A stretch of 64,000 nt of DNA from Minisyncoccia bacterium (GTDB lineage Bacteria > Patescibacteriota > Minisyncoccia > UBA6257 > 2-01-FULL-56-20), in assembly GCA_050008535.1 (NCBI GenBank), contig JBEKML010000001.1:391050-455049 (forward strand). Direction: 5' to 3'. Under the pieces are notes generated by a model that had not been told where the DNA came from, did not search any database, and saw only the letters and a list, made by a program, of their open reading frames with translations. Position 1 is the first letter of the stretch; each line of letters begins with the position of its first letter. This document shows, piece after piece, positions 1 to 64,000 of this stretch. The position numbers and the translations under genes were made by a program.

Positions 1-1450
1 AAACGATCACGTCGCGGCTGCTTTTATCGCCATATACCTTTATGGTGTTGTGGGCGCCCATTTCTTTCGCGATGCTGCCCGCCTTCGCGAAGCGTTTGTC
101 GCCCATTGCTTTTACCTTTTCGGCCTCATCGATCGCGATGCCGTTCTCGTCGTGTTCGTAGCTGTCAACTTTTACGACCGCGCCCGGCGTGCCGGGGAAG
201 ATCATCGGCGAAATGCCGTCCGGGGTGATCTTGTACCGGCCGTAATTTTCAGGGACGCCCTCCGCGATCTTTCCGCGTTCTACGGCGATCTTTGCCGGGT
301 TGGCCGCGGAAGTCTCCAAACTCTCCGAAAGTTGGCGGTCCAAAAGGACGATGACGGGCGTCTGATATTTCCACGCGAAGTTCAGCGCCTCCGCGCCGCA
401 GGCGAACGCTTCTTTGGGATCTCCCGGCGCGAGCACGATCCGCGGGAACTCGCCGTGGCCGGAATGAAGGACGAACTGCAGATCTCCCTGGCTCGTGTAC
501 GTAGGTGTGCCGGTCGCGGGGGCGTAGCGCTGCGAAACGGCGATCGCAAGCGGGAGCTCCGCCATGCCGCTCAATGCGAACGCCTCCTGCATCAGGGCAA
601 AACCGCCGGTCGCCGTGCCCACCGCGGCGCGCTTGCCGGCATAGGCAGCGCCCAACGCCATATTTATGACCGCGAGCTCGCTTTCTGGCTGGACGACTTT
701 GATCTTATATTCCTTCTGCTGTTTCGCGAGAAAATGGAGGATACTGGACGACGGCGTCATCGGGTAGGCGAAATAGAAATCCAATCCCGCCGCTACAAGG
801 CCCTTCGCGAACGCCGTGTTGCCATCAGTGAGCTCCGCTTCCTCTTTCCGTTGCGGCGTCAGTTTTTTCCAGTGGCGGAATTGCAATTTTTCCAAATGCT
901 CATATCCCATCTCGGCAAGCTTAAGGTTGGCATCCAGGCTTTTATTCTTGAAAACATCGTTCAACACCGCCTTCATGTTGTCCAAAGAAAATCCAAGAAG
1001 ATAGCAAGCGGCGCCGAGCGCGGCGGATGTGCGCGTGATGGGCGGCGCGCCAATCTTTTGCGCGAATTCTTTCATGGGAAGCACGACGGCATTCGCGCCG
1101 AACCGTTCCAGATCCTCTTTTTCAAAACTGTCCGCGAGGACGACGGCGTCTTTGTGGAGTTCGTTCCTGTGAATTGTGAGCGTTTCCTCGTTGAGCGCCA
1201 CAAGCACGTCAAGCGCCGAGTGGTCGCTGTGGATCTTTTCTCCGGAGAAGCTCACGCGGCTGAAATTGTGCCCGCCGCGGATGAGCGAGGGATAGTCAAA
1301 CGAAACAAAGGCCTCAAAGCTGAAGTCGTTCAAGAGTTCCGCCAGGCTTGCGCCCGCTTCGCGCGCGCCGTCGCCTGCCGCGCCGCCGATGCCGACGGTG
1401 AAAATGTTCTCGTGAGGGGATGCTTTCTTTGTTGGAGAGCCGAACAGCAT
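1..1450 (-). CDS. 2-oxoacid:ferredoxin oxidoreductase, fused gamma-alpha subunit (5' part only; gene runs off window start)
   Basis: Own translation of minus strand from ATG at 1448-1450: MLFGSPTKKASPHENIFTVGIGGAAGDG... (gamma-subunit glycine motif), then ...FYFAYPMTPSSSILHF... (YPxTPSS hallmark of PFOR/KOR alpha). Absent from the ORF track because it has no in-window stop; the track's 50..1468(+) ORF is its antisense shadow. TATAAT on the minus strand at about 1463-1468. Confidence 0.75.
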   Translation of the reverse strand, partial: MLFGSPTKKASPHENIFTVGIGGAAGDGAREAGASLAELLNDFSFEAFVSFDYPSLIRGGHNFSRVSFSGEKIHSDHSALDVLVALNEETLTIHRNELHKDAVVLADSFEKEDLERFGANAVVLPMKEFAQKIGAPPITRTSAALGAACYLLGFSLDNMKAVLNDVFKNKSLDANLKLAEMGYEHLEKLQFRHWKKLTPQRKEEAELTDGNTAFAKGLVAAGLDFYFAYPMTPSSSILHFLAKQQKEYKIKVVQPESELAVINMALGAAYAGKRAAVGTATGGFALMQEAFALSGMAELPLAIAVSQRYAPATGTPTYTSQGDLQFVLHSGHGEFPRIVLAPGDPKEAFACGAEALNFAWKYQTPVIVLLDRQLSESLETSAANPAKIAVERGKIAEGVPENYGRYKITPDGISPMIFPGTPGAVVKVDSYEHDENGIAIDEAEKVKAMGDKRFAKAGSIAKEMGAHNTIKVYGDKSSRDVIV

Positions 1451-1516
1451 GGTATATGGAAATTATAGCATCCCCGCCGCTTGCACGGTGAACATTAAAA
1501 AATCATTAAACAATTC

Positions 1517-1544
1517 TTGACGGTTAGCTTCCGAGTGCTATCAT
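1517..1544 (+). promoter_or_regulatory. sigma70-like promoter for hydrogenase operon (TTGACG-16nt-TGcTATCAT, extended -10)
   Basis: Seen in sequence: ttgacg gttagcttccgagtgc tatcat. It is followed by a roughly 250-nt leader before the small-subunit ATG. Confidence 0.4.
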
Positions 1545-1802
1545 ATTCTTGAAAGCAAGAGTCCGCAGAGCGGCGGACCATATATCCTTGTTTGGTATGC
1601 AAGTGGCCATTTCGGTGGCCGTTTGCATTTTAAATAGTTTTAATCACCTTTTTGTTAGCGTGACAATGCCCGTGGTCTTGGGCCCGTCGTTCATACGAGT
1701 AGGATTTTGCTTTTACCAAACAAGAGAAGCGGGTGCAAATCCCGCCGGGTCCACGGGCATCCGGATGGGCAATGAAGCAAAATTTCATGATATGATGAAG
1801 CA

Positions 1803-2297
1803 ATGGCGCCGGCGGAAAAATTGAAGATCGGTTGGTTTTCGTTCTCCTGCTGCGAAGACAACACGATCGTGATGACGGAGGTGATGAACGACCATTGGGC
1901 CGAGTGGAAAAAGAAATTTGAATTCCGGCACGCGCGGGTTTTGCAGTCAAAGAACGTGATGGATGAGTTTGATATTGCTTTTATTGAAGGCGCGGTCGCC
2001 TCGCCCGCGCAGGAAGAAAAGTTGAAAGACATCCGGAGGCGGTCAAAAAAGCTCGTGGCGATCGGCGCGTGTGCGGTGACGGGCCTGCCATCCGGCCAGA
2101 GAAACTCTTTCACCGACGCGCAAAAGGAAGCGATAGAATTTCTGACCGCGCGGTTCGGCGCACTGCCGAAGGTGCTTAAGGTTGCGGATGTGGTCACAGT
2201 TGACGCCGAAGTGCCGGGCTGCCCGATGGATCCGCAGAACTTTCTCAAGGTCCTTGAGAGCGTCGTGGCCGAGCTTGAGAACAAAATAATTCCATAA
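1803..2297 (+). CDS. [NiFe] hydrogenase small subunit, minimal (Oxidored_q6/NuoB-like, proximal-cluster-only type)
   Basis: 164 aa. KIGWFSFSCCEDNTIVM..GACAVTG..VPGCPMDP: four Cys (CC...C...CP) arranged as in the proximal 4Fe-4S site of HoxY/NuoB-like small subunits. Lies directly upstream of the large subunit. Confidence 0.8.
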   Translation: MAPAEKLKIGWFSFSCCEDNTIVMTEVMNDHWAEWKKKFEFRHARVLQSKNVMDEFDIAFIEGAVASPAQEEKLKDIRRRSKKLVAIGACAVTGLPSGQRNSFTDAQKEAIEFLTARFGALPKVLKVADVVTVDAEVPGCPMDPQNFLKVLESVVAELENKIIP

Positions 2298-2301
2298 TCC
2301 C

Positions 2302-3594
2302 ATGCACACGTTTGATCTCACGATGGAGGGTATCACGAAGGTAGAGGGCAGCGCCGGGCTTTCATTGCACGTGGAGGAGGGGAAAGTGACCGATGTGAAG
2401 TTCGCGATCACCGAATACAAGCGGTTCTTCACCGAGGCGATGAAGGGGAAATCGGTCATGGCCATTCCGCAGCATCTCGCGCGGATCTGCGGCACCTGCT
2501 CCAACGCGCACCTCATGTGCAGCATTGAAGCGTGCGAACACGCCTTGGGGATAGAACCCACCGCGCAGACAAAAACGCTCCGCGCGCTCACCATGCACGG
2601 CCTTATGATCCGCGACCACGCCCTACACCTTTATCTTTTTTCAATGCCCGATATTTTCGGCAAGGATGCGTTCCTTGATTTTGACGAGAACGTGGAGGCG
2701 GAGCACCAGTTGCTGCACGACGGGTTTGGCGTGAAGGGCGCCGGAAATTTCCTCGCGACGCTCGTCGCCGGGCGGAGCGTCCACGCAGTGTATCCAACGA
2801 TCGGCGGGTTCCTCAAATTCCCCGATGAAGCGGGCGTCGCGGAGGCGATCAAAAAACTGGAATCCGTCCGCCCCGCAGCGCTCCGGCTCATAGAAATTTT
2901 CAAAAACGCGCCGTTCCATTTTGATCGCAAGACGCAGTTCATGGCGCTCGTGCCGGATGGAAGCTACGGCTACATAGACGGCACTATTATCACGAGCAAG
3001 GGGGAGGTTTTTCCCGAGCGGGAATTCCACAGGCACTTGGAGCAGGTTGTGCTCCCGTATTCACAGGCATCGGCGTATCTTTATGGCGGTGAGGGCTATA
3101 TGGTGGGCGCGCTCGCGCGGCTCAGCATTGCAAAAGACAAGCTGCACCCGAGAACAAAGGAATCACTCGGCGATGTTCTGGATCTTTTCCCCTCCACCGA
3201 CATTTTTTACAACAACCTCGCGCAGGCGATAGAGATATTACATTCTATCGATGAATCAATAGATATTTTGAAGAACAATAAATTTGTGCCGGAGCCGATA
3301 ATAAAAGTTCCCAATCGCGAGGCCACGGGCGTGGGCGTTGTGGAAGCCCCGCGCGGCACGCTCTATCACAAAGTGGTGATCGGCGCGGACGGCCTGGTGA
3401 AAGAAGGGGAGGTAATCGTGCCCACCGGCCAGAACCAGGTGAATATTGAGAAGGACATCGCGACGCTCGTGCAAGGACTTTTACCCGACACGCCAAAAGA
3501 AAAAATAGAATTTGAAATAGAGAAGCTTGTCCGCGCCTACGATCCCTGCATGAGCTGCGCGGCGCATTTCCTCAAGGTGAAGTGGGACGCATAG
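2302..3594 (+). CDS. [NiFe] hydrogenase large subunit (group 3-like)
   Basis: 430 aa. N-terminal RICGTCSNAH (L1 CxxC) and C-terminal DPCMSCAAH (L5 CxxC-H), followed by an 8-aa extension (FLKVKWDA). Confidence 0.9.
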   Translation: MHTFDLTMEGITKVEGSAGLSLHVEEGKVTDVKFAITEYKRFFTEAMKGKSVMAIPQHLARICGTCSNAHLMCSIEACEHALGIEPTAQTKTLRALTMHGLMIRDHALHLYLFSMPDIFGKDAFLDFDENVEAEHQLLHDGFGVKGAGNFLATLVAGRSVHAVYPTIGGFLKFPDEAGVAEAIKKLESVRPAALRLIEIFKNAPFHFDRKTQFMALVPDGSYGYIDGTIITSKGEVFPEREFHRHLEQVVLPYSQASAYLYGGEGYMVGALARLSIAKDKLHPRTKESLGDVLDLFPSTDIFYNNLAQAIEILHSIDESIDILKNNKFVPEPIIKVPNREATGVGVVEAPRGTLYHKVVIGADGLVKEGEVIVPTGQNQVNIEKDIATLVQGLLPDTPKEKIEFEIEKLVRAYDPCMSCAAHFLKVKWDA

Positions 3595-3619
3595 ACAGGT
3601 GCGCCCCATTCGCTGAATA

Positions 3620-3648
3620 TTGACAATATATAGATATTACCTTATTAT
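3620..3648 (+). promoter_or_regulatory. sigma70-like promoter (TTGACA-17-TATTAT) plus strong SD (AAGGGAGG) for the UPF0182 gene
   Basis: ttgaca atatatagatattacct tattat; aagggagg lies 7 nt before the ATG at 3740. Confidence 0.45.
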
Positions 3649-3739
3649 ATGGCTGTCCATAAGGACAAAGCTGTTCTTTCCAAACCGAAAAAGATTTCAT
3701 TTCGGCATTGAATTTCTGGAAGAAAAAGGGAGGTAAGAC

Positions 3740-6613
3740 ATGTTGGGATTCCTGATGTTCCTGACGTGGTTCGTTCTCTCCATCCCCCCGCTCGGGCGGG
3801 CGGTATGGAAACTGATCAAACTCTACCGGGACGAGGACCGGGACGAGGAACCGCTCAAGCGGGCATACCGCTCCTTGGGCCTCACTATTCTGTGGGCCGT
3901 GCTCGTGATCGTTGGCTTGTGGGCCCTCGCCTGGCTGATGGACCTGCGCGTCGAATCCCTGTGGTTCGCGGACGCGGGCTATGCCGGACGCTTCTGGACC
4001 CAGTTCAACACCGAGCTCGTCCTCTACTGGATCGGGTTCGTGCTCGCCGGCGCGTTCTGTTTCACGAACGTGACCATGATCGCCAAGCTGAACGCCGGTT
4101 CCAAAACGGCGCAGCGGGTGATCCTCGGAGTCGGCGGGGCGCTCTCGCTTATCGCCGCTAACGTGTTCGGCAGCGTCGCCGAGGGCATTTGGCAGAGATT
4201 GCTGTTGTTCCTGAACGGTCAGCCGTTCGGCAAGCTCGACCCGGTGTTCTCAAAGGACGTCGGGTTCTATGTCTTTACCATGCCGTTCATCGACGGTCTG
4301 ACGTCGTTCGCGTACTGGCTGATAGGCCTGACCATGATCGCCTGCTTCGCTTTCTACGCGGTGAGGTATGGCGTAGCCAAGGCCGGCTCTTGCAACAACT
4401 ATGATTTCGGGGCCAGCAAGCGCGCAGAGCTCGCGGAACAAGCCGGGGTTGTGCTCAACCACGGCCTCTCACATGTCTCAGCTCTGGGCATCCTGTTTCT
4501 CCTGGACCTCGCAGTCGACACATTCCTGGACCGCTACAAGATCCTGTACTCCACGCACGGCAACGTCTATGGCGCCGGCTGGACGGATCTCAACGTGCGG
4601 ATCCCGGCCTACTGGGGGTTCATGATTGTCCTGGCCATCGGCATCGCGTTCCTCGCGACCTCGGTCCTATCGAAGTCGCACCGCCACACCGTGAAGAATG
4701 CCATCTTCGGTTTCGGCGGGACGCTCCTGTTCTGGCTCTTGGCCGTCGTCATCACACCTGCGATATTCCAATCGGCATATGTAAGCCCGAACGAGTTGCA
4801 GGTTGAGAGGCCCTTTATCCAGCGGGAGATCGACTACACCAGTGCGGCATACGGGCTCGATCGCATCAAACCCCTGGATTTCCCCGTGAAGGACGGCCTG
4901 ACGCGGGCCAATCTGACCCAAGACGCCGAGACCCTGGAAAGCGCGCGGCTCTGGGATTGGCGTGTCCTCCTGGCCACCAACCACCAGCTTCAAGCCTTCA
5001 AGCCGTACTACAGCTTCAAGGATGTGGACGTGGTGCGCTACGATGTCCACGGCAAGAAGGTCCAAGTGCTGTACAGCGGGCGCGAGTTGGACGTGGAGAA
5101 GCTCCCCGAGTCGGCGAAGACCTGGCAGAACATGCATCTGGTCTACACGCACGGCTTCGGCGGCACCGCCAATCCTGTGAACGATTTCACTTCGGACGGC
5201 CTGCCGGATTACTGGGTGAAGGACCTGCCGCCCGTCTCGAGATACCCCGAACTGGAGATGAAGCAGCCTCGCATCTATTTCGGCGAGGCGACCACGAACC
5301 ATGTGTATGTCAATACCCACATGCAGGAATACGACTACCCCGTGGGCGACGGCAACGCCTGGTTCCAGTATGACGGGCCGGCGGGCATTCCGCTCGGCGG
5401 CTTCTTCCGACGACTGTCCATTGCCTGGAAATTCGATGGTTTCTGGAGAACCTGGTCTGAGCAGCTCGGGCCGGAGAGCCGCATTCTGTTCAATCGCGAC
5501 ATCGCGACCCGCACCGAGAAGCTCGTGCCGTTCCTGTGGCACGAGGAGGACACCTACCAAGTCATCGCGGACGGGCAACTGTGGTTCATGCGCGACTTCA
5601 ATTCGGTGACCGAATGGTATCCCTACTCGGCACCGCACAACGGCGTGAACTACATGCGTAATTCGGTGAAGTCGGTGACGAACGCGTATACCGGCAAAAC
5701 CGATTTCTACGTGTTCGAGCCGAACGACCCCGTCATCCGCACCTATCAGGCGATCTTCCCGGGACTTTTCAAGCCAATGTCCCAGATGCCTGCATCGCTT
5801 CGCAAGCATGTCAGGTACCCGCAGGGGCTGCTTGAGGTCCAGGGAGACATGTATGCCTGGTATCACATGAAGGATGCCACTGCCTTCTACAACAAGGAGG
5901 ACATGTGGCAGTACGCCAAGCAATTCTCCCCGAGCATCAACAAGCCGGCGCAGGTTGAAGCGTACTATCTCGTGATGTCCTTGCCCGATCGCCACTCGCC
6001 GGAGTACGTGCTGGTACTGCCCTTCACTCCGAAGTCCACCGACGCGGAGCACCAGCGCAATAATCTGGAGTCCTGGCTCGCCGCCCGCTGTGACGGCGAC
6101 CACTATGGGGAGCTCATGCTTTACCGATTCCCCACGACCAAACAGGTTCAGGGTCCGCTCCAGGTTGGGATTAGGATGAACCAGGACGAGACGCTATCCA
6201 AGGATTTCAGCCTCTGGAACCAGCAGGGTTCCAAGGTGGTCCTGGGCGACATGCGTGTCCTGCCTCTTTCCGACCACCGATTGCTGAACGTCCAGGCCAT
6301 CTATCTGGAGAGCGAGGGCGCGAAAATGCCTCAGCTCAAGTACGTGGTTGCCGCCTCCGGCGACCAGATGGTCTACGAGAAGACGTTCTCCGCTGCACTG
6401 GAGCGGTTAATCGGCGCCGGGCCGACGCTCATGCCGCCTCCGGCTACCATCACCGCCGTTTCCGTACCCGCGTCCCTCGACCTGACCCAGGAGATACTGG
6501 GCCGGCTCGACAAGTACTTCGGGTTGCTCCAGCAGGGCAAGTTCTCGGAGGCCGGGAACGAACTCCAGGCTATCCGGGACGAACGGGCCAAAATGAAATC
6601 GACCAAAAAGTGA
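3740..6613 (+). CDS. UPF0182 family large membrane protein
   Basis: 957 aa with an N-terminal multi-TM region and a large soluble part. Recalled similarity to mycobacterial UPF0182 (Rv3193c-like): WF..GY, VYTHGFGG (cf. VYTHGNGF), NYMRNSVKSVTNAYTGKT (cf. SYIRNSVKATVDAYDGTV), HVRYPQGLLEVQ (cf. HLRYPEDLFKVQ), ILFNRD. Visibly higher GC than the flanks. Confidence 0.85.
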   Translation: MLGFLMFLTWFVLSIPPLGRAVWKLIKLYRDEDRDEEPLKRAYRSLGLTILWAVLVIVGLWALAWLMDLRVESLWFADAGYAGRFWTQFNTELVLYWIGFVLAGAFCFTNVTMIAKLNAGSKTAQRVILGVGGALSLIAANVFGSVAEGIWQRLLLFLNGQPFGKLDPVFSKDVGFYVFTMPFIDGLTSFAYWLIGLTMIACFAFYAVRYGVAKAGSCNNYDFGASKRAELAEQAGVVLNHGLSHVSALGILFLLDLAVDTFLDRYKILYSTHGNVYGAGWTDLNVRIPAYWGFMIVLAIGIAFLATSVLSKSHRHTVKNAIFGFGGTLLFWLLAVVITPAIFQSAYVSPNELQVERPFIQREIDYTSAAYGLDRIKPLDFPVKDGLTRANLTQDAETLESARLWDWRVLLATNHQLQAFKPYYSFKDVDVVRYDVHGKKVQVLYSGRELDVEKLPESAKTWQNMHLVYTHGFGGTANPVNDFTSDGLPDYWVKDLPPVSRYPELEMKQPRIYFGEATTNHVYVNTHMQEYDYPVGDGNAWFQYDGPAGIPLGGFFRRLSIAWKFDGFWRTWSEQLGPESRILFNRDIATRTEKLVPFLWHEEDTYQVIADGQLWFMRDFNSVTEWYPYSAPHNGVNYMRNSVKSVTNAYTGKTDFYVFEPNDPVIRTYQAIFPGLFKPMSQMPASLRKHVRYPQGLLEVQGDMYAWYHMKDATAFYNKEDMWQYAKQFSPSINKPAQVEAYYLVMSLPDRHSPEYVLVLPFTPKSTDAEHQRNNLESWLAARCDGDHYGELMLYRFPTTKQVQGPLQVGIRMNQDETLSKDFSLWNQQGSKVVLGDMRVLPLSDHRLLNVQAIYLESEGAKMPQLKYVVAASGDQMVYEKTFSAALERLIGAGPTLMPPPATITAVSVPASLDLTQEILGRLDKYFGLLQQGKFSEAGNELQAIRDERAKMKSTKK

Positions 6614-6668
6614 CACTCGCAGAAGCATGCAGGCCCTCGCTTCCCGGGTGACTCACATCTCATCCAGA

Positions 6669-6706
6669 GCCCTCCATCGCCGTCAGGCGGTCCGGAGGGC
6701 TTTTGC
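6669..6706 (+). terminator. rho-independent terminator after UPF0182 gene
   Basis: gccctcc atcgccgtcaggcggtcc ggagggc followed by ttttgc. Confidence 0.5.
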
Positions 6707-6712
6707 ATAAAA

Positions 6713-6741
6713 AGCCCGCTCCGGCGGCTGGATTCGAACTT
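6713..6741 (+). repeat. isolated copy of the tRNA-Asn 3'-end-like repeat (GCTCCGGCGGCTGGATTCGAAC)
   Basis: cccgctccggcggctggattcgaacttac. Its reverse complement contains a GTTCGAATCC T-loop-like motif but no foldable cloverleaf. Same orientation and core as the 24.7-39.6 kb repeat family. Confidence 0.5.
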
Positions 6742-7123
6742 ACTGCCCACTGAGAAATTTTTCGAGTAAGATAATTATTTTCTGGAGCGCCCCAGCTTCG
6801 TCCATGGCTCCCGGCACGCCGATTATTTTTATTTTCTTGAACTTGCCGAGCTTTTGGAGATATCGGAGGTTCGTGAGCGCGTCAAAATCGTGCATCGTGA
6901 CGCGCGGCACGGCGGCGAACTTTGCAAGATCGTCAAAAACAGTCACTTCGTTGATGCCTTCTACGGTATCAATAATAGTCAGTTCTTCGGGCACGTCCCA
7001 CTCTTCGTTCGGGTCTTTTACTTCAAATTGCACTTGCGGGAATCGTTTCTGAAGTTCGGGAAGGATCCGAAGCGGCAATGAGTCGGCGGGAAGGTCGGGA
7101 TTGCCGAAAACATAAACGATCAT
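6740..7123 (-). CDS. hydrogenase maturation protease (HycI/HybD/FrhD family)
   Basis: Start at MIVYVFGNPDLPADSLPLRILPEL... (127 aa), typical of the endopeptidase N-terminus. The track ORF 6740..7204 extends 27 codons upstream. Confidence 0.7.
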   Translation of the reverse strand: MIVYVFGNPDLPADSLPLRILPELQKRFPQVQFEVKDPNEEWDVPEELTIIDTVEGINEVTVFDDLAKFAAVPRVTMHDFDALTNLRYLQKLGKFKKIKIIGVPGAMDEAGALQKIIILLEKFLSGQ

Positions 7124-7226
7124 ATGCTTTTTATCATATGACGCTACGGGCCGAAGAGCTAATACAACTATTTTAAAGAAAGCGCGCCGTTTCCCGCGGT
7201 CCAAGACAGCTTGGCGGGAAACGGCG

Positions 7227-7679
7227 CTAGGATTCTACTTCTTCGATCTCTACGACCACCCGGCGGTGGAAGTAGACGAACTGGCCGCGCGAGAGGGGGA
7301 GATGGTACTGGTTGACCGCGTTGAGCGTCTCTCCTTCGCAAGCGAGGACTACGACTGTGCCGTTGCTTGCTTCGGCCACTTTGGCGCGGCGCACGCGGCA
7401 CTCGCCTTCGTGGCCGTGGTGATGGTGCCAGAAATCGGCTACCGTGGCCACCGCCCATTGGGCCAGTCCATTTTGGACCGCGTATTCGCGCAATCTCTCG
7501 ACTGCGTTTGGGAAACATCTTTCAAGAAGCGGACACGTCGGTTGCTCGTTTCTTCTGACGAGCTGGTCAAGCTCGATCAGGTCTTTCTCGGCGATCTTCC
7601 AACGTCTCCCATTGGTGACCACCACGCCGGTGGTGGCGCAAGGGAATGTGTAACGGAGGAACAATAGTTCTCCGGTCAT
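7227..7679 (-). CDS. hypothetical protein with His cluster (FWHHHHGHEGEC), co-directional with the maturation protease
   Basis: Start MTGELLFLRY... (150 aa) chosen inside track ORF 7227..7832. No family recognised. Confidence 0.5.
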   Translation of the reverse strand: MTGELLFLRYTFPCATTGVVVTNGRRWKIAEKDLIELDQLVRRNEQPTCPLLERCFPNAVERLREYAVQNGLAQWAVATVADFWHHHHGHEGECRVRRAKVAEASNGTVVVLACEGETLNAVNQYHLPLSRGQFVYFHRRVVVEIEEVES

Positions 7680-7722
7680 AGGACAACCCTCCTTCTGCGG
7701 GAAGTTCTGCCCCTGATTATAC

Positions 7723-8454
7723 TCAAATCGTCCGATTCGCCAAGTCGAGGTGGCGTAGCGTGTACTTGCGGAGCATCGCGGCCTCGCGTTCTGTGATGAC
7801 CTCGCAGGGGACACTCCAATGGATGGAAACAAGGTCGCCGGGCTTGATCTGCTCTATGTCGTACTCCGCCTCCAGCCGCCGCGCGAGTTTTTTCTCCGCG
7901 GGCGCGCCGAGAAAAAGTTTTCCGTTGGCATAGAGCAGCGGCTCGGCAAGCACGGTGATCGCGGGACCACTTACGTTTTTTACCCTTCCCCAACTCACGC
8001 GGCACTCGTCTATTTCGGAAAGCGTCCTCTCCCGCTCGCCGCGAGCCGCCTGCAACCAAACATCCAGAACGTGGAACGAATGATGCGGCACGGCTCCCTG
8101 CGCGATTTTTTCTTCAACGAGTGAAAAAGATTTTGCGCCGAGCTTTTTCTTTATTTTCTGGCCCTCAACAAGGTGGTGGTAAAACTTCCGCTGGCCGATA
8201 TTTTCCAAAAGTTCGTTGCCGATCCAGTATGCCTCTACCACGCGGTCATCAAAAGGATCGCGGATGCCGTTCGCTTCCGCGATGTGGCGGAGGTAGGGGA
8301 ACATTGTCTTGAATTGGCTCAACAATTTCTCAAGTCCCGGATCGCTTGCACCCTCTTCAATGTAGGCGCGGATTTCGCTCGCCGCATCCGGGCCGCAATA
8401 ATGGAGCCGGTTCGGTCCGAAAGCATATCGGCTGCAGCGGATGATGCCGTCCAT
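7723..8454 (-). CDS. hypothetical protein (243 aa)
   Basis: Start MDGIIRCSRYAFGPN... chosen inside track ORF 7723..8610. No family recognised. Same strand as 7227..7679 and hycI. Confidence 0.5.
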   Translation of the reverse strand: MDGIIRCSRYAFGPNRLHYCGPDAASEIRAYIEEGASDPGLEKLLSQFKTMFPYLRHIAEANGIRDPFDDRVVEAYWIGNELLENIGQRKFYHHLVEGQKIKKKLGAKSFSLVEEKIAQGAVPHHSFHVLDVWLQAARGERERTLSEIDECRVSWGRVKNVSGPAITVLAEPLLYANGKLFLGAPAEKKLARRLEAEYDIEQIKPGDLVSIHWSVPCEVITEREAAMLRKYTLRHLDLANRTI

Positions 8455-8470
8455 ATGATAAGATAATAGT

Positions 8471-9280
8471 ATGAATGAGACGCCACTCCAAGCATTGCTC
8501 AACCTTTCGGGAAAAACCGCGATCGTGACGGGCGGGGCGGTCGGCATTGGTTTGGGGATCAGCAGGCGCCTCGCCGAGGCGGGCGCGAACGTGCTCATTG
8601 CCGACATCAACGCGGAAAATGCCGAAAAGGCAAAGCAGGAGCTGCTCGCGGGCGGTTGGAAGGCGGAGGCGGTGCATGCCGACGTTTCAAATGAAGCAAA
8701 CGTTCAAGCAATGGTTCAAAAAGCGGTGAGCGTATTCGGGGGCGTGGACATTCTTGTGAACAATGCCGGCATCTATCCGAGCGTCCTTTTGATGAATATG
8801 ACCGCCGCCGATTTTGAACGAGTGCTTGCGGTCAATTTGGAAAGCGTGTTCCTGTGTACGAAAAGTGCTGCGGAGCAAATGATCAAACAGGGACGCGGCG
8901 GGAGAATTATCAATATCACTTCTATTGATGCGTTGCACCCGTCATCGGCGGGACTCGCGCACTACGATGCTTCAAAGCACGGCGTGTGGGGGTTCACAAA
9001 GAATGTGGCGCTGGAACTCGCGCCGCATAATATCTGGGTGAATGCCGTGGCGCCTGGCGGCATCGCCACGCCCGGCGTTGCCGGAATGCAGAAAAAGGCG
9101 CAGGTGCCCGCGGGCGTGGACATGGAAGCAATGCTCAAAAATTTCCTCGCGCGGATCCCGATGAAGCGGATGGGGGAACCCGACGATATCGGGAAGGCAG
9201 TGCTCTTCCTTGCTTCCGAAATGTCTTCCTATATGACCGGAAGCCAGATCGTGGTGGATGGCGGTGTGTTGCTCGCCTAA
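8471..9280 (+). CDS. SDR family oxidoreductase
   Basis: TGGAVGIGLG (Rossmann), NNAG, YDASKHGV (YxxxK). Confidence 0.85.
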   Translation: MNETPLQALLNLSGKTAIVTGGAVGIGLGISRRLAEAGANVLIADINAENAEKAKQELLAGGWKAEAVHADVSNEANVQAMVQKAVSVFGGVDILVNNAGIYPSVLLMNMTAADFERVLAVNLESVFLCTKSAAEQMIKQGRGGRIINITSIDALHPSSAGLAHYDASKHGVWGFTKNVALELAPHNIWVNAVAPGGIATPGVAGMQKKAQVPAGVDMEAMLKNFLARIPMKRMGEPDDIGKAVLFLASEMSSYMTGSQIVVDGGVLLA

Positions 9281-9334
9281 TAACCACACAGAGTACTCTT
9301 TTCAAACCCTGTGGTGTCTGTGATAGATAAATCT

Positions 9335-10615
9335 CTACCGGAGCGCGAAGAACATTGCCACTGCCGCTGCTCCCACAAGAATGAACGTCGCCCATACGAG
9401 AATATTTGAAAGTGTCCCGCTCTTGTGCTCGCCCATTATTTTCTCGTTTCGGGCGATCTTCGCGATAATGAATATCAATGGTACCGAGATGACGCCGTTC
9501 GCGACGGCGGTGAAGACAAGCGCCTGCATCGGGTCAATGCCCACAAAGTTGATTATGAGGCCGATGACGGTGGCGATTGTGATGATGCCGTAGAAGCCGT
9601 GGGCGCGCTTCAGTTTTAGGTTGAGGCCTTCTTTCCAGTTCAGCGCTTCCGAGAGCGCGTAGGAGGCCGATGCGGAAAGGACGGGGACCGCGAGGAGCCC
9701 GAGCCCCATGATGCCGATCGCGAAAATGAGCTTTGCGATGAACCCGGCATAGGGGAAGGTGGTAACCAATGGCTCGAGCGCTTTTGCGGCGTCGGCGGCG
9801 GTCGCGACGTTCGTCACACCGTTCTTATTGAGCACGGTGGCGGCAACAACGATGATGCACCACGTTGCGGCCTGCGAAGAAAGCATGCCAAGGAAATTAT
9901 CCAGCCGCAGCGCACGCATGAAGGATTTTGTAAGATGCGGTTTTCCATCGCGTATCAAGTGCCTCTTTCGTTCTTCTTCCACTTCTTCGGATGCTTCCCA
10001 GAAGAACATATAAGGGGAAATGGTCGTGCCGATCACGCCGATGATGATAAAGAGGAATGCAAAGTTGAACTCAATGTGCGGGATAAACGTTGCTTTAAGA
10101 ATGGTTCCCCACGGTTCCTGCACGAGAAATACCGTGATGATGTAGGAAAAAAGCGCGAGCGCGAGCCATTTCAAGATTTTTGCGTACGTGCGGTACGAAG
10201 TGAATATTTCAAGGATAAGAATGACGGCGGTGAAGAGCAGTGTGAGGATGACGAAGGGCAGGGGAACAATAAGCTGCGCGGCGGCACCCATCGCGCCCAG
10301 GTCCGCGCCGATGTTTATGGTATTCGCGATCAAAATAAGGGCGAGCGTCCCGTAAAGTATTTTTCTGTCGTAGTGCTCCTTGATGACGGCGGCAATGCCC
10401 TTCCCCGTCACCGCGCCTATCCGGGCGCACGCTTCCTGGACGGCGGTCATGAAGGGGAGCGCGAAGAGGGCGGTCCAAAGCTGTCCGTAGCCGAATTGCG
10501 CGCCGGTTTGCGTATACGTGGCGATCCCCGACGGATCGTCGTCCGCCGCGCCGGTGATGAGGCCTGGCCCCACGATCTTCACAATTGACTTGGTCTTTCT
10601 GCTGAATTTTGCCAC
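9335..10615 (-). CDS. mntH: NRAMP family divalent metal (Mn2+/Fe2+) transporter
   Basis: GPGLITGAADDDPSGIATY signature with multi-TM topology. Confidence 0.85.
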   Translation of the reverse strand: MAKFSRKTKSIVKIVGPGLITGAADDDPSGIATYTQTGAQFGYGQLWTALFALPFMTAVQEACARIGAVTGKGIAAVIKEHYDRKILYGTLALILIANTINIGADLGAMGAAAQLIVPLPFVILTLLFTAVILILEIFTSYRTYAKILKWLALALFSYIITVFLVQEPWGTILKATFIPHIEFNFAFLFIIIGVIGTTISPYMFFWEASEEVEEERKRHLIRDGKPHLTKSFMRALRLDNFLGMLSSQAATWCIIVVAATVLNKNGVTNVATAADAAKALEPLVTTFPYAGFIAKLIFAIGIMGLGLLAVPVLSASASYALSEALNWKEGLNLKLKRAHGFYGIITIATVIGLIINFVGIDPMQALVFTAVANGVISVPLIFIIAKIARNEKIMGEHKSGTLSNILVWATFILVGAAAVAMFFALR

Positions 10616-10682
10616 TTCACCTTATTTTAACACTTGCCTCGTTGATTTGTTTTGCGACCGCCGTGCCGTATCATATATAGTA

Positions 10683-10979
10683 ATGACCTTCAAACTTTAT
10701 AAAAATAAGCGGAACGCTTACGACGTCATCCGCCGCCTCGGGTACATACCGATCGGGACCACGCCGGAGGGCGAGATGAACTGCGTCCGGCCCCTGGGAG
10801 GGGACTATCCGCGTTTTCATATCTACCTTAAAGAAGATGCCGAGATATTCCATTTCTCCCTCCATCTTGACCAGAAAAAACCCGTCTATAAAGGGACGGC
10901 GGCCCACAGCGGAGAATATGATAGCGATGTCGTAAAAGACGAGGCCTCCCGGATCCGCGGAATCTTGTTAGAAGATTAA
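10683..10979 (+). CDS. hypothetical protein (98 aa)
   Basis: MTFKLYKNKRNAYDVIRRLGY... ATG at 10683 inside track ORF 10518..10979, whose upstream part overlaps mntH. Confidence 0.4.
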   Translation: MTFKLYKNKRNAYDVIRRLGYIPIGTTPEGEMNCVRPLGGDYPRFHIYLKEDAEIFHFSLHLDQKKPVYKGTAAHSGEYDSDVVKDEASRIRGILLED

Positions 10980-11309
10980 TTTCAAAGCGGAGAAACCGAT
11001 CAAGAGGACTATGGCAACGAGCCAAAGAAGGCTCCAAAGAACGGTCTTCATCGCTTCGTGGCGCTTGCCGGAGGAGAAAAGGACGAGCGGGTAGCCCAGG
11101 ATCAATGAACTGCAAATGAGGGCCGAGATGACGAAGGCGAGCAGGAAAAGGACGATGCTTATAATAGGGCCAGGTTGAACATTATGAAGCAATGACCAGT
11201 TTTGCACTTGCTGGACGAGCGTGGCGAAGGCGCTCACGTATAACGTCAAACCGGCAGCCTGGATAAAACCGACAGTTCGAGGAGAGGCTTTCATCAAACT
11301 ATTATACAA
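10968..11309 (-). CDS. hypothetical small membrane protein (2 TM)
   Basis: Hydrophobic ORF; start uncertain (alternative MKASPRT... at about 11294). Confidence 0.4.
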   Translation of the reverse strand: MYNSLMKASPRTVGFIQAAGLTLYVSAFATLVQQVQNWSLLHNVQPGPIISIVLFLLAFVISALICSSLILGYPLVLFSSGKRHEAMKTVLWSLLWLVAIVLLIGFSALKLIF

Positions 11310-11340
11310 TAGCCGACCGCTTTTATGCTATAATGATCCT

Positions 11341-11745
11341 ATGGATGGCTACGTGGTCAACATTGAGAAAGCATCGTCGGAAAACGAGAACTTCCGGAAG
11401 GTTTTGTATACCGCGAAAAACAGCCAGCTTGTGGTCATGAGCCTCAAGCCGGGAGAGGATATTGGCATGGAGGTCCACCACCTTGACCAGTTCATTCGCG
11501 TTGAATCCGGGACGGGGAAAACCGTGCTCAACGGCAAGGAGCACGACCTTTCGGATGGATATGCGGTAGTGGTCCCCGCGGGCACCGAGCACAACATCAT
11601 CAATACCTCGCCCGACAAAGAGATGAAACTTTATACCGTATATTCTCCGCCGAACCATCTGGACGGCACCATACACGCTTCAAAAGCCGCGGCCGAAGCA
11701 GACGAAGGGGAACATTTTGACGGCAAGACCACAGAACCGGCATAG
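11341..11745 (+). CDS. cupin domain protein
   Basis: MDGYVVNIEK... ; G..HHLDQFIRV...GKEHDLSDGYAVVVPAGTEHNIINT is a cupin two-motif pattern. Confidence 0.6.
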   Translation: MDGYVVNIEKASSENENFRKVLYTAKNSQLVVMSLKPGEDIGMEVHHLDQFIRVESGTGKTVLNGKEHDLSDGYAVVVPAGTEHNIINTSPDKEMKLYTVYSPPNHLDGTIHASKAAAEADEGEHFDGKTTEPA

Positions 11746-12993
11746 ATGACGCGGGCAACATATCTTTTTTTAATCGTAGCGCTTTTGGGGTCGGTTGGTT
11801 TGCAATATGCGAAGGCCGATCTGCCTACGTACGGTCCTTACGGGATCAATGCCGTGGCAGTCAGCGCTTCGGAGATCGATCTTACGTGGAATGCGGTGGA
11901 CGCCACGCCGGGCGTGACCGGTTACCGCATTGAACGCGAATTTCCCGTGGGCAGCGGGTTCAGCACGATCGTTGCAAACACCAATTCCGCTTCACCGAGC
12001 TACGCCGATACGAATCTTTCGCCGAATACTACGTATAGCTATCGCATTACCGCCATAAATAGCGACGGCCTGGGTCTCCCTTCCGCGAATCCTGTGATCG
12101 CGACGACGCTCGTGGCGAGCCCGTATGTTCCGCCGCCCGATCCGCCGCAAGGCCTTACTGCGGTTCCCACATCCGGTTCGCAATTGAATCTTTCTTGGAC
12201 GGCGCCGCCCGCCAGCCAAAACACGGCCGCTTATAAAATTGACCGGGCCGTGGGCGGCGGTTTCGGGACACTTGTCGCGAGCACGACTGCGACGAGCTAC
12301 ACGGATACAAATCTTTCGCCCGGCGGACAGTATGCCTACCGAGTGTATGCCATGAATGCCGCGGGCACCGGGAGTCCTTCTGTAATTGTATATGCGACGA
12401 TGCCTGTGCCACCCAGCCCTCCGGGAAATCCCACAGCGGTAGCCGGAGACGGCAAGGCGACCGTGAGTTGGCTTCCTGCATATGCTCCGTCTGCATATGC
12501 CCTGCCGGGAGGCGTGGCCGGCTATATAGTGACGGGTCCGGGAAGCAGCTCTGTAAGCGTACCCAGCGGCACCTTGAGCACGACCGTCACCGGCCTCACG
12601 AACGGCGTAAGTTATTCATTTTATGTGAGCGCCCAAAATGTCGCAGGGCAGAGTTCTGCGGTGCAGACAAATAGCGTCGTTCCCGCGACGTCCACTCCGC
12701 AGGCGGTAGTTTCCACGTCGTCCGCGTCATCCACATCGCCTGCATTGCCGGCGAATCACTCATCCCTTCCCGCTTTTTATTTTTCTTTTGCGCTCCAACA
12801 GGGAAGCCGGGGCCAGGCCGTGACGGCGCTTCAGAACCGCCTTACCGGTGCCGGATTTTATTCAGGGCCGATCACGGGATATTTCGGTCTGCTTACGAAA
12901 GCCGGAGTGGAGGCGTATCAGCGCGCTCACCACGTTTCAGCGATCGGTGTTGTCGGTCCGCTTACCCGCGCATATCTCAACGCGAATCTTTAG
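11746..12993 (+). CDS. secreted protein: fibronectin-III-like repeats plus C-terminal peptidoglycan-binding domain
   Basis: Signal peptide, repeated ...GYRIERE / YKIDRAVGGG / YRVYAMNAAG FN3-like units, and a C-terminal PG_binding_1-like segment (GSRGQAVTALQNRLTGAGFYSGPITGYFGLLTKAGVEAYQRAH). Confidence 0.7.
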   Translation: MTRATYLFLIVALLGSVGLQYAKADLPTYGPYGINAVAVSASEIDLTWNAVDATPGVTGYRIEREFPVGSGFSTIVANTNSASPSYADTNLSPNTTYSYRITAINSDGLGLPSANPVIATTLVASPYVPPPDPPQGLTAVPTSGSQLNLSWTAPPASQNTAAYKIDRAVGGGFGTLVASTTATSYTDTNLSPGGQYAYRVYAMNAAGTGSPSVIVYATMPVPPSPPGNPTAVAGDGKATVSWLPAYAPSAYALPGGVAGYIVTGPGSSSVSVPSGTLSTTVTGLTNGVSYSFYVSAQNVAGQSSAVQTNSVVPATSTPQAVVSTSSASSTSPALPANHSSLPAFYFSFALQQGSRGQAVTALQNRLTGAGFYSGPITGYFGLLTKAGVEAYQRAHHVSAIGVVGPLTRAYLNANL

Positions 12994-13000
12994 GTCCGGA

Positions 13001-13714
13001 TTACGATTGAAAGAGGACAGCGGAAGAGAAGGTGCAGCTGCAAGGGTCTTTGTGGCAAGCATGGCAATTCCTCCCGTACAATTCGGAAAGTTTTTTGGCG
13101 ACATCAAGATTGATCGAATTTGCCACGCCGAACACGCACGAGAGAGCATCTGCGATCTCATCCTCAAGCGCCCGCATCTGTTCTTCTTTGTGCTCGCCCA
13201 TGTAGGCATGGATGGCTTCGTTGACTTCGCCGATCTCCTCTGCCAGATGGACGCCCGCCTGGTCGAGCGTGCGCGTTTCAGGGGGATAGATCTCTCTGAA
13301 CATGTCTTGCAGTTGGGCGATAGTGTGCACTTCTGGAATTTTTAGCCCGGCATAGAGGATGCGTTCCTTCGGATGGATCGCTTTGCAGGCGCAGGGCCGT
13401 TTTCCGCAATAGGAGCATTGCATCGGAAATCGCCGCAGGACCCCGCTTTCGGTTTCAATATGGAAGCGATTCGCAATGGCCATCATCCAGGACAACGCGA
13501 TCAAAAGATTAAGAACAAGCTTTGCTTCGTCTTTTTTCCGGATCCCTTTCAGTGCACGCATGGCAAACCGGTCGACGTTCTGGGCCAGGTCCCATATGGA
13601 ATAAAAACGATCGTCGTGCTCGCCGTAAATAACTTTGATGAATTCCTGGAAATCCGCCAGAGAGCCTTGTTGGGAAAAACTATGCATGGCTTTAGAGAGG
13701 TTGCGGCTCTCCAT
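13001..13714 (-). CDS. MazG-like nucleotide pyrophosphohydrolase (two MazG-like segments, Cys-rich tails)
   Basis: AEEIGEVNEAIHAY and LEDEIADALSCVFGVANSINLDV (EExxE / E..AD motifs of the MazG family). Confidence 0.6.
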   Translation of the reverse strand: MESRNLSKAMHSFSQQGSLADFQEFIKVIYGEHDDRFYSIWDLAQNVDRFAMRALKGIRKKDEAKLVLNLLIALSWMMAIANRFHIETESGVLRRFPMQCSYCGKRPCACKAIHPKERILYAGLKIPEVHTIAQLQDMFREIYPPETRTLDQAGVHLAEEIGEVNEAIHAYMGEHKEEQMRALEDEIADALSCVFGVANSINLDVAKKLSELYGRNCHACHKDPCSCTFSSAVLFQS

Positions 13715-14078
13715 TTGCGGTCATATATTCCTCTCGCGGCACCAGCCCCTGTTCTTTCAGTAATTGTTCAAAAGCCTCCCGTAACTTTTCGGGGTTTTTG
13801 GAAAAGCTTATTTCTATCCCGACGTCAGGTCGTTTGGGGTCTGGCCGACAGCCGGCAAAGTACAGGAATCGCTCATCATATGCATGTCCTTCCTCTCGTA
13901 ATTTTTCCAACGCTCGCATAGCTTGGTCCCGTGTTTCCGGGGAATCGAATTCGAAATACAGCTTTGATTCCATTTCCCGTTCTTGGGCCGCATCTCTTAA
14001 TCTTCCTCTCTCCAGCCTCGCCACTTGTGCTTCGAGAGATTCTCCTTCTGCTGCTGCTTCTGCTTCGTTGCTGAACAT
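13692..14078 (-). CDS. hypothetical acidic protein (128 aa)
   Basis: ORF only; its end overlaps the start of 13001..13714 by about 23 nt. Confidence 0.4.
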   Translation of the reverse strand: MFSNEAEAAAEGESLEAQVARLERGRLRDAAQEREMESKLYFEFDSPETRDQAMRALEKLREEGHAYDERFLYFAGCRPDPKRPDVGIEISFSKNPEKLREAFEQLLKEQGLVPREEYMTANGEPQPL

Positions 14079-14130
14079 GGTTACAATTTAGCACATAGCT
14101 GGGTATGGAGGCAAGGGTTATAATATTCCT

Positions 14131-14799
14131 GTGATGATTCTCTTCTATAAAATAGGCAGGAACATCGCAGGATGTTTCCGCGGATATTATTTGCTTTTCC
14201 ATATTTTGGCGGCGGCGCTTACGTACGTGCTCGTGGTTTCCGGATTTGATTGGTTCTATTTCACTACGTTGCGGAATACCTCTTGGTATCTTTTTTTGTT
14301 CCCCGCCGCCGTTCTTGGCGCATTTCTGCCGGTCCTCGTGCCCTTGCTCATGCTTGCGATCGGCAAGGTTCGCAACAATCTGAGGAACATAAATGCGGCA
14401 TGGGGGACGGGACAGGCGGCGCTTCTTGGGTTGCTGATCTCTTCTTCCTATAAATTTTTTACCGGCAGGATCCGGCCGCCGTTCTTGCTGACCGCCTCCA
14501 CCCCCGACATAAGCCAGGTATTCAGATTTGGGTTAATGAAGGGCGGAGTGTTCTGGGGCTGGCCTTCCTCGCATACCACAGTGGCCTTTGCGGCGGCAAT
14601 CGCATTGGTAAAACTCTATCCCGAGAACAAACTGGTGAAAATTTTGGCTTTGGCGTGTGCGTGCTACGTGGGGGTCGGGGTTTCGGCCGGCATCCATTGG
14701 TTCTCTGATTTTGTTGCCGGCGCCATCATCGGTTCCGTGATCGGCGTAGTGGTGGGCAACAGTTTTCGCGCGCGGTTGCATGCGCGGGCGGAGCGCTAA
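14131..14799 (+). CDS. PAP2 family phosphatase (membrane)
   Basis: PAP2 motifs KFFTGRIRPP, PSSH, SAGIHWFSD. Confidence 0.75.
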   Translation: MMILFYKIGRNIAGCFRGYYLLFHILAAALTYVLVVSGFDWFYFTTLRNTSWYLFLFPAAVLGAFLPVLVPLLMLAIGKVRNNLRNINAAWGTGQAALLGLLISSSYKFFTGRIRPPFLLTASTPDISQVFRFGLMKGGVFWGWPSSHTTVAFAAAIALVKLYPENKLVKILALACACYVGVGVSAGIHWFSDFVAGAIIGSVIGVVVGNSFRARLHARAER

Positions 14800-14820
14800 G
14801 GCAGCGCCGCAGAACCGGGG

Positions 14821-15348
14821 CTACGCCGCCGGACGTTTTTCCAAGTTGAGATTTACAAACGCCAAGAGCAAGGCGGGTACCATAAGGTCTTTTCTGGTGA
14901 GCGTTCCTCCGGAGAAATACATTACCGGATCGTCTTCGCCGGCCAGGTTCTGGGTCAGAGTATCCATCTTGATGTTATTTTTTTGTATTTCTTCCATCAT
15001 CCACAACGGCACCCTGATGCCGGGAGTAAAACTTTCCACGTGCTTGCCGTCCTTGGTTTGGATGGAAATGCCGATCACGTAATACCACTCGTCCGCGTTA
15101 TAGATAAAACTCAACGAATTCTCAATGCCGATCCCGATATCAACATTTTCGCGATTGAGCGCTTCCGCTGCGCAAGCCCGCGCTCTTTTAAACAACTCTT
15201 CAAATCCAAAGATCTGCGAAGGCAACGACGGGCGAAAGGGACTATCAAGAGCGATGTCCGCCTCAACGCCAAGCTTTTTGATCGCTTCCTCTACGGCTGC
15301 TTTTTTCAGGTCAAAATAATGCTCTGAAGTATAGAAGCCTATCGTCAT
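14821..15348 (-). CDS. inosine/xanthosine triphosphatase (YjjX / DUF84 family)
   Basis: The C-terminal block DDPVMYFSGGTLTRKDLMVPALLLAFVNL matches the recalled YjjX segment [42 protein letters not shown]. Confidence 0.65.
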   Translation of the reverse strand: MTIGFYTSEHYFDLKKAAVEEAIKKLGVEADIALDSPFRPSLPSQIFGFEELFKRARACAAEALNRENVDIGIGIENSLSFIYNADEWYYVIGISIQTKDGKHVESFTPGIRVPLWMMEEIQKNNIKMDTLTQNLAGEDDPVMYFSGGTLTRKDLMVPALLLAFVNLNLEKRPAA

Positions 15349-15369
15349 CTCCGTGATTATATCATTTTC

Positions 15370-16380
15370 TCAACGGGGACTTCCCGGTGGCTGCTGATGC
15401 CTCTTTTCGTAGTTTTCGTGATACCGAAACGCCGCCGGAATGCTTGCGGCTACCGGGAGCGCGAGGAATGCTCCCAGGATCCCGAAAAGACTGGCGCCGA
15501 TTACTACTGCGAGAAAACTTAAGGCCGGGTAGAGATTAAGGGCTTTGTTGTAGATTACCGGGGAGATCACGGCATTTTCGATCTGCTGGTAGACAAGATA
15601 AAGAATGAGTACGGCGATGCCTTTTACCGGAGACAGGGCAAAGGCGATTATAAGAGCGGGTATGGCGCCGATGGTCTGGCCGACCAGCGGGAGCAGGTCC
15701 AGAATGCCCGCAAAAATGGCGAGCGGCAATGCAAAGGGAATTTGTAATGCCAAAAGTCCCACGAATATGACAGCGCTGCAAATGACAGAGATGATCAGAT
15801 TCCCCCGAATGTATTGCCCTGTTACCGTGCCCACTTCCCCGAGAAGTTCCTTAAGCTTGGTTTTCTCTCTGTAGGGGAAAATGCCCAGAAATAAATTGAA
15901 TAATCTTTCTTGGTCATATACGAAATAGAACGTTAAGATGAGAACCGTGATGATCGATAGTACCGTGAACGCGACGCTTTGCGTGGAAGCGAGAATGAAA
16001 GCGGGATGGCTTTGGAGATAGTTCCCGATATTAAAATTTTCTAATGCTTGGGGTGCGAAAGGTAAGTGGCCGATCGTAGCGTTCATGTTGTTTATGAGAT
16101 TAGGAACCTCCGTGCTTAGCTGCGGGATGATCGCAAAACCCAGTATGGCAAGGGGTATAAGAAGAACGAGCAAAACCAAGGATATCGAAAAGATCATTGG
16201 CAACCTCGTCTCTTTATGAACTTTACTTACTATGGGGGAAAGTGCCGCAGCCATAACAAGCGCTATCAAGATATCCACGAGTGCATCAGCGCCTTTCCAA
16301 ACGAGAAGCACTACGATCCCGGTAAGTATGATCCGGCTTAATGCTTCCCAGCTAAAAGGATGGTCTTGTTGATCGGCCAT
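15370..16380 (-). CDS. AI-2E family transporter (UPF0118/PerM-like)
   Basis: 8 TM. Start MADQQDHPF... chosen because a TATAAT lies immediately upstream on the minus strand; track ORF 15370..16467. Confidence 0.75.
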   Translation of the reverse strand: MADQQDHPFSWEALSRIILTGIVVLLVWKGADALVDILIALVMAAALSPIVSKVHKETRLPMIFSISLVLLVLLIPLAILGFAIIPQLSTEVPNLINNMNATIGHLPFAPQALENFNIGNYLQSHPAFILASTQSVAFTVLSIITVLILTFYFVYDQERLFNLFLGIFPYREKTKLKELLGEVGTVTGQYIRGNLIISVICSAVIFVGLLALQIPFALPLAIFAGILDLLPLVGQTIGAIPALIIAFALSPVKGIAVLILYLVYQQIENAVISPVIYNKALNLYPALSFLAVVIGASLFGILGAFLALPVAASIPAAFRYHENYEKRHQQPPGSPR

Positions 16381-16508
16381 TGTATTCATTATAGCAATCT
16401 CAGTCAGATTGTTTGACAAAAGTTCAGATTGGGTAGATAAAATAAGGGAACCCCTTCTCTTCGCCACAAGGTAGAGAGAAATACTGTAGGGGTAGGGAGT
16501 ACAGCACC

Positions 16509-17060
16509 TTGAGAAGAATCGCTGTTGTCTGTTTCCTGTTTGCGTTCGCGGCGTTGTCTGCCGCGAATGCGACTACTCTGTGGTCTCAACTGTGGGACAC
16601 CACGCCGATTACGCCGCCGGCGATGATAAACGGGATCATCGTTTACGCGGATACCCACACCGGATTGGAGTTCGGTGACGCATTGACAGATTTCAACATC
16701 TCCGGCTGGACGTCGCTGCTGATCAATCCATGGGAGGTCGAAGCATGGGGGACCCCAACGGACACCGTCTTCGATTTCAACGTCAACTTCGGCTCGCCGG
16801 CCAACGCGGCGGGGTACGTGATGTTCGAGTACCTGTACAACGGCCAGTTGGTCGCGCCCGAGACCGGCCCAAACCCGGAGATTTTCTACTACAACGGCGG
16901 GAATGGGGAGTCTCGCGGCCCCGTCACGTACGGCAACTTCTCGTGGCCCGCTCAAGATCCAGACTTCGGGAAGGTCCCCGAGTCCGGGACGGCGTGGCTC
17001 GTCGGTCTGGGGCTCCTGCTCTGGCAGGCTCCTCGCCTCTGGCGCCGTGTCTGGTGCTAG
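16509..17060 (+). CDS. secreted protein with PEP-CTERM-like C-terminus
   Basis: Signal peptide MRRIAVVCFLFAFAALSAANA; C-terminal VPESGTAWLVGLGLLLWQAPRLWRRVWC (PE-x, hydrophobic span, Arg cluster). High-GC segment. Confidence 0.45.
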   Translation: MRRIAVVCFLFAFAALSAANATTLWSQLWDTTPITPPAMINGIIVYADTHTGLEFGDALTDFNISGWTSLLINPWEVEAWGTPTDTVFDFNVNFGSPANAAGYVMFEYLYNGQLVAPETGPNPEIFYYNGGNGESRGPVTYGNFSWPAQDPDFGKVPESGTAWLVGLGLLLWQAPRLWRRVWC

Positions 17061-17124
17061 CCGCCAAGCGCTCCAGCTCCAGCAGTCCCTTCACAGCTCC
17101 TTTGCAGCCTTTGCGGTTTTACAC

Positions 17125-17160
17125 GGCCACCTTCCCTCGTTTGCTCGGGGGCAGGTGGCC
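17125..17160 (+). terminator. hairpin terminator between convergent genes
   Basis: ggccacct tccctcgtttgctcggggg caggtggcc followed by actttcattt. Confidence 0.45.
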
Positions 17161-17164
17161 ACTT

Positions 17165-17680
17165 TCATTTAATCTCAATTAACCTGCCATCGCTAATTTT
17201 TAAATATTTTGAAACTCCCACCGATGGCTGGGTGGTCATTGGTTCGTTCGGCCTCCGTTCGGCATAGTTCACTATCAATTCTCCTTCGCGGAACTCCGTG
17301 GTTTGTGGAGCGATCCGGTCACCAAGAAGGACAGCATTGGTTCCTGTATAACCGTTGCTCGTTTTGAGCGCAGCGACAACGTAATAAAAAGTGCCGCTCC
17401 CGCCGCCGCTTTGCGTTAGAAGAAAAGCAATGTCGTTCAATCCATCGCCATTCAAATCGGCCGTCACTTCGTTGCCGAAATATCGTGTGGTGAGCTTTGA
17501 AGCGGAGCCGGGCGCCGCCTCGCTTTCCGCCGCCCCATTGACCAGCGTGACCGTCCGGCCTTCGATCTCGTAAGAGATGTTCTTGTAGTCGCCCGTAGGA
17601 CGTGCGGCGGGCCGGTACCAAAAGAGAATGCCCGCAGCGAGCAGAACAAGAACACCCACAGTAATTACTCCTTTTTTCAT
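17165..17680 (-). CDS. hypothetical membrane-anchored protein
   Basis: N-terminal TM helix (MKKGVITVGVLVLLAAGILFW); no family recognised. Confidence 0.5.
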   Translation of the reverse strand: MKKGVITVGVLVLLAAGILFWYRPAARPTGDYKNISYEIEGRTVTLVNGAAESEAAPGSASKLTTRYFGNEVTADLNGDGLNDIAFLLTQSGGGSGTFYYVVAALKTSNGYTGTNAVLLGDRIAPQTTEFREGELIVNYAERRPNEPMTTQPSVGVSKYLKISDGRLIEIK

Positions 17681-17800
17681 GTCTTAACTTTAACACGGAG
17701 CGGGGTCTTTACATTTTGAGGCCTACGCTTTACTATAGCGGTAGAGCTGGTTCGCCAGCTTTCGCATCACAATTGACGGAGAGAAGAGGAGAACGACATC

Positions 17801-18943
17801 ATGAAGAGCGCGACGTGCTTGCTCGCGATTTTAGCGATTTTTGGGTTGATGATCCCTGTGGCTTCGGCCCAGGAAGAAACCCAGTTCTCGCTCAACCCGA
17901 ACGAAGGGCTCTACGACGGCCTCGCCCGCCAGGGGTGCAACCCAGGCTGGCTTTCCCTCGTGATGAGTGAAGACAACATCAAACTCGAAGACCTGCGCCG
18001 GCTGTGGAAGCCTGTGGCGATCGACATGACTCAATGCAAGGAAACGCCTCCCGAGGAGGTCCTTGCCGCCACGCGGCGCATCGTTAAGGCGGACATCGCG
18101 GCGGCCGCATCGGCTCGGAAGCGGAGCGACGGCGCTCAGCAGAGCGTTGCGTCCAACAGGGCTGCCGGACACGCGCTATCAGCGCCACCGATACCGGACA
18201 CTACCATCCACGAACGGGAAGATTTACAAGCGAAGCTGGACGCCGCGAACGCGACAATCCAGGGTCTGCAGGCGAAACTCGACGCCGCGAACGCAACGAT
18301 TCAGAGCATGAAATCTGCCGACGTGCCCAAGGAAAACGCTGCGGCAGGAACCGATCACTGGTCGGTGTTGGCGATCGTCGCCACTGCGGTGAGCATTACG
18401 GCGGTAATCCTCGGCGGACTGTTCTTTTTGCTCTGGCGCCGGAAACCCACGAGGAGTTCAATGGCCCTTTTCGGTGACGCGGGGTCGGCTGGGAAGGGAG
18501 CCGCCAAGATTTCCAGGCTTGAAGCGGACCTCGTCGCCTCAGAGAGAGCCAGGATCGAACTCGTTTCGAGGCTTGGCACGGCGGAGGAGTCCGCTGCCGC
18601 TTTAAAGACGGAACGCGACACCGCGCAGGCGGTCGTCACCGATCTCACGACGGCAATACAAGGTGCGGTTTTCTTCGACCGGGAGATCGAAGTCAGGCAC
18701 GACGGCGTGGCTCACACTTTCGTTCTTGTGGGGGTTGAGGCAAAGCGCGACGGCAACGGGTTCGTCGGCCTTTACGCGTGCCCGCTGTGCACCGAGCGGC
18801 GCTTGGTGCTGCCCGAGGGTTTAAGTGACCAGCAGCAACAGGAAAGGCTGGCGTTGCACTTTACGAAGTGCCCCGACATGAAACAACCGGGGCCGATCGC
18901 AGTACCCCCTCCCAGAAAGGGAACGCTGGTGGGAGTAGCTTAG
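17801..18943 (+). CDS. hypothetical secreted/TM protein with tandem LQAKLDAANATIQ repeats
   Basis: Signal peptide, internal TM segment (WSVLAIVATAVSITAVILGGLFFLLW), 13-aa tandem repeat. High GC. Confidence 0.5.
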   Translation: MKSATCLLAILAIFGLMIPVASAQEETQFSLNPNEGLYDGLARQGCNPGWLSLVMSEDNIKLEDLRRLWKPVAIDMTQCKETPPEEVLAATRRIVKADIAAAASARKRSDGAQQSVASNRAAGHALSAPPIPDTTIHEREDLQAKLDAANATIQGLQAKLDAANATIQSMKSADVPKENAAAGTDHWSVLAIVATAVSITAVILGGLFFLLWRRKPTRSSMALFGDAGSAGKGAAKISRLEADLVASERARIELVSRLGTAEESAAALKTERDTAQAVVTDLTTAIQGAVFFDREIEVRHDGVAHTFVLVGVEAKRDGNGFVGLYACPLCTERRLVLPEGLSDQQQQERLALHFTKCPDMKQPGPIAVPPPRKGTLVGVA

Positions 18944-19296
18944 CTGCCATCGCACGATCACGCACGGCGCGGCATTTCCACCTTCTTCTCTTCAAGTTTG
19001 TCAGAATCAGATTGGAAGAGTATTTGATGTTCTGGTTTATCCCCCGGATCCGTCTTGGGGGAGATGATCCTGCGCTTTGCGCGGGAGAACGTGGCCGGAT
19101 CCGTCTTGGCCATGAATCGGAGATCGAAAACTCGACACAATCTTCATGAGGGGGATCTGTACGGAGGCCGAACAAGCCCCACAGATCCTCCGATCACCTA
19201 AGCCCGTTACTTCGAACGTAGTGGGTTGAGGTGATTTTACGAAGGGCCGCGCGCGAGCACGGCCCATTTTGTTGCGCCGCGTTCCTTCAAGAGAAA

Positions 19297-19325
19297 TTGA
19301 CAAGAAACACAATGCGTGATACAAA
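19297..19325 (+). promoter_or_regulatory. sigma70-like promoter (TTGACA-17-TACAAA)
   Basis: ttgaca agaaacacaatgcgtga tacaaa, upstream of the ATG at 19364. Confidence 0.4.
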
Positions 19326-19363
19326 TATGCCAGCTACTCCCAACGACACCGAGGAGAAAAAAG

Positions 19364-20227
19364 ATGATCCCTATCGTCGCAGCATGGATGACCTCCACGG
19401 CCATCTTTTACGCTTTCGCCTGCTACTTTGCCTTTGAATACAAGCGATCGGAAGATTGTCTTCGATCGCCTGCCCTCAGGGCATTGAAGCCAGGCACAAC
19501 CCCAGGGGGGTTCTTCAAAACCACCCTGCTCGTCGCAGTCGTCATGATTCTTGTCCTTTCGGCGATGGTGTTCATCCTTCGGCGTTTCCCGAGGATTTTT
19601 GACACAATAAACGAAGCCGCCGTTTTCTTTTCTTTCTTCGTCCTGCCCTACACATTCAGAAAGAAACAGACTGCTTCGTCTGTCGCAACGATACTCTTCT
19701 TCGCGGGGGAGATCGTGTTTGCGACCGTCGCCACGCGCTACTGGGAAACACATCCCAATTGGATCACGAACAACATCTGCGCTTTCGTTGTCGGGATAGT
19801 GATCCTGCTCACGTTCCGTACCGTCACCAATCGGCAGTGTGCCGCCGTGTCGCTCGGCATCATGGCTTTCGACGCCTTCTCCGTGTTCGTCTCGGGCCAG
19901 ATGCAGCGGCTCGTAGAAGCCACGGGCGATCATGCAGGGACGTCCATCGCTATCCCGGCCGGGCTCTCGCCAGCCAATCCCAGCGTCTTCTCGACCGGAC
20001 TCGGCGACCTGGTGGTGCCGGGATTCGTCGTGCTCCTTGCCTACCGGACCTACGGAAAAAGGGGCGCGGCGGGAGCGATAGCGGGCTATCTGGCGGGGAT
20101 GCTGGTCGCGCTGGTCGCTCTCCTGGCTTCCGACTTTCCTCAGCCAGCAACGATCTATCTCATCCCCGGAGCGTACTTCGGATTCTGGGTCGCGACGGCG
20201 CGGGTAAGAAAACGCCAGCTCGCGTAA
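19364..20227 (+). CDS. presenilin/signal-peptide-peptidase-like (A22, GxGD) intramembrane aspartyl protease homolog
   Basis: Polytopic protein. ...MAFDAFSV... (first Asp), ...STGLGDLVVPG... (GxGD), ...QPATIYLIPGAYFG (PAL-like), with spacing as in archaeal presenilin homologs. Start MIPIVAAW chosen inside track ORF 19316..20227. Confidence 0.55.
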   Translation: MIPIVAAWMTSTAIFYAFACYFAFEYKRSEDCLRSPALRALKPGTTPGGFFKTTLLVAVVMILVLSAMVFILRRFPRIFDTINEAAVFFSFFVLPYTFRKKQTASSVATILFFAGEIVFATVATRYWETHPNWITNNICAFVVGIVILLTFRTVTNRQCAAVSLGIMAFDAFSVFVSGQMQRLVEATGDHAGTSIAIPAGLSPANPSVFSTGLGDLVVPGFVVLLAYRTYGKRGAAGAIAGYLAGMLVALVALLASDFPQPATIYLIPGAYFGFWVATARVRKRQLA

Positions 20228-20361
20228 CATCGCCAATATCGGCAGCGCCGCACGGTTCACCCCCTGCGGCGTTTTGCTTTTTTTGCCCCGCGACGGCTCA
20301 TGGACACAAGAACCTGCCTGGAGCAAATTTGGTTGTTTTCTGCTATATTACTTTATATCGC

Positions 20362-20790
20362 ATGAAGATTTACGTATTAGGCAGTAATAGTTTCGTGAAA
20401 GAAATGGTTGCCCGCAGGGACCAGCTTTGCGCTTTGGGCCACGACGGCTGGATCCATCAGGATTATGAAGATCACGTGAACGGCAAGAAACAAGCCTTCA
20501 TTGAAGGCGCCCTTCCCGGCGAGAGCGCCGATTTCAAACGAGCGCGTGACTATATACGCCAGCACTATAATCACATCCTTAAGAGCGACGCGATCCTTAT
20601 TGTGAACCTGGAGAAGAGAGGGATCAAAAACTACATCGGGGGCAACTGTCTTATGGAGATGGGGATGGCGTACGTGAACAACAAGAGAATATTCCTGTTG
20701 AACGACATCCCGACGGAAACGCCGTACCTTGATGAAATAAAAGCAATGGACCCGATCTGTCTGCACGGAAACCTTTCGGCGATCCAGTAA
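20362..20790 (+). CDS. nucleoside 2-deoxyribosyltransferase-like protein
   Basis: MKIYVLGS...; YIGGNCLMEMGMAY (G-x-x-x-E-x-G catalytic-Glu pattern of the Nuc_deoxyrib_tr fold). Tandem paralog of the next gene. Confidence 0.6.
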   Translation: MKIYVLGSNSFVKEMVARRDQLCALGHDGWIHQDYEDHVNGKKQAFIEGALPGESADFKRARDYIRQHYNHILKSDAILIVNLEKRGIKNYIGGNCLMEMGMAYVNNKRIFLLNDIPTETPYLDEIKAMDPICLHGNLSAIQ

Positions 20791-20793
20791 TCA

Positions 20794-21237
20794 ATGAAGA
20801 AAAAAGCCATCACCATTTGTTCGAGCGCGGCATTTTTCGCGCAGGCGCTTGATGCCGAGAAACAATTGAAGAAAATGGGATTCGCCGTGAAGCTCCCGTA
20901 CACCGCGCTCAAGATGAAAAAGAGCGGCGATTTCCGGGTAGAAACGTACAAAACCTGGTTCAAAGATCCGAAAAGCTACAGCCGGAAAAGTTGGCTCATG
21001 AAGAATCATTTCCGGAAGGTTATGAAGAGCGACGCGGTCCTGGTGATCAATCACGAAAAGAACGGCGTTCCGGGATATATCGGAGGAAATACGCTCATCG
21101 AAATGACCATCGCGTTCCACTATAAGAAGCCGATTTATGTCCTGAATCCCATCTCCGACGATCTCGGGTTCAAGGAAGAAATCTTCGGTCTGCAGCCGAT
21201 ATTCCTGAACGGCGACCTTGGAAAAATAAAACGGTAG
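20794..21237 (+). CDS. nucleoside 2-deoxyribosyltransferase-like protein (paralog)
   Basis: VLVINHEKNGVPGYIGGNTLIEMTIAFH parallels ILIVNLEKRGIKNYIGGNCLMEMGMAY of the previous gene. Confidence 0.6.
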   Translation: MKKKAITICSSAAFFAQALDAEKQLKKMGFAVKLPYTALKMKKSGDFRVETYKTWFKDPKSYSRKSWLMKNHFRKVMKSDAVLVINHEKNGVPGYIGGNTLIEMTIAFHYKKPIYVLNPISDDLGFKEEIFGLQPIFLNGDLGKIKR

Positions 21238-21251
21238 GACGGGTCAGTTTC

Positions 21252-21953
21252 CTATTTGCCGAACCTCCTTTCCCTTTTGGAAAAATCATCAAGTATCGCT
21301 TCAAGCTCTTTTTTCTTGAATGCCGGCCACAAGGTTTGCGTAAAAGCGAATTGAGCGTTCGCGGTTTGCCACATCATAAAGCCAGCCGACCAGTGCGGCT
21401 CACCGCCGGTTCTTACGACGAGATCTACGGGCGGCAACACGCCGGTCCAGAGCGCCTTGCGCAACACCCCATCATTCACTTCGGTTGCCGGATCCTTCTT
21501 TATTTTCTTTATGGCCTCGATCATTTCCCGCTGGCCGTCGTACCCAAAGAGGATCGTCAGATTGCGTTTTTTGAAACGCTCAGTTTGTTCTTCCAGAGCG
21601 CGGGCCAGCGTTCCCAGTTCGTCGTGGCCGGGGAGGATCGATCTCCAGCGTCCGATGAATCTGAACTTCGTCTCGTTTTTGACGAGGTCCTTCGTATCCA
21701 GCTCCCTTCGGAGCCAATCCTTCAATAAAGAAACCAGGAACCTTACTTCGTGCTTTGATCGTTTCGTCAGATTGTCCTCCGATGCCGCCCAAAAGGTGAG
21801 GTAGGGGACACGGTGCTTGAACACCACATCGGCCACTTCATGAAAACGCTCCACGCCTTCTTTATGGCCCCTCCAAGCGAGCAGATGGTGCTGTTTTGCC
21901 CAGCGGCGGTTGCCGTCGGGGATTATGGCGATGTGGTTCGGTATGTTGGTCAT
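21252..21953 (-). CDS. uppS: undecaprenyl diphosphate synthase
   Basis: IPNHIAIIPDGNRRWA (cf. HVAIIMDGNGRWA); 233 aa. Confidence 0.85.
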   Translation of the reverse strand: MTNIPNHIAIIPDGNRRWAKQHHLLAWRGHKEGVERFHEVADVVFKHRVPYLTFWAASEDNLTKRSKHEVRFLVSLLKDWLRRELDTKDLVKNETKFRFIGRWRSILPGHDELGTLARALEEQTERFKKRNLTILFGYDGQREMIEAIKKIKKDPATEVNDGVLRKALWTGVLPPVDLVVRTGGEPHWSAGFMMWQTANAQFAFTQTLWPAFKKKELEAILDDFSKRERRFGK

Positions 21954-21975
21954 GTTTAGATTAGAACCTGTCTGG

Positions 21976-22473
21976 CTATGATTTGTAGCGCTTAACTTCC
22001 GCTACGGCCTCATCTCTGCCGAAAAAACCCTCAATGTCCATGGTTTTGTTCTTCTGCACGCCAACTTCTTTGAAAAAGGCGGCAATATCTTCTTTTTCTT
22101 TGTCGCTCAAATCGTTGATAGATTTTAATTTGTCGGCAAGCGGATCTACGGATGGGACAGTAACAAGTTTATTGTCTTGTTCGCCCCTATCTTTCAATCT
22201 GAGAATGCCAAGCGGTTTTACCATAACCACCGTATTCGGCTGAATAGGATATGAACTTAAAACAATGGCGTCAAGCGGATCGTTATCTTCGGCTCTGGTG
22301 TGGGGGATTAATCCGTAGTTGAACGGAAAATGAAATCCGTCATGAAATACATAATCGAGCTTAATGGCTTGCAGGGCCTCGTCATACTCATACTTGTTGG
22401 AACTTCCGGTTGAGATTTCAACAAGAACATTGAATTCCTCGGGCGTGCCGAGCGGGATATTGTTGATGTCCAT
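21976..22473 (-). CDS. ppa: inorganic pyrophosphatase (family I)
   Basis: VLVEISTGSSNKYEYD, DNDPLDAIVLS; 165 aa. Confidence 0.85.
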   Translation of the reverse strand: MDINNIPLGTPEEFNVLVEISTGSSNKYEYDEALQAIKLDYVFHDGFHFPFNYGLIPHTRAEDNDPLDAIVLSSYPIQPNTVVMVKPLGILRLKDRGEQDNKLVTVPSVDPLADKLKSINDLSDKEKEDIAAFFKEVGVQKNKTMDIEGFFGRDEAVAEVKRYKS

Positions 22474-22518
22474 AATCTGATTGTATCAGAAAGGATTACT
22501 TTTTGCCCCGGCAATTGA

Positions 22519-22547
22519 TTGACAGTTATGAAAAAACGTGATATATT
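22519..22547 (+). promoter_or_regulatory. sigma70-like promoter (TTGACA-17-TATATT) with SD GGAGGA
   Basis: ttgaca gttatgaaaaaacgtga tatatt; ggagga lies 8 nt before the ATG at 22587. Confidence 0.45.
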
Positions 22548-22586
22548 CTTCGCAGTTCGCCAAAATTCAGTTCGGAGGATAGATCA

Positions 22587-24017
22587 ATGAGATTCATCTA
22601 CGTTACCGACCTGCACGGCAACCGCAAGGCGGTCGAACAGGTCCTCGAACGTGCCACCCAGAAGCAGGCAGATGCCATTGTCTTCGGGGGCGATCTGACT
22701 CCGAACGCAGTGGCTGCAAAGCTGGCAGTTGATTACGATGACGAAACGCGGGGCGGTGAGTTGTTGCCCTGGAACGCGCTGAAACGGGACCCCATTACTA
22801 GGAGCTTCCACGCGGGGCTCCTCAAGCTCAGAGAGCTGAATGCGCAACACGGAAAGCGAGAGCTCGAGGAAATGCTCCGGCGGCAAGGATACATGATCTA
22901 TGAAGTGAGCAATCACTTCTATGAATTGGAATCCCTGCTTCTCGAGCAACTTGTCCTGGAGAAGCTCTGGTCCTTCTTTGTGAAGAGCGAGAAGATTACG
23001 CTCTCCGAGGAAGAACTTCAGATAGTGAGGGAATGCGTCGTTGAGTGGATGAGGGAGTGCGAGATGGCTTGGAGCAGGGAACAACGCGAGTTCTTCCTCT
23101 GTAGATGCAGGGCTGCCTTCCGTGTCGACCACTCTGATTTCGCAATGATGGCACCCTCGCGACACCTTGAATACTGTCTCCTCTTTGCCGGGGCCGACCA
23201 GAGCCAGATCGCCGAACTCCTGCATTCCGTACGGGAAGTGCTCGGCCGTTTCGATTCCAGTGGTGCAGCGATGTTCAAGGAGGCATTCTGGAGATTTCAG
23301 GATGACTTTTTGAATTCGCCAAACTACCAAACGCTCATCGAAGGGGGCCTTCTCTCGCAGCTTGCCGCATATTCCTCCGTCACAGAGTTGAGGAGGCAGT
23401 CGGAGAGTGAAGAAGTAATCCGTCGCGGACAGGCCGAATTCCTTGAACAGTTTTTCCTTCCCGCCGTCTGTGGTTGGAAGGCAGGGCATCCCGGCGCGCA
23501 GGTTTTTGCGATGCTCGGCAACGACGACCTCGTTGAGAACGATTTTGTCATGCAGAGAGCTCATGATCAGGGAGCGCTCACGTATCTGTGTGACAGGGTG
23601 GGCGAGCTGTCGCCCGGGCTCATGATCGCGGGCTACTCGTTTGTGGAGGGTCTCCCCGAAGGAGTAACCTATCGAAACTGGGAGAGGAGCGGCAGGGAGA
23701 TGCTTGTCGACCTCACTAGGCTCCAAGGAATGGCCGGGGGTGCACCGCTCGTGTGGTGTATCCATCAACCGCCACTTGGGTATCTTGATAACACCGACGG
23801 AGGGAACGTGGGGAGCAGGACAGTGCGAGACTTTTTGCTCCAAACTAAACCTCCCCTGGCGTTGTTCGGGCACATCCACGAAGCAACTCGGCTCGCCAGA
23901 ACCGCCACCGTTCGTCTTGGTGACACGCTCTGCGTGAATCCGGGGGCGGAACATCACAAATCGCTCGATGCCGTGATCGTCAACACCGCCGACTTTACTG
24001 TTGAGCGGATCTTATGA
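22587..24017 (+). CDS. metallophosphoesterase (calcineurin-like) with long insert
   Basis: IYVTDLHGN ... GGDLT ... GNDD ... GHIHE motifs; 476 aa. Confidence 0.6.
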   Translation: MRFIYVTDLHGNRKAVEQVLERATQKQADAIVFGGDLTPNAVAAKLAVDYDDETRGGELLPWNALKRDPITRSFHAGLLKLRELNAQHGKRELEEMLRRQGYMIYEVSNHFYELESLLLEQLVLEKLWSFFVKSEKITLSEEELQIVRECVVEWMRECEMAWSREQREFFLCRCRAAFRVDHSDFAMMAPSRHLEYCLLFAGADQSQIAELLHSVREVLGRFDSSGAAMFKEAFWRFQDDFLNSPNYQTLIEGGLLSQLAAYSSVTELRRQSESEEVIRRGQAEFLEQFFLPAVCGWKAGHPGAQVFAMLGNDDLVENDFVMQRAHDQGALTYLCDRVGELSPGLMIAGYSFVEGLPEGVTYRNWERSGREMLVDLTRLQGMAGGAPLVWCIHQPPLGYLDNTDGGNVGSRTVRDFLLQTKPPLALFGHIHEATRLARTATVRLGDTLCVNPGAEHHKSLDAVIVNTADFTVERIL

Positions 24018-24029
24018 AAGGAGAGGATC

Positions 24030-24632
24030 ATGCCGGGACTAGGACTCTCGCTTCGGCACTCACTGGGTCTTTCCCTCCGTTGCGAACAACGCCTTGAACT
24101 CCGGGCACCCTCTCCTGAGGGTGCGCTCACCGGACTAGATGGCATACGCGCCGCGGACAGAATACTCAAGGGATACAACGTAGTCGGGATGCTCGTTGGC
24201 GGCCTCGCCAAGGAGCTTTGGCACGGCACTATCGATGCGGACACGCTCGCGTCTCACAAGGACGTAGATGTTCTCATCCTTTCCTACGACTGCGAACAGC
24301 ATCCGCAGCAGTGGGAAGAGGGCATCGATTGGTGGATCGGCCACACCAGCCAAGAACGTCCCACGAATGGGACTTCGGTCGGGCTGACCTGGATGGTAAG
24401 CCTCGAACCTCATGCAGTCGGAATCCCCAGGGGTTTGTATCTTTGCCCCATCGAGCTTCTGTTGTCCTCGGTTGTGGCAGAGCGGAAGTTCTTTCGGGAG
24501 CATCGGCCAACCATCGTGCGCTTGACGAAGAAATCACCAAGCAACCTGTTGCCGCAGCTTGACCAGCTACAGCTCAGGTGGGACTGGGGGACGAACAACG
24601 CCCCGGTCGCAGAACATTGCAAGCCCCGGTAA
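24030..24632 (+). CDS. hypothetical protein
   Basis: ORF only; high-GC segment. Confidence 0.4.
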   Translation: MPGLGLSLRHSLGLSLRCEQRLELRAPSPEGALTGLDGIRAADRILKGYNVVGMLVGGLAKELWHGTIDADTLASHKDVDVLILSYDCEQHPQQWEEGIDWWIGHTSQERPTNGTSVGLTWMVSLEPHAVGIPRGLYLCPIELLLSSVVAERKFFREHRPTIVRLTKKSPSNLLPQLDQLQLRWDWGTNNAPVAEHCKPR

Positions 24633-24667
24633 GCGGGGATGCGGGACCACTCCATCGTGTTTGGCCC

Positions 24668-24712
24668 CGCTTTTAATTTTACTGGGCGCTCTGGCGGCTG
24701 GACGATGTGATC
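24668..24712 (+). repeat. tRNA-Asn-3'-end-derived repeat, copy A
   Basis: cgcttttaattttactgggcgctctggcggctggacgatgtga. Its end overlaps the stop of the minus-strand gene 24714..25076. Confidence 0.6.
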
Positions 24713-24713
24713 G

Positions 24714-25076
24714 TTATCCCTTCGCCCACGCAACAATCTCGTCAAGATCGGAGATTGATTTTGGATAGAAGATTTTTTTATGGTTGGCTTCGGCCCATTC
24801 TATCTCCGCAAGTGTCCCGCTTGATTTTTCCCATCCGGGGATTACGACCATAGCGTCGGATGCCCTCTGGAGCATTTGCATATCAAGCTCTTTATAAAAT
24901 TCCTCTGGCGCGGTGGTTCGCAACTCAAACCGTGCTGTGTGAAGATGCGGCCCAAAAAAGCCGACGCCGCGGTTAGCAAGGGCAATCGCAAAACTTTCCG
25001 CCTCGCGAATGTTCTTATCTATATTTCTTAGGTCGCCCCCGCCATAATAAGGCCCTGCGATAAAAACTATCTTCAT
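24714..25076 (-). CDS. DUF4406-like / nucleoside 2-deoxyribosyltransferase-fold protein (120 aa)
   Basis: MKIVFIAGPYYGGG...SGTLAEIEWAEANHKKIF. Only this C-terminal part of track ORF 24714..25868 looks like a real protein. Confidence 0.6.
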   Translation of the reverse strand: MKIVFIAGPYYGGGDLRNIDKNIREAESFAIALANRGVGFFGPHLHTARFELRTTAPEEFYKELDMQMLQRASDAMVVIPGWEKSSGTLAEIEWAEANHKKIFYPKSISDLDEIVAWAKG

Positions 25077-25181
25077 AAGGTCATTATAACAAATTTTACT
25101 TGACATACTATTCCCCGAATCGTACCCTGACCGCAGGTCATCCAATGTCCGAAATACGAGTTTTATGGAAAGGGGGAACCT

Positions 25182-25922
25182 ATGCATCCCAATCTCTCGC
25201 CTGCGCTTAACGCCGCAGTACAAGCAGGAACTGACAACCCCGGCATCGACATCAAGACCCAAGCGAGGGGAACGATGTTTGATGTCGTGAGTGGTCACAC
25301 CAAGTACACCATCGTCGTGGTTGATCCCGAAAAACAGGAGATCGCCATGGTAACCGACAACCACAAGATCTCGGGAACCGACCTCTGGTATTACATGGGT
25401 GCCGGTTGGGGCGGCAGCATGATGAAGGTCGGCTGGATCGTCGTCGGCGCCCAGATGCGGATGCGTCGCCTCTCTGGTGGCGCGATCGAGACAAGCCCCG
25501 TCAAGAACTTCTCGTTGCGCAACGAGCCTGAAGAGGCGAGGCGCATCATGGACGAAGCCGAATCCAGAAGGCCGCAGGTCATGACCGAGGATCAAGAACA
25601 CGACCAGGACGCTCAGTTCGCGGAGGCGGCCGAAGAGATCATCAAGGGAGAGTTTCCGCCCGATCAGCAGGGGTGGATTCGCGAGATGGTCGGTCATTTC
25701 GGCAACATCCCCGCGAAGGCAGTCGTGCTGGGGGTTGTTTCTCAAGCCCAGAAGCACGGCAAACTGGATAAGGCCAAGCAACTCCTCGAGCGCGACTGGG
25801 AGAGAGACTGGCGCTTCCAGCCTCCATATGCGGCAGGCGATCCCGAGTTCATGCCGCTCAACGCTCACCGCTGGAACGCACTCTACCGCGAGCTCGGGGT
25901 TCCGCTGCCGAGCCAGGAGTGA
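25182..25922 (+). CDS. hypothetical protein (246 aa)
   Basis: ORF with plausible composition; no family recognised. Confidence 0.5.
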   Translation: MHPNLSPALNAAVQAGTDNPGIDIKTQARGTMFDVVSGHTKYTIVVVDPEKQEIAMVTDNHKISGTDLWYYMGAGWGGSMMKVGWIVVGAQMRMRRLSGGAIETSPVKNFSLRNEPEEARRIMDEAESRRPQVMTEDQEHDQDAQFAEAAEEIIKGEFPPDQQGWIREMVGHFGNIPAKAVVLGVVSQAQKHGKLDKAKQLLERDWERDWRFQPPYAAGDPEFMPLNAHRWNALYRELGVPLPSQE

Positions 25923-26009
25923 ACACCTCGTTTCGGTTCGCGATCAAGATTTCAAATCAGGCGTCCGTCTCGGGATCCTCCGGGGCGCGGCGCCTTTTTC
26001 GTTTGGCCC

Positions 26010-26040
26010 CTCGGTCTGCTGGACGACGTTAGAACCTGTT
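26010..26040 (+). repeat. repeat copy B (internally deleted variant)
   Basis: ctcggtctg|ctggacgacgttagaacctgtt joins the flank-like CTCGGTCTG directly to the CTGGACGA..GAACCTG core. The stop of the minus gene follows 8 nt downstream. Confidence 0.55.
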
Positions 26041-26047
26041 TGGTGGC

Positions 26048-26485
26048 CTAGAACTTTGAATAAATGAGGAGGGAAATGATGATAAGGATAAGATACGGTA
26101 ACCCTACGTGCAAAAGCAGCATATTGCGGACGGCGTTTTTTTTGTCATGAACGGGAAGATTGGGAACCCGAAAATCTTTCGGCAGATCTTTCCCGGAAGA
26201 AAGCGCCTGTAGGGCGTGTTGGACTTCGTTGCGCCGCTTCTTATAGTCGGTGCGGTAGGTTTTGTTATATCCGTCGAAAAACCAGAAAATGAGGGGGACG
26301 AGGGCGCCGATGAGAGCTATTTGGCCCTGCTTGGATTGGAATGCCCAGCCCGCCAGGGCGACCCAAAGGGTTACCGCCCACGTTTTAGTGGTTATAGAAA
26401 GCTGGTCATACTTGTCCACCTGATTTTGCGTAAGGGAAAGCTCCGCCTTCAAAAGATCGTAACGGATGTCGGTGCGGGTTTCCAT
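26048..26485 (-). CDS. hypothetical membrane protein
   Basis: 145 aa with 3 predicted TM segments. Confidence 0.5.
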   Translation of the reverse strand: METRTDIRYDLLKAELSLTQNQVDKYDQLSITTKTWAVTLWVALAGWAFQSKQGQIALIGALVPLIFWFFDGYNKTYRTDYKKRRNEVQHALQALSSGKDLPKDFRVPNLPVHDKKNAVRNMLLLHVGLPYLILIIISLLIYSKF

Positions 26486-26529
26486 TCCTTAAGCATACCA
26501 CTAGACCTAGCTCATCGCTTCTATTGGTT

Positions 26530-26575
26530 GGCTTTGTCCGATACTTTTACTAGCTCCGACGGCTGGACACGGCTC
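26530..26575 (+). repeat. repeat copy C (with flank TTTGTCCGATACTTTTACT)
   Basis: ggctttgtccgatacttttactagctccgacggctggacacggctc, immediately followed by the stop of the minus gene 26577..26906. Confidence 0.6.
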
Positions 26576-26576
26576 C

Positions 26577-26906
26577 CTACTTGAGAGCGGGGAATAATTT
26601 GAGTATGTCCAGCGGATTGACGCCTTTGACCAGCGCGGCGATTACCACAATCAGAAGCGCTACGCCAAGATAATCGCTCCATTCCCACGTTATTTTGCCA
26701 TTATCAATCACAACCTTCAGAGTCTGCGCTCCTCGCCCTTGTGTCCCTTGGCTTTGCATCCTTCGGGTTGGCCAAAAGCCGACTACGGCGACCAGCACCA
26801 AAAGCAAGATCGCAATCAGGGGGGTTATGGACACGAAGCTGGAAAGTAGCCATAAAATAATGGCGGCAATCCCTGCACGGGAAGCGGAAAATTTTATTTT
26901 GCCCAT
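26577..26906 (-). CDS. hypothetical membrane protein
   Basis: 109 aa, TM-rich. Confidence 0.5.
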   Translation of the reverse strand: MGKIKFSASRAGIAAIILWLLSSFVSITPLIAILLLVLVAVVGFWPTRRMQSQGTQGRGAQTLKVVIDNGKITWEWSDYLGVALLIVVIAALVKGVNPLDILKLFPALK

Positions 26907-26950
26907 GTATTGCTAAAAGAGAATCAGATATAACCTCGGCCTTTGAGATT

Positions 26951-26992
26951 AGTATACCATTTGCTCCGGCGGCTGGACGATGTGAGAACCTG
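26951..26992 (+). repeat. repeat copy D (near-consensus)
   Basis: agtataccatttgctccggcggctggacgatgtgagaacctg, directly followed by TATAAT and the rdgB ATG (27005). Confidence 0.65.
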
Positions 26993-27004
26993 TATAATCA
27001 ATAT

Positions 27005-27610
27005 ATGAACAAGAAGCTGCTTATTGTCACTCACAATAAGGGAAAATTTCCCGAAATAATCTCTGAGCTTAAGGGCGTAGCTTTTGATTTTTTAAATTTA
27101 AACGATATTCCCTCTCTCCCGCCAAAATATGAAGTGGAGGAACCCGCGATGACCTTTGAAGGAAATGCCATTATCAAGGCCGTGATACTTGGCAAGAAAA
27201 CGGGACTTATAACTCTTGCCGACGATTCGGGGCTCGAAGTCGACGCATTAAATGGAAAACCCGGAATTTATTCTGCGCGTTATGCGCCAGGAACCGATGA
27301 AGATCGCTATCGAAAGCTTCTGGGCGAACTTAAGAATGTTCCCGACGATAGGCTCGGCGCTCAATTTCATTGCGTCGTTGCCATTTATGATCCTGCCACC
27401 GATAAAATCCGCACATGCGAAGGCGTCTATCGAGGGAGAATTATTCGAGCACCGAGAGGAACGAATGGTTTTGGCTACGACCCTATCTTTTTCAACGAGC
27501 AGCTAAACAAGACAAACGCAGAAATGACGGTTGATGAGAAAAATTCAGTAAGCCATCGCGGCACGGCATTGAGGAAGGCCCGCGAGATTTTAGAAAAAGA
27601 ATTTAGCTAA
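27005..27610 (+). CDS. rdgB: dITP/XTP pyrophosphatase (Ham1/RdgB family)
   Basis: LLIVTHNKGKF..E, ...DDSGLEVDALNGKPGIYSARY..., FGYDPIF..., HRG (Ham1 motifs). Confidence 0.85.
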   Translation: MNKKLLIVTHNKGKFPEIISELKGVAFDFLNLNDIPSLPPKYEVEEPAMTFEGNAIIKAVILGKKTGLITLADDSGLEVDALNGKPGIYSARYAPGTDEDRYRKLLGELKNVPDDRLGAQFHCVVAIYDPATDKIRTCEGVYRGRIIRAPRGTNGFGYDPIFFNEQLNKTNAEMTVDEKNSVSHRGTALRKAREILEKEFS

Positions 27611-27613
27611 TTT

Positions 27614-27645
27614 CCGCTCCGGCAGTTAGACGACATGAGAACCTG
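27614..27645 (+). repeat. repeat copy E
   Basis: cgctccggcagttagacgacatgagaacctg. Confidence 0.6.
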
Positions 27646-27725
27646 CGTGACTAAGAAATGATACTCAAACTGCCGCTGCTTGTTACTGCATCGGTCCCGC
27701 AACTGGAGCGTGGTATAATATAAAC

Positions 27726-28844
27726 ATGAAAAAATTCATCCTTGGTGTCGGTGTGGTTGCGGTGCTTGTGCCGTTCGTGTCGTTCGGGGCGTACAAAAGC
27801 GCAGGGAAGAGCGTGGTTTTGAATGCAACGCAGCCGATAAACGACAATGCCTATGTTGCCGGCGGAAACGTTATGACTTCAGGCGTCATAAACGGTGATC
27901 TTCTCGCGGCGGGTGGATCGGTATTTGTATCCGGGAAAGTGGTCCGGGACGTCATGGCGGCGGGAGGCAACGTCACGCTTTCGGGAGTTTCCGCGGAAGA
28001 CGTCCGCATCGCGGGAGGCAATCTTAACGTCAGCGCCGTCTTGAGCGGCGAGCTCATGGCTGGCGGCGGAGAGGTTATCGTCACGCCGGACTCCAGGATC
28101 ACGAAGGATTCTGTGGTCGCCGGGGGATCGGTAACCTTCAATGGTGACGAGGCCGGAAATCTTGAAGTGTACGGGGGATCGGTCTACATCGGCGGTACGG
28201 TTGAAAAGAATTTGACCATTAAAGGATCGAAGGACATCACGATCGGTTCGGGCGCAGTTATTAAAGGAAATTTGGATTACACAAGTGTGAACGACGCCAC
28301 GATCGAAAGTGGTGCGCGGATCCTTGGCGCAAAAACGTTCCATAAGGTTGAGGCAAGCGCGCCAACAAATGTAGCCGGGCCTCTCGCTGCAGTTTTCACT
28401 TTCTGGTGGATCGCAAAGTTCCTTATGGCCCTTCTTGTCGCGTATCTCCTTTGGTATCTTTTCCGAAGCGATATGGTTGCGCTCATTACGGAAGCCGGAT
28501 CGCATTTCGGCAGGGAACTGCTCCGCGGTTTCATCTTTGCCGTCGTAATGCCCATAGCGATCATCATTGCCTGTGTTACCGTGGTCGGAGCTCTGGTTGG
28601 CGGCATTGCGGCGCTCGTCTATGCGGCACTCATCCTCCTCGCGTTCCCCGTCGCGATTCTCGTTGTTGCGTCACTTTTGAGGAAACGCAGGACCGATCTC
28701 CACTGGTACGGCATTCTCCTTGCAGCAGTGATCCTTGAGATCGTCGCGCTCATTCCGTTCGTTGGCTGCGTTGCGTGTCTCATCATATGTCTCGCCTCCC
28801 TCGGCGCATTGCTCAATGTTTTGCGCCGCCGATTTGCACGGTAG
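27726..28844 (+). CDS. bactofilin-like beta-helix repeat protein with C-terminal multi-TM domain
   Basis: Signal/TM N-terminus, repeated A(A)GGNV/GGSV units typical of the bactofilin/CcmA fold, then 4 TM helices. Confidence 0.6.
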   Translation: MKKFILGVGVVAVLVPFVSFGAYKSAGKSVVLNATQPINDNAYVAGGNVMTSGVINGDLLAAGGSVFVSGKVVRDVMAAGGNVTLSGVSAEDVRIAGGNLNVSAVLSGELMAGGGEVIVTPDSRITKDSVVAGGSVTFNGDEAGNLEVYGGSVYIGGTVEKNLTIKGSKDITIGSGAVIKGNLDYTSVNDATIESGARILGAKTFHKVEASAPTNVAGPLAAVFTFWWIAKFLMALLVAYLLWYLFRSDMVALITEAGSHFGRELLRGFIFAVVMPIAIIIACVTVVGALVGGIAALVYAALILLAFPVAILVVASLLRKRRTDLHWYGILLAAVILEIVALIPFVGCVACLIICLASLGALLNVLRRRFAR

Positions 28845-28964
28845 GTAAAACTAGACGTTATACGCCAAAGCATAAATCTAATCGGCGCGAAAATGAGTAA
28901 GGCGCACATCCAGCCGGGCTGGGCGTGCGCCTTAGAATGGTACGAATGCGAACTGCGGCCGACG

Positions 28965-29333
28965 CTAGCGGCCGCTGGATGCGGCTTGTGAGTGCCACCG
29001 CCCCCTCTTTCGCCAGCTTGTTGACTCTTGCCCGGCGGGCGCGTATGCCTGGTGGTTCAGGCCGTGCGCATCGTGTCCGGGTTTTGGAATGTGGGGGATG
29101 CCGGCGACCTGTTCCGGACGGGCGCCGTCTGTCCGGAATAACATCCCACCGATCCATTCGAAGACGGCGGACGGGTCAGCGGCGCTGCGCTCCGCAAGTC
29201 TCTTGTACCGCTTGCGGCGAGCGAGGTAATGCTCCGGCCCTCGTTGCGGGTTCGCAGCGGTGCCTATCGGCTGTTCGGAAGCCGAACGGAAGAACTGTCC
29301 CATACCTACTCCTTCCTTGTGGTATTCGCCCAC
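28965..29333 (-). CDS. hypothetical protein (questionable)
   Basis: ORF in a high-GC patch; alternative start MGQFFRSA at about 29303. Confidence 0.25.
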   Translation of the reverse strand: MGEYHKEGVGMGQFFRSASEQPIGTAANPQRGPEHYLARRKRYKRLAERSAADPSAVFEWIGGMLFRTDGARPEQVAGIPHIPKPGHDAHGLNHQAYAPAGQESTSWRKRGRWHSQAASSGR

Positions 29334-29397
29334 AAGTTCTGGACGCTAAAACAATAGTACTCCTCCAGTACTGCCGCATCAAGCGATGCCGAATCCA

Positions 29398-29443
29398 GTG
29401 CTCTTACTCGGTGCTCCGGCGGCTGGACGATATGAGAACTTGT
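29398..29443 (+). repeat. repeat copy F
   Basis: cttactcggtgctccggcggctggacgatatgagaacttgt. Confidence 0.6.
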
Positions 29444-29578
29444 CTACTCACCTAAAATCGTCAACGTTGCTGATGATCTTAGGTGGATGGGCAGAGGCAG
29501 CATGAGTGATGCTGCGTGCCCATTGATGGGCGTGTTTCGCGTTAGCGGCAATCCGCGGGTTGCGGCTAATGGGGCCGG

Positions 29579-30097
29579 TCATTCCGTGCCCTTGCCCAGA
29601 AGTTTTAAGGCGCGGGAGATCCTCCTCTCGGTCATCGCCTTGTCGTGGGTGTGCGCGAGGTATGCAGCCCGAAGCGGTTCGGTCCCGACGAGCCTAATGG
29701 CAAAAGCGTCAGCCATCTGATCCTCATATTCTCTCTCGCGTGCATTCGGGTTGGGATTGCGAGCATTTCTCGCAATATGCCCAAGTTCGTGGGCGAGGGC
29801 TCCAATGAGAGCGGCGTTTGAAAAGCGGGTGAAGGTGAAGCGTGAAGCGACGATGGTCGTTGTCTTCCGTCGACGTGATGCCGCCACAAAAGAACGTTCG
29901 TCTCCTTCCTGCACGCAAAGCTGGATCGGCATCGCCTGACTGCCGATTTTGAGCTGTAGTGCTTCGAGAAGCGCGTACGCGCGATGTCCGCTCTCCAGAA
30001 GAACACGTCCTGGAAATTCTTGGGTGCATTCGGCTGTACCGGCGTGGGCGGAGTTTGCGGAAAAAAGGAGAAACACCAGAGCGGCCAACTTTTTCAT
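29579..30097 (-). CDS. secreted HExxH zinc metallopeptidase-like protein
   Basis: Signal peptide MKKLAALVFLLFSANSAHA; HELGH motif. Confidence 0.55.
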   Translation of the reverse strand: MKKLAALVFLLFSANSAHAGTAECTQEFPGRVLLESGHRAYALLEALQLKIGSQAMPIQLCVQEGDERSFVAASRRRKTTTIVASRFTFTRFSNAALIGALAHELGHIARNARNPNPNAREREYEDQMADAFAIRLVGTEPLRAAYLAHTHDKAMTERRISRALKLLGKGTE

Positions 30098-30136
30098 CTT
30101 AAGTCTCCTGCCCGAAGTTTAGCACAAGGCCTATGT

Positions 30137-30625
30137 CTAATCCATTATTTGCGCAAAAAGCACCACATAATTCTTGCCGTATGCTTTGGCGCACTTCGGA
30201 CAAGTGGTATAGGAAAAATATAATTTTTTTAATCCCTTGCCCTTGCTTTTTACATATTCTTTCATCTCCTGCGCCCACTTGCCGACATTTTGATAGGGGC
30301 CTTCAAATACTTTAGTAAGAAATGTTCCTGAAAGTGTTGCCATTTGCGCGCCCGGAACACCTCCGGAAGCATCAATGTAAATATCCGCACCCCAGAGAGA
30401 TTTCTCATCAGTTAACATTAATTGCTGTGGCGCTTTGGCGCTTGCTTTCTCGATCAGTTTCATATTCTTGACCACCTTTCTCCCCATGTTAATGGGAATG
30501 TGCAAAAAGCTGGTGACATGATCCTTCACAAAAATTTTATCTTTCCAGATGATCTTTTTGTCCCGCCACGGTTCAGGATTAAACGGCTCGCAGCAACCGG
30601 TTGATTTTATTGTTTGATTAGCCAT
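30137..30625 (-). CDS. hypothetical protein (162 aa)
   Basis: ORF with normal composition; no family recognised. Confidence 0.5.
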   Translation of the reverse strand: MANQTIKSTGCCEPFNPEPWRDKKIIWKDKIFVKDHVTSFLHIPINMGRKVVKNMKLIEKASAKAPQQLMLTDEKSLWGADIYIDASGGVPGAQMATLSGTFLTKVFEGPYQNVGKWAQEMKEYVKSKGKGLKKLYFSYTTCPKCAKAYGKNYVVLFAQIMD

Positions 30626-30667
30626 ACCCTTATTCTACCAAAAAACCGCCCGATTAACGATTTTTAT

Positions 30668-30700
30668 TTGCTCCGGCGGGGCTGGAGGACGTTAGAACCT
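30668..30700 (+). repeat. repeat copy G
   Basis: ttgctccggcggggctggaggacgttagaacct, then TATAAT (30709-30714) and the ATG at 30727. Confidence 0.6.
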
Positions 30701-30726
30701 TTATTTGTTATAATCAAAAATATTGA

Positions 30727-31770
30727 ATGAATAGGATCTTCTTGGGTTTGTTGATTTTTGTGCCGCTTGCTATAGCAGCCCATTTTCTCGCCATCTCTCC
30801 GGTCGTTGTTTTCTTTTTGTGTGCTCTTGGCATCATTCCGCTTGCAAAATTCATTGGCGAAGCCACCGAAGAATTGTCCGTTCACGTGGGGTCGGCCCTT
30901 GGCGGATTGCTTAATGCGACTTTCGGTAACGCAACGGAGTTGATCATTGGGATATTCGCGATTAGAGCGGGGCTCATAGAAGTCGTAAGAGCGTCGCTAA
31001 CTGGTTCCGTTATCGGAAATCTGTTACTGGTGCTTGGCACCGCAATGTTTGCGGGAGGTCTCCGCCATAAAAAGCAGGAATTTAACAGGACTGCAGCGGT
31101 AGCGAGCGGGAGCTCTCTTTTTCTTGCGGTCATAGCGCTTGTTATTCCGACGATATTTCTACAGACTCTTTCGGCGGCGAACAGCGGCCTGATCAATGAA
31201 ATTAGTTGGATAATATCTCTTCTCATAATTGCCCTCTATGCTGCGGGATTATGGTTTTCGCTCTTTACGCACAAACACCTTTACACCGAAGAGGTTGGCA
31301 AGCTGGAAACGAAGTGGAGCACAAAAAAGAGCATCTCGATTCTGCTTGTCGCAACGCTTGCAGTCGCGTGGGTGAGCGAGATCCTGGTAGGCTCCATCGA
31401 GCCGCTTATCGCGCGTTTTGGGTGGACAGAGCTCTTCTTGGGAGTGGTATTTATCGCTATCATAGGCAACGCTGCAGAGCACGTCTCCGCGATTTCGATG
31501 GCAGTCAAAAATCGGATGGATCTTGCCCTTCAGGTTTCCATCGGTTCCGCAACACAGATCATTATGTTCGTCACGCCGTTTCTCGTGATCATCAGTTTGT
31601 TTTTCCCAACGCCGATGCCTTTGATATTCAAAATGCTGGAGATGGCCTCGATCGTCCTGTCGGTGGTCCTGATCAATCTCATAATAGCTGACGGGGAGAG
31701 CAATTGGCTCGAGGGATTGCAGCTTCTTGTGGCGTACGCCATCATGGCCGTCGCCTTTTTCTTTTCTTGA
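30727..31770 (+). CDS. Ca2+/H+ antiporter (CaCA family)
   Basis: Two GNATE/GNAAEH alpha-repeat motifs (FGNATELIIGI, IIGNAAEHVSAI); about 10 TM. Confidence 0.85.
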   Translation: MNRIFLGLLIFVPLAIAAHFLAISPVVVFFLCALGIIPLAKFIGEATEELSVHVGSALGGLLNATFGNATELIIGIFAIRAGLIEVVRASLTGSVIGNLLLVLGTAMFAGGLRHKKQEFNRTAAVASGSSLFLAVIALVIPTIFLQTLSAANSGLINEISWIISLLIIALYAAGLWFSLFTHKHLYTEEVGKLETKWSTKKSISILLVATLAVAWVSEILVGSIEPLIARFGWTELFLGVVFIAIIGNAAEHVSAISMAVKNRMDLALQVSIGSATQIIMFVTPFLVIISLFFPTPMPLIFKMLEMASIVLSVVLINLIIADGESNWLEGLQLLVAYAIMAVAFFFS

Positions 31771-31781
31771 GGAAGCAAAAA

Positions 31782-31812
31782 AACATCAGCTTTCGCTGAT
31801 GTTCGTCCTTTT
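31782..31812 (+). terminator. rho-independent terminator after CaCA gene
   Basis: aacatcagc tttc gctgatgtt followed by cgtccttttct. Confidence 0.5.
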
Positions 31813-31845
31813 CTGCTCCGGCAGCTGGACGACGTTAGAACCTGT
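31813..31845 (+). repeat. repeat copy H
   Basis: ctgctccggcagctggacgacgttagaacctgt; the stop of the minus gene lies 10 nt downstream. Confidence 0.6.
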
Positions 31846-31855
31846 CCGAGTTAGC

Positions 31856-32152
31856 TTACTTGTTCCCAGCCAGTAAAAGTTCTCTCACTTTTTTCCTGAG
31901 GCCGCCGGTCCTCGTAATACTATTTATATATATGGGTATAGGTGCCTTACGGGCATTTTCAATGCGCGTTTTAAGTTCGTTCGCAGAATAGGTTTTGTGA
32001 CCCCCCCGCAATTCTCCGATTTGATCGAGCGCGGTATATAGTTCATGGAAGTCCCGCGCCTCAGTAATAGATGGAAATTCATTTTCTTCTTGCGGGATGC
32101 GAGATGGCGTTTCTTCGGGGTCTTCCATCGCCGGTATTTGCTCGTGGTCCAT
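31856..32152 (-). CDS. hypothetical protein (98 aa)
   Basis: ORF only. Confidence 0.4.
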   Translation of the reverse strand: MDHEQIPAMEDPEETPSRIPQEENEFPSITEARDFHELYTALDQIGELRGGHKTYSANELKTRIENARKAPIPIYINSITRTGGLRKKVRELLLAGNK

Positions 32153-32170
32153 ATTCTTATTATACCTATT

Positions 32171-32752
32171 TTACCCTAGAATTAGTTTCGTAACCTCGGC
32201 CATTTTACGCGGATTCGCTTTCGCTTCGAGAATCCTGATCTTTAATTCTTGGTCGCCGAATTCGTCGCGCACAACCATGTTTACGAATTCCTCGAAATCC
32301 ACCAGCTTAAGTTCTATTTTTTCGGCCCCATCCAGACTTTGCTCTCCTACCTTCTTGCAACCCTTTGCAATAAAAGTATATACGGCCCAATCTATCTTGC
32401 TGACGGGCTGAACGGCGTCAAAGAGCAGCCACTCTTTGGCTTGGTATCCTGTCTCCTCAAGAAGCTCCCGTTGCGCGGTTTCTAACGCATCCTCTCCCTC
32501 ATCGATACGTCCTCCAATCAGTCCGATGAAAGGCTTTTTGCCCGGCTGCTCCTGGAGGCCCGCGATAATCTTCCCGTCTTCGGTAACGGGGACGATCATT
32601 GCCGTATCGGGCCTTTTGATCTTCTCGAACGTTCTCGTTGAACCGTCGTAACCCTTGACATCCCACTGGTAAACATCAAACAGAATGCCCCTGAACACCC
32701 TTTTGGCATCTTCCGGCATGGGCTGTTTTGAGGACGGTCTTACTATGTTCAC
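32171..32752 (-). CDS. NUDIX hydrolase
   Basis: Nudix box GGRIDEGEDALETAQRELLEETG. Confidence 0.8.
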   Translation of the reverse strand: MNIVRPSSKQPMPEDAKRVFRGILFDVYQWDVKGYDGSTRTFEKIKRPDTAMIVPVTEDGKIIAGLQEQPGKKPFIGLIGGRIDEGEDALETAQRELLEETGYQAKEWLLFDAVQPVSKIDWAVYTFIAKGCKKVGEQSLDGAEKIELKLVDFEEFVNMVVRDEFGDQELKIRILEAKANPRKMAEVTKLILG

Positions 32753-32804
32753 AGGACAAGTATATCGCCTTTTGCTACGCGGTGCGATTTATAGCTTGGG
32801 ATAC

Positions 32805-33809
32805 TTAGTGCGATTTAAGCACCTCATCCAGCCAGGAGTTTTGATAAAAGTCTCGAACCTTATCCATCACTTTGCTAAAAGCCCGTTTTCTCCAAAGACC
32901 GTTTTGATAATCAACGATGGTTTCCAGCAGCGGGTCGAGGTAATAGAGTTTCACGCGTTCGACCAGCTTTTTGGTCTCAAAAAGTGCGGGGTAATATTTC
33001 TTGAGCCAGTCCAATTCTCTCGTCATTTGATAACCCTCATAGAGTGATTCAAGCCGCCCTTCCACGGTGTAGAGGGGGTCATGGAACGTATCCAAAATTT
33101 TCCAGAGTTCAAAGTCTTTGGGCGCCTGGGCCACCCAGTCCAGATCTATGATTCCCGTAAGCCGATCGCCCTCGTAAAAAATGTTTTCCAGATGGATGTC
33201 GGAATGCGTGAGTACTGCAGTACCAATCTCATCCAGGCTGGCGATATGGTCGTGATAATATTTTTCTAGAACCTCTACGTTTACCAAAAGCTCCTTTGGG
33301 AGCTTTTCCTTTTGAAGGAGCCTGACTTCTTTCACGATGGGTTTCTCAATAGCCGCTCGCAAGTTTTGATACCGTTTCTCCGCTACTATCGGGATACAGT
33401 AACTATCAAAGGAAATTGAATGCCAGATTTGCAATTGCTCGGCAAGCTGGGCAATGAGCTTTTCTTTTTTAGTGTCCCCAAATGACATCCAGTCATCAGC
33501 CAGGTTATTCCCCCTTACCTTTTCCATGAGGATGTAGGGTTTTCCATCCACGCTGTCAAAGTCCAAGATCTTGGGCACCTTAGCGCCCTTAGCCAATAAT
33601 TGCGCGGTCAGGTCGGGCACGGGTTTGAGAAGCTCGTGCTGCGGCCCAAACTCGCTGTCACCCTCAATCTTGAGTATGTACTCATTGCCCAAGCCATAAA
33701 CGCGATTGACAACCCCGCTTAAGAAACGCTTGGCTTCCGGCAATTCTTTCAGCCCGTTTTTCTTAGCAACAAATGCAATTATTTTTGAGTCAAGAGCCTC
33801 CGCTTCCAT
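32805..33809 (-). CDS. aminoglycoside-phosphotransferase-like (APH/choline-kinase fold) kinase
   Basis: LTHSDIHLENIFY (HxDxxxxN catalytic loop) and IIDLDW (DxD). Confidence 0.75.
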   Translation of the reverse strand: MEAEALDSKIIAFVAKKNGLKELPEAKRFLSGVVNRVYGLGNEYILKIEGDSEFGPQHELLKPVPDLTAQLLAKGAKVPKILDFDSVDGKPYILMEKVRGNNLADDWMSFGDTKKEKLIAQLAEQLQIWHSISFDSYCIPIVAEKRYQNLRAAIEKPIVKEVRLLQKEKLPKELLVNVEVLEKYYHDHIASLDEIGTAVLTHSDIHLENIFYEGDRLTGIIDLDWVAQAPKDFELWKILDTFHDPLYTVEGRLESLYEGYQMTRELDWLKKYYPALFETKKLVERVKLYYLDPLLETIVDYQNGLWRKRAFSKVMDKVRDFYQNSWLDEVLKSH

Positions 33810-33827
33810 ACAAAGCTATTCTACCAG

Positions 33828-33870
33828 AATTTGCTCCGGCGGCTGGAGGATATGAGAACCTATTCTGTCT
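33828..33870 (+). repeat. repeat copy I
   Basis: tttgctccggcggctggaggatatgagaacctattctgtctgg. Confidence 0.6.
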
Positions 33871-33884
33871 GGGCCGCCGCTTTT

Positions 33885-34016
33885 TGTTAAAACAAAAGCC
33901 GATAGATGATCACAATAAGAGCAATCACAAGCAGTACATGAATCAATTTTCCCCCAATTTTGAAGCCGAATCCCAATAGCCAAAGAACGAATAAAACTAT
34001 AATGATTGTCCAAAGC
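33885..34016 (-). CDS. small membrane protein, UPF0391/DUF1328-like (43 aa)
   Basis: Own translation: MLWTIIIVLFVLWLLGFGFKIGGKLIHVLLVIALIVIIYRLLF. Not in the track, which shows a different-frame ORF 33816..34013. Confidence 0.45.
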
Positions 34017-34069
34017 ATATTTTTATTTCACCACCTTAAATGAAGCTACGGCGCCCGGGGGGATGTCGG

Positions 34070-34633
34070 CTATTTTGGTAGTGGTGAGTTAGGAAGAATA
34101 TTCGTCATATCGCTAAAAGTGATCCCTGCAGGAAGAGCGAATACGCTCGCGTTCGTGGTCCAATTACTACAGGAGTAATTAACTTTCTTATTCGGGTCGA
34201 ATCCCTGATTCGGGCCTGGGCCTTGCTGGTTCTCGGTCGTCGCGAGGGCCATTTTAACGCCCTCCTTTGTGGCGTCGGTCCACACGTAGCTCGTGTTGCC
34301 CAAGATGATCATGTGGCTCCCGATGGCCTTGCCCGAAACGACGGAAGTGAAATCACCCCGCAGTTGTCCCTGCGCCACATAGACGGTTCCCTCCGATGAG
34401 GCCGTGAGGCTCGTGGCATCGGTGAACGTGCATTTTTGGGAAGAGCCCAGGGCGAGCAATCCTTTAAGCGTCATGCCGCTTGCCGAGGATGGGGGAGGCG
34501 TGGTCCCGGGGGCTCCCGGGGTTCCTGCAGTTTGAGACGTTCCCGGCGTGGAAGATGGTTTGTAAAATATGAACATTGCGGCGGCGGCGACCACGACGAC
34601 GGCAATGAGCACGTATATTAGTTTTTTATTCAT
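34070..34633 (-). CDS. hypothetical secreted protein (membrane-anchored, Pro/Thr-rich linker)
   Basis: N-terminal TM helix followed by a PGTSQTAGTPGAPGTTPPPS linker. Confidence 0.5.
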   Translation of the reverse strand: MNKKLIYVLIAVVVVAAAAMFIFYKPSSTPGTSQTAGTPGAPGTTPPPSSASGMTLKGLLALGSSQKCTFTDATSLTASSEGTVYVAQGQLRGDFTSVVSGKAIGSHMIILGNTSYVWTDATKEGVKMALATTENQQGPGPNQGFDPNKKVNYSCSNWTTNASVFALPAGITFSDMTNILPNSPLPK

Positions 34634-34690
34634 AGATTTAAGTATAGCATGTTGGCTATTCGTTTCTTACCCACAGGTTTCATTATGGCC

Positions 34691-34748
34691 CTTGGTCTGT
34701 CCGATACTTTTACTCGGTGCTTCAGCGGCCGGACGATGTTAGAACCTG
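34691..34748 (+). repeat. repeat copy J (full length with flank)
   Basis: cttggtctgtccgatacttttactcggtgcttcagcggccggacgatgttagaacctg. The TTAGAA inside supplies the TAA stop and the last codons (..NRF*) of the minus gene 34739..35257. Confidence 0.65.
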
Positions 34749-35257
34749 TTTCCTGCGAGTTTTTTAACTGCCTCGATAAATGATTTCTTTCCGGCGGTAT
34801 ATTGCTCTCTGTCGTTTGGGTATTGCTTGGCAAGCCGTTGTTTCAAGTGAGCATAGGCCTTGGTCTTAGAGGGATGCGTTCTTAGAAAGTCACGGAATAA
34901 GAGATCGCTTTTCCATTTCGAGCCGTTATATTTCATAACATGAAGATAATGTGTCCGTTTTTTATCCGGACCTTTGGCGAAGAGGACCTGCCTCCTGAAT
35001 TTTCGGTAGAAGTGGTAACCCATCTCATCCAATGGTTTCACTAGTTTTTTCACATCCTTCAGCCGTCGCAGCCCGGCCGACATATCGATAATAGGCTTGG
35101 CATGCAATCCAGGAATCGCCGTGCTGCCGACATGTTGGATATCAACGACCATATCTCCTACGTGCGCAAGGAGTTTTTTCTTTTCACGTTCGAACGCAAC
35201 CTTCCATTGTTTGTGATATAGGATCAACTTAACCGTTCCGCGTTTAAGGCCGATCAT
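34739..35257 (-). CDS. GrpB family protein (UPF0157)
   Basis: HVGSTAIPGLHAKPIIDM motif; 172 aa. Confidence 0.75.
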   Translation of the reverse strand: MIGLKRGTVKLILYHKQWKVAFEREKKKLLAHVGDMVVDIQHVGSTAIPGLHAKPIIDMSAGLRRLKDVKKLVKPLDEMGYHFYRKFRRQVLFAKGPDKKRTHYLHVMKYNGSKWKSDLLFRDFLRTHPSKTKAYAHLKQRLAKQYPNDREQYTAGKKSFIEAVKKLAGNRF

Positions 35258-35283
35258 GTTTTTATATTATCACGAAAATTCTC

Positions 35284-35314
35284 CGCTCCGGCAGCTGGAC
35301 GATGTGAGAACCTG
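35284..35314 (+). repeat. repeat copy K
   Basis: cgctccggcagctggacgatgtgagaacctg. Confidence 0.6.
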
Positions 35315-35375
35315 GTTAGGGGTCAGCTAGGGGGGGCGTCGTAGACTATGTTCGAACGATTTTGGTTTACCAATC

Positions 35376-37634
35376 CTATCGAGGCAGTCCCTGAAGTTTT
35401 TGGAGCGTCAACATTAAAGATTGCAAAGATTCCAAGATGTTGGCGAGTTGTGCTGATCTTCCCAAAGATGACTGCATCTCAACTAGCGTAAACGTGCTCA
35501 CATGCCAATAGGCCGCATACTGGGAACCGAACGCGGCTTCGCAGGTTGCGAGCGTTTTCCCTATGCCGCAGACGCTGTCAAGATTCTCGTAATAGTTTGT
35601 TGTTTCATCAACAAAAACCGTATAGGTGCCACTGCTCAGTGAGCCTATGTTGGGCGAGGTAATGGTGTAGCTCGTAGTAGAATCCGGCACAACCATTGCT
35701 TGATTGTTCAAAGAAACACCTGACGGGTCGAAAACGTGGACGGACCAGTAGCCCGGTCCTTGCCAACCGCTCATGGAAGGAACGTTCACGAGCGTCGTGC
35801 TGGATGCCGAGATATACGAAGCGTCGAAAGGGGATCTAGCATTGACCGGGGAGGGGTATACACCCATACCTATTGCGGATGAAGTTGCCTGAAGATGGTA
35901 GTCAGTGGTTGAAACAAACCGGGGATCGGCATCAATATTATTCGATCCGCCAGACCATCCTCCAATGTCTGAATTGCTGATATTATAAGTGGGAGAAAGT
36001 ATAGTACTAACTCCTTCGTTGTTATAGTAGGTAATGTTTGAAATACTAAAATTGGGACTGCTGTTCCCCCAAAGAATTGAGTTGGACATCTGCAGGTTTC
36101 CCGATGTGTCCATTCCGCTATGGTTATTGCCGGCCACGGTAACATAGGTAAATAACGCGATCGACGAGGGATCACTCACTGGCACGCCATTTTTGAAAGA
36201 GGAACCGCTATCTATGGACACGCCGCCTCCAAAATTCGAAGCCTGGTTGTTATCAATGAGACAATGGTCAACGGTAACGTAGGTACTATCGTACAACAAA
36301 GCCATCCCGCCGCCACTGACGGCGCGATTACCGGTAAGACGGCATGACTCCAATGTTATATTGTTCGAGCCCAATATTAGGATTCCTCCTCCGATGTCGT
36401 TATTTGCACCACTGTTTTTTACGGTAAGATTCTCAATAATGGCGTATGAAACATTTTCCGCGCGAATCCCATTGGTGCCGCTTTTTGTAATGATTGTTTG
36501 ATCAATTCCAGCACCTTCAAGGCAGACGCCGCTTTTCATAATGAGGTTCTCGTTATAAGTTCCCGCAGCTACTCGAATAGTATCTCCCGTATTCGCAGCA
36601 TTAATTGCAGCCTGAATACTTGAATAGTCGCCGGGGACATTTTTGATCGTCTGATCGCAAACAGGGAATGCAGTTGCTGTAATTGGGCTTGCCTGCGTTG
36701 TGGCAGACGCTTGGTTCGACTGGCCCGAAACATTTCCTGCGGCGTCATAAGCAGCGACGGTGTAGGTGTAGGCGGTGGAAGCCTGAAGGCCGCTATCTGA
36801 ATAGGAAGATGTTGCAGATGCGGTTGACGCAGAGGTCGTTGCAATTTGCGCACCGCCCCGATAAATTCTGTATCCAACTACCCCAACGTTATCGGTGGAA
36901 TTCAACCAGGAAAGATTTATTTGGCTCGGTGAAGCGGCGGCAGCAGAAAGATTAGTGGGTACTGAGGGAGCCGTCGTGTCTGTGGAGGTAGCAGTCAATG
37001 GCGGTGGAGTCGATGGCGGAGGAGCTGTCCCACCACCTCCACCTCCACCACCACCTCCGCCACCGCCACCACCCGTTGAGGGTGTGGCTGGCGTGACAAG
37101 AATCGCAGGCGTCGCCGGCGTCGCAGGGGTCGCTGGCGTAGCAGGAACCAGCCCTGACGGCGTGGGGCTGCTGGCAGACGTAAGACCTGGCGGGATTACG
37201 CCCGATTGTCCAGCGCCAGTCGTTACCAACTCGTTAAGTTTCGCTTGGGTTTTTGGCCCTACGATACCAACAGACTCAATGCCATTCTGTCCCTGGAATT
37301 TTTTAACCGCTACCTCCGTAAGCGGACCGAAGTATCCAGTTACCAATCCTTCGGGATACACATCGGGGAAGGTTTTCAGAAACTCCTGCAGTTGTTTTAC
37401 GTCGTCGCCGGTAGTTCCCTGCGTTAAGACCCTGCTAAACTTGAGTTCTGTTTTCACGGATTGTACTTGATTCTGAAGATCCACTACTTGTGCCTGTAGT
37501 GATTGTACCTGCGCTTGGAGTTGTTTTATGGTGTCGAGCAGATCCTGATTCGTCGAGGTCCCATTTTGAGCAAAAGCAGCATTAAAGAACAAAAGGCCGA
37601 CAAGGATTCCCCCCGTCAAGACTTTATTGAACAT
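35376..37634 (-). CDS. large secreted surface protein: coiled coil, PG-binding domain, Pro/Gly tract, FN3, right-handed beta-helix repeats
   Basis: Start MFNKVLTGGILVGLLFFNAAFA (signal peptide) chosen inside track ORF 35376..37787. Contains a PG_binding_1-like segment (DDVKQLQEFL...GYFGPLTEVAVKKFQ), (PAT)x5-PPPPPPP-G14 low complexity, an FN3-like unit, and NxxGxxxxG beta-helix-like repeats. Confidence 0.7.
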   Translation of the reverse strand: MFNKVLTGGILVGLLFFNAAFAQNGTSTNQDLLDTIKQLQAQVQSLQAQVVDLQNQVQSVKTELKFSRVLTQGTTGDDVKQLQEFLKTFPDVYPEGLVTGYFGPLTEVAVKKFQGQNGIESVGIVGPKTQAKLNELVTTGAGQSGVIPPGLTSASSPTPSGLVPATPATPATPATPAILVTPATPSTGGGGGGGGGGGGGGGTAPPPSTPPPLTATSTDTTAPSVPTNLSAAAASPSQINLSWLNSTDNVGVVGYRIYRGGAQIATTSASTASATSSYSDSGLQASTAYTYTVAAYDAAGNVSGQSNQASATTQASPITATAFPVCDQTIKNVPGDYSSIQAAINAANTGDTIRVAAGTYNENLIMKSGVCLEGAGIDQTIITKSGTNGIRAENVSYAIIENLTVKNSGANNDIGGGILILGSNNITLESCRLTGNRAVSGGGMALLYDSTYVTVDHCLIDNNQASNFGGGVSIDSGSSFKNGVPVSDPSSIALFTYVTVAGNNHSGMDTSGNLQMSNSILWGNSSPNFSISNITYYNNEGVSTILSPTYNISNSDIGGWSGGSNNIDADPRFVSTTDYHLQATSSAIGMGVYPSPVNARSPFDASYISASSTTLVNVPSMSGWQGPGYWSVHVFDPSGVSLNNQAMVVPDSTTSYTITSPNIGSLSSGTYTVFVDETTNYYENLDSVCGIGKTLATCEAAFGSQYAAYWHVSTFTLVEMQSSLGRSAQLANILESLQSLMLTLQKLQGLPR

Positions 37635-37649
37635 ATGTTTATTATAACA

Positions 37650-37682
37650 CGCTCCGGCGGCTGGACGATGTGAGAACCTGTT
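37650..37682 (+). repeat. repeat copy L (consensus)
   Basis: cgctccggcggctggacgatgtgagaacctg lies between the start of 35376..37634 and the stop of 37693..39483. Confidence 0.65.
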
Positions 37683-37692
37683 TAAGAAGGGA

Positions 37693-39483
37693 TTATGCCA
37701 CTTCTGCTTGGTAGCACTGCTCGCAGTAGACGATTTCCGGGCGGTCGGGGGCATAGGTGGTTTCGAATTTGTTGGGGCAGGGTTCACTACCGTGAAAATG
37801 AGAGGCGGTATTTATGTAGCTACTTGCCTTTACTCCAGCGCATGCGCACGTACGCTTATAAAGCTGCGGAACATTGCGCCAGCTGATACGCTCTACGTGG
37901 CGGCAATTGAAACACAGCTTCGGCAACGGCAAATTCATTTTCCTATAGAACTGCAATTCTTGCTGAGTGATGCGGAAAACCGTAGGACAATTAGCTCCAC
38001 ATTGGAGTCCGGCATGATCGCCGGTTTCGTCGTGCTTGCACTGGACTATCTCTTGTATGATGTCGTCACCAGTTTCGGCAATGGTGTCGGGCAAGGCGGA
38101 AGCGGCCTTGGTTGGTTCATATTTTCTCTTCTCGGGAACGCGCCAGTTGAACCCCATGTGCTCAACTTGACTCCTCGGAAGTTGAAAATATTCGTATGCT
38201 TGGGATTCATTGAACCCGAAAGGGCTCATGTCGGGCGGGAAAAACTCGCCGTATTTATATATCCTACCCAGCGTATCTACGTAGGGCGTCTCGTTCATAT
38301 GCGCGATGATCTTTGGAATAAGTGATTCGTATTGTTCTTTAGAATACTGCTTATTGAGGATGCAATACTGCGCATTGCGCAGCCCCACGCAGCCGAACAC
38401 TTCCCGCGAGTTGCGGCATGTTATGGAATATCGTACATCGCTCACTGTTTCGCAATCGAACGAAAAATATACTCCGCGCAGGCCTTGTCCGCAGCAGCTT
38501 ATTTCGTAGTTGCGCTCAATATCGACGCCTGAGGAGGTAACGTCCATGCAGTCCCGAATCGGATTGTAGATGACGCTTTGGCAATGTGTGCAGTTTTGCA
38601 CCTCATTCGTAAAAAAACAATTGCGCACCTGGGAGGAGTTGTATATGTAATCACCGGTGCAACCCGCGTCCTGCAGCCCGTGCCGAAAACGGAACGGAAA
38701 CGAAAGCCAAATCCTCTCCGCCTCTTTTTGCATTCTTTCCAATCCCAGCCTTGAATGCAGGTTGAATCCCGCCACTTTTTTTCTATAGTTTTCTTTCGAA
38801 TGCGGCTGGTTAAAAATGTAGTAACTTTTGTTGCGCAAGCCGGTACACCCCACGCAATCGTTGCACCCAACACAATCCTGGCTGAACCATACCTCACGGC
38901 AGCCGGTACAATTCCTGGAAAAGAAGGTCTTATAACAGTTCGTGGTGTTAATCACGTAATAGCAGAGTTCACACAGTTTACAATTGATAGTGTCAAAACA
39001 TTGCTTGCTCTTTTGTAGGGTAACCCCATATGCACTGTCTTCAGAAAACCCTGCATCGAAGCATAGATATGTATTTTTCATATCCAGACCCATGCTGTAA
39101 TCGCTGTTTACCTGGTTGCGGGACATGATGTAGGTGAATGGCATAACATTGAACAAATCCCGTATTTGATCGAAAAACGGCCGCGTAAAATCATATTCCC
39201 GCGCATACGATTTAGGATCCCAAGCGTCGCTCCACCAGTAGTCTCGATCGAAAGGGGGCATGGGCGCATTGGGGGGCACCATGCTGAAAATTTTTTTGCC
39301 AGTGCCAGCGCAGGTGCGTTCGTAAAGATAACGGAAGTTGCGAAACGCCATCCGCCGCATGGCCCGGCATTTCCAGCACCATGTTGGTGGAGGCACGTTG
39401 AGGCTTTTATAGAACGTAAGATCTTCTGGCTCAATCGCAAAATTATTTTTGCAGTTCTGACACGCGCGCGTTTCCTGTTCCAT
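37693..39483 (-). CDS. cysteine-rich protein with N- and C-terminal FmdB-like zinc-ribbon motifs (paralog A)
   Basis: 596 aa. N-terminal CQNCKNNFAIEPEDLTFYKSLNVPPPTWCWKCRAMRRMAFRN; the same motif recurs near the C-terminus. Central Cys repeats (CTGCREVWFSQDCVGCNDCVGC...). The last 23 aa, ETTYAPDRPEIVYCEQCYQAEVA, are identical to paralog 58255..60072. Confidence 0.7.
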   Translation of the reverse strand: MEQETRACQNCKNNFAIEPEDLTFYKSLNVPPPTWCWKCRAMRRMAFRNFRYLYERTCAGTGKKIFSMVPPNAPMPPFDRDYWWSDAWDPKSYAREYDFTRPFFDQIRDLFNVMPFTYIMSRNQVNSDYSMGLDMKNTYLCFDAGFSEDSAYGVTLQKSKQCFDTINCKLCELCYYVINTTNCYKTFFSRNCTGCREVWFSQDCVGCNDCVGCTGLRNKSYYIFNQPHSKENYRKKVAGFNLHSRLGLERMQKEAERIWLSFPFRFRHGLQDAGCTGDYIYNSSQVRNCFFTNEVQNCTHCQSVIYNPIRDCMDVTSSGVDIERNYEISCCGQGLRGVYFSFDCETVSDVRYSITCRNSREVFGCVGLRNAQYCILNKQYSKEQYESLIPKIIAHMNETPYVDTLGRIYKYGEFFPPDMSPFGFNESQAYEYFQLPRSQVEHMGFNWRVPEKRKYEPTKAASALPDTIAETGDDIIQEIVQCKHDETGDHAGLQCGANCPTVFRITQQELQFYRKMNLPLPKLCFNCRHVERISWRNVPQLYKRTCACAGVKASSYINTASHFHGSEPCPNKFETTYAPDRPEIVYCEQCYQAEVA

Positions 39484-39518
39484 TACCTCAATTCTATCAG
39501 ATTAAAAAAATCGTACGT

Positions 39519-39590
39519 CTCTCGGTCTGTCCGATACTTTTACTGGGTGCTCCCCAAGTCGGACTTGAATTTTTTGGGGCAAGTCCCACA
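39519..39590 (+). repeat. repeat copy N (most tRNA-trailer-like, degenerate core)
   Basis: ctctcggtctgtccgatacttttactgggtgctccccaagtcggacttgaa. The first 20 nt almost match the tRNA-Asn trailer ctctcggtcggtccgatact at 40353-40372. Confidence 0.55.
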
Positions 39591-39660
39591 AGCGTCCCCA
39601 GAGAATCCTTTGAGGGGAGGGGAATAACACACCTCGGTCGCAAAATGATACAATCACAAT

Positions 39661-40329
39661 GTGAATATAGAATGGAACAGGGTCACGTGGTATTCAAAAC
39701 TGGTTGCCATAGTCGTTTTTATTGGAACTGCCGCGCTATTCTTTTTCTTTGGCGAAATATATGGAAGAACACTGGGTCAGATCGGCATCTCTCAGCTTTC
39801 ATCTGGGACTACCCCTTTGTCGGCGTCACTAAATCGGACGACTGGGACAGCTGTCGCCACTGGATCTCAACCTCTGCAAATTGATCTTCCGTTGGGAGAT
39901 TCTGGATATGAGGCGGTGGCTGAACGTGCCAAGCAGAAATGCGGTCAAAACGTTCAGCTGGCAGGAACAAGCGTACAGGTCGATCAAGAAACGGGAGGAT
40001 TTTTTACCTACTATTCGTTTCGTGGGAATTGTTATTCGGAAGTTAAGATCGACCCTTATCACAGACCGGACCCGAGCGATCCTATTGTGACGAATATCGC
40101 AAAAGATAATTTCATACCCATTCCTCTTTCGGATTGGAAAATTAGCGCCAAACAAGCGCTTTCGATTGCAGGCATGGGAAACGGATCGGCGCTGAATCTT
40201 TCCGAAGAAAGTAACACCCTGGTTTGGGCGATAACCTATAGGAATGAGTACGCTCTTTCCGAAGCACGCGTCAATGCCTCAACGGGAGAGTTGATCAGCA
40301 AACAAACGACCAGACTCCCGATCTATTGA
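39661..40329 (+). CDS. hypothetical membrane-anchored protein
   Basis: N-terminal TM helix, then a soluble domain. TACAAT-like -10 at about 39636. Confidence 0.5.
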   Translation: MNIEWNRVTWYSKLVAIVVFIGTAALFFFFGEIYGRTLGQIGISQLSSGTTPLSASLNRTTGTAVATGSQPLQIDLPLGDSGYEAVAERAKQKCGQNVQLAGTSVQVDQETGGFFTYYSFRGNCYSEVKIDPYHRPDPSDPIVTNIAKDNFIPIPLSDWKISAKQALSIAGMGNGSALNLSEESNTLVWAITYRNEYALSEARVNASTGELISKQTTRLPIY

Positions 40330-40388
40330 TTGGATGTTCGCGTCTCCACGGACCGCCTCTCGGTCGGTCCGATACTAAATGTTGCCTG

Positions 40389-40460
40389 CTCCGGCGCCAG
40401 GACTCGAACCTGGAACCATCTCCTTAACAGGGAGCCGCTCTACCATTGAGCTACGCCGGA
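40389..40460 (-). tRNA. tRNA-Asn (anticodon GTT)
   Basis: Reverse complement tccggcgtagctcaatggtagagcggctccctgttaaggagatggttccaggttcgagtcctggcgccggag folds as a cloverleaf: acceptor TCCGGCG/CGCCGGA, D-arm GCTC-AATGGTA-GAGC, anticodon loop CU-GUU-AA, T-arm CCAGG-TTCGAGT-CCTGG, discriminator G. CCA is not encoded. Confidence 0.85.
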
Positions 40461-40520
40461 ATACGTATAGTAGTGTAGCAGAAACGCGGGCGGTTTCAAG
40501 CGTATTGCGCGGCGGATAAC

Positions 40521-41162
40521 TTATCCCGAACGTGAAGGCAACGCGACGTCAACACTGCCGGCGGTATCGGTGGCAACGGTAAAGAAAACATTTGATGCGC
40601 CGCCGGTGGTGAAAAGGAACGGCACCGCGACGGACGGGCCGACGGCAAAGGTGACTGATTGGCTGTAGGTTGCGCCAGGCGTGCCTCCGCAGTTTTGCGT
40701 GTCGGGGAACGTGAAGGTGCTGCCGGCGGGGGAGCTCGGCGGTTCAAGCGTGCCGGATTCGTCGGTGACGAGGCGGAGGTTCGCCGGCACGCATTCGGAG
40801 ACGCTGCTCATTTCGATCGCGAGGGAGAAAGTGATCTGGTTTCCCTGGAACGCGGCGCCAGTGATGGAAAAAGTTTCGTGTCCTTCGGCCCACGTGACGG
40901 GATAGGGAGGTGGATATTCGCTTGCGAAGTTGCCGGGAATCATGCTGATCGGCGTTGTGGATGCGTTGCTCGCCGAAGAGGAGGTGGTCGATGAGGGAAA
41001 ATTGGAAAAGGAAACGGCGCCGGGACCCCGCACGATGACTGGTTCGTAGGATCCGGTAGGAAAGAACAGGATGAGTGCGGTAAGGATGCCAAGGGCAACC
41101 GCCACTGCAGAAAAAACAAGAAGCGTTATTTTGAGGCGGTTGGTTTTCGGTCTGATTTTCAT
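40521..41162 (-). CDS. hypothetical secreted protein (membrane-anchored, Ser/Thr-rich)
   Basis: N-terminal TM helix; no family recognised. Confidence 0.5.
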   Translation of the reverse strand: MKIRPKTNRLKITLLVFSAVAVALGILTALILFFPTGSYEPVIVRGPGAVSFSNFPSSTTSSSASNASTTPISMIPGNFASEYPPPYPVTWAEGHETFSITGAAFQGNQITFSLAIEMSSVSECVPANLRLVTDESGTLEPPSSPAGSTFTFPDTQNCGGTPGATYSQSVTFAVGPSVAVPFLFTTGGASNVFFTVATDTAGSVDVALPSRSG

Positions 41163-41191
41163 AAATCAATTGTAGCAAATCAGTCGTGGCG

Positions 41192-41273
41192 GCGTGAGCA
41201 GCAGCAAGGCAAGGTTTTGAAACGAGCCCTTCTGAGTACTCGTTTCAAAACCTTGCCTTGCTGCTGCTCACGC
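41192..41273 (+). repeat. 35-bp perfect inverted repeat (stem-loop, 12-nt loop) between divergent genes
   Basis: gcgtgagcagcagcaaggcaaggttttgaaacgag cccttctgagta ctcgtttcaaaaccttgccttgctgctgctcacgc. Confidence 0.6.
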
Positions 41274-41322
41274 AGTCAAGTTCTTTTTAAAGAAGATTTA
41301 ATGGTCGTTGTGATAGGATGCG

Positions 41323-42903
41323 GTGCAAATGACCATAAAGAACCGCATCAGTATAAAAAGGATATTTTTCGGCGTGGTGATCGGGGGATTTTTTGCCGCG
41401 CTTGCTTCCGTGTATTTCTTCTTTCCGGCAACCGCCACGAATGTTTTTAAAAACGCTACTGCAATTGTGGTGAATTCTTGGGACGATACTTTCGGCGGCG
41501 CAAGTGGCGGTTACGTTTCGGAAATTGATCTTGGGGCGAGCAGTACAGACTTGATTGCGGAGGGGACGTCGTCTGTTGATCATGTATCGGACGCCGGCCA
41601 GGAAATCGCGATCACTCCGGACAATGAAAGCGCTCTACAAAGCAGCAGTCCGCAAAACAATGCCGCGTCGCCACGCGATAGTATGCAGGAGGGTAGTGCC
41701 ACGGCCACTACAACCGGAACTATAGTGGAAACCGCGCCTCCGCCGCAGTGTGCCGTTGCGACGTCCGCCAATGCTTCGCGCAAGCTGATCTTTAACGAGA
41801 TCGCATGGATGGGATCGTCGCCGCTTGCCGGGGAAACGGTATCTGCGGCGGTTAACCGCGAGTGGATAGAGCTCAAAAATATTTCAGGCGTCGTGATGGA
41901 CATTTCCCATTGGCAGATTTTGGATGCGGCGGGGAAAATAAAGATCGTTTTTGATGCCGGCACAAGTGTCCCTGCGGGTGGATTGCTGCTCGTTGCGCGC
42001 GGGGAAGATTCGGTGGCTGGCGTAACAGCCGATAAAACATATTCCGGCGTTCTCTCAAATGTTGGCGGTGCACTCGCGATTTTTGATGACGCGTGCAACG
42101 TCTCTGATGTTTTGGATGCCTCTTCTGGTTGGCCGGCAGGGAACAATACGACAAAACAAACCCTTGAGCGCGATACGGACGGTGTGGGGTGGCACACGAG
42201 CGTCGCGCCCGGGGGAACGCCGAAAATGGAGAATTCGATTGCGTCGCGGCCGGCCGCCGCCGGCACCGTTGCCGTTGCTGCGAGTACGGGGAATGAGGGA
42301 GTTGCGATGGTCACCACCACAACAACAACAACGGCTACCACCACGGTAGCCACCACGACGATTGCCACGAGCACTGATTCCGCGACGACGACCGTGGCGG
42401 CGACAACCACAACGGATACCGCGCAGTCCTGCACGCCGTCCATCGATCACCTCGTGATTGCGGAAGTGCAGATCGCGGGCGCCGCGAGCACGAATGATTT
42501 TGTAAAGATATTCAACCCGACCGATGCCCCGGTGGATATTGGCGGATGGAAATTGCGCAAAAAGTCTAAAAGCGGCGCCGATTATTCGCTGCGGGTTTTT
42601 CCTGATGGAAATATCGTGGCATCCGGCGGCTATTTTACGTGGGCGAACGCGGCTGACGGCTTCGGCGATTCCATCGGCGCGAACGTGACAAGCACAGAAA
42701 CCCTCGCGGCCGATAACAGCGCGGCGCTTTTGAATGCGAGCGGCACTATTATCGACGCGGTCGCATGGGGCAAGGGGACGAATCAATACGGCGAAGGAGC
42801 CGCGTATCCGACGAACCCAGAAGCAGGCCAGCGGCTTACAAGGAAGTCCGTAAACGGCGCGCCAGTCGATACCGACAACAATGCGGACGACTTCACGCTA
42901 TAA
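41323..42903 (+). CDS. secreted protein with two lamin-tail (LTD) domains and a Thr-rich linker
   Basis: N-terminal TM/signal; LIFNEIAWMGS...EWIELKN...WQILD and LVIAEVQIAGA...FVKIFNP...GGWKLRK LTD-like blocks separated by TTTTTTTATTTVATTTIATS. Confidence 0.65.
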   Translation: MQMTIKNRISIKRIFFGVVIGGFFAALASVYFFFPATATNVFKNATAIVVNSWDDTFGGASGGYVSEIDLGASSTDLIAEGTSSVDHVSDAGQEIAITPDNESALQSSSPQNNAASPRDSMQEGSATATTTGTIVETAPPPQCAVATSANASRKLIFNEIAWMGSSPLAGETVSAAVNREWIELKNISGVVMDISHWQILDAAGKIKIVFDAGTSVPAGGLLLVARGEDSVAGVTADKTYSGVLSNVGGALAIFDDACNVSDVLDASSGWPAGNNTTKQTLERDTDGVGWHTSVAPGGTPKMENSIASRPAAAGTVAVAASTGNEGVAMVTTTTTTTATTTVATTTIATSTDSATTTVAATTTTDTAQSCTPSIDHLVIAEVQIAGAASTNDFVKIFNPTDAPVDIGGWKLRKKSKSGADYSLRVFPDGNIVASGGYFTWANAADGFGDSIGANVTSTETLAADNSAALLNASGTIIDAVAWGKGTNQYGEGAAYPTNPEAGQRLTRKSVNGAPVDTDNNADDFTL

Positions 42904-42911
42904 TATGATGC

Positions 42912-43472
42912 ATGAAGTTCGCAGTCGTGCTCCATAATGTGCGGAGCGTCCACAACGTCGGTTCCATTTTCAGAACGGCGGACGCGGCCGGCGCAGGGAA
43001 GATCTATCTCTGCGGCATTACGCCCGCGCCTTTTGACCGGCTGAAAACGCTCCGGCCCGACTTTGCGAAAGTGGCGCTCGGTGCACATGAGTATGTGGCG
43101 TGGGAATCCGCCAAGAATACCGCGGCGGTTCTGAAACAATTGAAGCGCGAAGGGTATCACGTTTTCGCCATTGAACAATCGCGCACCGCCATTCCCTATT
43201 TCAACCTTCCCCGCGCATCGCTTGTGCACGGCAAATTTTGTCTTGTGCTGGGAAGCGAGGTGGACGGACTTCCTCCGTCGCTCATGAGGCTTGCGGACAA
43301 AACGCTTGAGATCCCCATGTTCGGGAAGAAAGAATCGCTCAATGTTGCGGTGGCGTTCGGCATCGTGGCATTCGGCCTGCGATTTTTGGGCCGAACGCTT
43401 TTGGGCCGCGGGCACGGCGTGGTACCATCTAGGAAATGGACCCGGAAAAAAGCCGGAAGAAAAGAAAGATGA
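42912..43472 (+). CDS. SpoU/TrmH family RNA 2'-O-methyltransferase
   Basis: LHNVRSVHNVGSIFRTADAAGA...LVLGSE..G motifs of SPOUT methyltransferases. Confidence 0.75.
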   Translation: MKFAVVLHNVRSVHNVGSIFRTADAAGAGKIYLCGITPAPFDRLKTLRPDFAKVALGAHEYVAWESAKNTAAVLKQLKREGYHVFAIEQSRTAIPYFNLPRASLVHGKFCLVLGSEVDGLPPSLMRLADKTLEIPMFGKKESLNVAVAFGIVAFGLRFLGRTLLGRGHGVVPSRKWTRKKAGRKER

Positions 43473-43930
43473 TCTGGACATTGATCGGGATTGTGGTGGT
43501 CGTGGTTGCGCTCGTCACGGCGTATTTGGGGATTTTTCAAAAAGCCAATCAGCCGCTTGCGAAAAACGAAGCAAAGATCGGCAACGCCGTTTTTGAAGTA
43601 GAGATCGCCGCAACGATGACCGAGCAGGCCCGCGGACTTTCGTTCCGTCCGAGCTTGGGCGAGAACCAGGGGATGCTTTTTCTTTTCGGCAAGCCCGCGG
43701 CCCAGAGTTTTTGGATGAAAGACATGAATTTTCCGATCGATATTATCTGGATCGGCGGGGATGCCGTTCTCGGTTTTGCGCAAAACGCGGCGCCCCAGCC
43801 CGGCGTGCCGCTTTGGGGGCTCACCTTATATCGATCGCCGGACGGTACGGACAAGGTGCTTGAGGTGAACGCCGGCACGGTCGCGAAAGACGGCATAAAA
43901 GTGGGCGATAGGGTGCAGATTGGTATATAA
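43469..43930 (+). CDS. DUF192 family protein
   Basis: MIWTLIG... TM anchor then ...MLFLFGKPAAQSFWMKDMNFPIDIIWIGGD... DUF192-like. Start chosen inside track ORF 43436. Confidence 0.6.
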   Translation: MIWTLIGIVVVVVALVTAYLGIFQKANQPLAKNEAKIGNAVFEVEIAATMTEQARGLSFRPSLGENQGMLFLFGKPAAQSFWMKDMNFPIDIIWIGGDAVLGFAQNAAPQPGVPLWGLTLYRSPDGTDKVLEVNAGTVAKDGIKVGDRVQIGI

Positions 43931-43937
43931 TAGAAGG

Positions 43938-44969
43938 ATGGCAAAGGCACGCATTGCGATAAACGGATTCGGACGGATAGGCCGGTTGTTTTTCAGGGCC
44001 GCTTTTGAGTCGCCGGATCTGGAGATCGTGGCGGTGAACGACTTGGGCGATGTGGAAAATCTTGCGTACCTTCTGAAATATGATACGGTCTACGGTCGGT
44101 ACGGAAAAGACGTAAAAGCGGACCTTCCGAACGGAAAGCTTGTGGTCGACGGAACGGAAATAACGTTTTTGCAGGTGAAAGACCCGACGCAGCTCCCCTG
44201 GGGAGCGCTCAAGGTTGATATCGTCATTGAATCAACGGGATTGTTCGAGTCGTACGAGGGGAATAAAGTGCATTTGGCCGCCGGGGCGAAACGCGTGGTC
44301 ATAACGGCTCCGGCAAAAGATGAGGACGGGCCGGACGGAAAAACCGTTTTGATGGGGATTAACGAAGACGATTTGAAAACATGCGCGATCACTTCCAACG
44401 GCTCCTGCACGACGAATTCGGCGTCGCCCGTGATCCAGGTGCTTTCGGAGAACCCCGGCATCGTGAAGGCGATACTCTCCACCGTGCATTCCTATACCGC
44501 GACGCAGAGCATTGTGGATGGCCCCGTCCGCGGCGGAAAGGATTATCGGCGCGGCCGTGCGGCGGCGCAGAATATCTCGCCGTCCACGACGGGCGCCGCG
44601 ATCGCCGTCACGCGGGCCATTCCTTCACTCAAAGGAATGTTTGACGGTATGGCGTTCCGGGTGCCCTCCATTAACGGCTCCATTTCCGACATCACGTTCG
44701 TCGCGAAGCGGAAAACAAGCGTGGAAGAAATAAACCGGATCCTGACGGACGCCGCCGCCTCGCCCCGCTGGCAGGGGATCTTGAAAGTGACGGACGAACA
44801 GCTGGTTTCCTCGGACATTGTGGGCGATCCCTACGGCGCGATCGTCGACCTTGGTTTTACAAAGGTCATTGACGGCGATCTCGTGAAAGTGCTTTCGTGG
44901 TACGACAACGAGGCCGGTTATGTTGCGACGCTCGTGAAGCACGTAGAGAAAATAGCGGCGATTCTCTAA
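43938..44969 (+). CDS. gap: glyceraldehyde-3-phosphate dehydrogenase
   Basis: ARIAINGFGRIGR (NAD binding) and SCTTNS (catalytic Cys). The track ORF begins at a TTG at 43920; the ATG at 43938 is the likelier start. Confidence 0.9.
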   Translation: MAKARIAINGFGRIGRLFFRAAFESPDLEIVAVNDLGDVENLAYLLKYDTVYGRYGKDVKADLPNGKLVVDGTEITFLQVKDPTQLPWGALKVDIVIESTGLFESYEGNKVHLAAGAKRVVITAPAKDEDGPDGKTVLMGINEDDLKTCAITSNGSCTTNSASPVIQVLSENPGIVKAILSTVHSYTATQSIVDGPVRGGKDYRRGRAAAQNISPSTTGAAIAVTRAIPSLKGMFDGMAFRVPSINGSISDITFVAKRKTSVEEINRILTDAAASPRWQGILKVTDEQLVSSDIVGDPYGAIVDLGFTKVIDGDLVKVLSWYDNEAGYVATLVKHVEKIAAIL

Positions 44970-45427
44970 TGACCATCTATCTCGGCGCCGACCATCGCGG
45001 GTTTAACTTGAAGGAGCGGCTGAAGCAGGAGTTGAAAAACGAGGGGTACGACGTGGTGGATTGCGGCGCGGCGGAGCTTGTGCCGGATGACGACTATCCC
45101 GATTATGCGTCGGCGGTTGCGGCGAAGGTGGCCGCAGCGCCGGAGGTGGGGCGCGGCATAGTGATCTGCGGGTCGGGATTCGGCACGGATATCGTTGCGA
45201 ACAAGTTCGACGGCGTGCGTGCGGGACTTGCCATGTCCGCCGATCATGCGTATCAGGGACGGCACGACGACGACCTGAATGTTCTTGCCCTTGCCGCGGG
45301 GTTTGTGGATGAAGCGGCCGCCCTGAACATCGTGAAAGTTTTTTTGACGACGCCTTTTGCGAAAGAGGAACGGTACGCGCGCCGGCTTCAAAAGATCGGG
45401 AAGATAGAGCTTGATAGGCAAAAATGA
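44969..45427 (+). CDS. rpiB: ribose-5-phosphate isomerase B
   Basis: MTIYLGADHRGF..., GICGSGFG (RpiB/LacAB). Its ATG overlaps the gap stop (TAATG). Confidence 0.85.
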   Translation: MTIYLGADHRGFNLKERLKQELKNEGYDVVDCGAAELVPDDDYPDYASAVAAKVAAAPEVGRGIVICGSGFGTDIVANKFDGVRAGLAMSADHAYQGRHDDDLNVLALAAGFVDEAAALNIVKVFLTTPFAKEERYARRLQKIGKIELDRQK

Positions 45428-45428
45428 T

Positions 45429-47015
45429 ATGAGGGTAATTCCCGTCATCAATTGCACCGATTTTGAGTCCGTGCGGGAGAGGGTTGAGGTCGCGAAGACG
45501 TTTTTGGAAGAAGGACATTTTTTGCATCTTGACGTCGCGGACGGCGCATTCACGTTTCATAAAACATGGGGAAATCCTACGGAGTGGGCAAACCTCCGCG
45601 TGCCGTTTAACCTGGAGGTGCACTTGATGGTGGAGAGGCCGGAGCGATACATCGAACAATGGCTTGCTGCGGGTGCGAAGCGATTTATTATTCACATTGA
45701 AACAACAGAGAGAAATTCCTTCGAGTGGATCTTGCAAATATGCAAGAAACGCGGCGTTGAGGTAATGCTTTCCTCCAGCCCCGAAACGCCCATGAAGAAA
45801 CTGGAGCCCTATTGCAAACACTGCACGTTGTTCCAGGTCCTCTCGGTCCATCCTGGCCCGACCGCACAGAAATTTCTTCCGCTCACGCTTGAAAAAATAA
45901 GGTTTTTAAGGCGGAGAGTGCCGGATGCTACAATTGAAGTGGATGGCGGCATAACGCCCGCGACGGCGCGCCGCGCGAAGGCGGCCGGTGCGGACGTGGT
46001 GGTATCGGGCAGCTATATTTTCGGGAGCGACGATCCCGCCGCGGCGTACGACGACCTCGTGCACCTCCGCCTGCCTCGTTCGGCATGGTATCGTGCGTCG
46101 GCAGGGTCGCGCTTGCCGTCATGGATGCCGTCGCGCACGACATTTTTCCCTCATATGGAATCGCTCACGGAAAAAAAATTACAAGAATTGGAACTTACGG
46201 CGAATCGCCTCCGCGAGGACGTGATCAAGATGGTCTCGGGCGCGGGGTCGGGCCACATCGCGGGACCCTTGGGGATGGCGGAAATTTTTACCGCATTCTA
46301 TTTTCACCTTTTGCATCATGATCCCAAGAGGCCCCATTGGCCGGATCGCGATCGGCTGGTGCTTTCGAACGGCCATATTTGTCCGATCCAGTATGCGGCG
46401 CTCGCGCACGCAGGATATTTTCCGGTGGAAGAATTAAAAACGCTGCGCGAGCTCGGCACGCGCCTGCAGGGCCATCCGCACCGCGGCGTTCTTCCCGGCA
46501 TCGAAACCACATCGGGGCCCCTTGGCTCGGGGATCTCGCAGGCGGCGGGCATGGCGCTCGCGGCGCGCATGGACGGCAAGAAATGGCGAACGTATTGCCT
46601 TACCTCCGACGGCGAGCACGAGGAGGGCAATACTTGGGAAGCAGTGATGTTTGCGGGGAAGCACCGCTTGAACAATCTCACGGTGGTCATGGACCGCAAC
46701 AACATCCAGATCGACGGCTTTACCGAAAACGTGATGCCGCTTGAGCCCCTCCGCGAGAAATACGAATCGTTCAATTGGCACGTGCTTGAGATCGACGGCC
46801 ACAGTTTTGAGGAGATCATTGCGGCCGTTCACGAAGCAAGGGCCATTTATGAAAAACCGACATGCATCATTGCGCATACGATCCCAGGCAAGGGCGTTGA
46901 CTTTATGGAGAACGATTACTTGTGGCATGCAAAGCCGTTCAAGCCCGGGGAGGCGCAACAGGCGCTGGCCGAACTCCGGGCATCGAGAGGAAAAATAACG
47001 TCGGAACATCAATAA
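45429..47015 (+). CDS. rpe/tkt: ribulose-phosphate 3-epimerase fused in frame to transketolase N-terminal (TPP-binding) subunit
   Basis: Residues about 7-225 are Rpe-like (HLDVADG...VDGG), followed by a 25-aa linker with no homology. From the internal ATG at 46155 (MESLTEKK...GHIAGPLGMAEI...GPLGSGISQAAGMA) the protein is the transketolase N-terminal half. No stop codon separates the two. Confidence 0.6.
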   Translation: MRVIPVINCTDFESVRERVEVAKTFLEEGHFLHLDVADGAFTFHKTWGNPTEWANLRVPFNLEVHLMVERPERYIEQWLAAGAKRFIIHIETTERNSFEWILQICKKRGVEVMLSSSPETPMKKLEPYCKHCTLFQVLSVHPGPTAQKFLPLTLEKIRFLRRRVPDATIEVDGGITPATARRAKAAGADVVVSGSYIFGSDDPAAAYDDLVHLRLPRSAWYRASAGSRLPSWMPSRTTFFPHMESLTEKKLQELELTANRLREDVIKMVSGAGSGHIAGPLGMAEIFTAFYFHLLHHDPKRPHWPDRDRLVLSNGHICPIQYAALAHAGYFPVEELKTLRELGTRLQGHPHRGVLPGIETTSGPLGSGISQAAGMALAARMDGKKWRTYCLTSDGEHEEGNTWEAVMFAGKHRLNNLTVVMDRNNIQIDGFTENVMPLEPLREKYESFNWHVLEIDGHSFEEIIAAVHEARAIYEKPTCIIAHTIPGKGVDFMENDYLWHAKPFKPGEAQQALAELRASRGKITSEHQ

Positions 47016-47031
47016 AACTTCATTAAAAATC

Positions 47032-47574
47032 ATGAAAATAGTAAATATCGTGCTTGCAATCGGTACGCTCATCATCTTGGGGGCGCTCATCACGCTGGGC
47101 ATCAAGGCGTTCTATCCCGAACCCGTGGCGCCGGATTATTCGACGATCATGAAACCAATACCGGCGTACGCGCCGACGCCCTGCGCGGCGAACGACACGC
47201 AGTGCAAAAAAGAATTGGCGGATTACAATATGCAGCAGCAGGCGCAGCAGGAGCAGTATAATGCCGCCCAGAAAACATACGAGGATGCGATGAAGCTCTA
47301 CAATAGAAATGTTTTCATCGCGGCAAACATCATCGGCATCGTTGTTTTTGTCGTCGGATTTCTGCTTGTGCTCTATGCCGGCCTCGCGGGCCAGGGGGCG
47401 CCCATCGGCATCATGATGGCGGGTCTTTGGGGCATCATCTACGGCTATATGCGCGGTTGGGACAGTATCGACGACAAGCTCAAGTTCTTTGTGGGGCTCG
47501 TGATCGCGGTGCTCGTGATCGGCGGCAGTATATGGCTCATACAGCGCCGTCAGGGACGGTCATCCGCCGCATGA
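47032..47574 (+). CDS. hypothetical membrane protein
   Basis: 4 TM helices; lies between the two transketolase halves. Confidence 0.5.
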   Translation: MKIVNIVLAIGTLIILGALITLGIKAFYPEPVAPDYSTIMKPIPAYAPTPCAANDTQCKKELADYNMQQQAQQEQYNAAQKTYEDAMKLYNRNVFIAANIIGIVVFVVGFLLVLYAGLAGQGAPIGIMMAGLWGIIYGYMRGWDSIDDKLKFFVGLVIAVLVIGGSIWLIQRRQGRSSAA

Positions 47575-47598
47575 CCCGGATAAAGTAAAACAAAAACA

Positions 47599-48591
47599 AT
47601 GCTGAACCCCGCCGCAAAACTGAATCCGAGGTTGTTCGACGAAACGGTTGAACGAAAGCCGACGCGCGACGGTTACGGCGAGGGCTTGGTCGTGGCGGGA
47701 GAAAAAAACAGGAACGTCGTCGCGCTCTGCGCGGACCTGAGGGAATCCACGCGTACGGAGCCGTTCGCGAAAAAATTTCCGGAGCGGTTTTTCGAGCTCG
47801 GCGTCGCGGAACAGAACATGGCGGCCATCGCGGCAGGCCTCGGCGTCTCCGGTAAAATTCCGTTCATTGCATCCTTCGCGACGTTTTCTCCCGGCCGCAA
47901 TTGGGAGCAGATACGCACGACGATCGCGTACAACGATGCGAACGTGAAGATCGCCGGGCATCACGCGGGCATCTCCGTGGGTCCCGACGGGGCGACGCAC
48001 CAGGCGACGGAGGACATAGCGATGATGCGTGCGATGCCGAATATGAAAGTGTTCGTACCATGCGATGCGATCGAGGGGCGGAAGGCGACGCTTGCCGCAG
48101 CGCATATTTGGGGGCCGATCTATTTGCGTTTAGAGCGCGAGAAGACGCCGATCATGACGACCGATCAAACGCCGTACACGCCCGGGAAAGCGGAAATTTT
48201 CTGGCAATCAAAAAAGCCCGAGGTGCTTTTGATCGGCTGCGGCGGCCTTCTCTATAACGTGCTTCTCGCCGCGCGGGAATTGGAGAAAGAGAAGATCGGC
48301 AGCGTTGTTTTGAATTGCCACACGATAAAGCCGATTGACGAGAAAAAGATCGTGGAACTTGCAAAGAAGATCGGCGCGGTCGTGACGGTTGAAGAACATC
48401 AGACGCAGGGCGGCTTGGGCGGCGCGGTGGCCGAGGTGCTCGCGAAGCACGCGCCCGTGCCCATGGAATTCATCGGTCTCCAGGACACCTTCGGCGAATC
48501 CGGTCCGCCGGACGCGCTTATCGAGAAATACGGCATGAGCGCAAAAGACATCAAAGCCGCGGCAAAACGGGCGGTGAGGAGAAAAAGATAA
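47599..48591 (+). CDS. transketolase C-terminal (pyrimidine-binding) subunit
   Basis: ELGVAEQNMAAIAAGL and the C-terminal domain of split transketolases. Confidence 0.85.
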   Translation: MLNPAAKLNPRLFDETVERKPTRDGYGEGLVVAGEKNRNVVALCADLRESTRTEPFAKKFPERFFELGVAEQNMAAIAAGLGVSGKIPFIASFATFSPGRNWEQIRTTIAYNDANVKIAGHHAGISVGPDGATHQATEDIAMMRAMPNMKVFVPCDAIEGRKATLAAAHIWGPIYLRLEREKTPIMTTDQTPYTPGKAEIFWQSKKPEVLLIGCGGLLYNVLLAARELEKEKIGSVVLNCHTIKPIDEKKIVELAKKIGAVVTVEEHQTQGGLGGAVAEVLAKHAPVPMEFIGLQDTFGESGPPDALIEKYGMSAKDIKAAAKRAVRRKR

Positions 48592-48595
48592 TTCC

Positions 48596-48754
48596 GTGAT
48601 CAAAAAGATCGGCAGAAAGTATATTGTGCTTTCGGAGACGACCGGACGCTCATTTGGCACCTATAAAACAAAGGCGGAGGCGCAGAAGCGCCTGCGGCAA
48701 ATTGAATTTTTCAAACATTTGAAAGGAAAAACGGCGACGAAGCGCCGCGCATAA
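48596..48754 (+). CDS. small basic protein (52 aa, GTG start), hypothetical
   Basis: Own translation: VIKKIGRKYIVLSETTGRSFGTYKTKAEAQKRLRQIEFFKHLKGKTATKRRA. No ATG and a weak RBS. Confidence 0.25.
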   Translation: MIKKIGRKYIVLSETTGRSFGTYKTKAEAQKRLRQIEFFKHLKGKTATKRRA

Positions 48755-48771
48755 GGTATAATAGAAGCACC

Positions 48772-49773
48772 ATGAAGCGAAAATATGATCTGGTGTGCGT
48801 GGGCGACGCAGTGATAGACGCTTTTATCCAACTGCACGAAGCGTCGGTGCATTGCGCTTTGCGCCATGAGGATTGCCAGCTTTGCATGTCGTTTGGGACA
48901 AAAATACCATATGAGTCGCTTATCGTCGCGCCCGCAGTGGGAAACGCATCAAACGTGGCAGTGGGCGCAAGCCGCCTGGGGCTTGAGACGGCCATCGTGA
49001 CCGCCATCGGGAAGGATCACTACGGCGAGGAGATCCTTGATGTGTACCGCAAAGAAGGCGTTTCGCCGGAGTTCGTGAGGGTGAACCGCGGGAAGCCGAC
49101 GAACTATCATTTTGTGCTTACCTTCCAGGCGGAACGGACGATCCTTATCAAGCACGAAAAGTATGAATATACGGACCCGTGTTTGTTGGACCGGCGGACA
49201 GACTGGGTCTATTTTTCTTCCATCGCCGAGCATACGCTGCCCTTCCATCATAAGGTGGCGGGTTACATGAAGCGGCATCCCGATGTGCGGATGGGATTCA
49301 ATCCGGGCACGTTCCAGCTGCGGTTCGGCGCGGACAAACTGAAGGATATTTACAAACACACCTACGTACTTTTTCTGAATCGTGAGGAAGCGGAGCTCGT
49401 CCTGAAGAAAAAAGAGGGGACGGACATCCATGCGCTTTTTAAGGGGTTGCACAAACTTGGGCCGAAGGTCGTTGCGATCACGGACGGGCCGGATGGCGCT
49501 TATGCCTCCGACGGTAATGCATGCTATTTCATGCCGCCGTATCCTGACCCACGGCCGCCGATCTCGCGGACCGGCGCAGGCGATGCGTTCTCCACCGGAT
49601 TTTTGTGCGCCTTGATCTACGGCCTGCCAGTGCACGAGGCGTTGCGCTGGGCGCCGATTGAATCCATGCACGTGGTGCAATTCTTCGGTGCGCAGACCGG
49701 CCTCCTTTCCAAACAAAAACTGATGCAGTTCCTGAAAAAAGCGCCGAAAAATTATCGCGCAAAAATTATATAG
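48772..49773 (+). CDS. PfkB family carbohydrate/nucleoside kinase
   Basis: LVCVGDAVIDAF (N-terminal GG-like) and TGAGDAF (anion hole). Confidence 0.8.
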   Translation: MKRKYDLVCVGDAVIDAFIQLHEASVHCALRHEDCQLCMSFGTKIPYESLIVAPAVGNASNVAVGASRLGLETAIVTAIGKDHYGEEILDVYRKEGVSPEFVRVNRGKPTNYHFVLTFQAERTILIKHEKYEYTDPCLLDRRTDWVYFSSIAEHTLPFHHKVAGYMKRHPDVRMGFNPGTFQLRFGADKLKDIYKHTYVLFLNREEAELVLKKKEGTDIHALFKGLHKLGPKVVAITDGPDGAYASDGNACYFMPPYPDPRPPISRTGAGDAFSTGFLCALIYGLPVHEALRWAPIESMHVVQFFGAQTGLLSKQKLMQFLKKAPKNYRAKII

Positions 49774-49794
49774 CGCGGCAAATTTTCCTGCTCC

Positions 49795-50673
49795 ATGAAA
49801 ACCCTCCGTGAAACACTTGTTGATGCCGATGCCCGCCGCGTTGCCGTGGGACATTTCAATATTTCCGAACTCGCTGCGCTCAAAGGGATCTTTGAAGCTG
49901 CGCGCGAGCAGAACGTTCCGGTTTTGATCGGCGTTTCGGAAGGGGAGCGTGAGTTCGTCGGGGTGCGCCAGGCGGCCGCGCTCGTAAAAAGCTTGCGCGA
50001 AGAATACGACTTCCCGATCTTTTTGAATGCCGACCATACGCACTCACTGGATAAAGCAAAGGAGGCCGCCGAGGCCGGTTTTGACGAAATACTTTTTGAC
50101 GGCTCGGCGCTGCCGATGGAAGAAAATATCCGGCAAACCGTGGAGGCGGTGAAAATTATCCGCTCAATAAACCCAAATATCGTTATTGAAGGGGAGATCG
50201 GCTACCTCGGTCCTTCGTCAGAGATCGTGGCGGAGCGCCCCGCAGAGTCGCTCAAGTTTTCCACGCCGGAGGAAGCCGCGCGGTTCGTAGAGGCGACGGG
50301 CGTGGACGCGCTCGCGCCTGCCGTCGGCAACATGCACGGGCTTCTCGCGAAGATGGTGACGGGCGAAGAGCATAAGCGCTTGGATATCGCGCGGATCGTG
50401 GAGATAAAAAAAGCGATTGCCGCGGCGGGTTGCCGGTTTATGACGCTGCACGGCGGTTCCGGCACCGCTGACGAGGATTTCAAGGCGGCTGTTGCGGCCG
50501 GCATGACGATCGTCCATGTTTCAAGCGAGCTCCGCCTCGCCTGGCGCCGCGGCGTGGGGGAAGGCCTTGCAATGAATCCAAACGAAATCGCCCCGTATAA
50601 AATCCTTCCGCCGGCGGTCGCGGGGATAAAGAAGATCGTGGCGGATCGGCTCAAACTTTTCAACGGACGCTGA
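49795..50673 (+). CDS. fba: class II fructose/tagatose-bisphosphate aldolase
   Basis: HFNISELA, NADHTHS, LHGGSGT motifs. Confidence 0.85.
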   Translation: MKTLRETLVDADARRVAVGHFNISELAALKGIFEAAREQNVPVLIGVSEGEREFVGVRQAAALVKSLREEYDFPIFLNADHTHSLDKAKEAAEAGFDEILFDGSALPMEENIRQTVEAVKIIRSINPNIVIEGEIGYLGPSSEIVAERPAESLKFSTPEEAARFVEATGVDALAPAVGNMHGLLAKMVTGEEHKRLDIARIVEIKKAIAAAGCRFMTLHGGSGTADEDFKAAVAAGMTIVHVSSELRLAWRRGVGEGLAMNPNEIAPYKILPPAVAGIKKIVADRLKLFNGR

Positions 50674-50678
50674 TCGTG

Positions 50679-50838
50679 CCAGGTGGGTTGAGGAACCGCG
50701 CTCCGGACTCGAGAAATCTAACTCGCTCATATACGAAAAAATGCCGCCCTCTCGCGCTTCGCACGGGGGCACCCGGCATTTTTTCTATTCGCTCGTTGAT
50801 TTCTTTCTCGTCCTCCGCGATGGTTCCTCAACCCACCT
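50679..50838 (+). repeat. 160-bp element bounded by 19-22-bp inverted repeats (MITE-like) enclosing a bidirectional terminator
   Basis: Left arm ccaggtgggttgaggaaccgcg, right arm cgcgatggttcctcaacccacctgg. Inner hairpin gaaaaaatgccg ... cggcatttttt at about 50735-50783. Confidence 0.55.
50735..50783. terminator. bidirectional rho-independent terminator (A-tract/stem/T-tract)
   Basis: aaaaaatgccgccctctcgcgcttcgcacgggggcacccggcatttttt between convergent fba (+) and 50846..51427 (-). Confidence 0.55.
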
Positions 50839-50845
50839 GGCACGG

Positions 50846-51427
50846 TCAAGCTGTTGTAATAGTTTTTTTGAGCCCAAACTTTATCGCGATTAGAATGGAT
50901 AGGCTCGCCAGGCAAATATAAAACGGGAAGGCTAACAGAATAAGATTGAAGCTGCCGACGGCTACGCAAGCGAAGAAACCCCCAAGAAAAGTAAGTAGCC
51001 AGGAGCTGATCGTTTCTGTTGTGGGATATTCATAGGCTTTTATGGTGGTTAAAACGGCGCCGATTGCATCAATAAATATCACCACAAACAGTGCTACGGC
51101 GGCTTCTCCGGTAAAATACCAAAGAATCAGACCGATGACCGCACCGATCAGGCCGATGATATCTCTTTTATTTAATCCTCCCAATCCATATTTGATGGCC
51201 AATAAGAAGATCAATGTATCGCCCACAGCTTGGGCACCCGTCATGATCAAAGACCACGATGCCCCCTTGGCCAGTTGGGAGAAAAGAGAGATCAAACCCA
51301 ATATGGCCCATATCAACCAAGAAGCTCTTTCTGGCTTTGTCTTCAGTAAGAAAATATCCCTCAAATAAGGGACGAAAGATAATAAAATCGCTATCCCGGA
51401 GAAGTATCCTGCCAGTTGTGTAACCAT
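50846..51427 (-). CDS. hypothetical membrane protein (about 6 TM)
   Basis: Hydrophobic ORF; no family recognised. Confidence 0.5.
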   Translation of the reverse strand: MVTQLAGYFSGIAILLSFVPYLRDIFLLKTKPERASWLIWAILGLISLFSQLAKGASWSLIMTGAQAVGDTLIFLLAIKYGLGGLNKRDIIGLIGAVIGLILWYFTGEAAVALFVVIFIDAIGAVLTTIKAYEYPTTETISSWLLTFLGGFFACVAVGSFNLILLAFPFYICLASLSILIAIKFGLKKTITTA

Positions 51428-51506
51428 TGTTTTATTTTAACACCAAATAATTTTTAAGGATTTTGATGCTTGCGGTGCGGAAAAATCCTTGCTATACTCC
51501 TTACCA

Positions 51507-52211
51507 ATGGACTTAGCCGTGCAAAAACGGGAAAAATTTGGGAGACAGACGAAGGCGCTCCGGGCGGAGGGCCTGATTCCTGCCGAACTCTACGGCCACG
51601 GCCTTGCGAACATCCACCTTTCGGTGCCGGTGAAAGATTTTACAAAAGTATTCAAGGAGGCGGGGATGAATACGGTGGTTACGCTGCTTGTTGAAAAAGA
51701 CAAGAGGCCGGCGCTCATTTACGAGGTGATGCACGACGCGATCACTGGCGAAGTGGCGCATGTTGATTTTTATCAGGTGAGAATGGACGAAAAGATCAAG
51801 GCGAAAGTGCCGCTTGAATTTACGGGCGAGGCGCCGGCGGTAAAAGAGAAGGGGGCTATTTTGAACAAATCTATGTCCGAGGTTGAGGTTGAGGCGTTGC
51901 CGCAGGACCTGCCGCACAAGCTTCTTGTTGACCTCGCGGCGCTTGACGATGTTAATAAGAGCATATACGTGCGCGATCTTGTGGTGCCGAAAGGAGTTGA
52001 GGTGCTTATTGAGGAAAATACGGCGGTCGCAACCGCGACGCCGCCTGCGCCGAAGGAGGAAGAAAAGGTTGTTGAAGAACCTGTCGTGGATGTGTCTGCG
52101 GTGAAAGTGGAAGGGGAAGAGAAAAAAGCGGAGCGCGCAGCAGAGAAGGTGGAGAAAACGGGAAAAACCGAAAAGGCAGAAGGGAGGGCCGAGAAAGCCG
52201 ATACCAAATAG
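51507..52211 (+). CDS. rplY: 50S ribosomal protein L25 / general stress protein Ctc with Lys/Glu-rich C-terminal tail
   Basis: MDLAVQKREKFGRQTKALRAEGLIPAELYG (L25 N-terminus), a beta-barrel region, and a KE-rich tail. Confidence 0.8.
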   Translation: MDLAVQKREKFGRQTKALRAEGLIPAELYGHGLANIHLSVPVKDFTKVFKEAGMNTVVTLLVEKDKRPALIYEVMHDAITGEVAHVDFYQVRMDEKIKAKVPLEFTGEAPAVKEKGAILNKSMSEVEVEALPQDLPHKLLVDLAALDDVNKSIYVRDLVVPKGVEVLIEENTAVATATPPAPKEEEKVVEEPVVDVSAVKVEGEEKKAERAAEKVEKTGKTEKAEGRAEKADTK

Positions 52212-52228
52212 CCCCCGCTTCCGTTATA

Positions 52229-53704
52229 ATGGGAGTAATGCGGAGGTGCTTAAAACCTGCTGTTCTTGGCGACGTCATACCGCCGTCCGCGCGTTGGGGG
52301 CGGCGCTGGAGCGCGTTTGAAAATCCGTCCCTGCGGATCAATCTGTCCTATAAAAGGGCGTTCCGGATTCCTGTCATCGGATCGTTGCGGACGCTCATTG
52401 CTCTCGGGGCAACCGTTTTTTTGATCTTCGGTTCGGTTGCGGCACCGACGATCTTCACGCGCGCTCAGGGAGACGCAACGACGACGGATGCCACCGTGGA
52501 ACGCGCCCAGCTTCAAGACCAATTGCAGCAGCTTGAAACGCAGATCAATCAATACGAGGGGCAGGTTACGAGCTACGAGAAACAAGGGAATACCCTGAAT
52601 GGGGAGATTTCCCAATTGAACGCAAAGATCGCCAAGCTGAATCTTCAGATCCAAGCGACCAACCTCACCATCGCTCAACTGAACAATCAGATTGCAAGTA
52701 CGCAGTCGCAGATCACGGTCACGCAGGCGGATATCATAGACAAAAAAACCTCGATCGGGGGGCTCATACAGAGCTTGTATGAAACCGACCAGATGAGCCT
52801 CATGGAGATCTTTTTGAAAAACCCGCACCTTTCGGATTTTTGGAGCGATACCCAGAATATCGCGTTGGTACAGGATAATTTGCGGGTGGCGGTGCAGCAG
52901 ATCACCGATCTTCAAGGCCAGCTTCAGGACCAGGAGCAACAGTTCCAGGCGTCGAAAAGTGACGCAGCAAGCGCGGCTGCGTATCAGCGGACGCAGGTAG
53001 CCGGGGTCGCGGACACCAAGAACCAAAAAGCGCAGCTTCTCACGGAAACAAAAGGACAGGAATCAAAGTACCAGGCATTGCTTGTGCAGACCAAAGCGAC
53101 CGCGGCGCAGATCAGGAGCCGCATCTTCCAGCTCCTGGGGGGTGGCGAGCTTTCTTTTGAGCAGGCCTACCAGTACGCCAAGCTCGCTTCAAGCGCCACG
53201 GGGATTGATGCCGCTTTTATCCTTGCCATTTTGGACCGCGAGTCGGCGCTCGGCCAGAACGTCGGACAGTGCAACTATAAAACGGCTATGAGCCCATCTA
53301 ATACCCCGATCTTTCTCACGATCGTGGGGCAGCTCAAGCTTGACCCGAACACCATGATGGTTTCCTGCCCGAACGCCGACGGCGCATACGGGGGCGCGAT
53401 GGGGCCGGCGCAGTTCGTCCCTTCCACGTGGGAGCTTTATGCGGCGGGCGTTGCAAAAATCACCGGGAACAATCCTTCTTCGCCATGGAACAATGCCGAT
53501 GCCTTCGTTGCGACAGCGCTCTATTTGAAAGATGCCATGGTCGGCTGCAAATCGGTGTATAGCTCAACCGTCAGCCAGGAGCGTTGCACTGCCGCAAAAT
53601 ACTACGCCGGAGGCCGCTGGAAGAACTACCTGTGGACCTACGGGGAGGCCGTCGTTGATCGGGCGCAAAGCTTTATGGACGACATCAAAACCATCACCTC
53701 ATGA
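52229..53704 (+). CDS. coiled-coil protein with C-terminal lytic-transglycosylase-like domain
   Basis: A long Q/L-rich coiled coil, then ...YGGAMGPAQFVPSTW... (SLT/MltB-like AMGxxQFMPxTW motif). Confidence 0.65.
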   Translation: MGVMRRCLKPAVLGDVIPPSARWGRRWSAFENPSLRINLSYKRAFRIPVIGSLRTLIALGATVFLIFGSVAAPTIFTRAQGDATTTDATVERAQLQDQLQQLETQINQYEGQVTSYEKQGNTLNGEISQLNAKIAKLNLQIQATNLTIAQLNNQIASTQSQITVTQADIIDKKTSIGGLIQSLYETDQMSLMEIFLKNPHLSDFWSDTQNIALVQDNLRVAVQQITDLQGQLQDQEQQFQASKSDAASAAAYQRTQVAGVADTKNQKAQLLTETKGQESKYQALLVQTKATAAQIRSRIFQLLGGGELSFEQAYQYAKLASSATGIDAAFILAILDRESALGQNVGQCNYKTAMSPSNTPIFLTIVGQLKLDPNTMMVSCPNADGAYGGAMGPAQFVPSTWELYAAGVAKITGNNPSSPWNNADAFVATALYLKDAMVGCKSVYSSTVSQERCTAAKYYAGGRWKNYLWTYGEAVVDRAQSFMDDIKTITS

Positions 53705-54972
53705 CCCATTTCAGAAAAATTATTTTCAAAAACGGTTTGCGCTTGATCCTTGCGCCGCAGCGGAGCGGCCTTGCGGCGAGCGTTTTGATCCTTGTGGAAG
53801 CAGGGTCGGAATATGAAAAAAAGGAGATTAACGGCCTTTCGCATTTCCTTGAGCATATGATGTTCAAGGGTACGACGAACCGGCCGCGCGTCGGACAGAT
53901 CGCGGAAGAACTCGCGGCGTTAGGGGCGCAGTCCAACGCTTTTACCACGCAGGAATTCACCGGCTATTGGGCGAAGGCCGAAGCGCGGAAGCTTCCGAAG
54001 ATCCTGGATATTGTGTCGGACCTCTATCTGAACCCGCTTTTTGTGCCGGAAGAGATCGAAAAGGAACGGGGCGTGATCATTGAGGAGCTCAATATGTACG
54101 AGGACACGCCGATGCGGAAGGTGCAAGATATTTTTCTTTCGCTCATGTACGGCGACCAGCCTGCGGGGTGGGACGTCGGCGGCACCAAGGAGGTTATCAG
54201 AAAATTGGCGCGCGAGGATTTTGTGGCTTATCGCGGCGAGCGGTACGTGATGCCGGGAACTGCCGTCGTGGTTGCGGGAAGCTTCAACGAGAAGGCGGTC
54301 ATACAACAAGTGCAAAAGGCGTTTGCTAACCTCAAGCGCCGCCCGGTCCAAGGGAAACCAAAGACCCGCGAGCACCAGAAAAAGCCGGCCCTTCTTCTTA
54401 AACTGAAAGAATCCGACCAGGGGCACCTTGTGCTTGGGTTCCGCGCGTTCGATATTTTCGACAAGCGGCGGTACGCGCTCCAGGCGCTTGCCGATGTCCT
54501 GGGCGGCGGGATGAGCTCGCGGCTTTGGAAGCGGGTGCGCGACGAACTGGGTGCCGCGTATTATGTGCACGCGGATGCCGAGCTTTCCCTTGATCACGGG
54601 GTGTTCGGGATCTCTGCCGGCGTGGATCATGCGAAGATCCAAACGGTCATTCAGGCCGTTCTTGAAGAGTGCAGAAAATTGCGCGACGAAGCGGTCCCCG
54701 AAAAAGAGTTGCAGAGGTCAAAGGACCATCTCATCGGGAACCTCATCCTCGGCCTTGAGACCTCCGATGAGCTCGCAAGCTTTTACGGGGGGCAGGAAAT
54801 CCTTACGAAAGCGCTTTTGCCGCCGGAGAAGATTATAGATAGAATGAATAAAGTGACCGCGGCGGAGGTGCGGTCGGTTGCGAGGGCTATCTTTAAGAGC
54901 AAGGGGCTTAACCTTGCGATCATTGGTCCCTACCGCAATCGGGCGATGTTTGAAAAAAATCTTATGGTGTAA
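53701..54972 (+). CDS. M16 family (insulinase-like) zinc peptidase
   Basis: GLSHFLEHMMFKGT (inverted HxxEH motif). Confidence 0.8.
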   Translation: MTHFRKIIFKNGLRLILAPQRSGLAASVLILVEAGSEYEKKEINGLSHFLEHMMFKGTTNRPRVGQIAEELAALGAQSNAFTTQEFTGYWAKAEARKLPKILDIVSDLYLNPLFVPEEIEKERGVIIEELNMYEDTPMRKVQDIFLSLMYGDQPAGWDVGGTKEVIRKLAREDFVAYRGERYVMPGTAVVVAGSFNEKAVIQQVQKAFANLKRRPVQGKPKTREHQKKPALLLKLKESDQGHLVLGFRAFDIFDKRRYALQALADVLGGGMSSRLWKRVRDELGAAYYVHADAELSLDHGVFGISAGVDHAKIQTVIQAVLEECRKLRDEAVPEKELQRSKDHLIGNLILGLETSDELASFYGGQEILTKALLPPEKIIDRMNKVTAAEVRSVARAIFKSKGLNLAIIGPYRNRAMFEKNLMV

Positions 54973-54977
54973 TCACA

Positions 54978-55985
54978 ATGGAGAAACAACGGTACGAAAT
55001 CTCATGGGCAAGCTTGTGGCGGATACTTATCTTCATCGTCTTAGTGGCGATCTTTTACGAGGGGAGACAGATCGTGCTTGGTCTTTTTCTTGCCATCATT
55101 ATTTCTTCCGGTCTTGAGGGGCTGGTGAATTTCCTTGAACGCATAGGGCTTCCGCGGAGCGTAGGCGTCATATTGATATTCCTGGTCTCTGTTTTTTTTG
55201 TTATGTTCGTTCTCTATTCTTTGGTGCCGGTCATCATTGTGGAATTGAACACCATCTTCTCCACCACCGGAAAAGTGGCTACGGGAAGCCTGGGAACGTT
55301 TTTGAGCTTGAACACGTCGCAATCGATGAGTGGGCTCGTAGGCAAGCTCTCTTCCGCGTTTTTTGCGGGAGGCTCGCCGCTTGACTTTTTATCAAATGCC
55401 ATTGGAAGCGTCGGACTTGCCATCGCCGTCATCCTTTGCTCGTTCTATTTGAGCTTGAGCAAGGACGGGGTGGAGCGGTTCCTCAAGGTGGTGATCCCGC
55501 CGGCGTACGAAGAGACCGCGCTTAAGATCTACGATCGCTCAAGGAAGCTTATTAGTTCGTGGTTCCGCACCCAGATTCTTCTGAGCTTCATCTTCGGATT
55601 CACCGTCTGGGCGGGGCTTACCGTTCTCGGCGTAAAATACGCGTTGCTTATCGCATTTCTCGCGGGGCTCTTCGAGCTCGTGCCGTTCGTGGGGCCGTTC
55701 CTTTCGGGCGCGCTTGCGGTGATTTCCGCGCTTTCGACCTCCAACACGCTTGCGATCTATACCCTGATCTTTTTTGTCATTGCCGAACAATTTGAGGCCA
55801 ATGTCCTCGTGCCGATCCTGAACCAGCAGATGGTGGGGCTGCATCCGGTGATCGTCATTGTCGCATTGCTCATCGGCGCCGAAGTGGGTGGCATTTTGGG
55901 CATCGTCATTTCGGTTCCGGCTGCGGGCGTGTTCCAGGAGGTCATCCAGGAGTGGTCGACGAAGAAACGAGCGGCAGCCGGGTAG
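54978..55985 (+). CDS. AI-2E family transporter (second copy)
   Basis: 8 TM; C-terminal ...IGAEVGGILGIVISVPAAGVFQEV typical of UPF0118. Confidence 0.8.
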   Translation: MEKQRYEISWASLWRILIFIVLVAIFYEGRQIVLGLFLAIIISSGLEGLVNFLERIGLPRSVGVILIFLVSVFFVMFVLYSLVPVIIVELNTIFSTTGKVATGSLGTFLSLNTSQSMSGLVGKLSSAFFAGGSPLDFLSNAIGSVGLAIAVILCSFYLSLSKDGVERFLKVVIPPAYEETALKIYDRSRKLISSWFRTQILLSFIFGFTVWAGLTVLGVKYALLIAFLAGLFELVPFVGPFLSGALAVISALSTSNTLAIYTLIFFVIAEQFEANVLVPILNQQMVGLHPVIVIVALLIGAEVGGILGIVISVPAAGVFQEVIQEWSTKKRAAAG

Positions 55986-56002
55986 CGGAACGGCGCGTAC
56001 CG

Positions 56003-57430
56003 ATGGATCGTTTTTATATCACAACGCCGATCTATTACGTGAACGATAAGCCGCATATCGGCCATGCGTACACGACGATCGTGGCGGATGTCCTTGCACG
56101 CTCACGGGCAGCGTACGGTGAGGATGTGGTTTTTTTAACGGGCACCGACGAGTTTGCGCAGAAAACGGTGGATGCGGCAAAAAAAGCGGGGGAGGAGATC
56201 CGCGCTTACACCGACCGGATGGCCGACCTTTGGCGTTCCACGTGGGAGAAGCTCGGTATCTCAAACACCGATTTTATACGGACCACGGAACAGCGGCACA
56301 TTGAAACGGTGAGAGAAATTTGGGCGCGCGTCGCGGCCGACGGGGACATTTATAAAGGCAAGTACGAGGGACTTTATTGCAAGGGCCACGAGGCGTTTAT
56401 GAGCGAGGATGAATTGGTGGACGGCCTTTGTCCCGACCACAAGACGAGGCCCGAACTCGTTTCCGAAGAGAATTATTTCTTCCGTCTTTCGAAGTATCAA
56501 AAGCAGCTTTTGGAGTTTTACGAGGCCCACGGGGAATTCGTCGTGCCCGCGAACCGCTTCAATGAGGTAAAAAGTTTCGTGGAGCGGGGGTTGGAAGACA
56601 TCAGCGTTTCGCGGGAGAAACGTGAGTGGGGGATTCCGGTGCCCGACGATCCGAATCAGGTGATTTACGTTTGGTTCGATGCACTTGTCAATTATGTTTC
56701 GGCAGTCGGCCTTGAGGGTTGGGAAAATCATCCGGCGGATATCCACGCTATGGGGAAGGATATTACCCGCTTTCATGCGGTAATCTGGCCAGCGATGCTC
56801 ATGTCGGCGGGGCTCCCGCTTCCCGGGCAGGTGATCGCGCACGGCTTTTTTACGATCGATGGCACAAAGATCTCGAAATCGCTTGGAAATGTGATTGATC
56901 CGCTGGATTTGAAAAAAAAATACGGGAACGATGCGATTCGCTACTTCCTCCTCCGCGAGATTCCTTTCGGCGCCGACGGGGATTTTTCCGAAACGAAGCT
57001 CAAAGAGCGGTACAACGCCGACCTCGCGAACGGACTTGGCAATTTCGCCGCGCGGGTGCTTGCGCTTGCGGAGAAGGAGGAATTGAAGCTTGGCAAGCTT
57101 GACCCGGAATTTGAAACGCAGATCGGCGGGATGAAGCGCACGGTTGCGGAAAAACTGGGTGAATTCAAATTTTCGGAGGCGCTTGCCGCGATCTGGGCCG
57201 CGATCTCTTTTGGTGACCGCTTCGTGAACGAGAAAAAGATATGGGAAATAAAAGATGGCGAAGCGCGCAAGCAAGCCCTCTTTGACCTTGTTTCGCTGCT
57301 TGATAACATTGCCGCCGTACTCCTGCCGTTTCTGCCAGATGCCTCGGTAAAGATCAGTAAGGCGCTCGCTTGGGAAGGGGATGTTCTCCGGGCCAAAAAG
57401 ACAGAAACGCTTTTCCCGCGGCTCAAGTAA
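56003..57430 (+). CDS. metG: methionyl-tRNA synthetase (short form)
   Basis: PHIGHAYTT (HIGH) and KISKSLGN (KMSKS). Start MDRFYITT chosen inside track ORF 55952. Confidence 0.85.
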   Translation: MDRFYITTPIYYVNDKPHIGHAYTTIVADVLARSRAAYGEDVVFLTGTDEFAQKTVDAAKKAGEEIRAYTDRMADLWRSTWEKLGISNTDFIRTTEQRHIETVREIWARVAADGDIYKGKYEGLYCKGHEAFMSEDELVDGLCPDHKTRPELVSEENYFFRLSKYQKQLLEFYEAHGEFVVPANRFNEVKSFVERGLEDISVSREKREWGIPVPDDPNQVIYVWFDALVNYVSAVGLEGWENHPADIHAMGKDITRFHAVIWPAMLMSAGLPLPGQVIAHGFFTIDGTKISKSLGNVIDPLDLKKKYGNDAIRYFLLREIPFGADGDFSETKLKERYNADLANGLGNFAARVLALAEKEELKLGKLDPEFETQIGGMKRTVAEKLGEFKFSEALAAIWAAISFGDRFVNEKKIWEIKDGEARKQALFDLVSLLDNIAAVLLPFLPDASVKISKALAWEGDVLRAKKTETLFPRLK

Positions 57431-57431
57431 T

Positions 57432-58277
57432 ATGGAGTTTTTTGACGCGCACACGCATGTGCAGTTTTCGGCATACGACGCCGATCGTGACGAAGTGATC
57501 CGCCGCGCGCGGGATGCGGGCATCCGGATGGTGAATGTGGGCACCCAGCGCGACACCTCGGCGCGCGCCGTCGCGCTTGCGGAACAACACGAAGGACTCT
57601 ATGCGGCCGTGGGGCTTCACCCCATTCACACAAGCGTTTCGTTCCATGATGCGGACGAGCTCGGTGGCGGCGAGGCTGCAAAAGCGTTCACCTCGCGCGG
57701 CGAGGTTTTTGATCGCGATCATTATCTGGAACTTGCACGGCATCCGAAAGTGGTCGCGATCGGCGAGTGCGGATTGGATTATTTCCATTTCAACGAGAAT
57801 GAAAGCCGCGAAGACCAGATAAAAAAACAGAAAGCGGCGCTTTTGGTGCAGATCGAGTTCTCGCGCGAAGTAAAAAAACCGCTCATGATCCATTGCCGCG
57901 ATGCGTTCGCCGACCTTATTCAGATATTAAAAGAAAGTTCCGCAAACCCTTTGGGCGCGAATCCCGGCATTATCCATTTTTTTACCGGCACATCCGACGA
58001 GGCGCGCGCATTGCTTGGCCTCGGTTTTTCTTTCACCTTCGGCGGCGTCATCACGTTTGCGCGGAACTACGACGAGCTCATACGGCTTGTGCCGCTTGAC
58101 CGGCTCCTCTCCGAAACCGATGCGCCGTACGTCGCGCCCGCGCCCTATCGCGGCAGGCGCAACGAACCCGCGTACGTGGTGGAGGTCGTGAAAAAACTCG
58201 CCGAGCTCAAAGATGTTTCGCTGGACGGGATGCGGGAACAGATTGGAAAAAATGTCCGGCGCGTGTTTGGGGTATAA
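57432..58277 (+). CDS. tatD: TatD family deoxyribonuclease
   Basis: MEFFDAHTHVQFS..., ...GECGLDY..., ...ETDAPY motifs. Confidence 0.8.
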   Translation: MEFFDAHTHVQFSAYDADRDEVIRRARDAGIRMVNVGTQRDTSARAVALAEQHEGLYAAVGLHPIHTSVSFHDADELGGGEAAKAFTSRGEVFDRDHYLELARHPKVVAIGECGLDYFHFNENESREDQIKKQKAALLVQIEFSREVKKPLMIHCRDAFADLIQILKESSANPLGANPGIIHFFTGTSDEARALLGLGFSFTFGGVITFARNYDELIRLVPLDRLLSETDAPYVAPAPYRGRRNEPAYVVEVVKKLAELKDVSLDGMREQIGKNVRRVFGV

Positions 58278-60072
58278 TAAGATCATTCCCGAAGCTCAAA
58301 CCAAAACCTGCCAGAATTGCAAAGCCCAGTTCGCCATAAAGCCAGAGGATTTTGCGTTCTATGAAAAGATCGGCGTCCCGCCGCCGACGTTCTGTTTTGA
58401 TTGCCGGGCGCAGCGGCGCATGGCATTCCGGAACGAACGGGCGCTGTATCGGAGAAAGTGCGATTTTCCCGGGCATACCGAGGAGCTCATTTCTATCTTT
58501 GCGCCGGACAATCCCCAGCGCGTCTATGACCATGCGGCATGGTGGGGAGACGGCTGGGATCCATTGAAATACGGGCGCGCCATTGATTTTTCCCGGCCCT
58601 TTTTTGAACAGGTGCGGGAGCTTTGGCGCGAAGTGCCCGACATTGCGCTTATGAACATCAATCCGGTGAACAGCGAATATTGCAGCATCACGGAAGGAAA
58701 CAAAAATTGTTATCTGGTATTCGGCGGCGATTTCAACGAAGACACGCTCTATTCCACCTATACGTTCCACAGTAAATTTTGCGTTGATACGTACTGGGTG
58801 GACAAGTCGGAGTTCAATTACGAAACGGTGGACTGCATATCCTGCAGCCGCTTGCTCTACAGCCGCTATTGCGAAGGGTGTTACGATGGCGCGTTTCTCT
58901 TCAATTGCCGCAATTGCCACGATTGTTTCGGGTGCGCAAACCTTACGAACGGCAGCTATCAGATTTTTAACGTGCAACACACGAAAGAGGACTATCAAAA
59001 GAAATTGAGCGAGCTCAATCTTTCTTCGCGGCGCGCCTTGGACAATATCAAAGAAAAATTCGCGGAGCATATGCTCAAATATCCGCGCCGATTCGCGAAG
59101 ATGATCCATTGCACGAACTCTTCGGGCGACAACATGGAGAACTGTAAAAATTGCACGCAGTGCTTTGATGTGTTTGGCGGGGGAGAGGATTGCCGACGCT
59201 CATTTCTTTTGTACTCAACAGTGAAGGACGGCATGGACATTGATCATGTGGGGCTTGGGACCGAACTTAGCTACGAAACCTCCACGGCTTATCCGGGGAG
59301 CAGGATCTTCTTCTCCCGTTTTGTCTTCACCTGCCATGACGTGCAGTATTCCTACAACGTGCATAACGCGGCATATCTTTTCGGATGTGTGGGCGTGCGG
59401 AGCAAGCAGTATTGTATTCTGAACAAGCAATATTCAAAAGAAGAGTATGAAGCGCTTGTGCCGAAGATCGTCGCGCATATGAATACGATGCCGTATCGTG
59501 ATGCGTCCGGACGCGAGTACCGCTATGGAGAGTTCTTCCCTGAGGAGCTTTCGCCGTTCACCTATAACGAAACGCTGGCGCAGGAAATGTTCCCGTTGAC
59601 ACCCGCCGAGGCGCAGCAAAAGGGATATCCGTGGCGCGAACCGGATGAAAAGAAGCATGTGTCGACGATCGCGGCGGGCGCGGTTCCGGATACGCTCCGG
59701 CAGGTTCCCGATGCCATTGTGGATGAAATAATTGAGTGCGCGCACAAAGGAGCGTGCATGACCGACCAGTGCACGAAGGCATTCAGGGTCGTGCCGGCAG
59801 AACTTGCATTGTACCGAAAGATGAATATTCCGCTTCCCGCGCTTTGCCCCAGCTGTCGGCACTTCGCGCGCATCCGCCAGCGGAATCCCATGACATTATG
59901 GAAACGGGCGTGCCAATGCGCCGGTGCCGATGCGGAAAAGGGAGGATATAAAAATGTGGCGAAGCATCCCCACGGCACCGGCCGCTGTCCGAATGAATTT
60001 GAAACCACTTACGCCCCCGACCGCCCCGAGATCGTCTACTGCGAACAGTGCTACCAGGCGGAGGTGGCGTGA
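58255..60072 (+). CDS. cysteine-rich protein with N- and C-terminal FmdB-like zinc-ribbon motifs (paralog B)
   Basis: CQNCKAQFAIKPEDFAFYEKIGVPPPTFCFDCRAQRRMAFRNE at the N-terminus, a central Cys-repeat region, and the C-terminal 23 aa identical to 37693..39483. The start could be earlier (track 58213). Confidence 0.65.
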   Translation, partial: SGACLGYNKIIPEAQTKTCQNCKAQFAIKPEDFAFYEKIGVPPPTFCFDCRAQRRMAFRNERALYRRKCDFPGHTEELISIFAPDNPQRVYDHAAWWGDGWDPLKYGRAIDFSRPFFEQVRELWREVPDIALMNINPVNSEYCSITEGNKNCYLVFGGDFNEDTLYSTYTFHSKFCVDTYWVDKSEFNYETVDCISCSRLLYSRYCEGCYDGAFLFNCRNCHDCFGCANLTNGSYQIFNVQHTKEDYQKKLSELNLSSRRALDNIKEKFAEHMLKYPRRFAKMIHCTNSSGDNMENCKNCTQCFDVFGGGEDCRRSFLLYSTVKDGMDIDHVGLGTELSYETSTAYPGSRIFFSRFVFTCHDVQYSYNVHNAAYLFGCVGVRSKQYCILNKQYSKEEYEALVPKIVAHMNTMPYRDASGREYRYGEFFPEELSPFTYNETLAQEMFPLTPAEAQQKGYPWREPDEKKHVSTIAAGAVPDTLRQVPDAIVDEIIECAHKGACMTDQCTKAFRVVPAELALYRKMNIPLPALCPSCRHFARIRQRNPMTLWKRACQCAGADAEKGGYKNVAKHPHGTGRCPNEFETTYAPDRPEIVYCEQCYQAEVA

Positions 60073-60103
60073 CGAGGTGGCGTAATGCGGAGCTAAAATT
60101 GCG

Positions 60104-60136
60104 GAAGCCCGACCGGCATGGTGCCAATCGGGCTTC
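60104..60136. terminator. hairpin terminator between convergent genes
   Basis: gaagcccg accggcatggtgccaat cgggcttc. Confidence 0.5.
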
Positions 60137-60770
60137 AGATAGCTGATGAACTGTTCCGCCGTTCGATCTGCTTGATAAGGCGGAGGATCGCGCAGCAGAA
60201 TATGACCGACCGTAACGGATAAAACACCGCCAGGCCGCCACCGCCGATGAGCGCGGCGCATAACCCGAAGAAGCTCGCCGTGGCGCTCACTGCCCACGCA
60301 TCAAATGGCTCGGGACTTTTCTCTTCCCGCCAACGCCGAAGCCTTTTGACCATCGGCCAGTAGGCCACGATCATTACGACCTGAAAGCTCACGTTCGCAA
60401 CCCACGGGTTATGGCTTGCGGCCCACAGCAAGAATGCACAGGTGATGATTCGAAAGCACCACCGTTGGTTCTCGCGCTCTTCTTTTGTCGCCGGGAATTT
60501 TTCGCCGCGCCTTCGCATAACGAGCAGCGTAGTAAAAATTGCCCCGACAGCGAAGAGGTCAACGGCGTTCGTGATGCTCTTCACGACATTGTGTTCGTGA
60601 GAGGTCAAGTATGTTATCAAGCTCATCACGATGCCGATCTCGAAAATGAACCATGTGGCGATTGGCGGATGCGCGTCGCCACGAACGACCTTTCTGCAGT
60701 ATCGCACCCCCATCCAAACGGTGAGGAGGGCGGATACAATTGCGGTACTTACAAATGCGATTTCTCGCAC
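60135..60770 (-). CDS. hypothetical membrane protein (about 6 TM)
   Basis: Hydrophobic ORF; no family recognised. Confidence 0.5.
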   Translation of the reverse strand: MREIAFVSTAIVSALLTVWMGVRYCRKVVRGDAHPPIATWFIFEIGIVMSLITYLTSHEHNVVKSITNAVDLFAVGAIFTTLLVMRRRGEKFPATKEERENQRWCFRIITCAFLLWAASHNPWVANVSFQVVMIVAYWPMVKRLRRWREEKSPEPFDAWAVSATASFFGLCAALIGGGGLAVFYPLRSVIFCCAILRLIKQIERRNSSSAI

Positions 60771-60914
60771 GGGACCCTCCTTCTTTCGGACCTTCGTGAT
60801 TTCTATTGCTGCCGCAATTTTAACACGAAAAATTCACTTCGTCAATCTTCTGCACGCGGCATTGCAGGAACTTATTGAGAAAATCACCATACCGTCTTAC
60901 AATAGGAGATACCG

Positions 60915-63407
60915 ATGTCCAAATACGAACCGAAGGAAATTGAGGAGAAATGGCAGAAGAAATGGCTTGAGGAGGGGATATATGAACCGGACCTGGACCG
61001 CGCGAAAAAACCGTTCTACAACCTGATGATGTTCCCGTATCCGTCGGCCGAAGGGCTGCACGTGGGGAATGTCTACGCGTTCACGGGCGCGGATATTTAC
61101 GGGCGGATGAAGCGCATGCAGGGCAATGATGTTTTTGAGCCGATTGGCCTGGACGGGTTCGGCATCCACTCGGAGAATTACGCGCTGAAGATCGGAGCGC
61201 ACCCGATGGACCAGGCGGCGATCTCCGAAAAACGCTTTTATAAGCAATTGCAATCCATCGGGAACGGCTTCGCATGGAACGAACGCCTGCAAACCTATGA
61301 CCCCGCCTATTACCGCTGGACACAATGGATCTTCGTCCAGATGTTCAAGCACGGTCTTGCGTACCGTAAGAAGCAATCGGTCAATTGGTGTCCGAAAGAT
61401 TTGACCGTACTTGCGGATGAGCAAGTGATTGCGGGCGCGTGCGAGCGCTGCGGCACGACGGTTATCCAAAAGGAGCTTGAGCAGTGGTTTTTCGGCATCA
61501 CGAAATATGCCGACCGCCTGCTAAAAAATCTGGAGACGCTTGACTGGTCGGAGAGGGTGAAAATAGCGCAGAAGAATTGGATAGGCAGAAAAGAGGGAAT
61601 CGAAATAACCTATCCCATTGTGGATACAAAGGAAACGGTGAGTGTTTTTACCACGCGGCCCGATACAAACTTTGGGGCGACCTTTGTGGTCGTTGCGCCA
61701 GAGAACGAACTTGCGATGCGAATTACCCTTCCTGAACATCGTGGAAAGGTTGCCGAATATATTGCCAAAGCGAAGAGCAGGACCGACGAGGAGCGTATTC
61801 AGGAAGGGAGGAAAAAGACAGGGGTTTTTACTGGTTGCTACGCACTCAATCATCTGACGGGGCGCAAGATGCCGATCTGGGTAAGTGATTTCGTTCTTGC
61901 TTCTTTTGGCACCGGGTCGGTGGTCGGCGTACCGGGCCACGACCTCCGGGATTTTGAGTTCGCAAAAGAATTCGGTATAGAGATCATCCGGGTCGTTGTG
62001 GGAAACGACGGGGATGTTTCGCCGATCACCCGTCCCGGACAGGTTCAGGAAGAGGAAGGGAAGATGGTGAATTCTGGATTTTTGGATGGTTTGGATATTC
62101 ATGCTGCGACCAAGGTAGTTATGGATCATATTGAGAAAAAGGGCTGGGGCAAGAAGGTTGTGCAATTCCACCTGCGCGATTGGTCAATCTCGCGCCAGCG
62201 GTATTGGGGGCCGCCGGTCCCGATGGTGCATTGCGAAGCGTGCGCGGCGAAAAATGCGGGCGAACGGAGCGACGCGCCGGGATGGTATGCGGTTCCGGAG
62301 GAGGACCTTCCGGTAAAACTCCCGCATATCAAAAATTTCCAGCCGACGGGAAGCGGCGTTTCTCCGCTTGCCGCTGAAGCGTCGTTCTACCAGACGAAAT
62401 GCCCGCGGTGTGGCGGTGCTGCCCGGCGCGAGACCGACATTCTGGACAACTTCTTTGATTCTGCGTGGTATTACTTGCGCTATCTTGATCCGCAGAATGA
62501 AAAGAGCGCGTTGAATGACGGGCGGGTGAAGCGTTGGCTTCCGGCCGCAATGTATACGGGCGGTGCCGAACACTCCGTACTTCACCTGCTCTATGTGCGC
62601 TTCGTTGCGATGGCGCTCCACGATTGGGGACTGGTTGATTTTGAGGAACCATTCAAAAAATTCCGCGCGCACGGGCTGATCATCAGAGACGGCGCGAAGA
62701 TGTCAAAATCAAAAGGGAACGTGGTAAACCCCGACGAATATATCAAACAATTCGGCGCGGACACGCTGCGGATGTATCTTATGTTTCTTGCGCCGTTTGA
62801 AGAAGGCGGCGACTTCCGCGACCGGGCGATCCTCGGTATCCTCCGCTTTTTGGAGCGCGTTTGGAAATTGGGGGAGGCGGTCGCGGCGGGAAAGGGGCGC
62901 CTGGAAAAGGCGAGCAAAGAAAGTGGTGACAAAAAAGGCGGCGCGGCGAAGGCGGTGATGGTCGCCGTGAAAAAAGTGACGGATGATATTGAGCGGCTCC
63001 ACTATAATACTGCCGTGAGCGCACTTATGGTCTGTCTTCGTGCGCTGGAAGATGATTCATCCGGGCCGCCCGAAAAAGAACAGCTCCAGATATTTTTGAA
63101 GCTCCTTGCTCCCTTCGCGCCGCATATTACGGAAGAACTTTGGCGCGCAACGCTTGGGAACACCGCTTCCGTTCATTGTGCGGCGTGGCCCGCGTACGAC
63201 TCCGCGCTCACCGTGGAGAAAATGATTACCCTTATCCTTCAAGTGAACGGCAAGGTGCGCGACGCGATTTCCGCGGATGCGTCGCTTACGGAAGATGCCG
63301 CGAAAGCGCTTGCGCTCGGTAACGCAAAGGTGCAGAATGCGATTAAGGGACAAACTCCCAAAAAGGTCATCTATGTGGATAAAAAATTGGTAAATATAGT
63401 GCTTTGA
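60915..63407 (+). CDS. leuS: leucyl-tRNA synthetase
   Basis: HVGNVYAFTGADIY (HIGH-class), the CP1 editing region, KMSKSKGN; 830 aa. Confidence 0.9.
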   Translation: MSKYEPKEIEEKWQKKWLEEGIYEPDLDRAKKPFYNLMMFPYPSAEGLHVGNVYAFTGADIYGRMKRMQGNDVFEPIGLDGFGIHSENYALKIGAHPMDQAAISEKRFYKQLQSIGNGFAWNERLQTYDPAYYRWTQWIFVQMFKHGLAYRKKQSVNWCPKDLTVLADEQVIAGACERCGTTVIQKELEQWFFGITKYADRLLKNLETLDWSERVKIAQKNWIGRKEGIEITYPIVDTKETVSVFTTRPDTNFGATFVVVAPENELAMRITLPEHRGKVAEYIAKAKSRTDEERIQEGRKKTGVFTGCYALNHLTGRKMPIWVSDFVLASFGTGSVVGVPGHDLRDFEFAKEFGIEIIRVVVGNDGDVSPITRPGQVQEEEGKMVNSGFLDGLDIHAATKVVMDHIEKKGWGKKVVQFHLRDWSISRQRYWGPPVPMVHCEACAAKNAGERSDAPGWYAVPEEDLPVKLPHIKNFQPTGSGVSPLAAEASFYQTKCPRCGGAARRETDILDNFFDSAWYYLRYLDPQNEKSALNDGRVKRWLPAAMYTGGAEHSVLHLLYVRFVAMALHDWGLVDFEEPFKKFRAHGLIIRDGAKMSKSKGNVVNPDEYIKQFGADTLRMYLMFLAPFEEGGDFRDRAILGILRFLERVWKLGEAVAAGKGRLEKASKESGDKKGGAAKAVMVAVKKVTDDIERLHYNTAVSALMVCLRALEDDSSGPPEKEQLQIFLKLLAPFAPHITEELWRATLGNTASVHCAAWPAYDSALTVEKMITLILQVNGKVRDAISADASLTEDAAKALALGNAKVQNAIKGQTPKKVIYVDKKLVNIVL

Positions 63408-64000
63408 TGGGAAGGCTTGCGTTTGTTATTGTTGCGATCGTGCTGCTCGGGGCGCTCATATATGCGTATAATTCCGGAATGATAAGCGGCGGCACCGGCG
63501 GTCTCAATTTGACCTGGCTTTTGCCGCACTTCACAAGTTCTTCGTTGAACACCAATCTAAACTCTCCTTATATTCCGCCCGCCGCCCCTCCGACGGGCAC
63601 GTTCGTCGGTTCCGTGCAGACCTCGTCTCCGAATTCCTGGGACGTTCCTGCGGGGTTCACCGCGAGCCAGCTTTCGCCGTATTTTCACCAGGTCCGCTTC
63701 GGCGGGGTTTCGGCCGGAAGCTTATACTCCTACGGCCAGATATCGTTCTATGCATACCCTACAGCACAGACCTCGAGCATTGACGTGACCAGCTGGCACA
63801 TCAAATCCAATCGCGGAGGAGAGTACATCCCGCAGGCGGTGACCGTCTATGATCCTCTGGGACTCAATCCCGCGACCGACATCCTTTTGAAAAACGGCGA
63901 TATGCTGAATCTTTATTCCACCTGGGCGCCGGTGAACCTGCGGCTCAACAAGTGCATCGGTTACTTGCCGAACAAAACGCAGTTCAATCCGCAGTTGCCG
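63407..64000 (+). CDS. hypothetical membrane-anchored protein (3' end beyond window)
   Basis: Own translation from the ATG overlapping the leuS stop (TGATGG): MGRLAFVIVAIVLLGALIYAYNSG..., open to the window end. Not in the track (no stop). Confidence 0.45.
   Translation, partial: MGRLAFVIVAIVLLGALIYAYNSGMISGGTGGLNLTWLLPHFTSSSLNTNLNSPYIPPAAPPTGTFVGSVQTSSPNSWDVPAGFTASQLSPYFHQVRFGGVSAGSLYSYGQISFYAYPTAQTSSIDVTSWHIKSNRGGEYIPQAVTVYDPLGLNPATDILLKNGDMLNLYSTWAPVNLRLNKCIGYLPNKTQFNPQLP

What the first reader, a model, noticed from the sequence alone, without database searches (positions are those of the whole stretch)
37693..39483. Paralogous ~600-aa Cys-rich zinc-ribbon proteins with identical 23-aa C-termini; one copy abuts the tRNA-Asn/repeat array
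Genes 37693..39483 (minus) and 58255..60072 (plus) encode proteins of about 600 aa. Both have an FmdB-like zinc-ribbon motif (C-x2-C...F.I.PED..FY.K...P.P..C..CR..RRMAFRN) at the N-terminus, repeated near the C-terminus, plus central C-x2-C-x2-C-x-GC repeats. Overall identity is only moderate, but the last 23 residues (ETTYAPDRPEIVYCEQCYQAEVA) are 100% identical. The underlying DNA carries about 10 synonymous differences in 69 nt, which points to purifying selection rather than recent gene conversion. I recognise no characterised family. Copy A is the only large gene between the tRNA-Asn integration site and the first consensus repeat, the position where an element's recombinase or maintenance gene would normally sit. 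A role in the cassette system is pure speculation.
Basis: seen in the sequence. Interest (0 to 1): 0.65.

Follow-up and report, generated by a model that had tools for sequence, protein, structure and literature searches.

The report
Uncharacterised zinc-rich Patescibacteria protein family
The two genes are anciently diverged members of a very large, unannotated protein family found here only in ultra-small Patescibacteria; their identical tails are a zinc-binding knuckle conserved across the whole family, and one copy is merely carried as cargo inside the tRNA-linked repeat array rather than running it.

Summary
Both ORFs are real: 596 aa and 605 aa, 45% identical, with the last 23 residues identical. 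The 69 nt beneath differ at 9 positions, all third-codon.

The identity is not special to this pair. The tail carries two of the four cysteines of a C-terminal Cys4 site that is about 99% conserved across the family.

The family is very large (at least 4,915 clusters at 50% identity). Every homologue that carries a source name is called hypothetical, and nearly all organism labels are Patescibacteria. It has no significant Pfam, NCBIfam or PDB match. It is absent from the phage, plasmid and viral collections.

Predicted architecture (pLDDT 91): a treble-clef zinc finger, two duplicated beta-solenoid modules, a conserved alpha/beta region, a second treble-clef finger and a terminal zinc knuckle.

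Other genomes hold 2-9 tandem paralogues. These often sit inside a cluster of three VirD4-like ATPases. A and B belong to different old subfamilies.

The cassette-system idea is not supported. Homologues show no tRNA or repeat association, other arrays of the same repeat lack the family, and copy A is itself bracketed by repeats.

Function is unknown. My best guess, at low confidence, is a nucleic-acid- or partner-binding scaffold working with orphan VirD4-like ATPases.

The parts
37693..39483 (-). Copy A: 596-aa family member of a small subfamily (cluster 23). It lies between two copies of the array repeat.
   Evidence: ORF. An identical protein, P0001, sits on JGI contig Ga0187878_1012025. 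Subfamily assignment. GC is 48.7%, against a backbone mean of 55%.
39295..39483 (-). A residues 1-63: N-terminal treble-clef-like Cys4 finger (C8, C11, C36, C39), followed by an Arg-rich helix CRxxRRxxxRN.
   Evidence: The four Cys are 97-98% conserved in 202 members. The segment is homologous to residues 497-551. Weak PF13451 hits occur in 7 of 56 members.
38764..39111 (-). A residues 125-240: beta-solenoid module M1, ending in C204-x2-C207-x2-C210-x-G-C213 and the GLRNKSY.IFN..Y.KE.Y motif.
   Evidence: HHalign M1 against M2 gives E 9.5e-27. The AF2 model shows short-strand solenoid structure. Foldseek finds only weak beta-helix hits.
38311..38661 (-). A residues 275-391: beta-solenoid module M2, a duplicate of M1. 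It ends in the most conserved stretch of the family, FGCVGLR.K.YCILNKQYSKEEY.
37831..38040 (-). A residues 482-551: second treble-clef-like Cys4 finger (C482, C499, C524, C527), a duplicate of the N-terminal finger.
37696..37848 (-). A residues 546-596: terminal Cys4 knuckle (C546, C569, C587, C590). The last 23 codons (37696-37764) are the peptide identical to B.
   Evidence: These Cys are 98-99% conserved. HHalign shows a weak resemblance to zf_Tbcl_2 of the neighbouring ATPases: E 4.5e-4, probability 33%. Synonymous-only divergence.
58255..60072 (+). Copy B: 605-aa member of the largest subfamily (cluster 18), sitting among housekeeping genes (metG, tatD, leuS). The identical 23-codon tail is at 60001-60069.
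   Evidence: The same c8 (unscanned ~335-aa neighbour)-metG-family synteny appears in L045. GC is 53.2%.
37645..37680 (+). Consensus copy of the array repeat, 12 nt downstream of A's stop codon.
39514..39564 (+). Degenerate long-form copy of the array repeat, 31 nt upstream of A's start codon.
   Evidence: 78% identical over 51 nt to the copy at 34684-34734. Aligned with the other repeats.
40388..40460 (-). tRNA-Asn (GTT). Its 3' end shares TGCTCCGGCG..GGAC..GAACC with the repeat unit.

Best explanation
Shown:
- A and B are two anciently separated paralogues, from different subfamilies, of a very large family whose sampled members are labelled almost exclusively Patescibacteria.
- Members are about 590 aa and have no TM-like hydrophobic segment, so they are probably cytoplasmic.
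- Each protein carries two homologous treble-clef-like Cys4 fingers, each followed by an Arg-rich helix; a duplicated beta-solenoid module; a highly conserved alpha/beta region; and a terminal Cys4 knuckle.
- The identical 23-residue tail provides two of the four ligands of that last site and is under family-wide purifying selection.
- B is the widespread core type and sits among housekeeping genes. A is an accessory-type copy that, in this genome, lies as cargo between two units of the tRNA-Asn-linked repeat array.

Inferred (about 0.3 for the ATPase link, about 0.45 for nucleic-acid binding):
- The proteins act as rigid zinc-stabilised scaffolds.
- They bind nucleic acid or a nucleoprotein or partner through the two basic fingers.
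- They work with the orphan VirD4/TraG/FtsK-like ATPases that flank them in many genomes.
- The variable solenoid surface gives each paralogue its own specificity.
For: Family size and range:
- 6,779 and 7,497 hits at E <= 1e-3 in two searches. Every hit that carries a source name is called hypothetical, and the named organisms are Patescibacteria lineages.
- 4,915 representatives at 50% identity.
- At least 583 genome loci, nearly all labelled Patescibacteria or unclassified bacterium MAGs.

No characterised relative:
- Pfam, NCBIfam, PADLOC and PDB sequence searches give nothing significant.
- Foldseek against PDB and BFVD gives only weak beta-helix and small zinc-ribbon matches.

Structure:
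- The AF2 model has pLDDT 91.4 and pTM 0.92.
- Internal duplications are confirmed.
- Three Cys4 sets are 88-99% conserved. The solenoid modules are the most variable parts, and residues 361-440 the most conserved.

Paralogy:
- L001 carries an A-type (60% to A), a B-type (62% to B) and a third type in tandem.
- A's closest relative (66%) sits in a four-gene tandem array.
- Up to 9 copies occur per locus, and there are 34 subfamilies at the 45% identity level.

ATPase link:
- TrwB/TraG/VirD4/HerA-like ATPases occur in 34 of 80 loci. 34 of 222 family genes are directly adjacent to one, and 72 of 222 lie within three genes.
- The recurrent gene order is TM-ATPase, small TM protein, soluble ATPase, CutA1, family(n), ATPase with zf_Tbcl_2.
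- The literature reports about 2 VirD4 homologues per Patescibacteria genome, mostly far from virB4, possibly exapted for other functions (PMC12102498).

Cargo status of A:
- Repeats lie on both sides of the gene, and its GC is low.
Against: - No biochemical or expression data exist for any member.
- Neither window copy is near a VirD4-like ATPase.
- Many B-type copies sit next to unrelated housekeeping genes: uvrABC/fmt-def, the infA-rpsM-rpoA operon, and metG/leuS. The ATPase adjacency, seen in about 40% of loci, may therefore be inherited synteny rather than functional coupling.
- Loci are not phylogenetically independent, and no random-locus control was available.
- Nucleic-acid binding is inferred only from Arg-rich helices after the fingers.
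- The zf_Tbcl and zf_Tbcl_2 resemblances are below curated thresholds.
- The GC difference of A from the backbone is only about 1.7 SD.
Confidence: 0.5

Rival explanations
1. One reading: copy A is the recombinase or maintenance gene of the tRNA-Asn-linked cassette array.
For: A lies within 1 kb of tRNA-Asn and next to the first consensus repeat. It has zinc fingers that could bind DNA. No integrase was found in the window ORFs scanned.
Against: - No recombinase, transposase or nuclease domain is detectable.
- 46 of 60 homologue loci have no tRNA nearby, and none has tRNA-Asn.
- The repeat is absent from all other family loci.
- Eleven other repeat-bearing stretches (49.5 kb, arrays of 3-8 units) encode no family member.
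- A is bracketed by repeats like the other cargo genes.
- Its relatives normally sit in tandem arrays among housekeeping genes.
Confidence: 0.03
2. A housekeeping nucleic-acid-binding (RNA or DNA) or zinc-dependent factor that works independently of the VirD4-like ATPases. The adjacency to those ATPases is inherited gene order only.
For: - B-type copies lie among translation and repair genes in several unrelated arrangements.
- B-type is often the only copy in a locus.
- Arg-rich helices follow both fingers.
- Purifying selection is strong across the family.
Against: - A core single-function factor is not expected to expand to 9 tandem paralogues in genomes of about 1 Mb.
- Family genes are interleaved with ATPase paralogues in several different arrangements, not in one fixed order.
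Confidence: 0.27
3. The family members are translocated substrates or effectors of a VirD4/FtsK-like export machine. The invariant C-terminal peptide serves as the recognition signal, by analogy with C-terminal signals of type IV and type VII substrates.
For: - The family clusters with three distinct T4CP-like ATPases, one of them membrane-anchored, and with a small TM protein.
- The C-terminus is invariant.
- Paralogue expansion is typical of host-interaction proteins.
- That C-terminal signals are recognised by coupling proteins is established knowledge, not tested here.
Against: - The C-terminal peptide is explained structurally, as half of a Cys4 site.
- The whole protein is conserved, not just a tail on variable cargo.
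- A protein with at least three Cys4 zinc sites is a poor candidate for export.
- No channel components were seen among the recurring neighbours whose domains were scanned.
Confidence: 0.12
4. A conflict or defence module: a diversifying sensor or effector paired with HerA/FtsK-type ATPases.
For: - The family forms tandem, diversified paralogue arrays with a variable solenoid surface.
- HerA/DUF87-type ATPase neighbours are present.
- Copy A lies in a variable island with accessory genes.
- There is a weak PADLOC candidate hit: PDC-M01A, E 0.017.
Against: - There is no significant PADLOC match.
- The family is absent from phage, plasmid and IMG/VR collections.
- It is widely retained, with a core subfamily in housekeeping contexts.
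- No nuclease or toxin domain is present.
Confidence: 0.08
5. The identical C-termini result from recent gene conversion between A and B.
For: 100% amino-acid identity over 23 residues in proteins that are otherwise 45% identical.
Against: - 9 of about 14.7 synonymous sites differ in those 23 codons.
- The same peptide is conserved across thousands of homologues.
Confidence: 0.01

Closest known systems
zf_Tbcl (Pfam PF13451, probable treble-clef domain)
   Same: - The spacing is the same: C-x2-C ... F ... FY ... C-x2-C-R, with a basic helix after the second pair.
- 7 of 56 members give weak hits, best E 1.2e-3.
- One homologue (P0372) carries a precomputed PF13451 hit.
- Phage 'putative zinc-ribbon domain' models superpose on this region at rmsd 0.5-0.6 over 36-40 residues.
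   Different: - Neither window protein reaches even E = 1.
- The finger covers only about 50 of about 600 residues, and it occurs twice.
- The rest of the protein has no counterpart in that family.
zf_Tbcl_2 (Pfam PF23477), as found at the C-terminus of the neighbouring VirD4-like ATPases
   Same: The terminal peptide C-P-N-x-F-E-T-S-Y-A-P-D-R-P-E-I-V-Y-C-E-x-C aligns with C-G-K-x-T-x-V-P-F-x-P-x-x-G-R-P-V-Y-C-x-x-C of the ATPases. HHalign gives E 4.5e-4 over 26 columns.
   Different: - The probability is only 33%, and there is no Pfam hit.
- In the family, the first Cys pair is replaced by two distant cysteines (C546, C569).
Left-handed beta-helix (hexapeptide-repeat) proteins: GlmU, LpxA/LpxD, gamma-carbonic anhydrase
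   Same: They are the best, and only, Foldseek PDB matches to the two central modules. This indicates a beta-solenoid shape.
   Different: - The matches are weak: E 0.009-0.3, TM <= 0.2, rmsd 10-19 A, identity 6-12%.
- There is no Hexapep Pfam hit.
- Turns are cysteine-rich rather than built on the hexapeptide motif.
- There is no acyltransferase context.
   Same: A small four-cysteine ribbon with two C-x2-C pairs.
   Different: Only 1 of 56 members hits it, at E 0.57. The spacing and the FY/CR..RR signature fit zf_Tbcl better.
Substrates of type IV coupling proteins that carry conserved C-terminal recognition domains (for example Xanthomonas XVIPCD proteins). This is a functional analogy from general knowledge.
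   Same: A conserved C-terminus, together with genomic linkage to VirD4-like ATPases.
   Different: - Here the whole protein is conserved, not only the tail.
- No toxin domain is present.
- No T4SS channel genes were seen among the recurring neighbours whose domains were scanned.
- The analogy was not tested.

Membership tests
zf_Tbcl (PF13451) | Match to the Pfam HMM at or above the gathering threshold | tested here: inconclusive
   A and B give no hit at E <= 1. 7 of 56 homologues give weak hits, best E 1.2e-3. One homologue has a precomputed PF13451 hit.
zf_Tbcl (PF13451) | Two C-x2-C pairs about 24 residues apart, with a basic helix after the second pair | tested here: met
   C8/C11 and C36/C39, and again C499/(C482) and C524/C527, each followed by CRxxRR...RN. 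Conservation is 88-98%.
zf_Tbcl_2 (PF23477) | Profile similarity of the C-terminal peptide to the domain as seen in the neighbouring ATPases | tested here: inconclusive
   HHalign gives E 4.5e-4 at probability 33% over 26 columns. Pfam gives no hit.
FmdB / Zn_ribbon_8 (PF09723) | Match to the Pfam HMM | tested here: not met
   1 of 56 members hits, at E 0.57. A and B give none.
Hexapeptide-repeat left-handed beta-helix acyltransferases | Hexapep sequence repeats and a close structural superposition | tested here: not met
   No Hexapep hit. The best Foldseek match has E 9.4e-3, TM 0.08-0.2 and rmsd above 10 A.
Site-specific recombinases (tyrosine or serine integrases) of tRNA-linked islands or integrons | A recombinase catalytic domain detectable by profile search | tested here: not met
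   No Pfam, NCBIfam or PDB match of any kind.
Site-specific recombinases (tyrosine or serine integrases) of tRNA-linked islands or integrons | Homologues co-localise with tRNA genes or with the repeat array | tested here: not met
   46 of 60 loci have no tRNA and none has tRNA-Asn. The repeat is absent from the other family loci. Other repeat arrays lack the family.
Known anti-phage defence proteins (PADLOC-DB) | Significant match to a PADLOC model | tested here: not met
   A gives none. B gives PDC-M01A at E 0.017 over 50 residues.
Phage or plasmid-borne gene family | Presence in phage, plasmid or viral contig collections | tested here: not met
   No tblastn match in the phage or plasmid collections. 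None was confirmed in IMG/VR. One weak PHROG hit: phrog_15341, E 2.4e-4, unknown function.
Partner or substrate of VirD4-like coupling ATPases | Physical interaction with, or dependence on, the ATPase | not testable with these tools
   Only genomic linkage is available: 34 of 80 loci, and 72 of 222 genes within three genes of an ATPase.

The most novel reading that the evidence does not exclude
The family, together with three distinct orphan VirD4/FtsK-like ATPases (one membrane-anchored, one soluble, one with a zf_Tbcl_2 finger), a small membrane protein and CutA1, forms a previously unrecognised Patescibacteria-specific machine for translocating or handling nucleic acid or protein. In this reading, the multi-zinc beta-solenoid paralogues are interchangeable adaptors or substrates, recognised through their conserved zinc-knuckle ends.
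Probability: 0.2. Interest if true: 0.8.

Novelty: categorically new. Interest (0 to 1): 0.55.

Why it matters
Patescibacteria have genomes of about 1 Mb. A family of 600-aa proteins kept in up to nine tandem copies would take up roughly 2% of such a genome, so it must do something important for their lifestyle.

The family has no Pfam or NCBIfam model, no solved or recognisably similar structure, and no description in the searchable literature.

Its frequent embedding among VirD4-like ATPases is of particular interest. A 2025 survey found these ATPases abundant in this phylum, mostly unlinked to the type IV secretion genes, and possibly exapted for other functions (PMC12102498). The family therefore offers a concrete candidate partner and a testable hypothesis for those orphan ATPases.

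'Categorically new' here refers to the family and its architecture, not to a demonstrated mechanism. Thousands of unannotated homologues already sit in public databases.

For the scan itself, the result removes a false lead: copy A is cargo of the tRNA-Asn repeat array, not its engine.

Tried and rejected
- Curated libraries: Pfam, NCBIfam, PHROGs and PADLOC scans of A and B gave nothing significant. PDB sequence searches with the single protein and with a profile also gave nothing.
- First structure model: the AF2 model built from 56 sequences was poor in the central region (pLDDT 41-72), and Foldseek found nothing. It was replaced by a model built from 150 sequences.
- Weak Pfam hits: Med15_N KIX hits in 14 of 56 members (best E 1.4e-4) were judged probably compositional and were not pursued.
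- Gene conversion as the cause of the identical tail was rejected on the synonymous divergence.
- A full sliding dN/dS profile was not informative, because dS is saturated almost everywhere.
- Transmembrane or signal segments: no TM-like segment was found in 201 of 202 members.
- Repeat as an RNA: Rfam finds only the tRNA, and no 5' acceptor complement sits next to the units (reading).
- Integrase search: none turned up among 30 window ORFs and 5 ORFs of L094.
- Literature: searches for the family, its motifs or the Pfam accessions found nothing relevant.
Full report
**Observation**

Both ORFs exist as described. A runs 37693..39483 on the minus strand and is 596 aa. B is 605 aa from the ATG at 58255 and ends at 60072 on the plus strand. 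BLASTP aligns them end to end at 45% identity (272/600), and the last 23 residues are identical.

The 69 nt encoding that tail differ at nine positions, all third-codon and all synonymous. A Nei-Gojobori count gives 9 synonymous differences on 14.7 synonymous sites (dS about 1.3) and no non-synonymous change. Over the whole pair pS is 0.84, which is saturated.

**The tail is a family-wide feature**

Every one of the 120 best homologues of A ends in a near-identical peptide, F-E-T-S/T-Y-x-P-D/E-R-P-E-I-V-Y-C-E-x-C-Y-Q/N-x-E-V. In an alignment of 202 members from many subfamilies, C546, C569, C587 and C590 are 98-99% conserved.

The tail therefore supplies two of the four ligands of a terminal Cys4 site. 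Two further Cys4 sets are equally conserved: C8/C11/C36/C39 and C482/C499/C524/C527.

**What the proteins look like**

HHalign shows two internal duplications:
- The N-terminal finger (residues 9-63) matches the C-terminal finger (497-551) at E 4e-16.
- A central module (125-240) matches a second one (275-391) at E 9.5e-27.

With a 150-sequence alignment, AlphaFold2 gives a confident single-body model: pLDDT 91.4, pTM 0.92. The two central modules are built of many short strands.

Foldseek against the PDB returns only weak matches, all to beta-helix proteins such as GlmU, LpxD, LpxA and gamma-carbonic anhydrase (E 0.009-0.3, TM <= 0.2). Against viral models it returns beta-helix tail proteins and small phage zinc-ribbon proteins. 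I read the central part as a cysteine-rich beta-solenoid without a recognisable homologue.

The fingers are not FmdB-like. They weakly resemble zf_Tbcl (PF13451): 7 of 56 members hit it, best E 1.2e-3, whereas PF09723 hits one member at E 0.57. Both fingers are followed by an Arg-rich helix, CRxxRRxxxRN.

No TM-like hydrophobic segment is present in 201 of 202 members, so the proteins are probably cytoplasmic. Conservation is highest in the fingers, in residues 201-240 and 361-440, and in the tail. It is lowest in the solenoid bodies.

**Size and range of the family**

- Two word-seeded searches gave 6,779 and 7,497 hits at E <= 1e-3. Every hit that carries a source name is called hypothetical, and the named organisms are Patescibacteria lineages such as Liptonbacteria, Nomurabacteria, Staskawiczbacteria, Paceibacterota and Minisyncoccia.
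- An exhaustive profile search found 4,915 cluster representatives at 50% identity, 2,110 of them below 1e-30.
Of the 80 loci listed, nearly all are labelled Patescibacteria or unclassified bacterium MAGs; one is labelled Gammaproteobacteria.
- Nothing was found in phage records, plasmid records or IMG/VR contigs.
- No Pfam, NCBIfam, PADLOC or PDB relative exists.
- No paper in the searchable library describes the family.

**Paralogy**

Having two copies is the low end of the range. In 80 genome loci I counted 222 family genes, all but two on the same strand as the matched gene within each locus. There are up to nine in 21 kb (L031, L075). At 45% identity they fall into 34 subfamilies.

B belongs to the largest subfamily, with 75 members, and this type is often the sole copy in a locus. 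A belongs to a small subfamily. In L001, an A-type (60% to A), a B-type (62% to B) and a third type lie in tandem. A's closest relative (66%) is the third gene of a four-gene array. A and B are therefore old, separately maintained lineages.

**Genomic context elsewhere**

The only strongly recurrent neighbour is a family of TrwB/TraG/VirD4/HerA-like ATPases (PF10412, PF12696, PF02534, PF01935). There are 65 such genes in 34 of 80 loci.
- 34 of 222 family genes are directly adjacent to one.
- 72 of 222 lie within three genes of one.

A common order is: SecD/SecF, a Sigma70_r4 + HARE-HTH protein, an ATPase with N-terminal TM segments, a 170-aa membrane protein, a soluble ATPase, CutA1, one to several family genes, and then an ATPase carrying a C-terminal zf_Tbcl_2 finger. 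That finger aligns weakly with the family's terminal knuckle (HHalign E 4.5e-4, probability 33%).

A 2025 survey counted 5,713 VirD4 homologues in 2,918 Patescibacteria genomes. Only 148 were near virB4, and the authors raised the possibility of exaptation (PMC12102498). At about two such genes per roughly 1,000-gene genome, chance adjacency within three genes would be near 1% (my estimate), against 32% observed.

Caveats apply:
- The loci share ancestry, so they are not independent.
- No random-locus control was possible.
- Many B-type genes sit instead beside uvrABC, fmt/def, the infA-rpoA operon or aminoacyl-tRNA synthetases.
- Neither window copy has an ATPase nearby.

The repeat array is real. 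A roughly 33-nt unit, TGCTCCGGCGGCTGGACGATGTGAGAACCTGT, occurs on one strand in almost every intergenic gap from 24.7 to 37.7 kb. At three or fewer mismatches there are 8 matches against 0.03 expected. The unit resembles the reverse complement of the tRNA-Asn 3' end.

Copy A is inside this array, not outside it:
- A consensus unit lies 12 nt past its stop codon, at 37645-37680.
- A degenerate long-form unit lies 31 nt before its start codon, at 39514-39564.
- A 222-aa ORF then separates it from the tRNA.

A's GC content (48.7%) fits the island (mean 50.5%) better than the backbone (mean 55.0%, SD 3.8), though not decisively.

Comparative tests go against any role in the array:
- 46 of 60 family loci have no tRNA within about 10 kb, and none has tRNA-Asn.
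- The unit is absent from every other family locus.
- Eleven stretches from other metagenome contigs carry the same unit, some in arrays of 3-8, yet encode no family member in 49.5 kb.

The parsimonious reading is that A is one more cargo gene. The other cargo includes Ham1, NUDIX, APH, GrpB, a Na/Ca exchanger and similar genes.

**Mechanism**

Shown:
- There are three conserved Cys4 sites.
- Fingers and solenoid modules are both duplicated.
- The solenoid bodies are variable and the ends are conserved.
- Paralogues are amplified in tandem.
- The family is linked to VirD4-like ATPases in about 40% of loci.

Inferred:
- The proteins are zinc-stabilised scaffolds that bind nucleic acid or a partner through their basic fingers.
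- They act with the orphan ATPases.
- Paralogue specificity resides on the solenoid surface.

I put about 0.45 on nucleic-acid or partner binding and about 0.3 on the ATPase coupling. Rival readings are a stand-alone housekeeping factor, exported substrates recognised by the tail, and a defence module. All remain open, and each is scored separately in this report.

**Verdict**

The selective-constraint inference is right, but its cause is family-wide. The cassette-system role is not supported.

What remains is a large, undescribed protein family, apparently confined to Patescibacteria, with a novel architecture and a suggestive but unproven link to orphan coupling-protein ATPases.

Noticed in passing
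window 24687-39564 (repeat units at about 24687, 26008, 26962, 27615, 29412, 30671, 31814, 33832, 34718, 35284, 37650 and 39543) and tRNA-Asn 40388-40460: A same-strand array of a roughly 33-nt unit resembling the tRNA-Asn 3' end sits in nearly every intergenic gap. Inside it, gene orientation is mixed, GC is heterogeneous (0.42-0.61), and the cargo consists of accessory enzymes. No integrase was found among the window ORFs scanned. The mechanism is unresolved: recombination cassettes or a regulatory repeat.
   Followed up: partly
L085-L095 (JGI metagenome contigs, e.g. Ga0209515_10000037, Ga0187881_10000067, JGI1358J11329_10001802): The same repeat unit, in places 33 of 33 nt identical, occurs in other genomes that share no other DNA with the window. 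It forms arrays of 3-8 copies. The cargo there includes an aldo-keto reductase and an alpha/beta hydrolase.
   Followed up: partly
L088 275-303 and the ORF downstream of it; window 30666-31770: L088 repeats the window arrangement of a repeat unit followed by a Na/Ca exchanger gene. The exchanger is 61% identical in protein sequence to the window copy.
   Followed up: partly
L094 10795-10848: A sequence 91% identical to the 5' half of the window's tRNA-Asn, plus its upstream flank, lies about 4.4 kb beyond an 8-unit repeat array. ARAGORN calls no tRNA there. The gene may be interrupted or disrupted.
   Followed up: no
L014, L019, L021, L031, L032, L039, L052, L070 and L072 (and variants in L004, L042, L054, L057, L068): A conserved cluster of three distinct VirD4/TraG/HerA-like ATPases: one with N-terminal TM segments, one soluble, and one with a C-terminal zf_Tbcl_2 finger. 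A 170-aa membrane protein and CutA1 accompany them, and the cluster lies downstream of secDF and a Sigma70_r4 + HARE-HTH gene. No other T4SS components were seen among the recurring neighbours whose domains were scanned.
   Followed up: partly
window 28925-29455 (+): The 3' end of this 176-aa ORF, which has no Pfam hit, runs through the repeat unit at 29407-29442. Either the ORF is over-called or the unit is partly coding here.
   Followed up: no
window 35376-37637 (-) and 11746-12993 (+): Two secreted-looking proteins combine PG_binding_1 with fn3 domains. The larger one has long Gly, Pro-Ala-Thr and Pro low-complexity runs (tandem repeats at 36993-37145) and lies inside the repeat array, directly downstream of copy A.
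   Followed up: no
window 6717-6731: An isolated 13-15-nt fragment of the repeat core (CAGCCGCCGGAGC on the minus strand) lies far outside the array, between two convergent genes. It is probably a chance match or a relic.
   Followed up: no
L096 3698-10782: Three FAM-sized genes (552, 580 and 597 aa) precede the queried B-type homologue, making four in a row. They sit directly upstream of the infA-rpsM-rpsK-rpsD-rpoA-rplQ operon. Family membership of the three neighbours was not checked. The placement suggests co-transcription with core translation and transcription genes in that lineage.
   Followed up: no
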